A stretch of DNA of 64,000 nucleotides from Brumimicrobium sp. Its GTDB lineage: Bacteria; Bacteroidota; Bacteroidia; Flavobacteriales_D; Crocinitomicaceae. The DNA lies in contig JAWVYS010000005.1 in the NCBI GenBank assembly GCA_033722555.1, forward strand, positions 30,724 to 94,723, written 5' to 3'. A program made the position numbers and the translations under genes. Under the pieces are notes generated by a model. The model was given only the letters and a program-made list of their open reading frames with translations. It did no database searches and was not told the DNA's origin. Shown piece by piece: positions 1 to 64,000 of the stretch. Every line of letters starts with the position of its first letter. Within the stretch, counting starts at the first letter, position 1.

Positions 1-1122
1 AACGGTGATAGCCTCCTGAGGAGTTGCGGAAACAGTTACACTGTATGTAGTTTCACAAGCATTCCCTCCTGACGCCACGTAAACCGTATATGCTCCGGGA
101 GCTAGATTGGAAAATATGTTACTGTTTTGGTAATTTGTTCCATCCAAAGAATATGAGTAAGTCCCGCTTCCCCCTGTGACATTTGAAACTGTTATACTTC
201 CGTTATTATTTCCACAGGTAGAGTTACTTGTGCTTACAGTGGCGTTTATCGGGTCATAAACAGTGGCAACATAACCCACCACGTCTGTTTGACAACCTCC
301 ATCAGCTACGAGATAAATAGCCTGATTTCCTCCTGAAATGGTAGGACTCAATGAGGTTGTAATTCCTGTTCCACTGTCATAGGTTTGGGTGTAGGGATTA
401 TCCCCAAGAATCCAGAAGTATTCGTCTACATTGGTGGAGGCGTTTCCGTCTACATTAAATACCCCGCCTAAACACGCAGACCAGTTTGAGGTGAAATCCG
501 CCACCGGAGAGGGGGCAGTCGAGGTTAAAACATCAAGTTGCCATGCACTGATAAAAGGATCCGCACCTATGGTATACACATTATTGCATGCAGACCAAGC
601 AGCGTCAAAATACATTTGAGTATAGTTTGTACCACCCGGTTTATGGGTTCCAGTTATCGCAAAGGTATCCTGAGGAGTATTATAGGCCAACTGAAAACCG
701 ACGAAAAATGTACCGCTGACATTTACCGGAGTGGTGAAATCAACCTCTGTATACGTATTGGCTGTAAAATCAGATAACGGAACTGTCTGTGTTCCCAAAA
801 CGGTACCTGGTGTACCGGTGTTGTTTTGATATACCGTGAAAATAACTTGCCCTCCTGCGTCATGAACCTTCCAGGGTACGAATCGAAGTCTTCTAACCTC
901 TGTGGGTGATGCAACGGTATAAGGTTCGGCCCACTGAGTAACAGGACTTGTTCCACCATTTAGTTTTTCATGGCCAAGTACGTAACCTCCTACACCTGTA
1001 AATTCATAAAAAACGTCGTTCAAGTTGTAATTTCTCAAGGTATCACAACTCTGAGCGTTCGCGTTCTGAAAAAAGGAGAGAACGATAAATACCGGAATTA
1101 AATAATTTAAATTTTTCATCAT
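1..1122 (-). CDS. Secreted surface protein with PKD-like and SprB-repeat-like modules (N-terminal 374 aa; runs off window start)
   Basis: Manual translation from ATG at 1122 is open to base 1: signal peptide MMKNLNYLIPVFIVLSFFQNANAQ, then SPVADF...YFWILGD (PKD-like) and STCGNNNGSITVSNVTGGSGTYSYSLDG...FSNLAPGAYTVYV (SprB-repeat-like). It is absent from the ORF track because it has no stop in the window. Confidence 0.8.
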   Translation of the reverse strand, partial: MMKNLNYLIPVFIVLSFFQNANAQSCDTLRNYNLNDVFYEFTGVGGYVLGHEKLNGGTSPVTQWAEPYTVASPTEVRRLRFVPWKVHDAGGQVIFTVYQNNTGTPGTVLGTQTVPLSDFTANTYTEVDFTTPVNVSGTFFVGFQLAYNTPQDTFAITGTHKPGGTNYTQMYFDAAWSACNNVYTIGADPFISAWQLDVLTSTAPSPVADFTSNWSACLGGVFNVDGNASTNVDEYFWILGDNPYTQTYDSGTGITTSLSPTISGGNQAIYLVADGGCQTDVVGYVATVYDPINATVSTSNSTCGNNNGSITVSNVTGGSGTYSYSLDGTNYQNSNIFSNLAPGAYTVYVASGGNACETTYSVTVSATPQEAITV

Positions 1123-1141
1123 AATATGGGCTTTTGATTAA

Positions 1142-1369
1142 TTATTTCTCTTCTTTTACCTTTGTGCTTTGTAATCTTACTTTAAGTTTTTCCTCCCTTT
1201 TATCAGTCGGCTTTGTTGCCTCTTTTAAAAATTTAATCTGATTTTCCTTTTTCACTTCTTTATTAAGCGGAACGCTCGATTTAGGTACGGACTGTTCCGA
1301 AGAAGTACTTTGGGAAAGGATTGTTGAGGAAATAAAAAATAAAGTGGAAATAAGTAGTAGATTTTTCAT
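1142..1369 (-). CDS. Small secreted hypothetical protein (75 aa)
   Basis: Signal-peptide-like N-terminus MKNLLLISTLFFISSTILSQ, Lys/Glu-rich tail, TATATTTG promoter element just upstream. Confidence 0.65.
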   Translation of the reverse strand: MKNLLLISTLFFISSTILSQSTSSEQSVPKSSVPLNKEVKKENQIKFLKEATKPTDKREEKLKVRLQSTKVKEEK

Positions 1370-1385
1370 TTTTTAAAATTTTGTT

Positions 1386-1393
1386 ACAAATAT
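1386..1393 (-). promoter_or_regulatory. Bacteroidota sigma-ABfr -7 element TATATTTG
   Basis: Matches TAnnTTTG, 16 nt upstream of the 1369 start. Confidence 0.55.
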
Positions 1394-1462
1394 AGTGATT
1401 GTCCGACGAACGGGAAAATATAGTCGACTAAAACCGATTCAGCAGAATAACGTGGTTGGGAA

Positions 1463-3529
1463 TTACCTCACTTCACTTCCAACTTCAAAATCTTTTGAAG
1501 GAACCACGAAAGTTAATTCGCCGGATTCGTTTTCGGCCATGAGTATCATGCCTTGCGAAACCACTCCTTTAAGTTTTCTCGGGGGTAGATTCATTAGCAC
1601 CACTACATTTTGACCGATTATATCTTCAGGAGAATAAAATTCAGCAATTCCTGAAACTATCGTTCTTTTATCCAGTCCGGTGTCAACGACAAGTTCCAGC
1701 AGTTTATCCGCCTTTTTTATTTTTCGTGCTTCCAGAATTTTTCCGGTTCTAAGATCCATCTTCATGAAATCTTCAAAAGCTACGGGTTCCTTTTCCGCTG
1801 AGGGGGATTTTTTCTCTTTGGTTTGAGTTGACTTTGAAGAAAGAAGTCTGTTTTGCTCTTCAATGACAAGAGAATCTTCAATTTTTGGGAAAAGTATTTC
1901 AGGTTTGTTGGTCTTATGCCCTTCAGGAATTAATCGGTAATCACCACTATGAGACCAGTTGACATCTTCAAGATTGAGGAATTGACGAATTTTCAAGGCC
2001 GTTCCGGGTAAGAACGGATCAAAAAGCAGTGATAAATTCGCGGTAATCTGTAAAGCTAAGTGGAGTATCGTTTTTACACGCTCAGGGTCTGTTTTGATCA
2101 GTTTCCACGGTTCGGTTTCTGCGAGGTATTTGTTACCTAATCTAGCCAGATTCATTACTTCAGACTGAGCTTCTCGGATCTTATACCTGTAAAGCAGATC
2201 TTCCACTTTAGCCGGTGCTGATTGTATTGCATTAATCAGTTCCTTATCTGTGGGAAGGAGATCCAAAAGAGGAGGTACGACTCCATTGTAATATTTATCA
2301 TTAAGAACTAATGCTCTGTTGACGAAATTCCCTAAAATATCTGCCAGTTCATTGTTTACACGGGACTGAAATTCATTCCAGGTAAATTCACTATCCTTAC
2401 TTTCCGGAGCTATCGAGGTCAAGGTATATTTCAGTTCGTCGATTTTATTCGGGTATCTTGCTATGAACTCGTGCAACCATACCGCCCAATTTCTGGATGT
2501 TGAAAATTTATCACCTTCCAGATTAAGAAATTCGGAGGCAGGAACATTATCGGGAAGGATGAATTCGCCGTGCTCCTTTAATAAAATAGGAAAAATAATG
2601 GCATGGAAAACTATATTATCCTTTCCAATGAAGTGAATAAGTTTACGGTCTCCTGTCCAGTAATCTTTCCAATTCTTATCATTGTCTTCCGCCCATTGTT
2701 TGGTTGCCGAAATATAACCGATCGGTGCGTCTAGCCAAACGTAAAGAACTTTGCCATCAGCACCTTCGACAGGAACCGGTATCCCCCAATCCAGATCACG
2801 TGTCATGGCTCGAGGTTTCAGACCGCCGTCAATCCAACTCATACACTGACCGATCACTTGTTTTCTCCACTGAGCGGGATCGTGGTGGTGGGTTCCATTC
2901 AAAATGCCTTTCTGAATCCATTCCTTTAGCCACGCCTCATGTCTTTCCATTGGAAGAAACCAGTGAGATGTTTCTTTCAGCACGGGAGTACTTCCACTGA
3001 GTGAAGAAACAGGATTAATAAGTTCATTTGGACTTAGAGACGTACCGCATTTTTCACACTGATCGCCGTAAGCTTCCGGATAACCGCATTTCGGACATTC
3101 ACCGGTTATATACCGGTCCGCAAGAAACTGCTGGAACTCTTCATCGAAATATTGTTCATTGGTCTGTTTGGTCAGTTTGTCATTTTCATGGAGTTTCAGG
3201 AAAAAATCCTGAGCAGTTTTTTTATGAATTTCGGTAGTAGTGCGATGAAATATATCAAAGGATATGTCAAATTTTTGAAAAGAATCCGCCAAAACGGCGT
3301 GATACTTATCAACTATCTCCTGCGGAGAGATCCCTTCTTTTTTGGCCCTGAGAGTAATTGCCGCTCCGTGTTCATCGCTGCCGCATATGAAAGCCACATC
3401 ATGTCCCTTATGTCTTAGGAAGCGAACAAAAATATCTGCCGGCAAATAAACTCCGGCAACATGTCCCAGATGCAGAGGTCCATTCGCGTACGGTAAAGCT
3501 GCTGTAACGGTATACTTTTGTTTACTCAT
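1463..3529 (-). CDS. metG: Methionine--tRNA ligase with C-terminal tRNA-binding domain
   Basis: ALPYANGPLHLGH (HIGH), Zn knuckle CPKC...CEKC, KFSTS (KMSKS-like), C-terminal MDLRTGKILEA OB domain. Confidence 0.98.
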   Translation of the reverse strand: MSKQKYTVTAALPYANGPLHLGHVAGVYLPADIFVRFLRHKGHDVAFICGSDEHGAAITLRAKKEGISPQEIVDKYHAVLADSFQKFDISFDIFHRTTTEIHKKTAQDFFLKLHENDKLTKQTNEQYFDEEFQQFLADRYITGECPKCGYPEAYGDQCEKCGTSLSPNELINPVSSLSGSTPVLKETSHWFLPMERHEAWLKEWIQKGILNGTHHHDPAQWRKQVIGQCMSWIDGGLKPRAMTRDLDWGIPVPVEGADGKVLYVWLDAPIGYISATKQWAEDNDKNWKDYWTGDRKLIHFIGKDNIVFHAIIFPILLKEHGEFILPDNVPASEFLNLEGDKFSTSRNWAVWLHEFIARYPNKIDELKYTLTSIAPESKDSEFTWNEFQSRVNNELADILGNFVNRALVLNDKYYNGVVPPLLDLLPTDKELINAIQSAPAKVEDLLYRYKIREAQSEVMNLARLGNKYLAETEPWKLIKTDPERVKTILHLALQITANLSLLFDPFLPGTALKIRQFLNLEDVNWSHSGDYRLIPEGHKTNKPEILFPKIEDSLVIEEQNRLLSSKSTQTKEKKSPSAEKEPVAFEDFMKMDLRTGKILEARKIKKADKLLELVVDTGLDKRTIVSGIAEFYSPEDIIGQNVVVLMNLPPRKLKGVVSQGMILMAENESGELTFVVPSKDFEVGSEVR

Positions 3530-3550
3530 TCAATCCAAATTTACAGAACG

Positions 3551-3558
3551 CAAAGATA
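3551..3558 (-). promoter_or_regulatory. -7 element TATCTTTG for metG
   Basis: TAnnTTTG match 21 nt upstream of the metG start. Confidence 0.55.
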
Positions 3559-3593
3559 TAAGGAAAGAAAGAAATGAACACGAATCTTTGAAC

Positions 3594-6410
3594 TCATTCT
3601 TCTTTAAATTGTCCAAGACCGTAGTCAGTACCTTTATCTACAGCAGGAACACCTTCGATCAGCCATTTAGGAGCGGGTTTATTCATTAAATAATAATCGA
3701 AGAACTGACGCATCCTGATGCTGAGATCCATGCGGTTTGCATTTTTCATAAGGTTGTGTTCGTCGTCGTTATAATTTAGCATCCACACCGGCTTGGAAAG
3801 TCTTTTCATTCCGACAAACATTTCTATTCCCTGATACCAGGGCACCGCTCCGTCACCGTCGTTATGCATGATTAACAGCGGGGTTTCTATATTAGGAATA
3901 CCGAACAATGGAGAGTTTTCCCTGTAAAGTTCGGGAGCCTCCCAGATAGTCTTACCTATCCTGCTTTGAGTTTTTTCGTACTGGAACTGTCGGTTGAATC
4001 CACTTCCCCAGCGAATTCCTCCATAAGCAGAGAACATATTGCTGACAGGTGCTCCTGCCATCGCTGCTTTATATCTGTTGGTCATTGTTATCATCTGGGC
4101 TGTCTGATAACCTCCCCACGACTGGCCTTGTAAACCCATTCTGGTGCTGTCGATGTTAGGGTACTTTTGAAGAACCTCATCGGTGCCGCTCATTATACAA
4201 TCGAAAGCGCCTTTAGCGGGATAGCCTTCATCGTAACGAATATCCGGAATGAAAACAATGTAACCCGCTGAGGTATACTCTGTAGGATAAATGATGGAGG
4301 CCGTGGGTTTCGGAATATAATGGTAATTATATCTGTCGTTGTAAAGTTCATAGAAGTAAACGAGCATTGGATATGATTTTGTTGAATCGAAGTTATCCGG
4401 TTTATAAAGTAATCCTTCGAGTTCCTTACCAGAATATGAGGTCCAAGTAATTTTTTCGACAGTAGGCCAGATATATTCGTCTTGTTGGGGGTTCGTTATG
4501 GATATCCTTTGTTCTTCGTCAAAATTCATATTCGTCAGGAAAAGGTCAGGATAATCTTTAACATTCATCTTCCTGTAAATAACTTTTGAACCCTCCCTGG
4601 CTTTTTGAACACTTAAAATTTTGTGAGGAGTTTCCATTAATTGCACGATGTGAGAATGATTTACATGGTCCTGATATCCGAAAATAGATTCATTTTTCGT
4701 GTCACGGTTATAGCCGGTCAGGTATATTTCTTTCAGATCGATATAGGTACTGTCATAGTTCCAGCGACTGAGACGTAATTCTGTGTTCATTTGTTCGCCG
4801 CGTTGTTTTGTCAATGATGTAAGTTTTCGGCCCCCGAAGTCGTATTCCCACACATCGAATTCCGAATGCAGGAGCAAGGATTTTTTACCCTTTGTATATC
4901 CTGCTATATTGAAAGCTCCGGCTTCGTGAGGCATTCCGTTAATATCCCTTTGCCAGACAATGCTATCTTTTAAAAAACAACTTATACAGTCATCTTCAGC
5001 AGTAAGTGTATTGACGAATCTGTACTGTTTTCGTTCCGGTTCGAAATAAACGAAATACCTTCCGTCCGGAGAAAGTCCCATTGAATAACCAACTTTATCC
5101 TTTATAAGAAAGGCTTCACCTGTTTGGAGATTGACCTTATAATAATCTTTGGGCCAGGGGAAAGACCAATTATAGGTTTCTTGATAACGTTCATTGGACA
5201 TCCCGAGGGCGTAATCTGTATTTCCATGATCCAATAAATCTATTTCCAGTGTGTCATTACTTAAACGAACCAGCTTGTTTTGATCCAGGTGAATGACACT
5301 CAAGAATGATTTTTTTTGATCCCTTTTAAGTTCAATGAGTTGCTGTGGTTGTAATCTTTTGTCTTTATAATGCCAAACATCCAGCTTTGCTTTTTCGGAT
5401 TCCAGAAGTGTGTCCTTTGAAGGCGGGAGAGGGATTTCTTCCAGTCCAAAATATATTTTTGTTTCATCAAGCGAGAAATACGGTTTATTGTTCGCGCTAA
5501 CACGTAGTTTTTCCGGCATATCGCTTCTGTTTGTGTCTGCGATCAAAACCGGTGAATTATCTTTTAGATCCCAGAAATAAAGGTCGAAGCACTTCTTTTC
5601 CTTAACAGTATCATTGGAAGCTAAAAACATCAGTTTCCCCCCTTTTTCACTGAAATTTTGTTGTGTAACGGCGGTAAAATTTGAGTCAAAGTGAATTTCT
5701 TGGTTTCTTGTAAGATCATAAATATGTACCTTGAAACTATCTTTCTTGCTGACGTTCTGATGTGTGACGTAGAAAAGTTTTGTTCCATTTTTGTTAAATG
5801 CATAGTCTGTCACTTTTTCCAGAACCATTGTATTTCCTGTTATCGGATCAAGTATATAAAGGTGATTGCCGTTAGATTTAACTTCTGATACTTTATTTTT
5901 CTTTTTAAAGAGACGGAACTTCTTTTTAGTGGTCTTTTCTTTTTGAAGTGAATCAGACAGGACAGAATAAGCAACATAACTTCCTTGATCAGCTATTTTA
6001 TAACTAATTAGATTGGGAATCTTCACAAGATTTTTCGATTTCAAATAATAGATTCCCAGGGAGTCATTTACCATTTTTTCTTTTTTAACCTTCTTTAGTT
6101 GAAGTTCTCGGATTGTGTCATATCCGGGATGTACATGAAAAACGAGTATGTCTTCCGAATAATTGATGGAAGCACGATTACCACGGGGAAAAGAATCTAT
6201 TTTGAGGTCATTATTATTTACTATGTATAGATAGCCGTCTCCCGCGTGTGGATTTATCTCATAGGTGGAAAAATTCCCCTTAGAAGAGATCTGCTCGGCT
6301 TTCAGTGATTTCCAGTCATTATAAACAGTGTGATCGATTTGTTTTTTTTGAGCACAAAGTGTTCCTGCAAGGATAAAAGAAACGATATTTATTAAGTATT
6401 TATTCAGCAT
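3594..6410 (-). CDS. Secreted S9 (prolyl oligopeptidase family) peptidase
   Basis: Signal peptide; GQSWGGY nucleophile motif, DGAVPW and DEHNL catalytic Asp/His; large N-terminal propeller region. Confidence 0.93.
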   Translation of the reverse strand: MLNKYLINIVSFILAGTLCAQKKQIDHTVYNDWKSLKAEQISSKGNFSTYEINPHAGDGYLYIVNNNDLKIDSFPRGNRASINYSEDILVFHVHPGYDTIRELQLKKVKKEKMVNDSLGIYYLKSKNLVKIPNLISYKIADQGSYVAYSVLSDSLQKEKTTKKKFRLFKKKNKVSEVKSNGNHLYILDPITGNTMVLEKVTDYAFNKNGTKLFYVTHQNVSKKDSFKVHIYDLTRNQEIHFDSNFTAVTQQNFSEKGGKLMFLASNDTVKEKKCFDLYFWDLKDNSPVLIADTNRSDMPEKLRVSANNKPYFSLDETKIYFGLEEIPLPPSKDTLLESEKAKLDVWHYKDKRLQPQQLIELKRDQKKSFLSVIHLDQNKLVRLSNDTLEIDLLDHGNTDYALGMSNERYQETYNWSFPWPKDYYKVNLQTGEAFLIKDKVGYSMGLSPDGRYFVYFEPERKQYRFVNTLTAEDDCISCFLKDSIVWQRDINGMPHEAGAFNIAGYTKGKKSLLLHSEFDVWEYDFGGRKLTSLTKQRGEQMNTELRLSRWNYDSTYIDLKEIYLTGYNRDTKNESIFGYQDHVNHSHIVQLMETPHKILSVQKAREGSKVIYRKMNVKDYPDLFLTNMNFDEEQRISITNPQQDEYIWPTVEKITWTSYSGKELEGLLYKPDNFDSTKSYPMLVYFYELYNDRYNYHYIPKPTASIIYPTEYTSAGYIVFIPDIRYDEGYPAKGAFDCIMSGTDEVLQKYPNIDSTRMGLQGQSWGGYQTAQMITMTNRYKAAMAGAPVSNMFSAYGGIRWGSGFNRQFQYEKTQSRIGKTIWEAPELYRENSPLFGIPNIETPLLIMHNDGDGAVPWYQGIEMFVGMKRLSKPVWMLNYNDDEHNLMKNANRMDLSIRMRQFFDYYLMNKPAPKWLIEGVPAVDKGTDYGLGQFKEE

Positions 6411-6733
6411 AATGAGGTCTATGTTTGTATTGATGCAGGTGAAAATACGTAAAATTAAACTAATATTTCCTCAAGTTATTAATCTTAGCAGTAACCAAAA
6501 GAGTAGATTTTGATGCTTTATTTCTTAGGCTTTAAGACAAGAAGCATCTAAATAGAGGCCTTAAATGCTGAATATACTTTAGAACAGATAAAATCAACTT
6601 ACTCTTGTTTTTTGAAAAAAAAAATTAATTTCCAACGAATCAGTTATTTTTTTCGTAATTTGATTAAGACAAGAACAGCGATCATTCCTGTTCTATATAA
6701 TTTGTTATTTTTGTTAAATAAAACATTAATTTT

Positions 6734-8593
6734 ATGAAAAAGATTTATTTAAGTTTAGCTTTATCCGGAATTGTTCTGGGTAGTTCGGCGCAGCAACTTC
6801 AGAAAGTAAGCCATTTGAGGGCTGCCGATGTGGAACCAGGAACTGCTGAAGGTTCTTTCAAAGGGGATGTGTATTATCAGTTTGAAAAAGCTTCAGGAGA
6901 CAGTATTTTTTACGAAGATTTTGCTTCAGGAATAACCGGTTGGACCACCGGAGGCGCTCAGGATATATGGGCGTACGACACAGATGGGCCAAACGGTCAG
7001 TTTTCGACAGGAGCTACTCCTTTACAGTCTACAACAGCCGCGAACGGCTTTATAATTTATGATGCTGATGGGAATCAGACCCCATCTCCAGCAGGTGGGT
7101 TTTTTAATCACGTTGGATTTATTAGCTCTCCTGTAATTGATTTTACAGGTTTTACAAATTTAACACTGGCATTCCAACATACATATCGTACTTGCTGTGC
7201 ACAAGGTTTCTTTCCTAAGGTGCTAATATCTGATGATGGTTTTAGTACTTTCACAGAGCTTAACGCAGGAATTTCTGGTGCGGCGGTGAATACTCAAACG
7301 CCTACCACAATTACGAAACTGGATTTGTCAACTTTTATTGCTGGATCAACTGCTCTAAATAATGTTCAAATACGATTTCTTTTTGATGGTAGTGCAGGAA
7401 CGTCTCACTACTTTTGGAGTGTAGATGATATTGCTGTTATTGAGTCGTTAGAGAATGACCTAAAAATAAACAAACGATTTTTAGCTTCTGGAACTCAAAA
7501 GATTCCTTATCACTATGTACCGACTTCTCAGTTAGTTGACGTTGAATTATCAGGTAAAATTAGCAATATTGGTTTAAATACTCAAAACAACGTTCAACTT
7601 GAAGTTCTCGTTGATGACGGTACAACTCAGAGTACACTTAATTCTTTAACCGGAACTTCGTTAGCACCTGGCGTAACGGATTCTTTGGTTACTTCCACAA
7701 ACTGGATGCCTTCAGGCGCTGCAGGTACAACTTTTAATATGTTCTTCAGTGCTGTTCAGACTGAAACTGAACAGGAAGGTTCAGATAATTTAATTACTGA
7801 AACCTTTAATATCACTGATAGTGTTTATAGTGTGGATAATGGAATTTTACAAAGTAGTATAAGCAATTTCTCTGGCAATGCCAATCAGGCGTTTAAAATT
7901 GGAAACCAGATGGAAGTCATGTCAACAGGTGATATTACTTCTGTGTCGGTATACGTTGCCAACAGAGCAGCTTCAGCAGGACAAGAAATTTTCGCTGAAA
8001 TCTATGTTTTTGACGGAACAGATTTCGTTTATGCTGCCGATGCTCCTTTCTATGTTTTGACGAATGCTGACTTAGGTACCTTTGTAACATTGCCTTTAAG
8101 CACAATGTTGCCGGTGGCTGCTGGAGATATAATCTTGGTTATGGCAGGTCATCAGGGATCAGGAGATCCTAACGTTGCGGATGTTCGTTTTGGTCAAGCT
8201 CAAAAAGTTGATCAAGGCATTGTGGTAGGTGCTGCGGCGGATGGAGTATTAGCAAATCTAATAGATCCTAATGCTGTAATGGTTCGCGTTAACATGCCGG
8301 CTGATGCTTCCGTTTCTCAAAACGAATTTGACAACCTTAAAGTAAGCCAGAACTTCCCGAACCCATTCTCAAACCAGACTGTTATTCAGTACACTTTGGA
8401 GAATGCGAGTGAGGTTAATTACAGCTTGGTTGATCTAACCGGAAAAGTAGTATTGGAAGTGAACGAAGGAAACGTTAATGCTGGTGGACATTCTATCAAA
8501 ATTGACGGGTCTACACTTTCTAACGGTGTATATTACTTCAATATGACTGCCGGAGATACTAAAGTAACTCGCAAACTGGTAGTTAATAAATAA
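6734..8593 (+). CDS. T9SS type A sorting-domain secreted protein (619 aa)
   Basis: Signal peptide; C-terminal SQNFPNPFSNQTVIQY...LSNGVYYFNM...TRKLVVNK is a type A CTD. Confidence 0.9.
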   Translation: MKKIYLSLALSGIVLGSSAQQLQKVSHLRAADVEPGTAEGSFKGDVYYQFEKASGDSIFYEDFASGITGWTTGGAQDIWAYDTDGPNGQFSTGATPLQSTTAANGFIIYDADGNQTPSPAGGFFNHVGFISSPVIDFTGFTNLTLAFQHTYRTCCAQGFFPKVLISDDGFSTFTELNAGISGAAVNTQTPTTITKLDLSTFIAGSTALNNVQIRFLFDGSAGTSHYFWSVDDIAVIESLENDLKINKRFLASGTQKIPYHYVPTSQLVDVELSGKISNIGLNTQNNVQLEVLVDDGTTQSTLNSLTGTSLAPGVTDSLVTSTNWMPSGAAGTTFNMFFSAVQTETEQEGSDNLITETFNITDSVYSVDNGILQSSISNFSGNANQAFKIGNQMEVMSTGDITSVSVYVANRAASAGQEIFAEIYVFDGTDFVYAADAPFYVLTNADLGTFVTLPLSTMLPVAAGDIILVMAGHQGSGDPNVADVRFGQAQKVDQGIVVGAAADGVLANLIDPNAVMVRVNMPADASVSQNEFDNLKVSQNFPNPFSNQTVIQYTLENASEVNYSLVDLTGKVVLEVNEGNVNAGGHSIKIDGSTLSNGVYYFNMTAGDTKVTRKLVVNK

Positions 8594-8613
8594 AAATTGC
8601 TTTACGCAAATTG

Positions 8614-8640
8614 AAGGGAGGCCTTGGGTCTCCCTTTTTT
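8614..8640 (+). terminator. Intrinsic terminator
   Basis: AAGGGAGGCC-TTG-GGTCTCCCTT stem followed by a T tract, 20 nt after the stop. Confidence 0.85.
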
Positions 8641-8702
8641 ATGCTTTAACAAATCTTAAGACTTTATATAAAACAAAATGGGTTTTATGCAGTTATAAGG
8701 GT

Positions 8703-8766
8703 GTTAGGTTTCATAAGTAGTAGTGTTAGTTAAAAAGGAGAGGACGCCCGTTCTCTCCTTTTTTTT
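8703..8766 (+). ncRNA. Putative small RNA, copy 1 of 3
   Basis: Invariant GTTAGGTTTCATAAGTAGTAGTGTTA (8703-8728), then AAAAAGGAGAGGAC-GCCC-GTTCTCTCCTTTTT hairpin and T tract. Confidence 0.6.
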
Positions 8767-8859
8767 GGGACTTGTTTTTGTGGCACTGGATTTTTTTAAC
8801 AATTATTCTGTTTCTGTATGCAACATTTTGAAGATTTCTCGGTTTAGGGATGTATAGTA

Positions 8860-8917
8860 GTTAGGTTTCATAAGTAGTAGTGTTAGCAAAGGAGAAAACG
8901 CCCCTTTTCTCTTTTGT
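8860..8917 (+). ncRNA. Putative small RNA, copy 2 of 3
   Basis: Same 26-mer (8860-8885), then GCAAAGGAGAAAA-CGCCCC-TTTTCTCTTTTGT hairpin. Confidence 0.6.
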
Positions 8918-8999
8918 GCTTTTAGGCACCAGTTTTATTCGATCTTTCCGAATTAACTTTTCTTATGAGAAAGAAATAAAAAATAGGAATAGTTCTTGA

Positions 9000-9007
9000 T
9001 ATATTTG
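9000..9007 (+). promoter_or_regulatory. -7 element TATATTTG directly upstream of sRNA copy 3
   Basis: TAnnTTTG match ending 4 nt before the 26-mer, which places the expected start site at the repeat's 5' end. Confidence 0.65.
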
Positions 9008-9011
9008 CATC

Positions 9012-9078
9012 GTTAGGTTTCATAAGTAGTAGTGTTAAGTCAGGGGAGGGAACGCCAGTTTTCTCCCCTGACTGTTTT
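9012..9078 (+). ncRNA. Putative small RNA, copy 3 of 3
   Basis: Same 26-mer (9012-9037), then 16-bp AGTCAGGGGAGGGAAC-GCCA-GTTTTCTCCCCTGACT hairpin abutting the convergent GT9 stop. Confidence 0.65.
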
Positions 9079-10063
9079 AAGGGACGTAGTTATTAATAGC
9101 CTTTTTTATTGCTTCCACATCTTGATCCACCATGCATTTGAAATGTTTTTTTGGACATTTTTGGAATCCGATCTTGGAACAAGGCCGGCAGGAAAGCCCT
9201 TTAACTTCGTGAATCGAATAATTCCCTTTGTTTCCCGGCTTATAAGGATACATGCCGAACTCGGGAACTGTATTCCCCCATACACTAACAATAGGGGTGT
9301 CAAAGGCTGACGCTATGTGCATCAAACCTGTGTCATGTGTTAAAAGAACCTTCGCTTGCCTAACAACGGATGCAGACTGATTTAAGTTCAGCTTACCACA
9401 CATGTTGAAAAAGGTTGTGTTTTCTGCCCTATTAATTATTTCCTCACCAATTTCTTGATCTTCCGCACCACCAAGTAAAACTACGGGAAGTATCGAACCT
9501 GACAATATGGAAGATAATTTTTCGCTCGGAAGTCTCTTGGTCGCGAATTGTGCTCCCAATGCAACTGCAATTATTTTGTCGGTTTGAAAATTTTCTATCA
9601 GGTTTATCTGATCATTTTCAGGGATAAAATAATCCAGGCCTTGCTGATCATTCTTTACCCCGAGGTTTTTGACTGCTTCAAAATATCTGTCAACAATGTG
9701 CACGTCCGGTAGGAGATTCCATTTAAAATTGACGTATGTCCATTTTTCAACATTGAGTTTTGGAAATGAATAACTCTTTGACTTTAGATGATTTTTGATT
9801 TTTGCCGTACGAATATTTTTATGGAGATCAATGACATAGTCAAAGTTTTCATTTTTCAGATTCTCGATCACCTCTTTATTCTCCTTACCCCATGTATGAA
9901 TTTTATCTACGTGCGGATTGGAATTAAACAGAATCGCATACTGATACTTTGTCAGAACATGCAGTTCCACACTGTTTAGCTGTGTTTTAATTCCACGTAA
10001 AACAGGACTCGTAAGCACGATGTCGCCGATGGAACTAAAGCGTATGACAAGAATTTTGGTCAT
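9077..10063 (-). CDS. Glycosyltransferase family 9 (heptosyltransferase-like)
   Basis: MTKILVIRFSSIGDIVLT start motif, THDTGLMHIASAF, CRPCSKIG...C. Start moved from the track's 10135 to 10063, where TAATTTTG lies 5 nt upstream. Confidence 0.92.
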   Translation of the reverse strand: MTKILVIRFSSIGDIVLTSPVLRGIKTQLNSVELHVLTKYQYAILFNSNPHVDKIHTWGKENKEVIENLKNENFDYVIDLHKNIRTAKIKNHLKSKSYSFPKLNVEKWTYVNFKWNLLPDVHIVDRYFEAVKNLGVKNDQQGLDYFIPENDQINLIENFQTDKIIAVALGAQFATKRLPSEKLSSILSGSILPVVLLGGAEDQEIGEEIINRAENTTFFNMCGKLNLNQSASVVRQAKVLLTHDTGLMHIASAFDTPIVSVWGNTVPEFGMYPYKPGNKGNYSIHEVKGLSCRPCSKIGFQKCPKKHFKCMVDQDVEAIKKAINNYVP

Positions 10064-10157
10064 TCCTACAAAATTAGCACAAATCGGCAATTTAATAACC
10101 TCACAACGGAGGCAAAAAAGTTCCCGAATTTGCACGAAATATCTGTACCTTTGTTCT

Positions 10158-10544
10158 ATGGATTATGCCGTAGAAATAAAGTTTAAGGAACTTGTTAAAG
10201 AACTGGAAAAAACATTCGGTGGAGGGCTGGATGTTCAGGCGATTCTCTTCCTCATAGGCGTCCAGGAACTTGGCAAAGGCCACCAGAAATATTCAAAGCG
10301 CGAGAAAACAGAATTAATGCATGTAGCAGTATGTACCGTCCTTGAACCGTATGGATTTTATAAAACCGTGGGCAGAGACGAGGATAATTGGCCTCATTTC
10401 GAATTCATAAAAGAATTACCTCCTTTGGATGAGAGACAACAACAACATCTCATAAAAGAAGCGATACTAGAGTATTTTACTGCTGAGAAAAATGAATCAC
10501 CCGATACAATAAAAATTCCATCGGTTTTGCGATACAAAGATTAG
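10158..10544 (+). CDS. Conserved hypothetical protein (128 aa)
   Basis: ATG at 10158 after TACCTTTG; LFLIGVQELG...K.ELMHVAVC.VLEPYG.Y resembles a conserved Bacteroidota family. Confidence 0.8.
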   Translation: MDYAVEIKFKELVKELEKTFGGGLDVQAILFLIGVQELGKGHQKYSKREKTELMHVAVCTVLEPYGFYKTVGRDEDNWPHFEFIKELPPLDERQQQHLIKEAILEYFTAEKNESPDTIKIPSVLRYKD

Positions 10545-10546
10545 AA

Positions 10547-11563
10547 CTAATGTGCTTCTACTGTTTCCTTTAAGCAACTCATAGCTTTTTCCACCATTTT
10601 CTTGGAACCCACAAAGTAACCGCATCGCTGATGAAGTTCAACAGGCTCAATATCCAGGATTCTGCGATAACCGTCTGTAGCCAAACCTCCTGCTTGTTCA
10701 GCGATAAACGCAAGCGGATTACACTCATATAAAAGCCTTAATCGCCCCTTCTGATGGTTGCTTGTGGTAGGATAAATATAAATCCCACCCTTTAACAGAT
10801 TCCGATGAAAATCAGCTACTAAAGAACCAATGTATCTTCCGGAATAAGGCCTTCCTGTTTCCGGGTCATCTTCGCGACAGAACTGTACATAATCTTTCAA
10901 ACCGGGATCACATCTATCGAGGTTCCCTTCATTCATGGAATAGGTTTTTCCCGTTTCGGGCATTTTAATATTCGGATGTGAAAGACAGAACTCACCGATC
11001 GAAGGATCTAGCGTAAAACCATTAACGCCTTTTCCTGTGGAGTATACAAGCATGGTGGAGGACCCGTAGATTACATAACCAGCTGCGACCTGTTCAGAAC
11101 CTTTTTGCAGAAGATCTTCTTTTGTGCAAAGCGAACCAACCTCAGATTTTCTTCTGTAAATTGAAAATATGGTGCCGATAGAAACATTTACGTCAATATT
11201 CGAAGAACCATCCAAAGGATCAAATAGAACAACATATTTACCCTTTTTTGACTGTTCATTCTCGAAAGCCACAAAATCATCATTCTCTTCAGAAGCTATT
11301 CCACAGACTTCACCTCCGTTTTTGAATGCCCGTATAAAAGCTTCATCAGCAATGACATCCAATTTCTGCTGATCTTCCCCCTGAACATTTTGCTCGCCTT
11401 TAGCACCGAGAATATCCACAAGCCCGGCACGATTTACGTCACGGTTCACTATTTTGGAGGCTATGGAAATATCGTTGAGCAAACTTGTAAGTTCACCAGT
11501 GGCAAAAGGAAAATCCTTTTGACGCTGCATGATGAATTCACTAAGGGTGATGATCTGTGACAT
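10547..11563 (-). CDS. fbp: Fructose-1,6-bisphosphatase class 1
   Basis: [43 protein letters not shown]. Confidence 0.97.
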
Positions 11564-11698
11564 AATATTGAACTTTTTGCAAATATCGTGAATTGTTGTT
11601 TAATTATTGCATTTAATCGTTCAAGAGTTGTAGGTTATAACATTTCGATAATTGTACTGAGATACTTCACCTTTATGAAAAATTGATAAATTCGTATC

Positions 11699-12343
11699 AT
11701 GCGAGCATTAGAATATTTTCGGTCTTTTTTCGAATCATCACTTCTGGAAGAAATTAAGGAGAATTCAAAAGAGGTTTCTGTCAGGGCAGGAGACGTTATT
11801 CTTGACTATGGCGAAATTGTTAGGAATATTCCATTGATCGCTTCGGGAGTGGTGAAAGTTTTGCGCAGAGATGAAGAGGGTAATGAGCTATTACTTTATT
11901 ATGTCAATGCAAAGGAGAGTTGTGCAATGACCTTTACCTGCTGTATGGAACAAATGCCCAGTGAAATCAGAGCTATAGCAGAAGAGGATGTTGAGCTACT
12001 ATCCATTCCTACGGCGTGCATGGATCAGTGGTTAATGAAATATCCTTCATGGAAGAGATTTGTCATGCGCACGATCAAAAACCGTTTCAATGAACTTCTT
12101 CATACCATTGATGAAATAGCTTTCCATAAACTGGATGAGAGGCTGAAAAATTATTTGCTGCAAAGGGCGAAAATTACAGGTTCAAAATTACTAAACGTCT
12201 CCCATGAGGAAATAGCAAGTGATATGGCAACTTCACGTGTGGTTATTTCACGGCTACTGAAAAAACTTGAAAACGATAAGCGCTTATTGTTGTATAGAAA
12301 CCAGATTAAGCTATTGAGCAATTTCGAAGACGAAACGCAGTAG
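11699..12343 (+). CDS. Crp/Fnr family transcriptional regulator
   Basis: cNMP-like domain (GVVKVLRRDEEGNELLLYY...CAMTFTCC) plus HTH SHEEIASDMATSRVVISRLLK. Confidence 0.92.
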   Translation: MRALEYFRSFFESSLLEEIKENSKEVSVRAGDVILDYGEIVRNIPLIASGVVKVLRRDEEGNELLLYYVNAKESCAMTFTCCMEQMPSEIRAIAEEDVELLSIPTACMDQWLMKYPSWKRFVMRTIKNRFNELLHTIDEIAFHKLDERLKNYLLQRAKITGSKLLNVSHEEIASDMATSRVVISRLLKKLENDKRLLLYRNQIKLLSNFEDETQ

Positions 12344-12386
12344 CACAATATTATTTATCCCTATTGAAAGCAGGCTTCAGGATCAT

Positions 12387-15300
12387 TTACCACACCCTGT
12401 AATCCATTTCTTTATTATGCATGCGGGACGTAGGGACCTGATTACCGTTTGATAACTTTTTTACTTCTTCGATGACATACTCCTGAAGTTCTGATACTGT
12501 TATGGTTTTATCGTTGTTTAAATCAGCTTTTCGGCTTTTTAAAGCATGGATAAGACTATATGTAAAAAGTCCATTTTCATATTTAGAACTTTCAAATGCC
12601 AGCTCAGTCCCTCCCGAACTTGAAATTACTGTGGCGCCCGTTCCTCTGCGCAGGTCGAGGAAAACTTGCTTCATCAAATAATTAATATTCTTGAATCCCA
12701 GTGGATCATCTTTGAAACTTATACCGGCTCCTACGTTTCTAAATCTCCATTCTTCCGTAGAATCAATAGTGATATGTTCGTTTTTCTCAACCTCCTCCTT
12801 ATCGATTTCTCCTGAATGACAGGTGTCCAGGATCAATAATTTCTTCAGAGCTTTGATGCCATCAATAAGTTCTTCAATTTTTTTATAAGGAATCCCTCGT
12901 TTCGAAGGATCATCAAAGTCGATGTCGTGGCTGGCAAAATAATAATCGAAATTTTCATCCAATATCCCGTGTCCTGCAACAAAAATCAAAACAAAATCAT
13001 CAACGTCGGCCTGAGCGAGAAATTCGGTTAATTCTTCCAGGTTTTCAAGATTTACTTCTTTGTCTGTAAGGGATTTGGTATAAACTGAACCGAAAAAATC
13101 ACTTTCATTGAAGAGTTTTTCCATATCTGCTGCATCTTTAGCTGCGTAAGCAAGATTGAATCGTTTATCGGCATACTTGCTTACTCCGATAGTAACCACA
13201 TAAGCATTCGGTTTTTTCTTTCCTTCTTTACAATAAACGTTTATAACTTCTTTGAAGCTCTCAGCTCCGGACTGATTGAGGGTGCTCACTTCGATTTTAT
13301 TGTCCCCGTAACTCAAATTCAACGGAACCGTTACGGTAAGTTCTGCTGTATCCAGAGACCTTATATTATGACCCAATGAACCCAGAACTGCTACTTCATT
13401 TATCCAGACCTTATAACTTTCCAGCTTGTGTTTCGAGTCACTGAGACTTAGTTCAAGTTCAAGCTTTTTACTCGCTGTTTCACCGGGTATTTTTTCTTTG
13501 TTCAGGATTTGTACTTCAGGTAAATGGAAATCACTCGATAAAGCCTTCTCTGTGAGATTTAGTTTTTTAAGGCGCTTTTCATACGCACGTTCGTAAGCGG
13601 TGATGAGATCTTTGTTCATATATCCGAGTTTTTCGAGAACAAGGTCGGGTCGGTTGTATTTAAGGTCAAATTGATCAGGATAGAAAAATTGCCCTTGATA
13701 ACGAAAACCGATTTCATCGATAGCGCCCTTGGAGATGAGGTAATAATTGTCGGCAGTGATAATTACGACCTCATTGTTTTGAAAAGGAATAATAGAGGCG
13801 ATTAGTTCCTTTTTCGAAAAATCCCAAAGTTTCACTGTACCGTCATCACTGGAACTGATGAAAACGTTTTTGGAGGGGTGAAAACTGATATCCGTAACCC
13901 GATCCGAATGCCCGGTAAAAGAAGCCTCTACGGTGTAAGTCTCGGCATTCAGAAAAACAATTCGATGTTCATGATCACTTAAAATGATCAGGTTTCTATC
14001 GAAAAAAAGTGAATGCGCATTTATTTCAGAAACCTGCAGGTACTTTTTCTGATCAATTTTGTAAATGAACTGCCCGCGTTCACGGCTGCTAAGCCAGAGT
14101 GTATTTGGGTTGAGAACTCTAAAGTCATTCAACATAAAAGGTAGAGAGTCTTTACGAAAGAAATAATCTCCGTTCTCCTTTCTCCAAAAATAAAGTGTTC
14201 CTGAGTTTTCGAGTAAGCTTACGAACTGGTCTTTTTCGGTAAATCGGGCATCTTTCCAATTGCGATTATCTTCATAAGCATACAAATGCTTTACTTCTTG
14301 TCTTTCAGGATAGGCCAGTGTAATGTTAGGGATATCTGTTTTACCTGTTAGCAGAACAGCTTTATTATCCAGGGAAATATCGCAGGTCAAAACTTCGCCA
14401 ATGGGTTCCTGATATAATCCGAACAGATTTTGTAGCAAAAGGCCTTTCGACCTTGTGAGCTCATGCTCTCTGAATTTAACCGTTTCCGCTGCTGAAAATG
14501 AACTCAGATCTTTCTTTATTTCGAGGGAATTATTTGAATTAGAAACGTAATAAGCCTGATCTCCTTTAAAACTGGACTTCTTTATGTTATTGATAGATTG
14601 AGGATAATTCGTTACGCGCGTGTTCGGGAAAAGAGCATTGAAATCTACAGAATATAAATTTCCAAGTTCGTCGCCTATATGAATTTCATTTCCATTGTGA
14701 CTGAAAACAGCAGTATTCTTTCTGAATATGTTTGAATACAACCTGAATTTAACCCGGTAATTCTTAGCGTCCCAGATAATTATGCTGCGGTCTTTGCCGG
14801 CGGTAGCAAAGAATTTACCGTCCGGAGAAAAACGAACATCCCTGGCGGGGGAATTATGTTCCTGCATAATCACAATTTTCTTACCTCTTTGGTAAGTATA
14901 GCAGTATATTGCATTGTTTTCTGCAACTCCTACGATGAGATCATTTTCTTTGGAAACATCGAAGGCATAAAAAGAGGCATTTGTGTAGGTTACCGAAATC
15001 CAGTATCTGGCAAAAAACCTGTCCTTTTTTTCTTTCTTGATCGCACCTTTTTTAATGAAGGTTTTATGCAATCCGTCAGGGTCATTAAAAGTGTCCTTTT
15101 TACGGAACAGGGTGTCGCCGTCAAAGGGCCTTGTTTCAAGTGCGTCTGAACTGATCTCAAATAAATAGGTGCTCTTCTTGCTTTGGATTTTTACTTTTTC
15201 ATCATTTTCGATGAATTTAATACCGATTATTTCATCGCTTTCGGGAAGTTTAAATCGCGTAAGTGCTTTTCTGAAATTGAGGTCCCAGATTATACCTTCA

Positions 15301-15458
15301 TTGTTAAGGCTCCAGCTGATAATGTAATTACCATTTTCCGAAAATTCGATCCTGTCAATGGCAGAAGAATGGCCTTTTTGTGGTGCCAATTCTACCTGTT
15401 GAGCAACGGAACTCATCGAAAGAAGGAAGGTCAGAAACTGAAACAGGTATTTATTCAT
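12387..15458 (-). CDS. Secreted WD40-repeat protein with C-terminal caspase-like (C14) peptidase domain
   Basis: Signal peptide MNKYLFQF... (start 15458 overlaps the upstream stop, ATGAATAA); GH...WD repeats; catalytic FVAGHG and ILDTCHSG; SSSGGTELAFE...NGLFT. Confidence 0.9.
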   Translation of the reverse strand: MNKYLFQFLTFLLSMSSVAQQVELAPQKGHSSAIDRIEFSENGNYIISWSLNNEGIIWDLNFRKALTRFKLPESDEIIGIKFIENDEKVKIQSKKSTYLFEISSDALETRPFDGDTLFRKKDTFNDPDGLHKTFIKKGAIKKEKKDRFFARYWISVTYTNASFYAFDVSKENDLIVGVAENNAIYCYTYQRGKKIVIMQEHNSPARDVRFSPDGKFFATAGKDRSIIIWDAKNYRVKFRLYSNIFRKNTAVFSHNGNEIHIGDELGNLYSVDFNALFPNTRVTNYPQSINNIKKSSFKGDQAYYVSNSNNSLEIKKDLSSFSAAETVKFREHELTRSKGLLLQNLFGLYQEPIGEVLTCDISLDNKAVLLTGKTDIPNITLAYPERQEVKHLYAYEDNRNWKDARFTEKDQFVSLLENSGTLYFWRKENGDYFFRKDSLPFMLNDFRVLNPNTLWLSSRERGQFIYKIDQKKYLQVSEINAHSLFFDRNLIILSDHEHRIVFLNAETYTVEASFTGHSDRVTDISFHPSKNVFISSSDDGTVKLWDFSKKELIASIIPFQNNEVVIITADNYYLISKGAIDEIGFRYQGQFFYPDQFDLKYNRPDLVLEKLGYMNKDLITAYERAYEKRLKKLNLTEKALSSDFHLPEVQILNKEKIPGETASKKLELELSLSDSKHKLESYKVWINEVAVLGSLGHNIRSLDTAELTVTVPLNLSYGDNKIEVSTLNQSGAESFKEVINVYCKEGKKKPNAYVVTIGVSKYADKRFNLAYAAKDAADMEKLFNESDFFGSVYTKSLTDKEVNLENLEELTEFLAQADVDDFVLIFVAGHGILDENFDYYFASHDIDFDDPSKRGIPYKKIEELIDGIKALKKLLILDTCHSGEIDKEEVEKNEHITIDSTEEWRFRNVGAGISFKDDPLGFKNINYLMKQVFLDLRRGTGATVISSSGGTELAFESSKYENGLFTYSLIHALKSRKADLNNDKTITVSELQEYVIEEVKKLSNGNQVPTSRMHNKEMDYRVW

Positions 15459-16197
15459 GGTATACATCATGTTTTTTTCTGAGATCACTTAGTCCGAGCA
15501 GGTCATAACTCACGTGAAGTTCTATCTGAGCAATATCTGCACGTATTCTGAGTTTACTGAGTCTGGTTCGTGACATAAAACGCATGGATACCTGAACCTT
15601 TCCAAAACTTTTTCCGACACCAAAGAAATTTTGTCGGTAAAAACCTTCGTTGTAAAGAATGTTTTTAAAATGACCGTCCCCGTGATCTGTCCCACCCTTG
15701 TATATCGGGCCGTCAGAAAAGAGATACGGTGCGCCGGCATGCTGGAAATCGAAATTTTTCCCGTAGGTCAACACGGTCCCTACACTTAAAAACATACTGT
15801 TATTCTTTTTGAAGAGTTGATAAGAGTAAAATATGGGCAGTCGGAAGGCCTTCATTCCAACTACTCTTTCGGAATAGGATTCCCCTTGAAACCTGAAAAC
15901 AGATCGCCGCATGAAGTATTGCGGTTCCAGACTGAGGGTAGATTTTCTGAAATTGTAGCAGATCATAGTACCCAGGGAATAACCGTTAAATATGTGAGAC
16001 CTGTTGATGACACCCTGACCCTCGACATTTTCGTAATAGGTGAAATCAGCATTTTCAGGCGTATAAACGGAATCCAAAAATTTGGTAGACTGCAGAATTT
16101 GAACGGCACCCGAAACTTTCAATCTGAGATCCTGATTTTGCGCATTTCCTGAAAGATAAAACAACAGGAAAAGAATGATTGCACTTGTGTTTTTCAT
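15451..16197 (-). CDS. Putative outer-membrane beta-barrel protein
   Basis: Signal peptide, alternating amphipathic beta pattern, translationally coupled to both neighbours. Confidence 0.65.
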   Translation of the reverse strand: MKNTSAIILFLLFYLSGNAQNQDLRLKVSGAVQILQSTKFLDSVYTPENADFTYYENVEGQGVINRSHIFNGYSLGTMICYNFRKSTLSLEPQYFMRRSVFRFQGESYSERVVGMKAFRLPIFYSYQLFKKNNSMFLSVGTVLTYGKNFDFQHAGAPYLFSDGPIYKGGTDHGDGHFKNILYNEGFYRQNFFGVGKSFGKVQVSMRFMSRTRLSKLRIRADIAQIELHVSYDLLGLSDLRKKHDVYHE

Positions 16198-16853
16198 TTC
16201 CTGTAAAAATAATATCTGACCCCGCCCATGTATCCAAGGATGATAGGGGTTTTATTAAATAAGTTATTGGTGAGTGCATAGGTTCCCGAAATATGAAGGT
16301 ACATAGGGATTCGACCAAATCTGAACCGGATAAACTCTATCATTAAGCTCATGTTTACCCTGCTTTCATCGAAATCGGATAATTTTTTTTTGTAATGGTA
16401 TCCGAGTCCGTATTCAGAAAGGAAATAAAAACTGAATAACCTGCCTTTCAGAGCGAGAAAAGGGCGAAAGACGGTCCCCATTACATAGTGCTCATTGCCC
16501 TTGACCAATGAGAAGTGGAGTCCGAACGAATTCATTTCTGTACGTCTCCGATCATTCAGTGCGAGAAGCAGCTTTCTATCCTTCAGAAACAGAAAATTAT
16601 ATCCCAGGTGAAGGGCCTGGTTGGCAACAAAATTCTGATCCGGGGTGGTTTGAACATTCATTAAGCCCAGAGAAAGTGAATGCTTTCCTCGTGTATAAGG
16701 AGTCAGAAAAGATTGATCGTATTTCTCCTCTTCAAACGATATTGCTGTGCCTTCTAGGGGCTGGGCACCCAAAAAAGCTTGAAACATAGCAAAAACCAGA
16801 AATAGTGAACTTTTCAAAGCATCATACGATGTCAAAATCCTAAAATGTACCAC
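16194..16853 (-). CDS. Putative outer-membrane beta-barrel protein
   Basis: Beta-strand pattern ending GGVRYYFYRK; 4-nt overlap with the next gene; start uncertain. Confidence 0.6.
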   Translation of the reverse strand: MVHFRILTSYDALKSSLFLVFAMFQAFLGAQPLEGTAISFEEEKYDQSFLTPYTRGKHSLSLGLMNVQTTPDQNFVANQALHLGYNFLFLKDRKLLLALNDRRRTEMNSFGLHFSLVKGNEHYVMGTVFRPFLALKGRLFSFYFLSEYGLGYHYKKKLSDFDESRVNMSLMIEFIRFRFGRIPMYLHISGTYALTNNLFNKTPIILGYMGGVRYYFYRK

Positions 16854-16976
16854 TCGATCGCAAAATTTTCAGCAAATTATAGCTTTCTCCGAAAAAAACC
16901 GAATTATATGCTAAAATATTCAGTGTAAGGAGAGAATCTTGGAATTCTTATTAGAATTACATGTATAAATCCGAAA

Positions 16977-16992
16977 TGTGATTTAAGTTACC
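16977..16992 (+). promoter_or_regulatory. Crp-like box TGTGA-N6-TTACC
   Basis: Perfect TGTGA half-site and degenerate second half, 21 nt upstream of TAGCTTTG (17014-17021). Confidence 0.4.
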
Positions 16993-17046
16993 GAAATCGA
17001 TTTTAAATAGGATTAGCTTTGTATTGAACTTAAAAGAGATTAGAAT

Positions 17047-17310
17047 ATGTCGAACAAGAAAAAAATCATTGACGTTAGAACAATTCAGGAATTTCAGGGC
17101 GGAAATATAGCCGACAGCTTAAACATCCCTCTGAATGAGGTTCCCAACCGTATTGAAGAAATCCGTAGAATGCAACCCGTTATTTTATGCTGTGCATCAG
17201 GTGGACGAAGCGGTCAGGCAGCCGAATTCCTGAAAGGGCATGGTATTGAATGCGAAAATGGCGGAGGCTGGATGGAATTGAATTACAAACTGAATATGCA
17301 AAATCACTAA
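17047..17310 (+). CDS. Rhodanese-like domain protein
   Basis: IIDVRTIQEFQGGNIADSLNIPL, CCASGGRS active-site loop. Confidence 0.9.
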   Translation: MSNKKKIIDVRTIQEFQGGNIADSLNIPLNEVPNRIEEIRRMQPVILCCASGGRSGQAAEFLKGHGIECENGGGWMELNYKLNMQNH

Positions 17311-17312
17311 TC

Positions 17313-17618
17313 ATGGGATTGTTTCAAAAGTTATTTAAGGGGCGAACTGTACCGTCCTACAGTCAGTTGAAGGAAGAGGGAGCTCAGATCATTGACGTGC
17401 GAACCAGAGAAGAGTTCAGACAAGGACATATTAAGGGTTCAATAAATCTTCCCCTTGACGAACTGAATGGAAAAATTAATCAGCTCAATAAAGAAAAAGC
17501 AGTTATTACTTGTTGTGCTTCAGGCATGAGAAGCGGTGCGGCGAAGAGAATTCTCAAAGCAAAAGGCTTTAATGTATATAACGGGGGTGGCTGGCGTTCC
17601 CTGAATGATAAAATTTAA
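17313..17618 (+). CDS. Rhodanese-like domain protein
   Basis: Start MGLFQKLF at 17313; IIDVRTREEFRQGHIKGSINLPL, CCASGMRS. Confidence 0.9.
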   Translation: MGLFQKLFKGRTVPSYSQLKEEGAQIIDVRTREEFRQGHIKGSINLPLDELNGKINQLNKEKAVITCCASGMRSGAAKRILKAKGFNVYNGGGWRSLNDKI

Positions 17619-17660
17619 CGGATTTAATTTGATTTGAAATTGGAATTCATTTAAATTTGC

Positions 17661-17768
17661 CCCACACAATAGCGCAAGCATGTTATCAATTTTTTCTATT
17701 GTCCAAAGTACGAAAGACTGATAACATGAAAGAAGAGACTCACTCCCACGGACTGAGTCTTTTTTTTT
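17661..17768 (+). ncRNA. Candidate stand-alone small RNA (~105 nt)
   Basis: TAAATTTG (17652-17659), 10-bp CATGTTATCA/TGATAACATG stem, AGACTCA/TGAGTCT terminator with T9. pdxA has its own TATTTTTG (17824-17831). Confidence 0.5.
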
Positions 17769-17878
17769 AGTCCCCAATCACCAAGTTTCAACGTCTTCCG
17801 AACATGCATCCGTAAACTATTGTTATTTTTGTGTTACCGGAAAAGGTTTAATTTCCTTAGCCGAAAACACGTAAGAAA

Positions 17879-18982
17879 ATGGATAAGAAAATACAGAAAG
17901 AAAACTTTAAATCAAATCGCGACCCCATACGTGTAGGAATTACAACCGGTGATGTAAATGGCATTGGTCCGGAAATAATTATTAAAGCCCTGCGGGACAG
18001 TCAAATTCTGGTTGAATGCACTCCAATCATTTATGGTTCTACGAAAACGATGTCATACCACAAGAAGGCGATCAACGATGAGCTGTTCACTTACCATCGT
18101 GTTGAAGATGCATCAGCGGCCCAGCACAGGAAGGTGAATATTGTGGCATGTTGGAATGAAATAGTAGATATGAAACTGGGCGAAGCCAATGAGACTGGCG
18201 GTAAATATGCTTTTCAGTCTCTTGAAAGAGCTACCCAGGATCTTGCTTCCGGAAAAATTGATGTCCTCGTTACTGCGCCAATTTCCAAGGAAACTATTCA
18301 GAAAGCCGGATTTGAGTTTCCGGGTCATACCGAATACCTGGCCGACCTTTCCGGTATGAAAGAAGCATTAATGATGATGGTTGCGGATGAACTGCGGGTT
18401 GCATTGGTAACTTCTCATATTTCCTTAAAGGAGGTTCCGTCAGCCATTACCAAGGAGAAAATTGATGCTAAATTTCGACAGTTTGAGGCTAGTTTAAAAA
18501 AAGATTTTGGTATAATCCGGCCTAGAATTGCGGTCCTTGGACTCAATCCTCACGCCGGTGAAAAAGGAAAGATGGGTTCGGAAGAGGCCGATGTTATAAA
18601 CCCTGTAATTCAGTCCTTGAAAAATGAGGGATTGTTGGCGTTTGGACCGTATCCTTCGGATGGTTTTTTTGGCAGTAGACAGTACACTTCATTCGATGGT
18701 GTTCTGGCCATGTATCATGATCAGGGATTAACAGGATTTAAATCGCTCGCTTTTAACGATGGAGTTAATTTCACAGCCGGGCTTCCAATCGTAAGAACTT
18801 CGCCCGATCACGGGACGGCTTTCGATATTGCAGGAAAGGGCATTGCTGACGAACAATCGATGAGAAGCGCTATTTACCTTGCAATGGACGTGTATCGTAC
18901 ACGTAATTTTATTAAAGAAATCAATGAAGATCCTCTCCCGGTAAGTAAGGAAGGGGATAAGAAACATCTGAAAAGAAATTAA
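17879..18982 (+). CDS. pdxA: 4-hydroxythreonine-4-phosphate dehydrogenase
   Basis: GDVNGIGPE, GHTEYL, NPHAGE, MYHDQG, RTSPDHGTAFDIAGKG. Confidence 0.97.
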   Translation: MDKKIQKENFKSNRDPIRVGITTGDVNGIGPEIIIKALRDSQILVECTPIIYGSTKTMSYHKKAINDELFTYHRVEDASAAQHRKVNIVACWNEIVDMKLGEANETGGKYAFQSLERATQDLASGKIDVLVTAPISKETIQKAGFEFPGHTEYLADLSGMKEALMMMVADELRVALVTSHISLKEVPSAITKEKIDAKFRQFEASLKKDFGIIRPRIAVLGLNPHAGEKGKMGSEEADVINPVIQSLKNEGLLAFGPYPSDGFFGSRQYTSFDGVLAMYHDQGLTGFKSLAFNDGVNFTAGLPIVRTSPDHGTAFDIAGKGIADEQSMRSAIYLAMDVYRTRNFIKEINEDPLPVSKEGDKKHLKRN

Positions 18983-18984
18983 AT

Positions 18985-20037
18985 ATGTCGCTGGACTTAG
19001 AATTGCTTGAAAAGATTTGCCAAACTCCTGGTGCTCCGGGGTATGAACAAAAGATCAGAAATGTTATTCTCGGGGAGATCCGTGATCTGGTCGATGAGGT
19101 CGAACTTGACAACATGGGTAATATTTATGCCATAAAGCGAGGAAAAAGCGATAAGAAAATAATGATCGGCGCTCATATGGATGAAATCGGGTTCATTGTT
19201 ACGCATATCGATGATAAAGGATTTATACGGTTCCATACTTTGGGAGGCTTTGACCCTAAAACACTAACCGCACAGCGTGTGATTATTCACGGTAAGGAGG
19301 ATGTGATGGGTGTAATGGCAGCTAAACCCATTCACGTAATGACGCAGGAAGAGCGTAACAAAAACCCTAAAACCACTGACTTTTTTATCGATACCGGTCG
19401 ACCCAAAGAAGAAGTGGAAAGTCTCATTAAAATAGGGGATCCTATCACCCGAGAACGCTCCTTTGTGGTAATGGGCGAATGTGTCAATAGTAAATCTCTA
19501 GATAACAGGCTGGCTGTTTATATTCTGATAGAAACGCTTAAAAATCTGAAAAATAAAGAAGTCCCTTACAATGTTTATGGGGTGTTTACGGTACAGGAAG
19601 AAGTTGGTATTCGAGGAGCAAATGTTTCTTCGCTGAAAATAAAGCCTGATTTCGGCTTTGGTCTGGATACAACCATTGCGTATGATCTGCCCGGAGCTTC
19701 TCCACATGAGAAAATAACCTCACTCGGTGAAGGCACAGCAATTAAGATCATGGACGGTTCGACGATTTGTGATTACAGGATGGTAGAATTTATGAAACAG
19801 GTTGCAAACCGACATAAAATAAAATGGCAACCGGAGATACTGACTGCAGGAGGAACAGATACTGCCGGGATTCAACGAATGACAGAAGGAGGATCAATTG
19901 CAGGAGCTATTTCAATACCTACGCGCCATTTGCACCAAGTTATTGAGATGGCTCATAAAAACGATATAGCGTTAAGTATTGAACTCTTGACCAAATGTGT
20001 AGAGGAAATTGATCAGAACGACTGGAGTTTTCTTTGA
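18985..20037 (+). CDS. M42 family metallo-aminopeptidase
   Basis: AHMDEIGF, KSLDNR, VQEEVGIRGA, GGTDTA, SIPTRHLH. Confidence 0.95.
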   Translation: MSLDLELLEKICQTPGAPGYEQKIRNVILGEIRDLVDEVELDNMGNIYAIKRGKSDKKIMIGAHMDEIGFIVTHIDDKGFIRFHTLGGFDPKTLTAQRVIIHGKEDVMGVMAAKPIHVMTQEERNKNPKTTDFFIDTGRPKEEVESLIKIGDPITRERSFVVMGECVNSKSLDNRLAVYILIETLKNLKNKEVPYNVYGVFTVQEEVGIRGANVSSLKIKPDFGFGLDTTIAYDLPGASPHEKITSLGEGTAIKIMDGSTICDYRMVEFMKQVANRHKIKWQPEILTAGGTDTAGIQRMTEGGSIAGAISIPTRHLHQVIEMAHKNDIALSIELLTKCVEEIDQNDWSFL

Positions 20038-20064
20038 AACTAGTAGGGTGGTTTCCTGACATAA

Positions 20065-21015
20065 TTATCCCCAAAGTGCCTTTTGAGAATATTCCTCTCC
20101 GCCTTCTTCCCAGAAAGAGCCGTCGATGAAGCGGAATTCATAGTCAATTTGGTTTATTTTATCCATGTCGGCCTGCTCCAGTTTCAAGGAAGCTGATGCA
20201 AAATTTTCTTTGATTCTTTTTGAATTGGTTGACTTCGGAATCGTTGCAACGCCTCTGTGCAATTGCCAACTGATCAAAATTTGAGCTGTCGTAGCATCGT
20301 GTTTTTCAGCGATTGCTTTTATCGTTTCATTTTCGAGCAAAGCAGGCTCATTGTCTTGTTTCATTTGTTCCGAACGGTCTGCTGATCCGAGAGGAGAATA
20401 AGCCGTTAAATGAATATCTCGGTCTTTACAGAATTCAACAAGGTCTTCCTGAGGGAGCATGGGATGCATTTCTACCTGATTCATCTCCGGAATAAAATCT
20501 GATTCTTCTAATAATTCCTGAATCTTTTCTTCTTTAAAATTCGAAACTCCGATGTGTCGAACAAGATCCTCATCTATGGTTTTTTGCATTCCTCTCCATG
20601 TTTCAGATAAAGGAACTTCTTCTAGGGAAAGGAAGTCAGAAGATCCGCTTGGATCGGTTACACCATGCTCAAAAGCCACCGGCCAGTGAACCAAATATAG
20701 ATCAAGATAATCCAGTTTTAAATCTTTTAAAGTTTTTTTTAGGGCTGGAAGAACGTGTTCTTCCCTGTGAGAATCATTCCACAATTTAGAGGTGATCCAC
20801 ATTTCCTCTCTTTTGACGAGTCCCGCATCAAAAGCATGTTGTAGCGCCAGGCCTATTTCCTCTTCATTACCGTAAATTGGCGCACAATCAATGTGTCTGT
20901 AACCTGTTTTTATCGCTGTTAATATTGCTTCTTTTACCTCGCCGGGTCGAGACTTCCACGTTCCCAAGCCCAATGCAGGCATTTCGTCTCCGTTTTTGAA
21001 TTTGAGTGTTTTCAT
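20065..21015 (-). CDS. Aldo/keto reductase
   Basis: GLGTWK, GYRHIDCAPIYGNE, LDYLDLYLVHWP, IGVSNF, IPKSTN; likely start MKTLKF at 21015. Confidence 0.95.
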   Translation of the reverse strand: MKTLKFKNGDEMPALGLGTWKSRPGEVKEAILTAIKTGYRHIDCAPIYGNEEEIGLALQHAFDAGLVKREEMWITSKLWNDSHREEHVLPALKKTLKDLKLDYLDLYLVHWPVAFEHGVTDPSGSSDFLSLEEVPLSETWRGMQKTIDEDLVRHIGVSNFKEEKIQELLEESDFIPEMNQVEMHPMLPQEDLVEFCKDRDIHLTAYSPLGSADRSEQMKQDNEPALLENETIKAIAEKHDATTAQILISWQLHRGVATIPKSTNSKRIKENFASASLKLEQADMDKINQIDYEFRFIDGSFWEEGGEEYSQKALWG

Positions 21016-21147
21016 GATATTGTTGTCGTTTAATAATTGTGTCATTATTAAGTTGCACTACTTATGGAACACGGTAATATCTTTTTTGTTTTCTCGAAAA
21101 GAGCGTATGGATTTCAAAAAAATGGAGGTGGAACGGAAAGTAAGCGA

Positions 21148-22386
21148 TCAAACAGTTTTATCAGTCTTTAGAAGGTTTTGATATACACTCAAATATTTAT
21201 TTACCCCTTTTTCAAGACTATATACTTCTATGGCTCCGTTGCGGAGGGAAGAAAGGTTATATTCATTTTTGTTTAAAACAGTTTCTGAGTAACTTTCCTT
21301 ATTCAGGGTCTTAATGATTTTGCCGGCATCATATTTTTTGACGATCGCATCTGTATCTCCGACGCCTGCATTGCAAATTACTGGAATTCCCAACGCCATT
21401 AATTCTCCCTGTTTGGTTGGCGAAGAAGCCTTCTTGGAGAATGTAGGACGGATAAAGAAAATTGAAAAATCAAATAGCGATAAATGCAAAGGCACAGCAC
21501 TGTGGGGGACACGTTTCACCACGATCTCTTCCTGAGGAATTCCCTTCAGTAATGCTTTTTGTTTAAGTACTGCCTCAGATTCCCCGGAAATAAATAGAAA
21601 CCTTGGTTCGTTATATCTGATTCGGATTATTTTATAATAATCCAGCATCTCATCCAGCATGTACCAGGTTCCAATAGATCCGACATAACCTAAAATGAAG
21701 TCAGAAGCAGTCAAATGAAGTTCTCTTTTGAGTTGCGTGACCTTTTCGGGATCTATTTTCTCCGGATCAAATTTTTCGGTGTCCACACAACAGGGAATAA
21801 CCTCTATATAAGGAGGTTTTTGGCTAAATACCTTCCATGAAAGAATTTCCTTTTTACCATTTTCAGTCAGTGAGATAACCGCATCTGCCGAAGCAAAAAA
21901 TTCCGTTTCCTTTTTCTTAAAATAGTTATAAGCCCATTTGAACAGAGGATTCTTTAAATTCCAGATTTTTCCTTCAACACGCTCATCCGCCCAGAATCCG
22001 CGCATGTCGAAAATGAACTTCAATCCGTACTTTTTTTGAAGTCTTCTCCCTGTTAAGGCAGGGATATCACTTCTGCAGTGAACTACATCAAAATGTTCTT
22101 TTTTTTGTAGCTGAATGGCCTTTGCGTTCATTTTTCTGAGGTCTTTGAGCGTAGAAAAAAGCGGGGGTTTTTTGGTATAAGATAAGGGGTGCCAAATGAT
22201 GCCGCACTCCTCACATCTTGAAGCGATATCGTCTTTGAGTGCTATAAAATTTTCCTTTTTCTCAAAACTTATAATATGAAACTTAAGACCCTTTGAGGAA
22301 AGACCTTTCAGATAGGGTAAAATTTGTGACTGACCGAGAGGATCAGTTAATCCGTCGTAAGAAATATAAAGGACTTTATGACTCAT
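21148..22386 (-). CDS. Glycosyltransferase family 4
   Basis: GT-B pattern HCRSD...IFDMRGFWADE, SPTKQGELMALGIPVI. Confidence 0.9.
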   Translation of the reverse strand: MSHKVLYISYDGLTDPLGQSQILPYLKGLSSKGLKFHIISFEKKENFIALKDDIASRCEECGIIWHPLSYTKKPPLFSTLKDLRKMNAKAIQLQKKEHFDVVHCRSDIPALTGRRLQKKYGLKFIFDMRGFWADERVEGKIWNLKNPLFKWAYNYFKKKETEFFASADAVISLTENGKKEILSWKVFSQKPPYIEVIPCCVDTEKFDPEKIDPEKVTQLKRELHLTASDFILGYVGSIGTWYMLDEMLDYYKIIRIRYNEPRFLFISGESEAVLKQKALLKGIPQEEIVVKRVPHSAVPLHLSLFDFSIFFIRPTFSKKASSPTKQGELMALGIPVICNAGVGDTDAIVKKYDAGKIIKTLNKESYSETVLNKNEYNLSSLRNGAIEVYSLEKGVNKYLSVYQNLLKTDKTV

Positions 22387-22513
22387 AGAAGTAATTCGGA
22401 ATGCAAGTTAGCACAATTGCCCAAACTGGCTTTATTCCGATTTTTATTCTTTTAGGAAAATTTAGCATATTGAAAGAAACCGAGAGGTACTGGAATAATA
22501 TTATTTACTAATA

Positions 22514-23572
22514 TTGACCATGGAAAAAACAACTGTTAAAAACGAGTTATTGGCCATTAGGAAATTGTTGCTAATAATCATTGTGCCCTTTATTTTGTAC
22601 TTATTGAATGTACTGTCAATCATTTTCATTCCATTTGTATTTGCCCTTTTCGGAGCACTGGTTTTTATGCCCCTCATGCGTTGGTTCGCACGGAAAAAGA
22701 TACCGAATATAGTCGGCCTGATCACTGTGATTTTGATCATTGGAATCGTTGGTAAGGGCGCCTATGAGGTTGTTCAGCTTTCAGGAAAGGAAATCGCCAA
22801 TGCGAATGAAGACTTCTATGAGAAATTTGACAACAAGCTAAATGACATTATAGCTCCGGTCACCAAATTAATGAGTATAGAGCCCACTGAGGGACAAACA
22901 GACTTGCAAGCTCTTTTGGAAGATGAACATGTCAGTGCAAATCTCTTTGGCAATGTTGGTACCGGACTCAATTTCGCGAGGAAATTTGTGAGCATGTTGT
23001 TGATGACGGTATTTTTTATGGTTCTGTTACTTGCAGGTTCCATGAATATTCAAAAGGTAATGGAGTTGCTCATTTTCAAAAGAAAATATTCTTCGATCAA
23101 AACTTTTCGACAGATCGAGAAGGATATTTTTAAATTCATTGTTGTGAAGTTTTTCCTCAGTTTATTTACCGGAATAGGCTTCAGTATAGCCTGTTATTTC
23201 TTCGATGTAAGTTTCCCCATATTCTGGGGCTTATTTGCCTTCCTGATCAATTTTATTCAGATGGTTGGATCGGTGATTTCAGTCGTAGTTTTGGCTGCCT
23301 TTGCCCTTGTAGAACTTGATCAGACAGGAACACTCTTGTTTTTTATCGTGATTCTAACAGGTGTACAGGTGCTTTTTGGAGGAATTTTAGAACCGATTTT
23401 AATGGGTAAATCTTTTCAAATCAATACGGTTACCGTATTGCTGATGCTGGCATTATGGGGCTTTATCTGGGGTATTCCGGGCTTAATTCTTTCCATCCCG
23501 ATTACTGCTTTGGTAAAAAAGATCATGGAACAGTTCCCGGGGTCGCGGGTTTATGCGAAAATTATGTCTTAG
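22514..23572 (+). CDS. AI-2E family transporter
   Basis: Multiple TM helices; FWGLFAFLINFI, LEPILMGK, WGFIWGIPGLILSIP. Confidence 0.9.
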   Translation: MTMEKTTVKNELLAIRKLLLIIIVPFILYLLNVLSIIFIPFVFALFGALVFMPLMRWFARKKIPNIVGLITVILIIGIVGKGAYEVVQLSGKEIANANEDFYEKFDNKLNDIIAPVTKLMSIEPTEGQTDLQALLEDEHVSANLFGNVGTGLNFARKFVSMLLMTVFFMVLLLAGSMNIQKVMELLIFKRKYSSIKTFRQIEKDIFKFIVVKFFLSLFTGIGFSIACYFFDVSFPIFWGLFAFLINFIQMVGSVISVVVLAAFALVELDQTGTLLFFIVILTGVQVLFGGILEPILMGKSFQINTVTVLLMLALWGFIWGIPGLILSIPITALVKKIMEQFPGSRVYAKIMS

Positions 23573-23591
23573 GTTTGAACCGAATTAAATA

Positions 23592-23626
23592 AAAAAAAGC
23601 CAGTCTCACCATGAGCCGGCTTTTTT
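23592..23626. terminator. Bidirectional intrinsic terminator
   Basis: AAAAAAAGCC...GGCTTTTTT hairpin between convergent genes. Confidence 0.8.
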
Positions 23627-23652
23627 ATTTTGTCATTATTATTCAATTCATA

Positions 23653-24117
23653 TTACTGAATTGAATAATCACCTTTTCCTACAAAGTCTGTAAGTGTTAC
23701 AGTGAGAGTCCATGTTCCTGGAGTTCCAGCTGCACTTGTACCTGCAGCATCCTGTGCTCCTGAACCGGCAGTTAATGTTTTATTAATTACGACACTTCCG
23801 TTAGCATCTTTAACCGTCAGGTTAAAACTTCCGGTACTTGCATCCTGCGCCATATCCCACCCCAAGGTTGAATTGTTCTGCGTGAATGTAGTCGATTGGG
23901 ATGCTGTTCCACCCCCCCCGACAACGTCTCCGGATTTTCCCGAATTGGTCGTATTCATATTTATTTTAGGGTAGGTACAACTACCATCATCTTTCTTTGC
24001 TTCTTCACTGTAATTATTTGCTTTCGGATCTGTACAACCTTCTTTTTTGCAGCTTGTAAAACCTAATGCTATAATTCCTACGATTAAAGCGGCTGTTAAC
24101 ATTTTCATCTTTTTCAT
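23653..24117 (-). CDS. Lipoprotein (154 aa) with GCTDP...DDGSC motif
   Basis: Lipobox FTSC followed by KKEGCTDPKANNYSEEAKKDDGSCTY. Confidence 0.85.
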   Translation of the reverse strand: MKKMKMLTAALIVGIIALGFTSCKKEGCTDPKANNYSEEAKKDDGSCTYPKINMNTTNSGKSGDVVGGGGTASQSTTFTQNNSTLGWDMAQDASTGSFNLTVKDANGSVVINKTLTAGSGAQDAAGTSAAGTPGTWTLTVTLTDFVGKGDYSIQ

Positions 24118-24161
24118 CTTTTTTTGATTTTTAATTCAGTAATGTTTATTTACTCTTTACA

Positions 24162-24194
24162 TATGATGAACCAAACACTAATATGGTTGGAAAA
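24162..24194 (-). promoter_or_regulatory. Putative ECF-sigma promoter TTTTCCAACC-N15-TCATCATA
   Basis: Identical bipartite motif and spacing also found upstream of the 25501 gene. Confidence 0.55.
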
Positions 24195-24271
24195 TCAGTT
24201 GGTTCTTTCTTAATTATTTAATAAATAATTGAATATCATTTTTTTATAAATAGTTTTTTTGGCTAAGAAAA

Positions 24272-25501
24272 TTATTCAACTACTAATTTAGCTGTTTGAA
24301 TATTACCATGGTTACTGATCGCTTTAATTAAATAAACACCCGGTTTAAAATCTTCACAACTCATTAAGAAAGAATTTTCCGTTGTAATCAGATTCTTTAC
24401 CAACTTACCGGTTCCGTCATATACATGAATATCTGTAGTGCCTTTCCCAATCGTCAGTGAAATCATAACACTTTCTGTTGATGGATTTGGATAAACAAGT
24501 AGACCCTCTTGTGTGCTCAAAGAGTTTTCACTGATGGAATTTATGGGCTCAACACTATAAACGTGAATCACGCCATCGTCTCCACAGAACCATCCCAAAC
24601 TATCGTGTCGCATCTCGATCGAATTTATATCTCTCGTAGTTCCACTAACTTCGGAAGTCCAAGTTGCTCCACCATCGATAGTCTTTATTACTGTACCTCC
24701 ATTACCAACAGCCCAACCTTTATTAGCGTCTAAAAAATAAACATCGTTTAGACCATTGATTGTACCGCTCGCCTGCGCACTCCAGTTTAATCCTCCATCA
24801 CTAGTTGTGAGAATTACTCCGCCTTCTCCAACCGCCCAGCCATTCATGCTGTTTACAAAGAAGACACTGAAAAGAGGAGTTGTGATGTTGCTAGTCTGTA
24901 AAGTCCAGTTAGTACCTCCGTTAACAGTATGTAAAATAACAGCCATAGCATCAACTGTTCCAACCGCCCAACCTTCTGTTGAGCTAATGAAATAGAGGGA
25001 AAAAATGTCCTCTCCTGTTCCTGAATTAAGCTGCGCCCAATTAATTCCACCATTCGTAGTTTTAGCAATATATCCGTTTTCGCCGCTTATCCATCCCTCG
25101 GTACTATTAACAAATGATACATCAAATAATTTTTCGGGAAGGGTTACATCACTTGTCCATGTGACACCGTTGTTCGTAGATCTCATGACGGCACCATTTC
25201 CTCCTGTTACATCATATATTCCAACAGCGATAATAGAACTAGAGGTTAGATAAGCACTCGACCGAATATCTCCAGTTGTAAAGGAAGGATTCAAATTGTT
25301 CCAAACCGCGCCCTGATTACTCGATTTAATAGCGGTGGAAAGGGTGTCTCCAAAAGCCATCCCGTTATTATCATCGTAATAATTGATGTTCATTAAATTA
25401 ACATTCGTATTCGATGTCTGTGGCCACCATGACTGAGAATTGGCCTTAAATTCTATACCAAGAATGATTATAGAAATTAAAAAAAGTAACGTTTTTTTCA
25501 T
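24272..25501 (-). CDS. YCF48-like/BNR-repeat propeller protein with T9SS type A CTD
   Basis: Repeated GW.VG..G.I..T.DGG.TW units; VYPNPS...PGVYLIK...AKLVVE CTD; signal peptide. Confidence 0.9.
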   Translation of the reverse strand: MKKTLLFLISIIILGIEFKANSQSWWPQTSNTNVNLMNINYYDDNNGMAFGDTLSTAIKSSNQGAVWNNLNPSFTTGDIRSSAYLTSSSIIAVGIYDVTGGNGAVMRSTNNGVTWTSDVTLPEKLFDVSFVNSTEGWISGENGYIAKTTNGGINWAQLNSGTGEDIFSLYFISSTEGWAVGTVDAMAVILHTVNGGTNWTLQTSNITTPLFSVFFVNSMNGWAVGEGGVILTTSDGGLNWSAQASGTINGLNDVYFLDANKGWAVGNGGTVIKTIDGGATWTSEVSGTTRDINSIEMRHDSLGWFCGDDGVIHVYSVEPINSISENSLSTQEGLLVYPNPSTESVMISLTIGKGTTDIHVYDGTGKLVKNLITTENSFLMSCEDFKPGVYLIKAISNHGNIQTAKLVVE

Positions 25502-25535
25502 AGCATGTAATTTTAAATTAATTATGTTTTGATAT

Positions 25536-25568
25536 TATGATGATCGGGATAATGAAAAGGTTGGAAAA
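25536..25568 (-). promoter_or_regulatory. Putative ECF-sigma promoter TTTTCCAACC-N15-TCATCATA
   Basis: Second copy of the motif, 34 nt upstream of the ATG. Confidence 0.55.
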
Positions 25569-25785
25569 CAGGTAAGTATTTACTTCCATTTTTTATGTGT
25601 CTTGTTTAAGCTAATTAAAGATGCCTTTAAGGATTTATATTGAGGATATTAATACAGTGCCGGGTAGGTAAAAAATTTCTTCGAAAAAAAATTGAAAGAT
25701 TTTATAGAACAGTGAATATCCGTGATCGCGTGAAATATTTGTCAATGTTATGACGTTTTAGAAGCATAACTGTAATACTGAACCC

Positions 25786-26406
25786 ATGAGAGTATTTTTG
25801 TTTTGTATTCTTGTTTTTTCCTCTTTTTCAATGGCTCAGGAACTGGAATCAGCTGGTTCCAATTCAGGTTGGTTCTCACTCGGAGTTCGCAGCACCGTCA
25901 ATTTATTTGATCACGACGGAACAGGTATTGGTTCGGGAGGTCAGTTCCGGATTCGATTGAATGACCGTTTGAATACCGACTGGTTTGCTGATTATATCAC
26001 AATTAATTCAAACGACGAGATTAGAAGCGAATACCTGCATATCGGTTGGTCTGTCCTGTTCTATCCATTACCTCCAAAAAGTTATGCCGAAAGGCGAATT
26101 CAACCCTATATTCTGGCAGGTCACTGTTTTGACTACAATAAAAAAACGTTGATTGCTGATCCGTCTGTTCAGGCTGATCGATGGGGTTCCGCCGTTCAAT
26201 CGGGGCTTGGTTTTCATTTCTTTCTAAGTGAACGTATCGATCTGTCCTTAACCAGTCAGTACATGATACACCTCACCAAAGCAATTGATGGACATAGCCA
26301 CGGTAACGGTATCGAACTACATGCGTCGGAACACAGTGGATTAGAAGGACATCTCCTTACTACCGTAAGTTTGAATTATAAAATCTGTCGTTTATGGAAA
26401 AGATAA
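25786..26406 (+). CDS. Outer-membrane beta-barrel domain protein
   Basis: Signal peptide and alternating strand pattern (FSLGVRS, IGWSVLFY, GLGFHFF). Confidence 0.7.
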   Translation: MRVFLFCILVFSSFSMAQELESAGSNSGWFSLGVRSTVNLFDHDGTGIGSGGQFRIRLNDRLNTDWFADYITINSNDEIRSEYLHIGWSVLFYPLPPKSYAERRIQPYILAGHCFDYNKKTLIADPSVQADRWGSAVQSGLGFHFFLSERIDLSLTSQYMIHLTKAIDGHSHGNGIELHASEHSGLEGHLLTTVSLNYKICRLWKR

Positions 26407-26957
26407 AAATGATTTTCTTCACTATATTCTTTGCAAGCTGTTCTTTAACAGGACAAACACAGGAAGTTCTTCGTACCGGACTCATTCGAGCACAACTTAC
26501 CTTGAGTCCGGGAACCTTTTTAAATACTGACGAGTCGCTTGTTTATCTGCACGGAACCCTTGAGGCCTATACGGACAGCAAAATTTCGCTTACCGGGGAA
26601 GGTTTTTTACAGGTAGGTCAACTCGGTAGCGAGCAGAGCAGTATAAGTCAGAATCATTCTGTTTTCTTTGGTTTCCATTATCACTTTACGCGGTCTAATC
26701 ACGATCTCTATATGGGCATACAACCGGGTCTTTCCTTTACGCGATTAAATCCTCAGGAAGAGACAATGGAAGCCCAAACGGGTTATAATCCTGTTTTTTC
26801 TGCTGCTGTCGGATACAATTATTACGTCGGCAGATTCTTTCACTTTTTTGTTCAGTCTCGACTTATTCTGGGAAACCACATGGTTGACAGGCCGTACAAC
26901 CTTGCGGAATTAAGGCTTTCTGCTGGACTCGGGTTTAATCTGAATGTCCTCCGCTAG
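26394..26957 (+). CDS. Outer-membrane beta-barrel domain protein
   Basis: Signal peptide; ends AGLGFNLNVLR; overlaps the previous gene. Confidence 0.7.
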   Translation: MEKIKMIFFTIFFASCSLTGQTQEVLRTGLIRAQLTLSPGTFLNTDESLVYLHGTLEAYTDSKISLTGEGFLQVGQLGSEQSSISQNHSVFFGFHYHFTRSNHDLYMGIQPGLSFTRLNPQEETMEAQTGYNPVFSAAVGYNYYVGRFFHFFVQSRLILGNHMVDRPYNLAELRLSAGLGFNLNVLR

Positions 26958-27070
26958 ACTTTCATAAACTTGCTTGTATTTAGATGGATTACTGACGAAT
27001 TTCCCGTAAATTTGCACTGGTTTTTTGGGGGATAGAACCTGCCCGGAAAACAAAACAGGAATTTTTATAC

Positions 27071-28870
27071 ATGAAGAACATACGCAACTTTTGCATCATA
27101 GCTCATATCGATCATGGTAAGAGCACTTTAGCCGACCGATTACTTCAGACTACAGGAACAATATCCGACCGTGACATGAAGGAACAGGCGTTGGACGATA
27201 TGGATCTCGAGCGTGAACGTGGCATCACAATTAAGAGTCATGCTATACAGATGGATTACCAGCATGACGGAGTTGATTACACACTTAACCTGATCGATAC
27301 GCCGGGACACGTTGATTTTTCATATGAGGTGTCCAGATCTATTGCCGCATGCGAAGGCGCATTGTTGATTGTGGATGCCTCTCAGGGGATTGAAGCACAA
27401 ACCATTTCTAATTTATATTTAGCGCTTGAACACGATCTGGAAATTATTCCGATTTTGAATAAAATGGATTTGCCGGGTGCTCAACCTGAGGAGGTAACGG
27501 ACCAGATTGTTGACCTGATTGGTTGTGACCCCTCAGATGTAATTCCCGCCTCAGGGAAAACCGGTCTTGGTGTGGATAAAATTTTAGATGCGATTATCAA
27601 AAGAATTCCGCCGCCCAAAGGTGATCCGGATGCCCCGCTTCAGGCAATGATCTTTGATTCGGTATTCAATCCTTTTCGGGGTATTATCGCTTATTACAGA
27701 ATACTGAACGGTAGCATAAAGAAAGGTCAGCGGGTGAAGTTTGTGAATACAGGCAGAAGCTACGATGCGGATGAAGTTGGTATTTTAAAGATGACTCCTC
27801 AACCCAAAAATGAGGTCAAGACAGGAGACGTAGGGTATATCATTTCAGGAATTAAGATAGCCAAAGAAGTAAAGGTGGGTGAAACGATCACTTCTTTTGA
27901 GAATCCTTGCAAAGAAGCGGTTAAAGGATTTGAGGACGTTAAACCCATGGTTTTCTCCGGAATTTATCCGGTAGATACGGATGATTTCGAGGAGCTAAGG
28001 TTTTCTATGGAAAAACTGCAATTGAATGATTCATCGCTAGTCTACGAACCGGAATCTTCAGCTGCTTTAGGTTTTGGCTTCCGATGTGGCTTTTTGGGAA
28101 TGCTTCATCTCGAGATAATCCAGGAAAGACTGGAACGGGAATTCGACATGACTGTGATTACGACGGTTCCAAACGTGTCTTATTACTGTTATATGCGTAA
28201 AAATCCGGAAGAGAGAATCATCGTAAATAACCCTTCGGAATTACCAGATCCTGCGGCTGTTGAATATATTGAAGAACCTTATATCAAGGCGCAAGTGATT
28301 ACCAAATCGGAATATATCGGACAGATAATGACTCTGTGCATCGAAAAACGCGGTGAACTGCAAAATCAGGTTTATCTCACTCAGGACAGGGTAGAGATCA
28401 CTTTCCTGATGCCCATGGCCGAGATTGTTTTTGACTTTTATGATCGTTTGAAATCGGTGTCAAGAGGATATGCTTCTTTCGACTATTTCCCTATCGGATA
28501 CCAGAAATCAGACCTTGTGAAACTTGATGTACTGCTGAATCATGAGCAGGTAGATGCGCTTTCTGCATTAGTGCACCGAAGCAATGCCTTCGATCTCGGA
28601 AAGAAAATCTGCTTGAAGTTGAAAGAATTAATTCCAAGGCAACAGTTTGAGATTCCTATACAGGCTGCGATTGGTGCCAAGGTTATCGCCCGGGAAACGA
28701 TTAAGGCCCTCAGAAAAGATGTAACCGCCAAATGTTACGGTGGAGATATTTCAAGAAAACGAAAACTCCTGGAGAAACAAAAGCAGGGAAAGAAAAGAAT
28801 GCGCCAGGTAGGAAGGGTGGAGGTACCACAGGAAGCATTCCTTGCAGTTCTGAAACTGAACGACAGTTGA
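27071..28870 (+). CDS. lepA: Translation elongation factor 4
   Basis: [46 protein letters not shown]. Confidence 0.99.
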
Positions 28871-29003
28871 TTTTCGTTGAATGTTGACGACTTAATTATT
28901 TATGATATATTTAGATCGATCTTAAGTATTAAGTCAAAGTTAACAGGGATTTACACGGCCCTTTAACTACAATTGTTAATTTTGTTTTAACCAATTTCGG
29001 ATT

Positions 29004-29654
29004 GTGTTTGAATTGATTTTAAAAGGTGTTGTTACAGGGTTGATTCTAAGTGTGATGCTGGGGCCTGCCTTCTTTGTGCTCCTCGAAACAAGTATACGCA
29101 AAGGAATCCGCTCCGCGCTCGCTTTCGATGCGGGAGTACTCATCAGTGACATCGTTTATATCATTATCGCCTATGTATTTATTCAGCAGGTTGAAGAACT
29201 GTCGAGGGGTACTGATAATGCAGTAATTCGTGCGGTTGGAGGTGGGATGTTCCTCATTTTCGGGCTCTTTACCTTTTTCAAAACGGTAAGCACAACACAA
29301 CTGGATCCCGTGAGGGGGAAAGCCAAGAACTCGCGTGATTTCTGGATTTTATTCATCAAAGGACTCATTCTTAATTTAGCGAATCCACTGGTAATATTTT
29401 ACTGGTTTTCCGTGATGGCTTTAGGTAAATCCGGTCAGGAAACCGTGTTTACTGGATGGGATATGTTTTTATACCTGACAGTTATTCTGGTTACCTTCTT
29501 CTCTATAGATGTTCTAAAGATCATGGGGGCTAAAAAACTACGCCCGTTTATAACCTCGGCTCTTCTTCGTTCCCTGAACAGAATTGTCGGTTCAATTCTT
29601 GTTGCATTCGGAGTGTTTCTTATCATTAACAGTATCGTATTATGGTTGAAATAA
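29004..29654 (+). CDS. LysE family translocator
   Basis: GPAFFVLLETSIRKG, ILNLANPLVIFYW; GTG start. Confidence 0.88.
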   Translation: MFELILKGVVTGLILSVMLGPAFFVLLETSIRKGIRSALAFDAGVLISDIVYIIIAYVFIQQVEELSRGTDNAVIRAVGGGMFLIFGLFTFFKTVSTTQLDPVRGKAKNSRDFWILFIKGLILNLANPLVIFYWFSVMALGKSGQETVFTGWDMFLYLTVILVTFFSIDVLKIMGAKKLRPFITSALLRSLNRIVGSILVAFGVFLIINSIVLWLK

Positions 29655-29705
29655 TGTAACCTTTTCGTTGAATTCTAATTATACACCACATATACCAAAA
29701 TAAAA

Positions 29706-31415
29706 ATGCGGCTTTTACTTTTTCTTCTTTTTTCCTTAAATTTTTTGTCTTTCGCTCAGGAGGTTCATAAAAGAAACCTATCAAAGAGACAGTTTTTCTA
29801 TTTCGACGTAAACAAAACCCAGGTTGAAAGTCAGGGTTTTTATTACATAGATGATCTGGGAGAAACCACTCTGCGTCACGGGACATGGAAATTTTTTGAT
29901 AAAGAAGGCGTTCTCAAGGCTGAACAGAATTATTATAAAAATGAACTTCACGGGAAGGTTGTTAATTATTTCGCCAACGGACAGGTGCAGAATCTGGGAT
30001 ATTTCTATCTCGGAAAACAAGACAGCATTTACCTTGAATACTATGAAGACGGTGATTTGAGTCAGCAAGGTTACTACCTGCAAGGCAAGCCCATTGGCAT
30101 CTGGGAATATTATTACCGTGATGGCCGGTTGAAATTAAAGGAAGAAATCATAGATACTGTTTCATACGTTTGGGAATTTTACCTGCCTGACTCCCTGCAT
30201 ACCCAGACCGTAGTTGAAGGCAACGGTGAACTTATGACCTATTACACCAATGGCAAGCTGAAGGAGTGGTACAATTACAAAGACGGATTAAAGCACGGAA
30301 AATTTGAAGAAGGCTCCGTTCACGGTTATTATCTGTTAAAAGGCTCCTTCAAGGAAAATAAACCGGAGGGGAAGTGGGAATATTTTTATTACACGGGTGA
30401 TATTGAAAAAATCAGTCATTATAAGGATGGAAAATTGAACGGTGATTATACCTATTATTACGACAATGGGCAGATCAACGTGGAAGGAAAATTTTCTAAT
30501 GGTTTAAAGGCAGGAGAATGGACCTGGTATACCAATCAGGGTAAGGTTGATATGAAAGGAAATTTCAGAAAAGGTATGCAACACGGTAAATGGATCTATT
30601 ATTATCCGGAAGGAGGAATTTCCTACAAAGCTGAATTTAAGGATGATAAAAAACATGGTGCCTGGGTTTACTTTTATAAAGACGGCAAAAAGTTTAAAGA
30701 GGGAGAATTTTCGGAGGATCTTAAAAATGGAACCTGGAGAACATGGTATGAGTCCGGACAATTATTGATGGAGGGAGATTATGTGAACGACCTGGAACAG
30801 GGTGAATGGAAGATTTTTTGGGAAAACGGAAAACTTAAGAATAAAACCACTTTTAAAGACGGAAAAAGGAACGGAGAATGGCTCTCGTACTACGACACGG
30901 GCGTGCTGAAAGAAGAAGGCGAATATGAAGATGAGTTCAAAACCGGCGAATGGAAAGCTTATTTTGATAACGGCCGTTTAAAAGATCTTGGACATTACAA
31001 AGTCGTCGAGGAAAAATCCAAAATAAAATACGGTCCCTTAAAAGACAGGGTGAAGAGAACTTCTGTTAAACACGGTGAATTCCTGTCGTATTCATCGAAG
31101 GATTATCAAAAAACATTGGAAGGGAAGTATAAAAACGATGAAAAGCACGGAGAATGGACGGCTTATCATCCGGGAGGTGTACAACCGGCTGTAATTACCA
31201 ATTATAAAGACGGCAGACTCCACGGACCGATGAAAACCTATACTTTTAAAGGAAACCGACTGGTTTCTGAAATCAACTATAAAGACGGACTTCAACACGG
31301 AAAGGTACTGATCTACGACAAGGATGGAAAACTTGTGAAAGAGGAGGAATATAAAAACGGTATCCGCGTGATTGAGGGAACAAGTTCAGGAACAGGTTTT
31401 TCTCCAGGAAGGTAA
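29706..31415 (+). CDS. Secreted MORN-variant repeat protein (YwqK-like repeats, 569 aa)
   Basis: Signal peptide and many G.W..YY..G.L..EG.Y..G repeats. Confidence 0.85.
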   Translation: MRLLLFLLFSLNFLSFAQEVHKRNLSKRQFFYFDVNKTQVESQGFYYIDDLGETTLRHGTWKFFDKEGVLKAEQNYYKNELHGKVVNYFANGQVQNLGYFYLGKQDSIYLEYYEDGDLSQQGYYLQGKPIGIWEYYYRDGRLKLKEEIIDTVSYVWEFYLPDSLHTQTVVEGNGELMTYYTNGKLKEWYNYKDGLKHGKFEEGSVHGYYLLKGSFKENKPEGKWEYFYYTGDIEKISHYKDGKLNGDYTYYYDNGQINVEGKFSNGLKAGEWTWYTNQGKVDMKGNFRKGMQHGKWIYYYPEGGISYKAEFKDDKKHGAWVYFYKDGKKFKEGEFSEDLKNGTWRTWYESGQLLMEGDYVNDLEQGEWKIFWENGKLKNKTTFKDGKRNGEWLSYYDTGVLKEEGEYEDEFKTGEWKAYFDNGRLKDLGHYKVVEEKSKIKYGPLKDRVKRTSVKHGEFLSYSSKDYQKTLEGKYKNDEKHGEWTAYHPGGVQPAVITNYKDGRLHGPMKTYTFKGNRLVSEINYKDGLQHGKVLIYDKDGKLVKEEEYKNGIRVIEGTSSGTGFSPGR

Positions 31416-32765
31416 TCAAATACTGAACACGGTAATTCCAACAATAAAATAGATAAATAATCCTACAACATCATTCAGAGTGGTAATAAAAGGTCCTGTA
31501 GCCACAGCGGGATCCACATTGTACTTGTTGAGAATCAGTGGAATGAGTGTTCCGAAGATCGCCGCAAAACAGATCACAATAAATAAAGCTATGCTTACGG
31601 AAACCCCAAGCATAATATCCTCAAGTAACCAGGTTGTAAAGAAAATAATTACCCCGAAAATCAGTCCATTCAAAAGTCCAAGAGTAGCTTCTTTTTTAAC
31701 CTTAGACAGAATACTTCCGAACTGGTTTGTTCCGTTAGCTATGGATTGAACAACGATAGCACTGGATTGCACCCCAACATTTCCTCCCATCGCAGCGACC
31801 AGAGGGATGAAGAAAGCAAGAGAGGGTATTTTACCAATCTGAGATTCAAAGTTACCTATTACCTGTGCGCCCAAAATTCCTCCAAGCAAGCCGATGAGTA
31901 GCCACGGCATGCGTGAGCGAGACATGCGCCAAATGCTAGCATTTGATTCTACACTCTCCGAGATCCCCGAAGCCATTTGAAAGTCTTTATCGGCCTCCTC
32001 ACGAATAACATCTACAATATCGTCAATGGTGATACGGCCTACCAGTTTTTTTTGCAGGTCAAGCACGGGGATAGAAACCAAATCATATTTATCCATGATC
32101 CTTGCCACTTCTTCGCCTTCCACATTCGTGGTCACATACACCATGTTTTTGTCCTGATAAATATCTTTGATCAAGGTATTGGATTTTGCGAAAAGAAGTG
32201 ATTTCAATGAAAGAAATCCTACCAGATGATCATCGTTATCAACGACATAAATCGTATAGACTTTTTCGACGTCTTCCGCCTGGCGTCTGAGCTCTATCAC
32301 GCAACGGTTTACCGGCCAGTCAAGTTTGGCCTTGATAAACTCAGTTTGCATCAAACCACCCGCAGAGTTTTCGTCGTAATTGAGAAGGTCTACCAGTTCG
32401 GCAGCGTCTTCATTATCCATTTCGGCGATTACCTCGAGCTGTCTGTCGACCGGTAACTCTCCTAAAATATCAACCGCATCATCCGAATCGAGGTTCTCCA
32501 GTTGATGAGCAAGTTGTGATGGATTCAGGGTTTCAACAAAACGGTAACGAACTTCGTCATCCAGTTCCATCAGTACTTCCCCCTGAAGTTCATTATCGAG
32601 CTGTGTATAAATGAATTTAGCCTCGTCAGCATCTAATTCATCCATAATTTCAGCAATATCTGCAGGGTGTAGGGGAACGATCTGTGATTCGATGTAAGCA
32701 GAATTACCCTGCTCAATCATCTCACGGATTTCTTCCAAAAACTCCTTGGTTAACTCAAACTGCAT
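31416..32765 (-). CDS. mgtE: Magnesium transporter MgtE
   Basis: LHPADIAE, SAGGLM, CBS pair, GGNVGVQS, DPAVATGPFITTLND. Confidence 0.97.
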   Translation of the reverse strand: MQFELTKEFLEEIREMIEQGNSAYIESQIVPLHPADIAEIMDELDADEAKFIYTQLDNELQGEVLMELDDEVRYRFVETLNPSQLAHQLENLDSDDAVDILGELPVDRQLEVIAEMDNEDAAELVDLLNYDENSAGGLMQTEFIKAKLDWPVNRCVIELRRQAEDVEKVYTIYVVDNDDHLVGFLSLKSLLFAKSNTLIKDIYQDKNMVYVTTNVEGEEVARIMDKYDLVSIPVLDLQKKLVGRITIDDIVDVIREEADKDFQMASGISESVESNASIWRMSRSRMPWLLIGLLGGILGAQVIGNFESQIGKIPSLAFFIPLVAAMGGNVGVQSSAIVVQSIANGTNQFGSILSKVKKEATLGLLNGLIFGVIIFFTTWLLEDIMLGVSVSIALFIVICFAAIFGTLIPLILNKYNVDPAVATGPFITTLNDVVGLFIYFIVGITVFSI

Positions 32766-32910
32766 CGCTGAAAAAGTTTTGGCAAAGGTACGAAAGAAAT
32801 AATAATAGTTCGGTGATTACGGTGTTATATCCGGGTTAAGGATTTTAGGTGACTTTAAATAAAAAGGCGCTCCAGAAAAACGATCTTTTCCTTGTTTTAA
32901 GGTCAGTTTG

Positions 32911-33690
32911 TCAATTTTCCTTTTCAACCAAACCGGTCAAGACAATAAAATCCTCCACCGATAATTGTTCGGGTCTCAGTGAGAGGAAAGGTGAATCTTT
33001 CAGTTTTTCTGTTTCCACAATTCCTTTGAGTGTATTACGGATGGTTTTTCTACGCTGATTAAAGGTGGTTTTTACGATGCGTTGGTGTAAACCCTCATCC
33101 ACACCGAGTCGTTTACGTGCGTTTCTGGTGCAACGAATGACGGCTGATCTCACTTTTGGAGGAGGGTTGAATACATGAGGCTCTACAGTGAAACAGTATT
33201 CAATATCATAGTATGTTTGCAAAAGAACATTCACAATTCCGTAGTTTTTTGTACCGGGTGGAGCCATGATCCGGTCTGCCAGTTCTTTTTGAAACATGCC
33301 TGTGATTTCCCCGACCTGATCCTTTGAGTCAATGCATTTAAGAAGTATCTGCGAGGAAATATTGTATGGGAAATTACCCGCTACCACAAAATCTTCATTT
33401 CCGAAAATATTTTTCAGGTCGGTTTTAAGAAAGTCTTGCTGATGAATTCTACCGCTCAGGGAAGGGAAGTTTTTTTCGAGATAAATAACCGATTCTTTAT
33501 CTACTTCCATCACGTGGAGCTCCGTATGAGGCAAATTGATCAGGTATTTAGTGATAGCACCCATTCCGGGACCTATCTCAAGAAGTTTTGTGTAATTGCC
33601 ACCGGTATTGATCTGAGCGACTATATCTCGGGCAACATTTTCATCGGTCAAAAAGTGCTGGCCTAAATGTTTCTTAGGTGCAACTGTCAT
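32911..33690 (-). CDS. rsmA: 16S rRNA adenine dimethyltransferase
   Basis: PKKHLGQHFL, LEIGPGMG, GNFPYNISS, FNPPPKVRSAV. Confidence 0.97.
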   Translation of the reverse strand: MTVAPKKHLGQHFLTDENVARDIVAQINTGGNYTKLLEIGPGMGAITKYLINLPHTELHVMEVDKESVIYLEKNFPSLSGRIHQQDFLKTDLKNIFGNEDFVVAGNFPYNISSQILLKCIDSKDQVGEITGMFQKELADRIMAPPGTKNYGIVNVLLQTYYDIEYCFTVEPHVFNPPPKVRSAVIRCTRNARKRLGVDEGLHQRIVKTTFNQRRKTIRNTLKGIVETEKLKDSPFLSLRPEQLSVEDFIVLTGLVEKEN

Positions 33691-34004
33691 GAAGGTTTGA
33701 ATTCATCAATCACCGAAAGTAAGGTACGGAACGCGGCAAATTTACCTGCAAATTTCTTCGTGTGTTCTCCCTGAAGTCTGTGAGCATGATTTTCCTGATA
33801 AGTATTCAGCTCTTCCTGAGAATGAGCCAGATAAGTGATCGCGTAAGTTACTCCTCCTTCTTCTTCACCGTGTACCCGGCACAAACGACTTTCTTTGAAA
33901 TGACCGGTAGCCATGACATCGGGGATATGAATTTCTCTCATCCATTGCAGCCATTCCTGAGAAACCTCTTCATCAATACTTACTGTAACGTTATAAACCA
34001 CCAT
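33687..34004 (-). CDS. DUF4286-like family protein
   Basis: MVVYNVTVSIDEEVSQEWLQWMREIHIPDV...GVTYAITY pattern; typically next to rsmA in Bacteroidota. Confidence 0.8.
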   Translation of the reverse strand: MVVYNVTVSIDEEVSQEWLQWMREIHIPDVMATGHFKESRLCRVHGEEEGGVTYAITYLAHSQEELNTYQENHAHRLQGEHTKKFAGKFAAFRTLLSVIDEFKPS

Positions 34005-34031
34005 GTTTCAAAGATAAGTAATCGTCAGAAA

Positions 34032-34814
34032 TTAAAGACATTTGGTTCTTCCTCCGTCTACTGGTACGTTAATTCCGTTGATATAACCGGCTGCCGGACT
34101 CGCTAAAAAGGCCACTGCGTTAGCGATTTCTTCAGGTTCCGCAATTCGTTTCATCGGTACCTGAGAAGCCATGTGGGAGATAATCTCTTCATAGTTGAGA
34201 TCGGCAGACTGATCGGCCTTGTTTTCAGCAATGGATTTTAAACGTTCGGTATTCGTAGCCCCGGGAAGAACATTGTTTACAGTAATGTTGTATTGTCCAA
34301 GTTCGTTGGCCATTGTTTTGCTCCAGTTGGCAACAGCTCCCCGGATAGTGTTTGAAACTCCAAGACCATCCAGCGGTTGTTTAACACTTGTGGAAATAAT
34401 ATTGATGATCCTTCCGTAGCCGGCTTCTTTCATGCCGGGATACAATGTCTTTACAAGGATATGATTACAGATGAGGTGATTGGTGAAGGCACTCATGAAT
34501 TCTGAAGTGGTCGCCTTTCGAATAGGGCCGCCTTTAGGTCCTCCGGTATTGTTCAGGAGAATATGAGCAGTTTTGTTTTTTGACCAATCTTTTATTTTCT
34601 TTTCAAGAACATCCGGGTTCGAAAAATCAGCCACTAAATAATCGTGGTTCTTATTGCTTTTCAGTTCTGTGAGCACTTTTTTCAGTTTTTCCTCGTTTCG
34701 GGCAACCAGTGTAATGGAAGCTCCCAGATTTGCTAATGCAATAGCAACGCTTTTACCGATTCCCTGCGTACTTCCACATACTACAGCATGTTTTCCGGTC
34801 AAATCAATATTCAT
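34032..34814 (-). CDS. SDR family oxidoreductase
   Basis: GSTQGIG, NNTGGP, NNVLPG, INVPVDGG. Confidence 0.92.
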   Translation of the reverse strand: MNIDLTGKHAVVCGSTQGIGKSVAIALANLGASITLVARNEEKLKKVLTELKSNKNHDYLVADFSNPDVLEKKIKDWSKNKTAHILLNNTGGPKGGPIRKATTSEFMSAFTNHLICNHILVKTLYPGMKEAGYGRIINIISTSVKQPLDGLGVSNTIRGAVANWSKTMANELGQYNITVNNVLPGATNTERLKSIAENKADQSADLNYEEIISHMASQVPMKRIAEPEEIANAVAFLASPAAGYINGINVPVDGGRTKCL

Positions 34815-34881
34815 ATCCCTTGTTTTTTTCCAAAGTTATTGAAATTATTCATACGATTACAGAAAATCTAAATACCCTTTT

Positions 34882-37722
34882 TTACTCGCAATAGGAGCAG
34901 TATTTGCTTTTCGGATCATGTTCAAAATAGGATTCAGCCGAATATATTTCCGCAATAATCTGCCCGAGTGCTTCTTCAAATAACTGCATGAGTGAATCCG
35001 TGTCTTCCGTGAGTTTATTTTCGAGATAAAAGGGACCGTTTTCAATGTCTATTAAAGAAACAATGCCTGTTTTATCCGGATAAGAACCGTATTCGTGATG
35101 ATACAGATAATTGTATATCAATAGTTGAAGCACATATTTTTTTGCTTTAATGTTATTGATGAGTTGTTCTAATTCAGTCTTGGAGCTGGTTTTTTTTAGT
35201 CCCGTAATCCTGACATCCTCGGGCGTGCATTTCCCTGATTTATAATCAATGATCCTGGTTTCTTCTCCTACCTTATCTATTCGATCAATTACACCTTTCA
35301 GGGATATGGTTCTTTCTTTTCCTTCCACTTGTATGGTTAGTTCCTTCTTAATTTTCCTTTCGAGTGATTCAATGAAAAGATGACCTTTATTCTCTTTGAG
35401 CAGATTTTTTTCAATGGTAAGAAAACGATTAGTAAGGTGTCCGGCTATTTCATAACTCAGATAATTCTTTCCTTCGTAAAGAATTTCCTTGTTGTACTCG
35501 AAATGCTTCTCAAAACCCTCACGCAGCAGATTTTTGTAACTATTTAGCATCAATTCAACAGCGGTAGTAGTTAAAAACTTGTCTCCGTCACCGACTATGT
35601 TTCCTTTTTGATCCGTTCTGGAATACGGTTTATAGAGTTCTTCAAGTACTTCGTGAATAAAACTTCCAAAACTACTTGCTTCAATTTCTTCTTCGACTTC
35701 ATCTTCTTCTCCGAAGCCCAATAGGTATTTATAATAGAAATCCAGCGAGCAAGCCAGGTAAGTGCGAATGGCCGATGCCGACGTACCTTTTAGAAAATAA
35801 TTATCAAGCCTTTCCTTTACTGCTTCGGATTTTGTAACCACGAGTGGCTGACTCTTCTCGTCCTCGTTGGTAAGCGTGTAATCTTTTTCAGTGAAGGAGA
35901 TATTCGGGTTTGACCTGTTCAGTTCAAGTTTTAACTGATAGATATAACGCGAAGGTTCGTCTGATCCCAACTCTCCATGAGCCGAAGAATAAGTAATCCA
36001 AATTTTCTTTGCATGATGCAAAAGGCGATAAAAATGATGTGCAAACAACCCTTGTTTTTCTCTTGGAGTGGGAAGTTCATGATGCTTCCTTAAGTCCATG
36101 GGGATCAATGTTTGGATAGGGTTTGTAGGAGGCATACTTCCATCGTTCAATCCGACGACAATAATGTTTTCGAAGTCGATCAGTCTTGTTTCGAGTAGTC
36201 CCATAATTTGCAGTCCCTCCAGAGGATTACCGTAATAAGCAATTGTTTCATTGATCCAGTGTTGATTGAAAAGGGATTTAAAAGTGTTCAACTTCAGTTC
36301 CGGTTTAAATTCTTCCAGAATATTTTCAAGTTTTACCAGTGATCCGTCGAAATGATAGAGGATAGTACTTTCTATGGCATTTTCATTCGAATTGAGGCGT
36401 TTAAAAAGAAAGGCATTCATTGCGCGAATGATTTTCAAAGCCGATTGGGAAACTTCTTTCCAAGGAGTGAAGAATAGTTCGGTTATTCGCCGTATATCTC
36501 CTGTCCAGTTAAGTTTATTTTTGTAAATGAAGAGCCAGTTTTTACTCAGAATAACGTCTTCAATCTTTCTGAGTTCCATCAGGTCGTTTTCCGAGCATAT
36601 CCCTGCTATAAAGGGATGTTTAATAAAGCGTATAAAGTCCTTGTGGTAGATAGCATCCGTTCTGAACTGAATAAAATGTTCCTGTACCGCGAAAAGAAGA
36701 TCCGTCCATGAACGGATAGCCGTATTTCTGAGCGGAAGACCGAGTGTAATATTGGTTTCACCCACCGACTGCGGAATGTTTTTGATCACAGGTACTATCA
36801 TCTTCTCATCAGCGAGTAAAAGCAGGGTGGAGCCAAGATCTTTCTGAGTCAGTTTTTCCCTGAGAATAGTAGCAGAAACTTTAGCCTGGCCTGTGGGCTG
36901 CGTGCAGTTGATCACCTCTATTTCCTTGGGATCATTACGGAGTTTATCTACAACGAAGGGGAGTTTTGATGTATTCAGTTCTTTCAGTAGTTCCCGGATA
37001 AAACTACCCGCCTCGTGATTGTTATCCTTGAGGTAATATTCATCTGCATCGATGAATATGTGTGCGCGTCCCATTTTTTCAAGCTGCTTCATAATAGATT
37101 TCTCAGCTTTTGAGAGCGCATTGAATCCGGCAAAAATAAATTGCCTCTCCTTATCTTCCTGAAAAACGAGATCGATGTTCGAGGCTACATTTTTGTAGGC
37201 TTTTCCCATATATATCTCACCTTCTTTTCCAAGGCGTTTCCCGAATTCCTCATAATATTGAGACAAAAGGTCCCAGAATCGCATGAATTTTTTCTGTCCG
37301 GTCGTAAGTTCCTCGTTATTAAAGCTCCAATTTTCGATTTCTTTAATATCTGCGAGGTTTCGAAAGAGGTCTTTGCTATCTATGAGGTAACGATCTATTT
37401 CGTCAAAATCACTAAGCAGGATTTTTCCCCACTTGAGAAATTCATCGAGTGTCTGGGGTTCTTCTTTATCTACTTTAAGATGTATATCGTAAAGTTTGAA
37501 AAGCGCCCGTGTGGGATCAATAACGGGCGTTGCAACACATTCCTGGATCCAGCGGTTCATCGTGATAATCTCCGGAGAAAATATTGGTTTTTCGAAAGCC
37601 TTGAATAAATCCCGCTGAAGGTATTTTTTTGCTCGCTGGGAGGGCAGCACAACGGTGAGGTGTTCTAGCGGAAGATTTTCTTCACGAATAAACTGTGCAA
37701 CGCGATCAATGAAATAAGGCAT
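34882..37722 (-). CDS. PD-(D/E)XK nuclease family protein (AddB-like)
   Basis: VVLPSQRA N-terminus, GLQIMGLLETR, GVIDRID...IIDYKSG, C-terminal CSYC. Confidence 0.9.
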   Translation of the reverse strand: MPYFIDRVAQFIREENLPLEHLTVVLPSQRAKKYLQRDLFKAFEKPIFSPEIITMNRWIQECVATPVIDPTRALFKLYDIHLKVDKEEPQTLDEFLKWGKILLSDFDEIDRYLIDSKDLFRNLADIKEIENWSFNNEELTTGQKKFMRFWDLLSQYYEEFGKRLGKEGEIYMGKAYKNVASNIDLVFQEDKERQFIFAGFNALSKAEKSIMKQLEKMGRAHIFIDADEYYLKDNNHEAGSFIRELLKELNTSKLPFVVDKLRNDPKEIEVINCTQPTGQAKVSATILREKLTQKDLGSTLLLLADEKMIVPVIKNIPQSVGETNITLGLPLRNTAIRSWTDLLFAVQEHFIQFRTDAIYHKDFIRFIKHPFIAGICSENDLMELRKIEDVILSKNWLFIYKNKLNWTGDIRRITELFFTPWKEVSQSALKIIRAMNAFLFKRLNSNENAIESTILYHFDGSLVKLENILEEFKPELKLNTFKSLFNQHWINETIAYYGNPLEGLQIMGLLETRLIDFENIIVVGLNDGSMPPTNPIQTLIPMDLRKHHELPTPREKQGLFAHHFYRLLHHAKKIWITYSSAHGELGSDEPSRYIYQLKLELNRSNPNISFTEKDYTLTNEDEKSQPLVVTKSEAVKERLDNYFLKGTSASAIRTYLACSLDFYYKYLLGFGEEDEVEEEIEASSFGSFIHEVLEELYKPYSRTDQKGNIVGDGDKFLTTTAVELMLNSYKNLLREGFEKHFEYNKEILYEGKNYLSYEIAGHLTNRFLTIEKNLLKENKGHLFIESLERKIKKELTIQVEGKERTISLKGVIDRIDKVGEETRIIDYKSGKCTPEDVRITGLKKTSSKTELEQLINNIKAKKYVLQLLIYNYLYHHEYGSYPDKTGIVSLIDIENGPFYLENKLTEDTDSLMQLFEEALGQIIAEIYSAESYFEHDPKSKYCSYCE

Positions 37723-37831
37723 GAAAAGGACTAATTTGCTTGAAAATTAAGAAAATTATGGGATGTAAAAGTGATTTTGTTTTTGGTTTTCGATTAGCTC
37801 AGAAAATGAAGGTAGGTTTCAAAATTTCTCC

Positions 37832-37839
37832 TACATTTG
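37832..37839 (+). promoter_or_regulatory. -7 element TACATTTG for the metH leader
   Basis: TAnnTTTG match just upstream of the riboswitch. Confidence 0.6.
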
Positions 37840-37865
37840 TATTCAAGTTCTTAACGTACTTGAAT

Positions 37866-37976
37866 GCTTATAAAGAAAGGTGGAGGGACTGGCCCTACGA
37901 AACCTTGGCAACCTTTTGGCTTAAGAGCTGATTTCGGTGCCAATTCCTTTTCCCTTAATAGAGGAAAAAGATAAGT
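37866..37976 (+). promoter_or_regulatory. SAM-I riboswitch
   Basis: CTTAT..AGAAAGGTGGAGGGACTGGCCCTACGAAACCTTGGCAACC...GGTGCCAATTCC...GATAAG matches the S-box core; lies upstream of metH. Confidence 0.93.
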
Positions 37977-38149
37977 AGTGACGAAACTTTGATTCTGAAA
38001 GTTTGTTCCTCAAAAACACCTCTTTTAATAAAAACAGTAATGATCACAGGAATGTGTTCAGGGCTCGGTATTTACTATATTAGGAATGCCGGGCATCTAA
38101 CCCATTCGGCGGATCCAGATTTTGAGTGGTTAGGGACGGATAATTAGGT

Positions 38150-39154
38150 ATGCAAATGAAAAGAAACATAAGAGAAATTATTAAAGAAAGAATATTGGTC
38201 CTCGATGGTGCCATGGGAACCATGATTCAGCGCCATAAGCTGGAAGAGGAAGATTTTCGAAAAGGTTGGTTTGAAAATCATACTCAGCCTTTGAAGGGAA
38301 ACAATGATTTGCTTTCTTTGACAAGACCCGATATTATAAAAGATATTCATCGGGAATATTTTGAGGCCGGTGCAGATATCGCTGAGACAAATACCTTTTC
38401 AGGGACGACGATAGCGCAAGCGGATTACGGTTTGGAACATGCCGTTTATGATATCAACTATCAATCTGCAAAAATTGCCCGGGAGGTGGCTGATGAATTT
38501 ACCGATCGTGAGCCCGACAAACCAAGATATGTTGCAGGATCCATCGGACCTACAAACAGAACCGCTTCAATCTCTCCGGATGTAAATGATCCCGGCTATA
38601 GAGCAATTACTTTTGACGAGCTGGTAGAAGCCTATTCACAGCAGGTAAAAGCACTCATTGAAGGTGGTGTAGATTTATTATTGGTGGAGACGGTTTTTGA
38701 TACACTGAATGCCAAGGCTGCGCTATATGCCATTGATGTTGTCCAGGAAGAAATGAACACTGACCTGCCTGTAATGGTTTCAGGAACAATCACTGATGCG
38801 TCGGGAAGAACCCTCACCGGACAGACTACAGAGTCTTTCCTCATCTCGGTTTCTCACATGCCTCTTTTTAGTATTGGTTTAAATTGTGCCCTCGGAGCAA
38901 GAGAACTTCGGCAGTATCTGAAAATATTGCATGAAAAGGCGCCATTCTTCATTTCGGCACATCCAAATGCCGGTTTGCCAAATGAATTTGGAGAATACGA
39001 TGAAACTCCTGAAATAATGGGTAAACAGATTGAAGAGTTTTTAGAAGAAGGATTAGTAAATATCATAGGTGGTTGCTGCGGAACAACACCCGAGCACATC
39101 AAGGTGATTGCAGATTTGGCTAAAAAGTATGAGGTGAGGGAGGTTGAATCCTAA
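38150..39154 (+). CDS. metH: Methionine synthase, homocysteine-binding N-terminal module
   Basis: [33 protein letters not shown]. Confidence 0.95.
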
Positions 39155-39171
39155 TAAAAAACATTAAACAA

Positions 39172-41859
39172 ATGACCCAAAATAAAACATACCCCCCTTT
39201 AAAACTTTCAGGTCTTGAGCCTTTGATCGTTACACCTGAATCCAATTTTGTCAACGTCGGTGAGCGAACGAACGTAACAGGTTCTGCAAAATTCCTGCGT
39301 CTCATAAAGGAAGACAATTACGAAGAGGCATTGGAAGTGGCGCTTGAGCAGGTACAGGGTGGCGCACAGATTATAGACGTCAATATGGACGAGGGAATGA
39401 TCGACGGTAAAGAAGCCATGGTAAAATTCCTCAATCTCATTGCCTCCGAACCTGATATCGCACGTGTTCCGGTCATGATTGATTCTTCGAAATGGGAGAT
39501 TATTGAAGCCGGACTGAAATGCATTCAGGGAAAGGGAGTGGTGAATTCCATTTCGCTCAAAGAAGGAGAAGAACAGTTCATTGCTCAGGCCAAAAAAATA
39601 AAGCGTTATGGGGCAGCCGTAATTGTAATGGCTTTCGACGAGCAAGGACAAGCCGATAGTTATGAGCGCAGAATTGAGATCTGTAAACGTTCTTATGATA
39701 TTCTCGTGAATAAAGTGAAATTCCCTCCGCAAGATATCATTTTTGATCCCAATATTTTTCCGGTTGCCACAGGTATGGAGGAACACAGGAACAATGCTGT
39801 AGATTTTTTCAGAGCTACACGTTGGATTCGTGAAAATCTTCCGGGCGCACATGTTTCCGGGGGTGTTTCCAATGTTTCCTTTTCTTTTCGAGGAAATAAT
39901 CCGGTAAGGGAAGCCATGCATTCGGCTTTTCTTTATCATGCTATTCAGGAAGGAATGGACATGGGAATTGTAAACCCTTCCATGCTGGAGGTATATGACG
40001 ACATAGACAAAGAACTGCTGGAATTTGTGGAAGATGTTCTTCTGAATCGCCGGGATGATGCTACGGAGCGATTACTGGAATATGCAGAGAATTTCAAGGG
40101 AGAGGGTAAAAAACGTGAAATTGATCTGTCTTGGAGAGAGCAGCCGGTGAATGAGAGACTGGCGCATGCGCTGGTGAAAGGAATTGTTGAATTCATCGAA
40201 GAAGATACCGAAGAATGCCGTTTGCAATACGAGCGACCTATTGAAGTAATAGAAGGGCCTTTGATGGATGGAATGAACATCGTTGGAGACTTGTTCGGAA
40301 GCGGTAAAATGTTCCTTCCGCAGGTGGTGAAATCAGCCAGGGTGATGAAGAAAGCCGTAGCCTATCTTTTGCCCTATATCGAAGCAGATAAGCGGGAAGG
40401 AGATAAGCCTAACGGCAAGATTCTGATGGCTACTGTTAAGGGAGATGTCCACGATATAGGGAAGAACATTGTTGGTGTAGTCCTGGGATGTAACAACTAT
40501 CATGTGATCGACATGGGCGTAATGGTTCCTGCAGAAAAAATCATTGCTAAAGCCATGGAAGAAGGTGTAGATGTGATCGGATTGAGCGGACTCATAACAC
40601 CCTCGCTGGATGAAATGGTGAACATGGCAAAGGAAATGCAACGAGCGAATCTAAACATACCCTTACTCATTGGCGGAGCGACTACCTCTCGCGTACATAC
40701 TGCGGTAAAGATCGAAGAGCACTATAAAAATAATCAGACCGTTCACGTGCTGGATGCTTCTCGTTCGGTAACGGTTGTTGAGAGTCTGCTCGGCGGTAAA
40801 AGGGATGAATTTGTAAAAAGCATCAGGGAGGATTATGAGAAATTGAGAGAGCATCATTCCCGTAGTAGGGGAAACAAAACTTATCTGAGTTTGTCTGAAG
40901 CACGTCGCAATAAATTCAGCATCGACTGGAGCGAAAAGGATATTTATACTCCCCGACATGTGGGCCGGAGAACTTTTGTTAACTACGATCTCAATGAATT
41001 GGTGGATTATATAGACTGGACACCTTTTTTCCAGACATGGGAATTGGCCGGCCGCTATCCCGATATTCTGCAAGATGAGGTGGTAGGCGAATCTGCGACC
41101 AAACTTTATGAAGACGCCAGAAACATGCTGGACAAGATTGTTTCCGAAAAATGGCTGGAGGCCAGGGCTGTAATAGGCTTGTTTCCTGCCAACACGGTAA
41201 ACTACGACGATATCGAGATCTACACGGACGAGACGCGTTCACAGGTTCTGTCCGTACAGCACACGATGCGTCAACAACTCAAGAAATCTGATAAGGCGGA
41301 TAATCTTGCGCTTTCAGATTTTATTGCTCCGAAAGAATCAGGACTAAAAGATTATGTCGGAGGATTTGTTGTAACAACCGGTCTGGGTATAGAAAAACAC
41401 ATTGCACGTTTCGAGGCAGACCATGATGATTACAATTCGATCATGTTAAAAGCACTGGCAGACAGGCTTGCCGAGGCATTTGCCGAACGCATGCACGAGC
41501 GTGTAAGAAAAGAATTCTGGGGATATGCTTCGGATGAGAAGTTTGATAACGATTCACTTATCAAAGAAAAATACCAGGGAATTCGTCCCGCACCGGGCTA
41601 TCCTGCTTGTCCTGACCATACGGAAAAACCTGATTTGTTCAAGATTTTGAATGCTTCTGAGATAACAGGTGTACAATTGACAGAGAGCATGGCGATGACA
41701 CCTGCGGCAAGCGTGAGCGGCTGGTACTTTGCTCATCCTGCGTCGAAATACTTTGGGGTTGGGAAGATTGCCAAGGATCAGGTAGAAAGTCTTGCTGAAC
41801 GAAAAGGGTTCTCCTTTGAGGAAATGGAAAAATGGTTAGGGCCTAATTTGGGGTATTGA
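39172..41859 (+). CDS. metH: Methionine synthase, pterin/cobalamin-binding and reactivation modules
   Basis: [39 protein letters not shown]. Confidence 0.96.
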
Positions 41860-41974
41860 TTTTGTAATAGTGACGATTGTTTTTAGTGACGTCACCTCGC
41901 AAGACTCGGTTTAGTGACTAATGAAGGTATGAATTGGAGAGCGTGAAATACTGAGTTTATGAGGGTACGCATTT

Positions 41975-42208
41975 TTGGTCGGAAGAGGGTATGAAATTTA
42001 TGCCTTCAAAAACAAATGTCCGCATAAGGGAGCGAAAGTGAACGGATGTTTTCTGGAAGGAAGTAAAGTGGTTTGTCCACTGCATAAATATAAATTCGAT
42101 GTCGAAAACGGTCGGGGGCATGGTTTGTATTTGGAAAATTATGATTTAAAGGAGAACGAAGACGGTTATTATTTGTTTCGTACTTATTTTAGCTGGTTGG
42201 GAGAATAA
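41975..42208 (+). CDS. Rieske [2Fe-2S] ferredoxin, probably 5'-truncated or disrupted
   Basis: CPHKG and CPLHKYKF ligands intact; upstream in-frame TGA stops and no good ATG. Confidence 0.65.
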   Translation: MVGRGYEIYAFKNKCPHKGAKVNGCFLEGSKVVCPLHKYKFDVENGRGHGLYLENYDLKENEDGYYLFRTYFSWLGE

Positions 42209-42219
42209 AAATTGAATTA

Positions 42220-42639
42220 ATGAAAGTAGATATCACCAGAACAAACGAAAACGTACTGTTTAAAATTGAAAATCCTACCGGTGAAACCGCATTTATAGAT
42301 GGATCCGAAGAGTTTGGAGGTGTTCAGGGCGGATTGCGGCCAATGGAAATGTTATTGGGTGCTTTGGCCACGTGCAGTGCGTTTGAAGTGGTGCGCATAC
42401 TCAAAAAGCAGAAACAGAATATTGAAGATTTCAAAATCGAAGTGAACGGAATTCGCACACCCAAAGGAACTTCCAGTCCTTATTCATCGATTGATATTCT
42501 TTTTAAGATTAAAGGCGATGTTGCACTTAATAAAGCCGAACGTGCTGTTACTATTTCAACGGAAAAATATTGTTCGGTACGATCTTCTTTGGATCCCGAA
42601 ATTAAAGTAACGCATCGCGTTCAAATCAATGATTTATGA
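42220..42639 (+). CDS. OsmC family protein
   Basis: RPMEMLLGALATCS, KYCSV. Confidence 0.9.
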   Translation: MKVDITRTNENVLFKIENPTGETAFIDGSEEFGGVQGGLRPMEMLLGALATCSAFEVVRILKKQKQNIEDFKIEVNGIRTPKGTSSPYSSIDILFKIKGDVALNKAERAVTISTEKYCSVRSSLDPEIKVTHRVQINDL

Positions 42640-43388
42640 AAAAAACAGTATTTATCACAGGAGCCACTAGTGGTATAGGTAGAGCAACAGCCATGCGTCT
42701 CGGGAAAGAGGGTTGCCGACTGATCATTTGCGGAAGGAGGGAAGAGCGCCTGGTTGAACTTCAGGAAGAGCTTGTTGAATATACAGATGTTTACAGACTT
42801 TCATTTGACGTGAGAAATAAGAAGGCAGTTGATGAGGCAATCAGTGGTTTACCGGAGGATTTTTCCCGAATTGATATTCTTATAAATAATGCGGGCAATG
42901 CACATGGCCTGGATCCGATTCATGAAGGAAACTCCGAGGACTGGGATGCCATGATGGATATCAATGTGAAAGGATTGTTGTATGTATCCAAAGCAATTAT
43001 TCCGCAGATGGTGCAAAGAAAGGCGGGCCACATTATTAATATTGGTTCAACAGCCGGAAAGGAGGTATATCCGAAAGGAAACGTTTATTGTGCGAGTAAG
43101 CATGCTGTTGATGCCATAAACAAGGGCATGCGTATGGATTTAAATGAATACGGTATTCGTGTGGGGGGCATTCACCCCGGATTGGTGGAAACCGAATTCA
43201 GCAAGGTGCGATTCAAAGGGGACGAAGACCGTGCAGAAAAGGTCTATCAGGGCTTTCAGGCTTTACAACCTGAGGATATCGCTGACATCATTCATTTTGT
43301 AATTTCGAGACCCTATCATGTCAATATTGCTGATCTCGTTGTTTTTCCTACCGCTCAGGCAAGCAGTACTATAATTAACAAACAGTAA
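42636..43388 (+). CDS. SDR oxidoreductase (YdfG-like)
   Basis: TGATSGIG, NNAG, YCASK, PYHVNI. Confidence 0.92.
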   Translation: MKKTVFITGATSGIGRATAMRLGKEGCRLIICGRREERLVELQEELVEYTDVYRLSFDVRNKKAVDEAISGLPEDFSRIDILINNAGNAHGLDPIHEGNSEDWDAMMDINVKGLLYVSKAIIPQMVQRKAGHIINIGSTAGKEVYPKGNVYCASKHAVDAINKGMRMDLNEYGIRVGGIHPGLVETEFSKVRFKGDEDRAEKVYQGFQALQPEDIADIIHFVISRPYHVNIADLVVFPTAQASSTIINKQ

Positions 43389-43397
43389 GTTCACTGA

Positions 43398-44827
43398 TCA
43401 GGATATTTTTTGCAGGCAACGTTCTATCATTTTCAGGGCCTTATCAATGGTTGATTTATGTGTTCTGAAAGATAATACTGCCACCCGGATAACGAAGTTA
43501 GATTCAATCATGGTTGAGCTTAGGAACACATCACCATCCTTATGAATCTCTTGCATCAGCTTTTGATTGAATACGTTCTGATCTTTTTCCCGCGGATACC
43601 AGAAATAGCTCACGGATAAGTCCGGTTCAGGGCCTGTTCGGAAACCGAGTTCCTCAATTTTTTGACGGAAATAATGCGTGAGAAGAATCTTTTCTTCGAG
43701 TGCTGCTTTAAAAGGCTCAATTCCATGAATTTTCATCGGTAACCACATTCTTAGTGCACGGAAATGCTTGGTTAATTCGGGAGAAACATCTGCCGGATTC
43801 ACCGGTAAACCCTCTGTCGTTGCATCCTGCATGTAATTGGCCAGGTAATGATGTGATTGAAGGACAGATTGTTTGTTTTTGACGAGAACAGCACCTAAAC
43901 CGTAAGGCAGAAAAAGGCCTTTATGGGGGTCTATCACCAGGGAATCTGCTTTTTCTATTCCTTCAAAGAGATTTTTTTTATTTTTCAGTAATTTAAAAAA
44001 ACCGCCGTATGCTGCATCGATATGGTACCAGAGTGCGTATTTCTCTGCGATCCCGGCAATTTGATTAAGGGGATCTACTGCCCCGGTGTCCGTTGTACCG
44101 GCAGAGGCAATTACCAGAAAAGGTTTCAAACCTTTATCTATATCCGTAAGAATATAATTTTCGAGTTTTTCGGCAAGAATCCTTCCTCCTTCATCCAGTT
44201 CAACCTCTCTGATTTTTACATCCGCCAAACCGATAATCCGTAAGGCTTTATGTATGCAGTGATGAGTTTGTTTACTCAGATAAACCACGCTGTCTGAAAC
44301 CGGGGATTTAAGAACATCATGAAAATCTCTTGCCGCCGTCAGAGCGATCAAGTTTGCGATTGAACCTCCCGAGGTCAGATTTCCAATAGAATCTGAAGGG
44401 AATTCAAATAATTCTTTCAACCAGTTGAGACAGGCGTGCTCCATTTCCACCGCTCCCGGCGATGCGAAATACATTCCGCTGTATGCATTACTTACCGCTG
44501 CCAGATAGTCTCCAATTGCTGCAGTATAGATGCCTCCACCGGGGATATAACCCAAATGACCACCTGATGCCGCATTGATGCCTTTGGCCATAAGTTCATC
44601 GGTGAGAATCTTTTTAATTTCTTTGAGTTGCCTTTTTTCTCCCGTAATCCTGAAAAAATCGTGGGAGGTTTTTTTGATGAATAAGACGGTGTTTCATCCA
44701 GTTTCTGTAAAAAATCATCTGCGGTCTGATTGAGATCCCTGAAAAGGGCGTCGCGATCCTTTTGGTCGAGATCGAGCAGTCGGGAGATGCTTTCCAGTTC
44801 TTTCAGCCTTTTTTCCGGTTGAGCCAT
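43398..44827 (-). pseudogene. Group II PLP-dependent decarboxylase interrupted by a one-base frameshift near 44653-44675
   Basis: N-terminal ORF 44827-44492 and C-terminal ORF overlap in different frames. PLP motifs GTTDTGAVDP, HIDAAYGG and IDPHKGL are intact. Adding one base gives 476 aa. Confidence 0.8.
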
Positions 44828-44923
44828 TACGGATTATTTTTTATCAGTAAATGTAATCAAATAGCCGCAAACCTGCGTAAGACTGAAACCTCCGGAATGG
44901 TAAGAAATAAGTACGGAATATAC

Positions 44924-45385
44924 TTATGAAAGCAGCTTTTGTCGCAGCATGAATTCCAATTGTTCATTTGCCTGTGACAACTTTTCGTTGATCTCGTGGG
45001 TTTCTACCTGCAATTTATATACTTCGTAAGCCTTAATTATGATCTCCTTCAATTTTTCATTGTCCCAAGGCTTTGAAATATACTTGAAGATGTGACCTTT
45101 ATTAACAGCTTCAACGAGTGCATCCATATCGGTGTAACCGGTTACGAGAATACGAATAGCGTGGGGATATTCTTCAAGAATGGAGGATAAAAACTCAACA
45201 CCGGTCTTCTCCGGCATTCTTTGATCGGTGAGGATCACGTGGATCTGGTTATTCTTTAAGATATCAAGGCCGTCATGAGCACTTTCGGCCAGGAAAATAT
45301 TAAAATTTCGTCGGAAAGCAGCTTTAAACGAGGTTAGGTTGCTTCTTTCATCGTCGATGTAGAGGACATTGATGTGTTTATGCAT
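44924..45385 (-). CDS. Single-domain response regulator with coiled-coil tail
   Basis: VLYIDDE, TDQRMP (phospho-Asp), KPWD; no output domain. Confidence 0.93.
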   Translation of the reverse strand: MHKHINVLYIDDERSNLTSFKAAFRRNFNIFLAESAHDGLDILKNNQIHVILTDQRMPEKTGVEFLSSILEEYPHAIRILVTGYTDMDALVEAVNKGHIFKYISKPWDNEKLKEIIIKAYEVYKLQVETHEINEKLSQANEQLEFMLRQKLLS

Positions 45386-45474
45386 GATATAATAAGTTTA
45401 ACATTAATTTCGCGCAGTAATCAAAATTAATGCGCTAAAATTACTACATTACGAACTAATTTACAAAATTATAA

Positions 45475-46557
45475 ATGAGATCAATAGACTGGGAGCCTAT
45501 AATCTTCAAATCCTCTGAAAGTAGTGATTTTACAAAACTTCAAGACTTTATTAAGCAAAATTCCGGGATACGGATATTGGATCAGCTGGAATCACAAATC
45601 AAAGAACTCGTTAAATTAAGAAATCCATCTGTTTCGACAGAGAGCGATGAATTTGAAGAGATTTTAGGAATTTTTTTGTCAGAAATAGATGTAGATAGGT
45701 TTGGGAACTGGGTGTATTACCCCTGGAACAACAACCTGGTTAGAATACTGCCGGAAGCTGAATTCATTGAGGTTAGAACAGTGCGGAACAGGTATAAAAT
45801 CACTGAGCAAGAACAAAACATCCTAAGAACCAAGAAAGTCGGGGTGGTTGGACTTTCCGTAGGACAATCGGTTTCCCTTGCCTTGGCAATGGAGAGGATA
45901 GCAGGTGAAATTGTTATTGCAGATTTTGATCATCTGGAACTGGGAAATATGAATAGGATAAGAACGGGTTTACATAACTTAGGATTGCCGAAAACGACGA
46001 TTGTTGCTCGTGAAATTGCTGAGATCGATCCATACATTCGTGTAAAATGCTTTTCGGCGGGTTTGACCCGGGAAAATATGGACTCGTTTTTTGGTAGTGG
46101 TGAAAAACATCTGGACATTCTGGTTGATGAATGTGATTCAGTAGATATTAAAATCTTAGCGCGCGAGAAAGCCAAAGAGTGCGGAATCCCCGTACTCATG
46201 GATACGAGTGACCGTGGAATGCTGGATATTGAACGTTTTGATTTAGATCCTGACCGGCCCTTGTTTCACGGATTGGTAAGTGAAGAAGATTTGATAAAAT
46301 TAAAAGGCACTATAAATCCTGCGGAAAGGGTTGAGATCGTTGGTAAAATAATTAACATGGATACTATGTCTGAGGTTCTAAGGCAGTCCATGAAGGAGAT
46401 CGGAAAGTCAATCACTACCTGGCCCCAGTTAGGAACGGATGTGATGCTGGGAGGGGCTATAACCGGTCATATGGCGCGAAAAATATTACTCGGAAAAAGT
46501 AAGGTTTCGGGACGATTTTTTGTCGATATGGAACAGATCATCCATGAACAGTTATAA
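45475..46557 (+). CDS. ThiF-family adenylyltransferase, Rv1355c-type N-terminal half only
   Basis: WVYYPW...RN.YKIT..EQ, VGVVGLSVG, ADFDHLELGNMNR, TWPQLGTDV; stops at 360 aa. Confidence 0.88.
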   Translation: MRSIDWEPIIFKSSESSDFTKLQDFIKQNSGIRILDQLESQIKELVKLRNPSVSTESDEFEEILGIFLSEIDVDRFGNWVYYPWNNNLVRILPEAEFIEVRTVRNRYKITEQEQNILRTKKVGVVGLSVGQSVSLALAMERIAGEIVIADFDHLELGNMNRIRTGLHNLGLPKTTIVAREIAEIDPYIRVKCFSAGLTRENMDSFFGSGEKHLDILVDECDSVDIKILAREKAKECGIPVLMDTSDRGMLDIERFDLDPDRPLFHGLVSEEDLIKLKGTINPAERVEIVGKIINMDTMSEVLRQSMKEIGKSITTWPQLGTDVMLGGAITGHMARKILLGKSKVSGRFFVDMEQIIHEQL

Positions 46558-47242
46558 GGTAAGGACATACCGTGCAGTAGATTCTCCTGCGTTGAATAGG
46601 CAATATGTGGAGGGACATGCGAATGTCCTGAAAGATTATGGAGTTACAATGATCACTTCGTTGAAACCTACGTGGACCTCCAATCCGAACGTGTACTGTG
46701 TGGTGGCTTATGACAAGGATAATGTTATGGTTGGCGGGATTCGTATTCAGGTAGCTGACTGGAAAACTCCGCTCCCGATGGAGACAGCAATTGCCAAACT
46801 GGATGAAGGCATTTACGACCTCGTAAAAAAATACAAGAGCGAAGGTGTGGGTGAATTATGCGGACTATGGAATGCCAAATCGGTAGCGGGAGTTGGACTG
46901 AGTTATGTTTTGACAAGGGCCGCCGTTTCGATCGTAAATCAGCTCAATTTCAACGTGCTAATGGGAATTTGTGCAGAATACAGTCTTAAAATGTTTAAGG
47001 ATGTTGGTTTTGAAATAGATACTTCATTAAGCAATAATGGGGAATTCCCCTATCCTACGAATGAATATATTACCAGAGTAGTTGGAATTCTCCATTCATC
47101 GAGTTTAAGAAGTGCAAATCCTTTTGATCGGGAAATTATTTTATTTTTGAGGGATAATATTGAAGCAGAACGTATTGAGACCGGGAAAAAAGGAGAATTC
47201 CTGGTAGATTATGATTTAAATGTAAAGCCTGAACCTGTCTAA
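46544..47242 (+). CDS. Hypothetical protein, probable GNAT/LuxI-FeeM-like acyltransferase fold
   Basis: ATG at 46544 overlaps the ThiF stop; VGGIRI and GELCGLW resemble the beta-strand motifs of acyl-ACP-using N-acyltransferases (inference). Confidence 0.6.
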   Translation: MNSYKVRTYRAVDSPALNRQYVEGHANVLKDYGVTMITSLKPTWTSNPNVYCVVAYDKDNVMVGGIRIQVADWKTPLPMETAIAKLDEGIYDLVKKYKSEGVGELCGLWNAKSVAGVGLSYVLTRAAVSIVNQLNFNVLMGICAEYSLKMFKDVGFEIDTSLSNNGEFPYPTNEYITRVVGILHSSSLRSANPFDREIILFLRDNIEAERIETGKKGEFLVDYDLNVKPEPV

Positions 47243-47252
47243 GTTTGATCAA

Positions 47253-49382
47253 ATGAAGATTATTTACCAGCTACTGTTATTAACGATTTCTTTACTTTTC
47301 TCTGTTGAACTTACAGCTCAGAAACTTGCGATTGATTCTCTTCAGAAAAAGCGGTCTATAGGCCGGGAGGTAAGTTTTTTTGTGGATGAGAGCCAAAATC
47401 TAAGTATTGATGAGATAATTTTCGAAGATTTTAAAACTTCAACCATGGAGGTTCCCAATTTTGGGATTGCCAGGGGAAATATATGGTTATGTTTTACTTT
47501 AACTAACAACAGTAGGTTTGAGGATCTTTTTCTAGAGATAAGTCAATCTACCCTCGATGAGGTTGTGCTTTATGACTTGGAAAAAGATAGAACAGATGTT
47601 CAGGGAGATAAATACCCCTTTGATCAAAGGGATCATAATTTCACCCACTTTGTTTTTGATCTTGAGATTTCTAAAGGGGAAACAAAAACCTATTATGTAA
47701 AGGTGAATAGTTCGAATCAGGTGCAGGTACCTATGCATTTAGGCAGCTATGACATGATACAGCAGTCGAACCAAAACCTTAATTTGTTTTTATCGCTCTT
47801 TCTCGGATTAATGCTCGCGATGATCTTTTACAATGCCGTGCTTTATTTCTTCGTTCGGGATAGTAGTTACCTGTATTATGTTCTTTATATCAGTATATTA
47901 ACATTTACTCAATTAACACCTCACGGATTTGCGTTTCAGTATTTCTGGCCACATTCTCCCTGGATGAGCCAGTACTCAATGTTTATTTTCCCGATCGCCG
48001 TAGGTGTATCAGGAATTCTGTTTTTCAACGTTTTTCTTGCCACGAAGAAATACTTCCCAAGACTTATCTGGGTATTCCGATTTTTATTCTTACTCTATGC
48101 CATTGCCATAGTTTTGGTCGTAACCGGAGAATTTAAATCTGCCTATTCTCTCATAGACCTTACGGCGATGACAGTGGCACTTACCATGTTAATCGGTGCG
48201 GCTGTCATTTATCGGAGAGGAAATCGAACCGCGCTCTATTTTCTGGCTGCATGGACGATTTTTCTTGTAGGTATTGTTTTCTGGGTACTAAAGGACACCG
48301 GTGTCCTGCCGTATAACAATCTGACCAATTACATGATGCTACTTGGTGCGGGGGTGGAGACGGTCTTGCTTTCCATTGGTTTGGCAGACAGGATTAATAG
48401 CTACCGTAAGGAAAAGGAAGAGTCCAAGATGAATGAAATTCGTGCACTCAGAGAAAACGAAAGGCTGATTTCCGAACAAAACGTTCTTTTGGAGCAAAAA
48501 GTTAAGGAAAGAACCGAAGAACTCGAAGCTCTTAACATTGAACTTAAAAAAGCGCTTGAATCCGTTATAAAAACGCAAAACAAGCTGCTCGAATCGGAGA
48601 AAATGGCCTCTCTCGGTCAGCTTACCGCAGGAGTTGCCCATGAGATAAATAATCCGATCAATTTCGTTTCCTCCAATATTGAACCTCTGAAACGTGACCT
48701 TCAGGATTTGGAAGAACTGTTAGAACTTTATTCCCAATTGGATAAAGATAATTTCGAAGAAAAAATAGAAGAGATAGAGCAGTTTAAGGAAGAGATAGAC
48801 CTTAAGTATCTGAAAGATGAACTTAAGGAAATACTTAGAAATATTGAGGAGGGCGCGCGTCGAACGAGTGAAATTGTTAAGGGGTTGAAAACCTTTTCAA
48901 GAAACGATCAGAAATCAAAAATTCCTGCCCACATAAATGCCGGTATTGAGTCAACACTCACCCTCTTGAACAGCAAATTGTCAGACATCCATGTTGAATT
49001 AAACCTGAATGATATTCCTCAGATACTGTGCTATCCCGGTAAACTAAACCAGGTGATTATGAACATTATCACGAATTCGATTGATGCGGTAAAGGCCAAA
49101 TTTGGTAAGCGGAAAGAAGGCACTATTCGCATTGAGACTAGCTATAATGTTGAGAGGAAAGAGGTTCAGATTGAAATAGAAGATAACGGTACAGGCATTC
49201 CCGAAGAAATAAGAAAGAAGATTTACGACCCTTTCTACACTACGAAGGATGTAGGCAAAGGAACAGGACTGGGTTTGTCTATCGTTTATCAGATTATAGA
49301 AGCCCACGAAGGAGAAATAATACTGGAGAGTGAAGAAGGTAAGGGGACTTTATTCAGAATTATATTGCCGGTGAAAGGATGA
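47253..49382 (+). CDS. 7TM-DISM sensor histidine kinase
   Basis: Signal peptide, DISMED2-like extracellular domain (PNFG...IWL), 7 TM segments ending LSIGLADRIN, coiled coil, AGVAHEINNP, HATPase (FYTTKDVGKGTGLGL). Confidence 0.92.
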   Translation: MKIIYQLLLLTISLLFSVELTAQKLAIDSLQKKRSIGREVSFFVDESQNLSIDEIIFEDFKTSTMEVPNFGIARGNIWLCFTLTNNSRFEDLFLEISQSTLDEVVLYDLEKDRTDVQGDKYPFDQRDHNFTHFVFDLEISKGETKTYYVKVNSSNQVQVPMHLGSYDMIQQSNQNLNLFLSLFLGLMLAMIFYNAVLYFFVRDSSYLYYVLYISILTFTQLTPHGFAFQYFWPHSPWMSQYSMFIFPIAVGVSGILFFNVFLATKKYFPRLIWVFRFLFLLYAIAIVLVVTGEFKSAYSLIDLTAMTVALTMLIGAAVIYRRGNRTALYFLAAWTIFLVGIVFWVLKDTGVLPYNNLTNYMMLLGAGVETVLLSIGLADRINSYRKEKEESKMNEIRALRENERLISEQNVLLEQKVKERTEELEALNIELKKALESVIKTQNKLLESEKMASLGQLTAGVAHEINNPINFVSSNIEPLKRDLQDLEELLELYSQLDKDNFEEKIEEIEQFKEEIDLKYLKDELKEILRNIEEGARRTSEIVKGLKTFSRNDQKSKIPAHINAGIESTLTLLNSKLSDIHVELNLNDIPQILCYPGKLNQVIMNIITNSIDAVKAKFGKRKEGTIRIETSYNVERKEVQIEIEDNGTGIPEEIRKKIYDPFYTTKDVGKGTGLGLSIVYQIIEAHEGEIILESEEGKGTLFRIILPVKG

Positions 49383-50701
49383 AAGAAATAAACGTTTTAT
49401 ACATTGATGATGAAGAGATAAATCTGGAGGTATTCCTTTCTTCCTTCAGAAAAATTTTCAGGATATTTCTGGCTCAGTCAGCGGAGGAAGGATTAAAGAT
49501 ATTGAATCGGGAAAATATCCATGTGGTTATCGCTGACCAAAGGATGCCCGAAAAAAGCGGTAATGCCTTTTTTGAAGAGATCAAAGAACATTATCCTGAT
49601 ATTGTGAGGATTATTCTTACGGCATATGCAGATTATGAAACGGCTTATGACAGCATCAATCGGGGTTATGTATTTCGTTTTCTTCAGAAGCCGTGGGATT
49701 TTTACGAATTGGTTAAAACGATCGAAGATGGTTACAGACTCTATACTCTAACCAAAAGTAATAAACAGCTTTTGGAGGAATATCAGTTTCTTTTTCAAAG
49801 CCATAATTTGCCTATTCTGATTATTGACAGAGACACTCACTTTATTGCGGAGTTGAATGAGGCAGCATCCGTATATTTTAATCTTGACAAGGATTTTCGT
49901 GCACAAAACATTAATAATTTTCTTTCCCTGAACAAAGTTTTTTCACAAGAGAATAAATTGCATTACATCCGGAATGGTAACAATGAGTTAAGACAGGCAT
50001 TTGTTCGATTGAAACAAGTGAAATGGAAGGATTTACCTGCTTATTTGCTCACGATTGAGGATCAAACAGAACTGCTCCAATTTGAAAAGGCTAAACTTAA
50101 TTATGTAAGTGAAGTACAGGCTTATGAGCGTAAAAAACTCTCTATGGAACTGCACGATGGCATCGCTCAGGAATTAACTCTGTTGAAACTATTTGTCGAA
50201 TCGGGAATGAATGAAGATTCAGAAGAGTATCAAGGTTTTATGACCAGTTATCGGCAGATCGTGGGCAGCATAAGAGAACTCTCCTATAATCTCAACCCTC
50301 CTGACCTTAAGGAGGGCTTTTCTACTGCTCTCGAAAAATTATTCAATCGGCTTAACAAGGCGAGTGAAGTGAATTTCACTTTTATAAATGAAGCAATCGA
50401 TCGAATGGATCCTTTTCTGAGTAAAAACCGGTCTTATCATTTATACCGAATTACCCAGGAGTTCATAAATAATGCACTGAAATATTCGGGAGCTTCTGAG
50501 ATTAAATGTGAGATCCGTGCTGAGCAGAGTCACGTGGTGATGGAACTGAGTGATAACGGTGAGGGGTTTGAAGTAGAATTAGCGACGAAAGGAGATGGCT
50601 TGAAAAATATGGCAGAGCGCTCAAGAATAGTGGGTATGGAATTTTCTCTGGTAAGTGCTCCGGGTGCCGGAACCAAATTAGCTCTTTCGGGTTATCTTTA
50701 A
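49379..50701 (+). CDS. Hybrid receiver-PAS-like-HisKA_3 histidine kinase
   Basis: N-terminal REC (ADQRMP, KPWD), ELHDGIAQ, QEFINNALKYS, DNGEGF, GDGLKNM. Confidence 0.9.
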   Translation: MKEINVLYIDDEEINLEVFLSSFRKIFRIFLAQSAEEGLKILNRENIHVVIADQRMPEKSGNAFFEEIKEHYPDIVRIILTAYADYETAYDSINRGYVFRFLQKPWDFYELVKTIEDGYRLYTLTKSNKQLLEEYQFLFQSHNLPILIIDRDTHFIAELNEAASVYFNLDKDFRAQNINNFLSLNKVFSQENKLHYIRNGNNELRQAFVRLKQVKWKDLPAYLLTIEDQTELLQFEKAKLNYVSEVQAYERKKLSMELHDGIAQELTLLKLFVESGMNEDSEEYQGFMTSYRQIVGSIRELSYNLNPPDLKEGFSTALEKLFNRLNKASEVNFTFINEAIDRMDPFLSKNRSYHLYRITQEFINNALKYSGASEIKCEIRAEQSHVVMELSDNGEGFEVELATKGDGLKNMAERSRIVGMEFSLVSAPGAGTKLALSGYL

Positions 50702-51117
50702 TTCTGGTCCAATTTATTTCTTACCTCCTCACAGATATAGTTGTTACCATTCAGAACCTCTGTTATCGCGTGCAGCAGCTCTTTTCTGGGACTAACCTTG
50801 GTGACGTAACCATCCACTCCGTTTTTGAGCATTTCATTGACGTGGGAACGATCGCTGTGCATGGACAGGGCAATAATCCTTATTTCCGAGTTATTTTTTT
50901 TAATACGTGTAGTTGCCTGAAGTCCGTTGCCTTTTTTCAAATTGATATCCATCAGTACGATGTCCGGATTCAGATTTTTCGCCGTATGAACGGCTTCAGA
51001 TTCATTTGTGCAAATTCCCACTACCTTATAACCTTCATCTGAAATAATTTTTTGCCAGGCCTGACCCAGGGCTATATGATCTTCTACGATCAATACTTTA
51101 AATTGTTTATCTGACAT
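50698..51117 (-). CDS. NarL-type receiver-only response regulator
   Basis: VEDH, MDINL, LSMH, YVTK; ends at 139 aa before any LuxR HTH. Confidence 0.88.
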   Translation of the reverse strand: MSDKQFKVLIVEDHIALGQAWQKIISDEGYKVVGICTNESEAVHTAKNLNPDIVLMDINLKKGNGLQATTRIKKNNSEIRIIALSMHSDRSHVNEMLKNGVDGYVTKVSPRKELLHAITEVLNGNNYICEEVRNKLDQN

Positions 51118-51186
51118 CTTGAACCGGGAGATTGATGATATGCTGATTAAACAATCGAGTTCAAAATAAGTTCTTTTTTTTGTTGA

Positions 51187-52659
51187 TTATTGATAAGACC
51201 AGGTTGCTCCGTCTTTATTGTCTTTGACTTCTATATTTGCCTCTGCTAGTTTGTCTCTGATCTTATCCGCTTTTGACCAGTCTTTATTTGCTCTTGCTTC
51301 AGCTCTCAGGTCAAGGATTAATTCCATGAGCGTATCTATTCCTTCATTTTCTGTCTTTTCCAGTTTTGCCAGACCAAGTACATCAAATATGAATTCATTC
51401 ATTTTGCGAATGAGCAATTTTTTATCGTTTGGAGAGAGTTTATCTGCCCCATTATTTACAGAGTGGATCAGTTTTACAGCATCGAATAAATGTGCGATGA
51501 GTACAGGGGTGTTGAAGTCATCATTCATTGCCTCATAAAACTTCTCTATCAGCGATTCAACATTTATTGAGGATTCCTTGGATGCGGGAAGTTTTTCAAG
51601 CACATCAAGAGATTCCATCAAACGATGAAAACCTTTTTCTGCAGAACCCAAGGCTTCTGAACTGAAATCCAGCGTGCTTCTGTAGTGTGCCTGCATCATA
51701 AAAAAGCGAACAATGAGGGGGTGATAACGCTTATTCAGCAGGTCATTCTCTCCACTGAAAAGCTGGTCGGGTAACAACATGTTCCCCGTTGATTTACTCA
51801 TTTTTTTACCATTGAGTGTTAGCATATTTGCATGCATCCAATATAGCACCGGTTTTTTACCTGTTGCTGCCGTTCCTTGAGCAATTTCACATTCATGATG
51901 GGGAAATTTGAGATCCATTCCGCCTCCGTGTATGTCGAACTGTTCACCTAAATATTTTGTACTCATTGCGGAGCATTCCAGATGCCAGCCCGGAAATCCC
52001 ATCCCCCACGGGGAAGGCCATTTCATGATGTGTTCGGGTTTTGCATTTTTCCAAAGAGCAAAATCGAGTGGAGATTTTTTTTCGTCCTGACCGTCCAACG
52101 AGCGTGTTCCGGATATCAGGTCTTCAATTTTTCGTTTAGAAAGTTCTCCGTAATTATGCTTTGTGTCATATTTTTCTACGTCGAAATATACGGAACCATT
52201 TACCTCATAAGCCAAGCCGGCCGATAGTATTTTTTTTACCAGTTCGATCTGCTCCACAATATGCCCGGTGGCTGTTGGCTCTATATTCGGAGGAAGGTTA
52301 TTGAACTTCCGAAGGATTTCGTGGAAATATATGGTGTACTGTTGTACTATTTCCATAGGCTCGAGCTGTTCCAAACGCGCTTTTTTGGATATTTTATCTT
52401 CCCCTTCCTCTGCATCGTTTTCGAGATGTCCTGCATCAGTGATGTTTCTGACGTAACGAACTTTATATCCGAGGTGTTTGAGATAACGGTAAACCGTATC
52501 AAAGGAAATAAAGGTTCTACAGTTACCCAGATGAACATAATTATATACGGTAGGCCCACAAACATAAAGACCAACAAATCCGGGGTTCATCGGCTGAAAG
52601 TTTTCTTTCGTGCCGCTAAAGCTGTTGTAGATTTTCAGTTCATCTTTGGGAATTTCCAT
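51187..52659 (-). CDS. cysS: Cysteine--tRNA ligase
   Basis: [39 protein letters not shown]. Confidence 0.98.
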
Positions 52660-52756
52660 ATCCTGACCGGTTTTACTATTGTTTCGCGAAAATACGATTT
52701 TTTTAAACGAAAAAAGGGAACCTTTTCGGGCTCCCTTCTAAATTTTATCAGTACAA

Positions 52757-53632
52757 TTATAATTGTCCGTCGGAATGGTATTTTCCTTCTTTGTAAACTT
52801 CAACTTTCAACAGAAGTCCGTCCTCATCGTAAACATAAAGTCTACCGTCGTATAATCTTCCGTTTTTGAATTCACCCTCCATCCAAAGTTCTTTGTCGTC
52901 GTTATACACTTTGTTGTAACCATTCGGTTTGAAATCGCTTCCTCCTTGGGGCTTCGGAGCTTGTTTGGTATTTCCTGTCGATGGAGTTTCAAGGTCCACA
53001 GGAGGATTTTTTCTTTCAATGGTTCCTGAAGTTGAAACAACCGTTCCGTCTGCACCGTAGGTGATTTCTTCTTTGATATCACCGTTTGGCCAGTATCTGG
53101 TTGCTTTTCCTGTTGGGACACCGTTTTGAGCGTTATAAACGAATTGAGGTTTTCCATTATCATGGTAATGCACGACTTTTCCTTCTTCCTTACCGGCGTC
53201 GTTATAAGAACTTTCGTAAACCTTTATACCGTTTTCATTGAATCTGGTCAATGAATCTACATAGCGCATTTTATTAAAGGTTCCCTGTTCTTTTACTTTT
53301 CCGTTTGGATGGTATTTAATAAAAGGGCCGTTTGGACGGTTATTAACGAATTCACCTTCAGTTCTTGGAGTTTCACCGTCTTTGTAATACATGATCCAGC
53401 GACCATTCTTACGATCGTCTTTGTAGGTGCCTTCAGAAATCTTACCCTCCATTGGGTAACCTTTTTCGGGCTCATCCTTCCCAAAGAAAATCCACTTTCC
53501 CTGCTTTTGACCTTTTTCGTCCTTCTGATTAAGTTTCGGCTCGTCCTGTTTTTCATCAGGAACGATGGTCTCCCCAAAACTGTAACATGCTAATCCAAAG
53601 ATTGCTGTTAATGTCCAAAGTAAATTTTTCAT
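52757..53632 (-). CDS. Secreted MORN-variant repeat protein
   Basis: Likely start MKNLLWT at 53632; signal peptide; G.W..YY..G repeats. Confidence 0.82.
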   Translation of the reverse strand: MKNLLWTLTAIFGLACYSFGETIVPDEKQDEPKLNQKDEKGQKQGKWIFFGKDEPEKGYPMEGKISEGTYKDDRKNGRWIMYYKDGETPRTEGEFVNNRPNGPFIKYHPNGKVKEQGTFNKMRYVDSLTRFNENGIKVYESSYNDAGKEEGKVVHYHDNGKPQFVYNAQNGVPTGKATRYWPNGDIKEEITYGADGTVVSTSGTIERKNPPVDLETPSTGNTKQAPKPQGGSDFKPNGYNKVYNDDKELWMEGEFKNGRLYDGRLYVYDEDGLLLKVEVYKEGKYHSDGQL

Positions 53633-53762
53633 ATGCAAAAAATTAAAATTTCTCAATAGCGCAAACACAATATATGCAAAGTTTCGTTAAAAGCCATCAC
53701 CTGACCTAATTTTTTAGACAAAACTATCAATGTTATAGACGAATGCCTTTTATTTGAGTTGC

Positions 53763-54722
53763 CTAAAATAATAATTTTGGATCAACTTTTTTTAACATTA
53801 CATCTACTGTTTTGTTTAAATCATAACTCGGTGACCACTCCCAATCGTCTCTTGCGCACTGATCATCAATGGATTGTGGCCAGCTATCAGCTATGGCTTG
53901 TCGAAAGTCAGGTGCATATTCTATGCCAAAATCCGGAAGTCTTTTTTTAATTTCTTCGGCGAGTTCTTCAGGAGTGAAGCTTATGCCCGATAAATTATAA
54001 GAGGTTCGGATTTTTATGTCTTCCTCAGGAGCCTCCATCAGATTGAGGGTTGCACGGATTGCATCTTCCATGAACATCATAGGTAAAGCGGTATCTTTTT
54101 TAAGGAAGCAGGTGTAACGGTTGTATTCTTTAGCATGATAGAAAATATCCACCGCATAATCGGTAGTTCCACCGCCGGGAAGTGAAGTATAAGAAATCAA
54201 ACCCGGATAACGAATGCTTCGTACATCTACACCGTATTTTCGATGATAATAAGCACACCACTGTTCGCCGGCCTGTTTAGATATTCCATAAATGGTTGTT
54301 GGCTCCATGATCGTATGTTGAGGAGTGTTTACGCGGGGGGTTGTTGGACCAAATACTGCAATTGAACTCGGCCAGAATATTTTTTTGATGATTCCTTCTT
54401 TTGCCAGGTTGAGCACGTTAAAAAGTCCGTCCATATTAAGTTCCCAGGCAAAAGCGGGATTTTTTTCGGCGGTGGCAGACAATAGTGCCGCCAGTAAGTA
54501 TATTTCCGTTACTTGTTCAGATCGAACCAATTGCTCTAATCCTTTTTTATCTAACACATTTAGTGACCGGTAGTTGGATTCTTTAAGCGCTTTGGGACAG
54601 TCTTCTTTCACGTCTGAGGCTATCACAGCGTCTTTTCCGAATTTCTGCTCCATGCCTAAAACTAGTTCTGTTCCTATTTGTCCTGCAGCACCTATTACCA
54701 GAATTTTTTTCATTTTATCCAT
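53763..54722 (-). CDS. NAD-dependent epimerase/dehydratase family (SDR-type L-threonine 3-dehydrogenase-like)
   Basis: GAAGQIG, LSATAE.NP, YGISK, GGGTTDYAV, RQAIADSWP. Confidence 0.88.
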   Translation of the reverse strand: MDKMKKILVIGAAGQIGTELVLGMEQKFGKDAVIASDVKEDCPKALKESNYRSLNVLDKKGLEQLVRSEQVTEIYLLAALLSATAEKNPAFAWELNMDGLFNVLNLAKEGIIKKIFWPSSIAVFGPTTPRVNTPQHTIMEPTTIYGISKQAGEQWCAYYHRKYGVDVRSIRYPGLISYTSLPGGGTTDYAVDIFYHAKEYNRYTCFLKKDTALPMMFMEDAIRATLNLMEAPEEDIKIRTSYNLSGISFTPEELAEEIKKRLPDFGIEYAPDFRQAIADSWPQSIDDQCARDDWEWSPSYDLNKTVDVMLKKVDPKLLF

Positions 54723-55031
54723 CTTTTTAAGTTAGCTTCTCTTCGATGCGAATATAAGGACTTGTCAGAATTAATCTTGAATTCGAATTTTTTTAATACG
54801 TCCATATTTTGTCATCAAGAACTGATTTAAATCAGGAAATGACCGAATCTCTTTGCTGAATAATATGATAACCGCTATCAATTTTTTATATTTGTCTAAA
54901 CAGATCTTTTTATGAGTAGTTTTTTTCATTTCACTAAGAGAACTAAACGGCTTTTAAAGCGAAATCCGGAATGAGTCAGTATCATATTCGGTTAAAGTCA
55001 AATCATTCATAAATATTAAATTATATTCATT

Positions 55032-56192
55032 ATGCCATTTTATTATAAACTTGGTAAAATTCCTCATAAGAGACACACAACCTTTAAAAAGGAGGACGGT
55101 GGTTATTATTATGAGCAACTCTTCGGAACGGAAGGGTTTAGCGGAATGGCCTCACTGATGTATCATGTACACAGACCTACAATGGTTAAGGAAATAGGTG
55201 AATCGAAAGACCTTGCTCCTAAAGCGGCCGTAAACAAGAACATCAAGAGTCAGATGCTGAACGGGTTCAACGTGAAGCCCGAAAAGGATTTCCTGGATAG
55301 CCGTAAAACGGTTCTTTTCAATAATGATCTCAATATTGTTCTTGCCGGTCCGCAAAATTCTCTAAAGGACTATTTTTACAAAAATGCCGATGCGGATGAA
55401 ATGATATTCATTCATCGGGGTACCGGAGTTTTAAGAACCATGCTTGGAAACATTAAATTTGGTCCCGGTGATTATCTGGTGATTCCCCGGGGGATTATTT
55501 ATCAGATTTCCTTTGATTCAGATGATAACAGACTGTTTATCGTTGAGTCTTTTTCTCCTTTGTACACGCCAAAGCGTTACAGAAATAAATTCGGTCAGTT
55601 GATGGAGCATTCTCCTTTCTGTGAAAGAGATCTGAGAGCGCCTGAAGAACTTGAAACGCATGATCAGAAAGGAGAATTTTTAATTAAAATCCGTAAGGAG
55701 AATACTTTACATCAAATTACCTATGCCTCCCATCCTTTTGATGTAGTGGGCTGGGACGGATATAACTTCCCTTATGCGTTTAATATAAAGGATTTCGAAC
55801 CTATTACGGGTCGAGTGCATCAGCCGCCACCCGTACATCAGACTTTCGAGGCGCATAACTTTGTTGTTTGTTCCTTTGTTCCAAGGCTATACGACTATCA
55901 TCCAGAGGCGGTTCCAGCACCATACAATCACAGTAATATAGATTCTGATGAGGTACTATATTATGTAGATGGTGATTTTATGTCCAGAAATCATGTAGAC
56001 AAAGGTTTCATCTCCCTACATCCTGCCGGTATTCCCCATGGGCCTCATCCGGGTGCAATGGAGCGCAGCATCGGAAAAAAAGAGACAGAAGAATTGGCGG
56101 TAATGGTGGATACTTTTAAACCTCTCCGCCTCACTCAGACAGCGCTGGATATTTCAGATCCTGATTACGCGTACAGTTGGCTGGAAGATTAA
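55032..56192 (+). CDS. hmgA: Homogentisate 1,2-dioxygenase
   Basis: HQPPPVHQTF, PYNHSNIDSDE, HPAGIPHGP; adjacent to hppD. Confidence 0.93.
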   Translation: MPFYYKLGKIPHKRHTTFKKEDGGYYYEQLFGTEGFSGMASLMYHVHRPTMVKEIGESKDLAPKAAVNKNIKSQMLNGFNVKPEKDFLDSRKTVLFNNDLNIVLAGPQNSLKDYFYKNADADEMIFIHRGTGVLRTMLGNIKFGPGDYLVIPRGIIYQISFDSDDNRLFIVESFSPLYTPKRYRNKFGQLMEHSPFCERDLRAPEELETHDQKGEFLIKIRKENTLHQITYASHPFDVVGWDGYNFPYAFNIKDFEPITGRVHQPPPVHQTFEAHNFVVCSFVPRLYDYHPEAVPAPYNHSNIDSDEVLYYVDGDFMSRNHVDKGFISLHPAGIPHGPHPGAMERSIGKKETEELAVMVDTFKPLRLTQTALDISDPDYAYSWLED

Positions 56193-56212
56193 TTACATTA
56201 AATAAGATTATT

Positions 56213-57373
56213 ATGAGTAGAGATTTAAAAAGTGTAGAATACGGTTTGGAAAAGATATTTGAGGGAGCACAAGATTTCCTTCCTTTATTGGGAACCGACT
56301 ACGTCGAATTTTATGTGGGAAATGCAAAGCAAGCAGCTCATTTTTATAAAACAGCCTTCGGTTTTCAGTCGCATGCGTATGCCGGGCTTGAAACAGGGGT
56401 TCGCGACCGAGCCTCCTATGTACTTAAGCAGAATAAAATCCGCATTGTACTGACTACGGCTCTCAACAGTGATTCTCCGATTGGTGAGCATGTGAAAAAA
56501 CACGGAGACGGTGTTAAGGTTGTGGCTCTTTGGGTTGAAGATGCACGCAGCGCATGGGAGGAAACAACGAAGCGAGGTGCGAAGTCCTTCATGGAGCCTA
56601 CGGTAGAGAAGGACGAACACGGTGAAGTCGTTCGATCAGGTATTTATACCTACGGGGAAACGGTTCACGTTTTCGTTGAAAGAAAAAATTACAACGGACC
56701 TTTTTTACCCGGGTACAAAGAGTGGAAATCTGATTACAATCCAAAACCTACCGGTCTGAAATTCATAGATCACATGGTCGGTAATGTAGGCTGGAACGAG
56801 ATGAATACCTGGGTAAAATGGTATGAGGACGTTATGGGATTTGTGAACTTCTTATCCTTCGATGACAAACAGATACATACTGAATATTCAGCGTTGATGT
56901 CAAAAGTGATGTCTAACGGTAACGGAAGGATAAAATTTCCGATTAACGAGCCTGCAGAGGGTAAGAAAAGATCACAGATTGAAGAATACTTGGATTTTTA
57001 TGAAGGACCGGGTGTTCAGCATATTGCAGTGGCCACCGATGACATCATAAAAACTGTAGCCGATCTCAGAAGCCGGGGTATTGAATTTTTGTCGGTGCCC
57101 CCGCAAACATATTACGACATGATTCCTGCGCGTTTGGGAAAACACATGAAAGATATGAAAGAAGAAATTTCTGAACTGCAAAAATTAGGAATCATGGTGG
57201 ATGCCGACGAAGAAGGGTATTTACTGCAGATATTCACCAAACCTGTTGAAGACAGACCAACCCTGTTTTTTGAGATTATTCAACGCATGGGTGCTCGCGG
57301 ATTCGGGGCAGGTAATTTCAAAGCTCTTTTTGAGTCTATTGAAAGAGAACAAGCCTCTAGAGGTACTCTCTGA
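56213..57373 (+). CDS. hppD: 4-hydroxyphenylpyruvate dioxygenase
   Basis: IDHMVGN, GVQHIAV, LLQIFTKP, FFEIIQR, GFGAGNFKALFESIE; start MSRDLK at 56213. Confidence 0.96.
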   Translation: MSRDLKSVEYGLEKIFEGAQDFLPLLGTDYVEFYVGNAKQAAHFYKTAFGFQSHAYAGLETGVRDRASYVLKQNKIRIVLTTALNSDSPIGEHVKKHGDGVKVVALWVEDARSAWEETTKRGAKSFMEPTVEKDEHGEVVRSGIYTYGETVHVFVERKNYNGPFLPGYKEWKSDYNPKPTGLKFIDHMVGNVGWNEMNTWVKWYEDVMGFVNFLSFDDKQIHTEYSALMSKVMSNGNGRIKFPINEPAEGKKRSQIEEYLDFYEGPGVQHIAVATDDIIKTVADLRSRGIEFLSVPPQTYYDMIPARLGKHMKDMKEEISELQKLGIMVDADEEGYLLQIFTKPVEDRPTLFFEIIQRMGARGFGAGNFKALFESIEREQASRGTL

Positions 57374-57391
57374 TTGAAAATTATTTAAAAG

Positions 57392-57433
57392 AAGGATCGA
57401 TTCTATGGTTAACTGGAATTGATCCTTTTTTTA
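57392..57433 (+). terminator. Intrinsic terminator after hppD
   Basis: AAGGATCGATTC/GAATTGATCCTT stem followed by a T tract. Confidence 0.8.
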
Positions 57434-57471
57434 TTTGTATTAACTTTATTAGCAATTTTAAAAAACTAGAT

Positions 57472-58224
57472 ATGTCTGAATATAGCACGCACGGAGAAAT
57501 CGTTCACAGAATAGGTGAACTGAGTGATAAACTTTCAAGAGGTAGCCTTTCTGAAGAAGAGCTTCTTGAGTTCGAAGGATTGTCTCGTGATCTCTATGAA
57601 CGCGTTGTTATTCTTAATTATAAAGCGAAGGAGAGTAAGGTTTACACCCGAAAGAATGGCGAAGTTGATCACAAGGAACAGGAGGCGAAAAAACCGGAAG
57701 AGAAGGAAGATAAAAAAGAAGCACTGAAGAAAACACGTGAAAGTGAGTCTTTTTCCGGAGAGATTGCTTTTGATTTTTCAACTCCTCAGACTGAAATGAG
57801 TTCTATGAAGGCCGCTCCGGTAGATGCTTTAAAAACCACCACGCTCGACGAAGAAAAGGAGAAGGTAAGCTCGAAGACGGAAGTGAGTTCGGATAAAAAT
57901 GAGACCGAAACAACCGACAGAGAGTCTTTTATCGACAGATTTAAACGGACAGAGGATAATTCGCTCATGAATAAACTGGCAGCTAAAAAAATAGAATCTT
58001 TGAAGGGTGCAATCGGCTTGAATGATAAGATGCAGTTCATTTCTGAACTGTTTAATAAAGACGCTGATTTATTCAATAAAACGATTGATTCTCTGGACAA
58101 TCAGGAAAGTCATGAAGCCGCGATTCGGCAGTTAAGTAAAATTGCCGTTGAACAAAATTGGGATTCAGATAGTTCTATAGTAGAGGACTTTGTTAAATTA
58201 ATTGATAGAAGATATGCTAAGTAG
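57472..58224 (+). CDS. Conserved hypothetical protein
   Basis: Charged low-complexity middle; C-terminal IGLNDKMQFISELF domain typical of Bacteroidota hypotheticals. Confidence 0.8.
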   Translation: MSEYSTHGEIVHRIGELSDKLSRGSLSEEELLEFEGLSRDLYERVVILNYKAKESKVYTRKNGEVDHKEQEAKKPEEKEDKKEALKKTRESESFSGEIAFDFSTPQTEMSSMKAAPVDALKTTTLDEEKEKVSSKTEVSSDKNETETTDRESFIDRFKRTEDNSLMNKLAAKKIESLKGAIGLNDKMQFISELFNKDADLFNKTIDSLDNQESHEAAIRQLSKIAVEQNWDSDSSIVEDFVKLIDRRYAK

Positions 58225-59491
58225 ATATGTATTAGTAGTATTTATTGGATTTTTTTATCTTGGATTAAACGCCCAGACGGAAAAAGCTAAAGAAGTTACA
58301 GCTGTGTTATGCAGTGATTCTCTATTCGGGAGAGGTTATGTAAACAACGGTGTAAACAAAGCAGCCGCTTACCTCATATCCGAATTCGAGCAATCGGGAT
58401 TAAAGCCTTTTTTCGGAGACGAATATTTTCAGACCTTTGATTTTAATGTCAATACGTTTCCGGGAAAAATGAAGGTGATGATCAACGAGAAGGAATTAGA
58501 ACCCGGTAAGGATTTCGTAGTTGATCATAATTCAGGAGGATTTACGGGAGAGTTAAATTTCACCTACATTGATACGACCTATCTGAAGGAGCCATCTGTT
58601 AAAACAACGGTCATGGCAGATATCGGTACAGGGGCTGCAAATGCTGTGTTCGTCGATACCCGGGGAGCAACCGTTTCTCAGGAAGCAGAACTGGCATATA
58701 ATCTCAGAGAACTGGCCAAACTGGTACCGGTGGTTATGACCACTGGACAAAAGTTCATCTGGGGAGTAGGAAGAAAACAGTTGAACAATCCGGTAGTTTT
58801 TATCAAGGAAGGGGTTATAAAAGATGAGAAGGAAATGAATGTGGAGCTCGATATTGAGGCACTTTACGTAACGAATTTCGAATGCATGAACGTGGCAGGT
58901 CATATACCTTCCAAAAAGAATCCTGAGGCAAAGACCATTGTATTTACTGCTCATTATGATCACCTGGGCGGTATGGGGAACGAGACCTATTTCCCTGGAG
59001 CCAACGATAATGCAAGTGGAACGGCGATGCTTATTTCCCTGGCTGATTACTTTCGTGAAAACCCCATAGAGGATTATCACCTCGTTTTTGTTGCATTTGC
59101 CGGTGAGGAGGCCGGATTGGTGGGATCAAAACATTTTGTCGGAATTAATTCACTTCCTCCAAGAAACATAGAATTTCTGATCAATCTGGATATTATGGGA
59201 AGCGGGGAAGAAGGAATTACTGCGGTGAATGGCTTGATTCACAAAAAGAAATTTAAAATGTTGAAAAAGATCAATAAAAAAGGCGATTACCTTCCTCAGA
59301 TTAAAGCCAGAGGAGAAACCGCAAACAGCGATCATTATCCTTTTCATCAAAAAGATGTACCCTGTTTCTTCATTTACACCATGGGACCCAATAAAAATTA
59401 CCACGATATTTATGACAAACAGGAAGAGTTAAGCTTTGCTGCTTATGATGAGATCGTTCACCTGATCGCTGATTTCGTCGAAAAGCTTTAA
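58214..59491 (+). CDS. M28 family metallopeptidase
   Basis: TAHYDHLG, GANDNASG, FAGEEAGLVGS, NLDIMG, SDHYPF, YH; start MLSRY at 58214. Confidence 0.92.
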   Translation: MLSRYVLVVFIGFFYLGLNAQTEKAKEVTAVLCSDSLFGRGYVNNGVNKAAAYLISEFEQSGLKPFFGDEYFQTFDFNVNTFPGKMKVMINEKELEPGKDFVVDHNSGGFTGELNFTYIDTTYLKEPSVKTTVMADIGTGAANAVFVDTRGATVSQEAELAYNLRELAKLVPVVMTTGQKFIWGVGRKQLNNPVVFIKEGVIKDEKEMNVELDIEALYVTNFECMNVAGHIPSKKNPEAKTIVFTAHYDHLGGMGNETYFPGANDNASGTAMLISLADYFRENPIEDYHLVFVAFAGEEAGLVGSKHFVGINSLPPRNIEFLINLDIMGSGEEGITAVNGLIHKKKFKMLKKINKKGDYLPQIKARGETANSDHYPFHQKDVPCFFIYTMGPNKNYHDIYDKQEELSFAAYDEIVHLIADFVEKL

Positions 59492-60519
59492 TCTTTCCAG
59501 TGTACGACAATTTTACCCGTTGACTTTCCTGATTCAAGGAAAGCGTGTGCGTCGCTGATTTTATCAGCAGGGTATTCAGCCCCCACCTGAGGATTAAGAT
59601 CTCCTTTCAACGCGAGTTTCACAACTTCCTCCAGACAGTATTGCAGGGTGCGCGGTTTATAATCCGCTATTTTCAGCATATTGATTCCAATGATGCTTTT
59701 CGAACGCATCATGAGTGTTATTGGAATAATGATCCCCATTTTTCGTACAAAATTAAGGGTGGAAAGAATGCCCCATTTTTTGTCAGATCTTTCGCTTCCG
59801 CCAAATAAAACAATGGTACCTCCGTTTCCGAGAAGGCGCCAGTCTTTTTTAAATGTGGAACCAGCTACCGGATTGAAAGAAACATCCAGGCGCTCTTTGC
59901 CGAGTAACCGTTTAAGTTCTGCGGTATAATCCTGTTTATTGTAATTAATTATATGATCTACACCTTGATCCTTCAGGTAATCCGTCTTTTTATCACTCCC
60001 TGTTTTGGCATATAATACAGCACCTTTTTTTCTGAGTAACTGAATGAGAGCCGTTCCAACTCCCCCGGCAGCGGAATGAATAAGCACATGATCCCCTTGC
60101 TGCACTGTGGTGGCCACATGACTCATGAAAAAAGCAGTAACGTACTGTGTTGCAAGACACAATGCTTTTCCCCCGTCATAATCTCCAATTTCAACAGCCG
60201 CGTAATATTTGGTATTCACGTGTTTGCTATAGCCTCCGAATCGTGTAAATGCAACTACACGTTTATTCAGGTATTGCAAAGGCACTTCCTTTCCTATTTC
60301 CGAAACCCTCCCTACGACTTCATAACCGATGACCGCCGGTAATGGGGGAGCCTCGCGGTAAAGGCCGTTACGTGCCATGACATCCGCATAATTGAGTCCG
60401 AAGCTTTCAACCTCTATCCGAATCTCGTCCTGTTGCAGATCCTCAAGTTCTATTTCAGAGTGTGAAAAAGCTTCTTTAGGATCACCGTGTTTTACAAGTT
60501 TTATGGCTGTTGTTTTCAT
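59488..60519 (-). CDS. Zinc-independent MDR quinone oxidoreductase (VAT-1-like)
   Basis: GLNYADVMAR.GLY, IHSAAGGVG, STGKIVV. Confidence 0.9.
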   Translation of the reverse strand: MKTTAIKLVKHGDPKEAFSHSEIELEDLQQDEIRIEVESFGLNYADVMARNGLYREAPPLPAVIGYEVVGRVSEIGKEVPLQYLNKRVVAFTRFGGYSKHVNTKYYAAVEIGDYDGGKALCLATQYVTAFFMSHVATTVQQGDHVLIHSAAGGVGTALIQLLRKKGAVLYAKTGSDKKTDYLKDQGVDHIINYNKQDYTAELKRLLGKERLDVSFNPVAGSTFKKDWRLLGNGGTIVLFGGSERSDKKWGILSTLNFVRKMGIIIPITLMMRSKSIIGINMLKIADYKPRTLQYCLEEVVKLALKGDLNPQVGAEYPADKISDAHAFLESGKSTGKIVVHWKD

Positions 60520-60561
60520 AATGTATTCATTCCTGCTTCATCCGGAAAGACCGGACAATAG

Positions 60562-61233
60562 TTATTTTTTTGCACCGATCAACAATACGATTTCTCCCTT
60601 TGGCGGATTTTTTTCAAAGTGACTGAGTACTTCTACTGCCGCACCGCGACGGAATTCCTCGTGTATTTTTGAAATTTCCCGGGCTACACAGACTTCCCTG
60701 TCATCACCTAAAAATTCGACGATTTCACGAAGTGCCTTTACCAGTCGATGAGGAGATTCATACAGGATAATTGTTCGTTCTTCTTCGGCAAGATTTTTCC
60801 ATTTCGTCTGACGTCCTTTTTTATGCGGAAGAAATCCCTCAAATACGAATCTGTCGGAAGGAAATCCGCTACCGACAAGTGCCGGAATGATAGCTGAAGG
60901 CCCCGGAAGAGCAACTACCGGTATATCATTTTCCAGACAAGCGCGAATGAGTAAAAACCCGGGGTCAGAAATAGACGGTGTTCCTGCATCAGAAACAATT
61001 GCCGCACTATGCGCATGTTTTATTTTATCGACTACGGAAGAAAGCGTTTTATGTTCGTTATGGATATGATGGGCAATTAGCGGTTTGCTGATTTCGTATT
61101 TATCGAGCAATTTTTTCGTAGTCCTGGTGTCTTCGGCCAGAATAAAATCCACCTCGCCGAGAATTCGGACTGCTCTTAGCGTAATATCCTCTAGATTTCC
61201 GATAGGTGTGGGAACCACATACAAAGTGCTCAT
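60562..61233 (-). CDS. rsmI: 16S rRNA (cytidine1402-2'-O)-methyltransferase
   Basis: VPTPIGNLEDIT, AEDTR, SDAGTPSISDPG, YESPHR, REISK.HEE. Confidence 0.97.
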   Translation of the reverse strand: MSTLYVVPTPIGNLEDITLRAVRILGEVDFILAEDTRTTKKLLDKYEISKPLIAHHIHNEHKTLSSVVDKIKHAHSAAIVSDAGTPSISDPGFLLIRACLENDIPVVALPGPSAIIPALVGSGFPSDRFVFEGFLPHKKGRQTKWKNLAEEERTIILYESPHRLVKALREIVEFLGDDREVCVAREISKIHEEFRRGAAVEVLSHFEKNPPKGEIVLLIGAKK

Positions 61234-61243
61234 AAAAAAGGGA

Positions 61244-62035
61244 TTATCTGGTCAAAACAATATAATCGTTTAGTACTGTTTTGAGGAATTGTAATTTCTT
61301 TTCGGGTTCAGGGATCTGAAGGTCTTCCGCGATTTTAATCGCCAGATCAATGGCCAGTTTTTTCGTTTCGGTATTTTTATATTTCTCAACACGTGAGATT
61401 GTCTTTTTAACAAGCATCATGTCTTCATCGGTATAGCGAATGATGTTCGGATATTGAGGCTCATAATTTTCATTTGTCTTAATACTCAGAACATCCCGGA
61501 TAGAGTATGCCTTATGGGGATTCTTTCGAATAACCACTGTATTTGCCATGAAATCTCCGATGCGCTGATTTTTTCCCGAGACGGAAGCGATCAGGATATC
61601 AAAAAATGCCGAAGCAACGATTAAAAGAATGCCGAAGGAAAAAATGTTCAGGATATAAAATTCCAGAGGACGGAAAAGCCAGCGGGTGAAATATTCCTTA
61701 AAACTTGCATTCTCGCCGTTTATTCTGGCAACCCGGATACCCATGGCTTTCTTGCCGATGGTTTGACCTTTGGTGAAGTACTCCATCAGTGGAGTATATA
61801 ATAAAAAAGGAAGGTAAACGATAAAAACAAAAAGCATTTCCCAGAATTCCAGAGACGAAAGATCGTCCATTCTGAAAGAAGAAATAGCAATAACAGAAAT
61901 CAAAAAGGTCATAATGATGAGGTACGCAACGATTATCAGTGTATCCAACAGAACGGCAACAATTCGCTGACCAACTGAAGCCAGTTCGACATCGATGGAT
62001 ACATTCTGATCTGTTGTTAATCGTAAGGTGTTCAT
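61244..62035 (-). CDS. RDD family membrane protein
   Basis: ASVGQRIVAVLLD, GQTIGKKAMGIRV, QRIGDFMANTVV. Confidence 0.92.
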   Translation of the reverse strand: MNTLRLTTDQNVSIDVELASVGQRIVAVLLDTLIIVAYLIIMTFLISVIAISSFRMDDLSSLEFWEMLFVFIVYLPFLLYTPLMEYFTKGQTIGKKAMGIRVARINGENASFKEYFTRWLFRPLEFYILNIFSFGILLIVASAFFDILIASVSGKNQRIGDFMANTVVIRKNPHKAYSIRDVLSIKTNENYEPQYPNIIRYTDEDMMLVKKTISRVEKYKNTETKKLAIDLAIKIAEDLQIPEPEKKLQFLKTVLNDYIVLTR

Positions 62036-62196
62036 GACGCTTTATAAGCTGTAAAAATAATCAAATAGGACGAAAGGAAGATAGGGTCACGATATTAGCG
62101 TGCAAGAGCCCACAAATTACTTAATCAAGCCCTATTCAAATTAAGGAGAGAAGAAGTTCTCTTATCCTGAAAAAAGTTATTTTTATGGGATCGATT

Positions 62197-64000
62197 ATGA
62201 AGGAGACCTCTTTTATTGAACAGAATAAGAATAAGTGGGCGAGGTTTGAACAAAACCGAAATAAATCCACTGCTGACCCGGACGAACTGGGAAGACTTTA
62301 TTCTGAAATAAACAGTGATCTGAGTTATGCTCAGACCTTTTACAAGAAAAGAACAGTCAGGGCCTACCTAAATTACCTTGCACAGGATATTCATCGCAAA
62401 CTCTATAAACAGAAAAAGGAACCTTTTTCAAAAGTCCTTCGTGCCTGGTCGGTTGACATCCCGCTGGAGATTTATCGGGCGAGAAAGAACATACTTTTTG
62501 CTTTTGTGCTATTTCTGCTCTATGCGACAATAGGTGCTTTTTCAACCCATCAGGATCCTGATTTTGCTAAAATGATTTTAGGCAGCGGTTATATCGATGT
62601 CACGGAATCCAATATTCAGGAAGGAAATCCAATGGGTATTTATGGTTCGGGTTCACAGGGTTCTATGTTCATTCGGATAACGATCAATAATATTCAGGTT
62701 GCACTGATGTGTTTTTTCGGCGGGATACTTTTTTCGCTCGGAACGCACGTAATACTTTTCAATAATGCACTGATGGTGGGTGTGTTCCAATATTTCTTTA
62801 AACTCAAAGGACTTTTGTTGACTTCTTTTCTGACCATTTGGATACATGGAGCCTTCGAAATATCCGCCATTGTTATCGCATCCGGTGCGGGTTTCACGCT
62901 GGGGCACGGTCTTTTATTTCCCGGGACATATACACGTTTTCAGGCCCTTCAGATGAGCGGAATGCGCGGGGTAAGAATCATGCTTTCTTTGATCCCTGTT
63001 TTTATTATTGCAGGATTTCTGGAGAGCTATGTAACGCGTCACTACCAAACGATGTCGGAGTGGTCAAAATGGTTTCTAATTCTCTTTTCTTTCGGAGCAG
63101 TGATTTTTTATTATGTCCTCTATCCTATATGGGTTGCGCGAAAATATCCTGAACTCGTTTATTCCCCCCCCAAGGTTTCGAGCGGAGAAAGGCAAATCTT
63201 CGATACGAATAAGATAAGAAGCAATGCCGAAATCATTAAGGACACCTTTCAATTTTATCGAATGAATTTTGGTAAAATCCGTAAAATAATTTTCAGAACA
63301 GCCGTTCCGGTAATACTTTTAATTGCCCTTTATCAGAATTATGTTCATTTCTCCGACCTCGATTCTATTTATTATATAGATTGGGCAACGCAGCTTTCGA
63401 TTTTGTTCGGGAACCCGTATTCCCAGGTTTTTAACGGCTGGTCTGATATTATGGTAAGTCTCTTGTGGATCGCACCCATCACGATGATCGCTCTGGCGGT
63501 TTATTTTGTTTTTTCCAACCCTGAAGAGAATACAACAGAAAAAATATCCTACTACAGTTATTTCAAAAAGCGTTTTTTTCCAACCATGCTCGGACTTTTG
63601 CCGATTTACCTGATCTTCATTTTTCTGCCTTTTTACTTTCAGATTCCATTTATATTTATTCTTCCCTTCTTGTTCCTTCATCCGGCAACGATGGGCATCA
63701 GTGAAGGTCATAAGAGATTTTCACAGGCTTTCAGATACGGTGCGAAACACTGGTCTGCAGGCTTAATCGTTTTAATGATTTTAAGCCTTACGGTATTTTT
63801 CTTTGCCCAGCCCTTTGGGTTTGTCATCTCCTACCTTGATTATCGCGGAAATCCGGAGATACCGGATATTCTCGATTGGTTTACCGATTTCGTGCAGGGA
63901 GTTCTCGTAGACCACACCTCCTACTCCATGGAGATCATTAATTTAATTAGGCAACTGGTGTATGTGCTGTTTTTTCTGCTCGTACTGCCTTTGTTTTTTA
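62197..64000 (+). CDS. SpoIIM-family membrane protein with long C-terminal membrane extension (partial; runs off window end)
   Basis: Manual translation: MKETSFIEQNKNKW...DLSYAQTFY...YLNYL, NNIQV, IHGAFEISAIVIA.GAG, LESYVT. The frame stays open for about 600 codons. Confidence 0.88.
   Translation, partial: MKETSFIEQNKNKWARFEQNRNKSTADPDELGRLYSEINSDLSYAQTFYKKRTVRAYLNYLAQDIHRKLYKQKKEPFSKVLRAWSVDIPLEIYRARKNILFAFVLFLLYATIGAFSTHQDPDFAKMILGSGYIDVTESNIQEGNPMGIYGSGSQGSMFIRITINNIQVALMCFFGGILFSLGTHVILFNNALMVGVFQYFFKLKGLLLTSFLTIWIHGAFEISAIVIASGAGFTLGHGLLFPGTYTRFQALQMSGMRGVRIMLSLIPVFIIAGFLESYVTRHYQTMSEWSKWFLILFSFGAVIFYYVLYPIWVARKYPELVYSPPKVSSGERQIFDTNKIRSNAEIIKDTFQFYRMNFGKIRKIIFRTAVPVILLIALYQNYVHFSDLDSIYYIDWATQLSILFGNPYSQVFNGWSDIMVSLLWIAPITMIALAVYFVFSNPEENTTEKISYYSYFKKRFFPTMLGLLPIYLIFIFLPFYFQIPFIFILPFLFLHPATMGISEGHKRFSQAFRYGAKHWSAGLIVLMILSLTVFFFAQPFGFVISYLDYRGNPEIPDILDWFTDFVQGVLVDHTSYSMEIINLIRQLVYVLFFLLVLPLFF

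Follow-up and report, generated by a model that had tools for sequence, protein, structure and literature searches.

In the 64-kb window (the whole 64,000-nt stretch analysed here), we find three tandem members of a predicted small RNA (sRNA) family that is conserved in one group of marine Flavobacteriales and for which no Rfam family reaches threshold. We propose, with moderate confidence, that these are three independently transcribed sRNA genes (RNAs of ~65-75 nt) and that FopS-like repression by pairing at start-codon regions is their most likely function.

The family is marked by GTTAGGTTTCATAAGTAGTAGTGTTA, a 26-mer with three exact plus-strand matches in the 64-kb window, at 8703-8728, 8860-8885 and 9012-9037. 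The original prediction had placed identical copies at 8703, 8860 and 9012, and exact matching in the window returns these positions and reproduces the spacings of 157 and 152 nt. No further match with up to three mismatches was found on either strand of the window, and the 26-mer was absent from 100 dinucleotide shuffles. The DNA between the copies has diverged, as had been described, and little aligns beyond the 26-mer and the hairpin. Folding gives the expected hairpin 3' of each copy, with 13 bp in copy 1 (-19.5 kcal/mol, z = -3.7), 13 bp in copy 2 (-14.1 kcal/mol, z = -1.8) and 16 bp in copy 3 (-29.0 kcal/mol, z = -6.2), in agreement with the predicted range of 13-16 bp. The loops are GCCC, CGCCCC and GCCA in copies 1, 2 and 3, again as claimed, and in all three folds the stem sequences vary while pairing is kept. 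A T-run lies 3' of the hairpin in each of the three copies, with only four T's behind the stem of copy 3, and the hairpins have the make-up of intrinsic terminators: a GC-containing stem-loop and then a U-run on the transcribed strand. A simple terminator scan flagged none of the three sRNA hairpins because the A/U-extended stem consumes the tail (an A-run and a T-run in copy 1).

Two convergent genes flank the array. The upstream one (6734-8593) encodes a protein sorted by the type IX secretion system (T9SS; Pfam Por_Secre_tail), and its own intrinsic terminator shows copy 1 to be a separate transcription unit. On the other side, the T-run of copy 3 extends into the stop codon at 9077-9079 that closes the convergent glycosyltransferase-9 (GT9) gene (Pfam). 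A Logan contig from a tidal-flat metagenome run spans 8400-9300 with zero differences to the window; the array is therefore not an assembly artefact of the window. Coordinates of the individual elements are collected in the table.

Table. Features of the three-copy array, numbered from the first letter of the window; L023 is a related locus used for comparison.
Feature	Position	Strand	Details
Intrinsic terminator of upstream gene	8613..8637	+	terminator scan; outside sRNAs
Copy 1 upstream box TTTAACA	8645..8651	+	about -58 to -52; conserved vs L023
Copy 1 promoter-like elements	8672..8698	+	29-upstream-region consensus; footprint vs L023
Copy 1 promoter-like elements, parts	AACA 8672-8675; GTTATAA 8692-8698	+	about -31; 16 nt between; about -11
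Predicted sRNA copy 1 (type T1)	8703..8766	+	~64 nt; 78.9 bits by covariance model
Copy 1 parts	seed 8703-8728; stem 8733-8745/8750-8762; T-run 8759-8766	+	loop GCCC
Copy 2 upstream box TTTAACA	8795..8801	+	
Copy 2 promoter-like elements	8822..8848	+	AACA 8822-8825, 16 nt, GTTTAGG 8842-8848
Predicted sRNA copy 2 (type T2)	8853..8923	+	~70 nt; 72.4 bits by covariance model
Copy 2 5' extension	ahead of seed 8860-8885	+	UAUAGUA
Copy 2 parts	seed 8860-8885; stem 8886-8898/8905-8917	+	loop CGCCCC; U-rich tail
Copy 3 upstream box, degenerate (TTAAC)	8953..8957	+	box at -59
Copy 3 promoter region	8986..9007	+	conserved vs L023
Copy 3 promoter region, parts	GG 8986-8987; TTGA 8996-8999; TATATTTG 9000-9007	+	N8 between GG and TTGA; TATATTTG follows directly
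Predicted sRNA copy 3 (type T3)	9012..9078	+	~67 nt; 88.2 bits by covariance model
Copy 3 parts	seed 9012-9037; stem 9038-9053/9058-9073; T-run 9075-9078	+	16-bp stem; loop GCCA

The family is conserved well beyond this genome. A 22-mer is matched exactly at 23 loci from Crocinitomicaceae (Brumimicrobium, Lishizhenia and 'Fluviicola' MAGs), which are all such loci in the whole genome collection, with at most 4 exact copies per locus. A covariance model recovers 53 full-length copies at 44 bits or more in these loci, between 1 and 5 per locus, and no copy in the rest of the 64-kb window beyond the array. At least six cultured genomes carry the family, and the cultured carriers include Brumimicrobium glaciale IC156, B. 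mesophilum JCM 14063, B. oceani C305, B. aurantiacum N62 and Lishizhenia tianjinensis CGMCC 1.7005. The loci were fetched by exact match to the 22-mer, which inflates the apparent invariance, a bias partly controlled by the covariance-model matches inside the loci and by a synteny-anchored sample of three informative loci. In that sample, which was anchored on the peptidase gene and is independent of the seed, the array is present in 3/3 new syntenic loci covering the region, with one single-base seed variant among them. The syntenic order is metG, S9 peptidase, T9SS protein and then the array. Overall, the 5' 24-26 nt are nearly invariant across genera, while the adjacent T9SS protein is just 25-56% identical. 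Seed variants are few and fall mainly at positions 25-26, with single changes at 3, 5, 6 and 15 in the most divergent copies. The paralogs T1, T2 and T3 recur in this order in the window and in loci L023, L012, L008, L019 and L011, and the window copies are closer to their L023 orthologues than to one another, with compensatory stem changes. Across loci, the neighbouring genes (metG, S9 peptidase, T9SS protein, GT9, FBPase, lepA, ileS and purB) are housekeeping or diverse, and we rejected them as a hint to function.

For 40 copies, RNAalifold predicts the terminator hairpin alone and leaves columns 1-31 unpaired. In the hairpin 97.7% of cells are paired and 13/15 pairs show compensatory changes, a level reached in 0/500 shuffles, and slid controls are 53-63% paired. 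The claim that compensatory change maintains the stem behind a single-stranded 5' part is therefore supported by covariation and by RNAalifold, the unpaired state of the 5' part being a prediction. This covarying hairpin is the intrinsic terminator, and what its covariation proves is that a hairpin is conserved, not that the RNA has a regulatory fold of a special kind. In the C-GCCC-G terminator loop each position is kept in 34-39 of 40 copies, whereas the stem varies freely.

Each copy has its own promoter-like elements, and the putative sigma factors named here are assigned by consensus resemblance only. TTTAACATnTnTT has 17 matches in 237 kb, all 5' of sRNA copies; the TTTAACA box is specific to the sRNA family and is a candidate activator site, UP-like element or second promoter. 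The distance from TTTAACA to AACA is 27 nt in both copies 1 and 2. The motif AACA-N15-17-[CG]GTTATA occurs 9 times in 237 kb, in 8 cases ahead of an sRNA, and the promoter-like elements of copy 1 follow an ECF-sigma-like AAC...(C)GT layout instead of the TAnnTTTG motif of Bacteroidota. The copy 2 elements, with AAC-N-GTTW at -38, lie ~7 nt farther from the 26-mer than those of copy 1, so the RNA start is predicted near 8852-8856, with ~7 extra 5' nt. If the end lies past a second small hairpin at 8916-8929, the copy 2 RNA would be up to ~85 nt long. In T2 orthologues AAGUAGUA lies 5' of GTTAGG. At copy 3, GG-N8-TTG looks like a sigma-54-type -24/-12 arrangement, with GA at -12 in the window in place of the canonical GC. 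GG-N8-TTG is found at -26/-27 in 8/53 copies versus 0.24 expected and is confined to the T3 paralog class, whose orthologues read TGGCAC-N5-TTGC. The element TATATTTG was located 4 nt 5' of copy 3, where it had been reported; it matches the Bacteroidota sigma-A -7 motif, and of the three window copies only copy 3 has it. Among all copies, 36/53 have AAC-N-GTTW and not TAnnTTTG. Given that the three unrelated promoter types end 4-13 nt 5' of GTTAGG, the conserved block is where we place the start of the RNA. The copies are probably more than redundant versions of one gene, contrary to the original suggestion: across genera, the paralogs retain promoter types that differ from one another.

Rfam offers one described family of matching architecture, FopS/GibS of Bacteroides (RF04319; PMC11697453, PMC7366714), which we regard as closely analogous. 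FopS RNAs belong to the same phylum and are ~65-70 nt long (~65-75 nt here). Both consist of a conserved 5' region without structure and one Rho-independent terminator hairpin behind it, as single-sequence folds and RNAalifold predict for the array. Both occur as several paralogs per genome (3 in the window and 1-5 per related locus here), and both share a 5' UUUCAU (anti-AUGAAA) and a GUAnUAG stretch. The mechanism of FopS is experimentally established: its seed pairs at susC start codons and represses translation, antagonized by RbpB (PMC11697453), and pairing beside start codons would fit the anatomy of the array. However, seed text outside the core differs, and the array occurs in Flavobacteriia (Crocinitomicaceae) of marine or saline sediment, whereas FopS occurs in gut Bacteroides. 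The array genes form one syntenic tandem cluster and carry the conserved CGCCCG terminator loop, while FopS genes are dispersed and lack this loop. Promoters also differ: those of the array are mostly non-canonical (ECF-like and sigma-54-like), in contrast to the canonical sigma-ABfr TAnnTTTG of FopS genes (PMC11697453), which we also see at FopS genes in the contigs that bear them. For gibS, the PM2 promoter is described in words as near-palindromic with -10 and -30 boxes (PMC7366714).

Other sRNA systems resemble the array in particular traits. The Qrr1-5 RNAs of Vibrio are paralogs with a long invariant stretch, sigma-54 promoters and several stem-loops; they depend on Hfq and serve dosage or signal integration. 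The array was originally likened to Qrr in its multiplicity, and it has sibling paralogs, a long invariant stretch and a T3 promoter resembling the Qrr -24/-12 type. However, no Qrr family matches at E<=10, there is no sequence similarity, and the sigma-54-like promoter is on one of the three paralogs here instead of on every one. LhrC1-5 of Listeria monocytogenes, OmrA/B and PrrF1/2 are tandem siblings like the array, with a separate promoter and terminator for every gene, but their sequences and phyla are unrelated. In LhrC, C-rich loop motifs, including that of the terminator loop, are functional pairing sites, and a similar role for the conserved GCCC loop of the array would have a precedent there. 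The seeds of LhrC (UCCC) are directed at Shine-Dalgarno sequences, of which Bacteroidota make no use. The enterobacterial MicA, RybB and MicL are sigma-E-dependent envelope-stress sRNAs with AAC at -35, a short -10 and a 5'-terminal seed. The T1/T2 promoter AACA-N16-(C)GTTATA likewise looks ECF-like and is close to the Bacillus subtilis SigW consensus TGAAAC-N16-CGTA, a matter of resemblance only. MicA, RybB and MicL have no sequence similarity to the array, and Hfq is absent from its phylum.

Could the array be a passive repeat with no RNA function, either a REP/MITE-like element, a terminator stack insulating the convergent genes, or a short minus-strand ORF starting from ATGAAACCTAAC? We consider this very improbable, although hairpins do lie between convergent genes, the minus-strand gene has its stop codon right at copy 3, and the minus strand reads ATG AAA CCT AAC. 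In copy 1 the frame of such an ORF enters the variable promoter and is closed after 9 codons, and the invariance of the 26 nt extends to every third position, a non-coding pattern. REP/MITE elements are high in copy number and dispersed, and have terminal inverted repeats or a palindromic unit that lacks a promoter. Here the copies are not scattered (a single intergenic region holds the 3 copies of the 64-kb window, and other loci have 1-5 each), terminal inverted repeats are lacking, family-specific promoter elements stand at fixed distances, and in most copies the T-run lies 3' of the hairpin on the plus strand only. Own promoter-like elements, an own hairpin with T-run, an invariant 5' part and a covarying stem instead bear out the original view of a functional RNA family. 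A phage origin was also rejected, as the 20-mer is absent from IMG/VR viral contigs, and so was tRNA-likeness of UUUCAUAA, since ARAGORN finds no tRNA-like gene. Nor is the family one that Rfam already describes at threshold; Flavo-1 and Bacteroidales-1, raised beforehand as candidates, are absent even at E<=10. The only Rfam threshold match in the whole window is an unrelated SAM riboswitch, and the matches to MicX, BTnc231 and the L20 leader that permissive scans gave for the array region and six related loci are terminator-driven noise.

A more serious alternative, though still an unlikely one, is that the family is a true but very diverged FopS/GibS branch, already known and here extended to another class of Bacteroidota. 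The FopS model (BTncRNA_FopS), the only architecture-matched Rfam match, aligns to the full length of copy 1, but it scores 22.6 bits (E = 1.4) against a gathering threshold of 56, and copies 2 and 3 and six other loci have no match at E<=10. Reciprocally, our model has 17 weak matches in 675 kb of contigs that bear FopS, and at least 11 of them coincide with FopS genes in the correct orientation and full register; these score 10-19 bits, and the FopS genes are near-identical and hence not independent. The invariant 26-mer aligns with the FopS consensus over TTTCAT-AGTAnTAGnnTTA with 16/20 identical (shuffle p about 0.017), so that the R1/R1' seed of FopS (GUGUUUUUCAUAGUAUUAGAU...) may be shared, and length, architecture, multicopy habit and phylum are all shared. 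An anti-AUGAAA core and a terminator can, however, arise by convergence, the promoters are unlike, and FopS conservation is reported within Bacteroidaceae (PMC11697453). We give a somewhat lower probability to the RNAs being mainly decoys, without pairing to mRNA, for an RNA-binding protein, perhaps one of RRM type such as RbpB, which they would titrate with the GUAGUAGU repeat, the conserved CGCCCG loop of the terminator or both. The invariant 24-26 nt are longer than typical seeds, the AAGUAGUA motif is doubled at the 5' end of T2 copies, and the loop is held constant on a stem free to vary, all of which speak for this reading. Each RNA nevertheless has one or two motif copies, as compared to the many in CsrB/RsmZ-type sponges, and a pairing model would predict just such an invariant anti-start-codon core as UUUCAU. 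As a weak further point, an RNP1 motif search of the available sequence, a small part of any genome, found no RRM-type protein. RbpB does bind the 5' part of FopS RNAs, but in this studied analogue it modulates the base-pairing function and does not replace it (PMC11697453).

We favor the pairing model. Each RNA would begin at, or a few nt before, the invariant unstructured GUUAGGUUUCAUAAGUAGUAGUGU(UA) and end in a GC-clamped hairpin that has a conserved C-GCCC-G top and serves as Rho-independent terminator. The UUUCAU of the seed is the complement of AUGAAA, and the reverse complement quoted in the original prediction is correct. UUUCAU would pair with the AUGAAA start region and the GUAGUAGUG stretch just 5' of the start codon, at target sites that overlap start codons and are CACUACUACUUAUGAAA-like, and pairing there would block ribosome loading in a phylum without Shine-Dalgarno pairing. 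Gene anatomy, conservation, covariation and promoter classes are shown by the sequences, while we infer transcription, the pairing mechanism and the targets. Searches of sequencing runs for the window and for one related locus returned DNA metagenomes and no RNA run. A duplex scan of 176 ORF starts from the window and the loci, a sample much too small to be decisive, found no target above shuffled seeds, the best window-wide duplexes (21037 and 59431) are not at gene starts, and no susC was found among the window ORFs scanned. The invariant 24-26 nt exceed the usual seed length and may reflect protein binding or several overlapping functions.

One seed would stand under different promoters, with copies 1 and 2 driven from a TTTAACA box and an ECF-sigma-like AACA-N16-GTTATA and copy 3 from a sigma-54-like GG-N8-TTG overlapping the sigma-A-like TATATTTG. 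Given paralogs with the same seed and different promoters, the array probably feeds several signals into one regulon. A more specific and tentative reading, possible but short of what we would favor, is a conserved three-input cassette: one seed under an ECF-type sigma, under the same promoter with a 5'-extended isoform, and under sigma-54. This reading includes the duplicated AAGUAGUA in the extended isoform and the TTTAACA box on all three paralogs, and in it the CGCCCG terminator loop may be functional as a second site.

Little is known about how Bacteroidota control genes after transcription. To our knowledge, these bacteria have neither Hfq nor ProQ and largely ignore Shine-Dalgarno pairing, and FopS/GibS of gut Bacteroides is almost the sole worked example of a trans-acting sRNA in the phylum that we know of. 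A second family of FopS architecture in environmental Flavobacteriia, with a nearly invariant anti-AUGAAA sequence at the 5' end and a conserved array of three paralogs, each wired differently, would carry the principle beyond the gut. The cultured carrier genomes would provide a clean comparative system for asking how sRNAs block initiation where Shine-Dalgarno sites are absent, what proteins help them and what maintains sibling sRNAs, and the covariance model of the family is ready for annotating these genomes. If true, the three-input reading would make the array the first multi-sigma sRNA 'OR gate' in Bacteroidota and, together with FopS/GibS, would suggest that anti-start-codon sRNAs, adapted to translation independent of Shine-Dalgarno pairing, are an ancient class spanning the phylum.

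We find that the 26-mer GTTAGGTTTCATAAGTAGTAGTGTTA is present in three exact plus-strand copies in the window, with no further site in its 64 kb when up to three mismatches are allowed (none is expected by chance). As the original prediction had described from the sequence, each copy is followed by a hairpin with its own loop, the spacers between copies align almost nowhere, and TATATTTG ends 4 nt ahead of copy 3; a T-run follows each hairpin. The array stretch is also present, with zero differences, in a Logan contig of a tidal-flat metagenome run. The array occupies an intergenic gap with convergent genes on both sides, and ARAGORN detects no tRNA-like gene at the array. Each T-run is followed by (A)GG(G/C)AC in this genome only, a feature that is not conserved elsewhere and may reflect local gene conversion.

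Coordinates of the sRNA array, its surroundings and related elements (L numbers denote related loci or contigs)
Sequence	Feature	Position	Strand	Remarks
Window	T9SS-sorted protein gene	6734-8593	+	619 aa, type-IX-secretion C-terminal sorting domain
Window	Terminator of T9SS-sorted protein gene	8613-8637		own terminator
Window	TTTAACA-type box	8645-8651		
Window	Near-palindromic AAC...N17...GTT promoter	8672-8698		
Window	sRNA copy 1	8703	+	type T1; hairpin 13 bp, -19.5 kcal/mol, loop GCCC
Window	(A)GG(G/C)AC	8767-8771		
Window	TTTAACA-type box	8795-8801		
Window	sRNA copy 2	8860	+	type T2; hairpin 13 bp, -14.1 kcal/mol, loop CGCCCC
Window	(A)GG(G/C)AC	8924-8929		
Window	TTTAACA-type box	8953-8957		
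Window	TATATTTG	9000-9007		
Window	sRNA copy 3	9012	+	type T3; hairpin 16 bp, -29.0 kcal/mol, loop GCCA
Window	(A)GG(G/C)AC	9080-9085		
Window	Family-9 glycosyltransferase gene	9077-10135	-	
Window	1033-aa protein	12387-15488	-	WD40 beta-propellers, C-terminal caspase (Peptidase_C14) domain
Window	lepA	27071-28870		no adjoining sRNA copy
Window	SAM riboswitch (RF00162)	37865-37977	+	83.3 bits
Window	ORF	38150-39154		preceded by the riboswitch
Window	B12-dependent methionine synthase	39172-41859		preceded by the riboswitch
L009	Single sRNA copy 5' of lepA	3679-3750	-	Fluviicola-labelled MAG
L010	Single sRNA copy 5' of lepA	548-620	+	Fluviicola-labelled MAG
L013	112-114-aa ORF	1357-1701	-	Brumimicrobium
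L020	112-114-aa ORF	3261-3605	+	Brumimicrobium
L015	112-114-aa ORF	3056-3394	+	Brumimicrobium
L013	SAM riboswitch	1856-1973		near the B. glaciale sRNA cluster
L016	Seed with ECF-like promoter	5282-5460	-	Lishizhenia
L017	Seed with ECF-like promoter	7087-7265	+	Lishizhenia
L055	Small element	11176-11249	-	26.7 bits with the array model

The 22-mer GGTTTCATAAGTAGTAGTGTTA occurs exactly in 23 loci of a species-representative genome collection, all of them from Crocinitomicaceae or unclassified Flavobacteriales. The carriers are Brumimicrobium glaciale, B. mesophilum, B. oceani, B. aurantiacum, B. salinarum, Lishizhenia tianjinensis and MAGs labelled Brumimicrobium, Lishizhenia or Fluviicola, and tandem groups of two to four copies are frequent among their loci. 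The family sequence was not found in IMG/VR viral contigs. A covariance model made after aligning 40 copies, used for the search of related genomes that the original prediction had proposed, recovers 53 full-length copies at 44 bits or more from the window and the exact-match Crocinitomicaceae loci; in the window it finds the three known copies only. The 13 copies that lack the exact word and are recovered through the model deviate mostly at positions 25-26 (GUGUGA or GUGUAA), and rare single changes at seed positions 3, 5, 6 and 15 are seen in the most divergent copies; therefore, the effectively invariant core of the seed, the common 5' 26-mer, is GUUAGGUUUCAUAAGUAGUAGUGU.

Given that retrieval by exact match overstates seed invariance, we assembled a seed-independent sample of metagenome contigs anchored on the S9 peptidase of the conserved gene order metG, S9 peptidase, T9SS-sorted protein, sRNA array. 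All three syntenic contigs that cover the region (L120, L122 and L123; peptidase identity at least 54%) carry the sRNAs, with one new single-base seed variant among them (GTTAGGCTTCAT), and in this sample the sRNAs are restricted to contigs with metG-peptidase-T9SS synteny. Where peptidase identity is 50% or lower, synteny and sRNAs are both missing, even when the model's filters are switched off, and hence the family is confined to one Crocinitomicaceae clade. Between genomes, the array-adjacent T9SS protein is 25-56% identical whereas the 5' region of the RNA is identical. Two side observations concern neighboring genes. In two loci a single sRNA copy lies co-oriented just 5' of lepA, at distances of 110 / 275 nt, and in three others a 112-114-aa ORF adjoins the most divergent (T2-like) copy; of these ORFs only that of L013 was scanned, and it matches no Pfam family.

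With the helix specified beforehand, 97.7% of cells in hairpin columns 31-45 / 50-64 of the 40-copy alignment are paired, and 13 of the 15 pairs show two-sided changes. These pairing values were reached by none of 500 shuffles, and pairing falls to 53-63% once the partner is shifted by 1-3 columns. RNAalifold independently returns this helix alone and leaves columns 1-31 unpaired. The loop with its closing pair, C-GCCC-G, is kept in 34-39 of 40 copies per position, and the stem below varies freely. Because two Lishizhenia copies carry the same seed with an unrelated hairpin behind it, we infer that the seed is the part of the sRNA under strongest constraint. In these two loci (L016 and L017), where the hairpin lacks the CGCCCG loop, both the box and an ECF-like GAAACC-N16-CGTTAT are displaced upstream by about 60 nt; the RNA predicted from this layout is longer, about 120 nt, and has the seed inside it.

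In aligned upstream regions, conservation concentrates in three blocks: TTTAACAT near -60, AACA near -31 and G-TTATA near -11. When both strands of 237 kb are scanned, TTTAACATnTnTT has 17 matches, all upstream of sRNA copies, and AACA-N15-17-[CG]GTTATA has 9, of which 8 are ahead of sRNAs. A TTAAC box is present in 44/53 copies; as TTTAACA(T), about 55-65 nt upstream, it occurs irrespective of promoter type and nowhere away from sRNA genes in the 237 kb, and it may be an activator site, a UP-like element or an upstream promoter. AAC-N-GTTW is found in 36/53 copies, starting at -31 to -33 in 23 of the 36 (type T1) and at -37 to -44 in the other 13 (type T2), where the resulting 5' extension is usually AAGUAGUA. 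In type T3 (8/53 copies versus 0.24 expected), GG-N8-TTG starts at -26 or -27, and several such copies match the sigma-54 consensus with TGGCAC-N5-TTGC. A few copies (in loci L009 and L003) are preceded by TAnnTTTG, the sigma-A motif of Bacteroidota. ECF promoters carry AAC/CGT, for example those of B. subtilis SigW, and sigma-54 promoters carry GG at -24 and GC at -12; the terms ECF-like and sigma-54-like denote only resemblance to these consensus sequences. The T1/T2 promoter is near-palindromic in the window and in L001-L023, its boxes lying near -31 and -11, and in this it agrees with how PM2, the non-canonical gibS promoter of B. thetaiotaomicron, has been described in words. Three unrelated promoter types all stop a few nt before GTTAGG, which is good, if indirect, evidence for an RNA 5' end at this point.

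Upstream of copy 3, aGGaat-N5-TTGA is joined directly to TATATTTG, and so this copy may be driven by sigma-54, sigma-A or both. The T1-T2-T3 order of the window recurs in five other loci (L023, L012, L008, L019 and L011). A pairwise footprint with L023 shows conserved islands that coincide exactly with the box, the two promoter elements (-35-like and -10-like) and the RNA bodies. Window copies are closer to their positional L023 orthologues than to neighboring copies, and copy 3 shares orthologue-specific traits with its counterpart (the GCCA loop, compensatory C:G to U:A changes). The recurring order and the positional matches indicate that the triplication is older than the divergence of these lineages and that paralog-specific promoters were retained.

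At gathering thresholds, the Rfam scan suggested in the original prediction places no family on the array, and its sole match in the window is the unrelated SAM riboswitch. A permissive scan leaves a single architecture-matched candidate, FopS (RF04319), whose model aligns end to end with copy 1 at 22.6 bits versus a gathering score of 56; by this test the array RNAs are not FopS members. Copies 2 and 3, and all copies in six other loci, go unreported by the FopS model at E<=10. In B. thetaiotaomicron, FopS numbers 14 paralogs, about 65-70 nt long, which consist of a seed at the single-stranded 5' end plus a terminator. They pair beside the susC mRNA start codon and block translation, the RRM protein RbpB binds and antagonises them, and they are conserved, according to their authors, within Bacteroidaceae (PMC11697453); part of the seed is common to GibS (PMC7366714). 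The 26-mer and the FopS consensus share TTTCAT-AGTAnTAGnnTTA (16/20 identical, shuffle p ~0.017), and when contigs with real FopS genes from IMG/VR were searched with the array model, the weak matches were mostly FopS genes, at 10-19 bits only. Distant homology to FopS is possible, though of low probability; that the two converged on an anti-AUGAAA seed is no less probable. By analogy, the array RNAs most likely work like FopS. In the literature searched, no such family is described for Flavobacteriia.

The FopS-type sequence TTTTTCATNGTATTAGATTTAAGG is present in 96 viral-labelled IMG/VR contigs (L024-L119), mostly behind a TAnnTTTG promoter and in a few cases directly 3' of a tRNA end (L028, L030, L108), which points to integrative elements or prophages that either carry FopS-like RNAs or integrate beside them. 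The top array-model match in these contigs, in L055, is not a FopS gene; it consists of AUAAGGUUUUAGGAUUAAUAGUGUUUG, a hairpin and a U-run, and may be another sRNA of the same general type.

Other readings of the array were considered and rejected. Few copies, the lack of terminal repeats and a promoter for each copy argue against a mobile or REP-like repeat and bear out the earlier proposal of a functional RNA family over a passive repeat. A cis-regulatory leader has no downstream gene to control. On the minus strand, the ORF beginning ATG AAA CCT AAC enters the variable promoter, is limited to 9 codons in copy 1 and would have invariant third positions throughout the 26-mer, a non-coding pattern; on the plus strand, two of three frames of the 26-mer hold stops and the remaining one has no start codon. 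The copies are very probably expressed sRNA genes.

We propose, as the model with the best support, that they encode sibling trans-acting sRNAs whose free 5' end would pair across target start codons (UUUCAU with AUGAAA) and, through AAGUAGUAGUG to CACUACUACUU, along the adjoining 10-12 nt upstream. Such pairing would block initiation in a phylum that uses unstructured A-rich initiation regions without Shine-Dalgarno pairing. Start-codon occlusion is moderately probable. No outstanding seed duplex was found at 176 gene starts (a sample of less than 10% of one genome, of little weight) or in a target scan of the whole window; the best at an ORF start, that of the L013 112-114-aa ORF (-17.9 kcal/mol), is not significant. 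The conserved CGCCCG loop could be a second contact site, as is the C-rich terminator loop of Listeria LhrC, and the second AAGUAGUA motif of T2 could alter affinity for targets or protein. Through their different promoters, envelope or other stress (ECF-like) and a sigma-54/enhancer-binding-protein signal would converge on one regulon.

The sRNA gene family is real, well defined and strongly conserved, and neither Rfam 15 nor the literature searched contains it. Its kind, FopS-like sibling sRNAs, is already known; what is distinctive is the conserved three-gene array with paralog-specific promoters.
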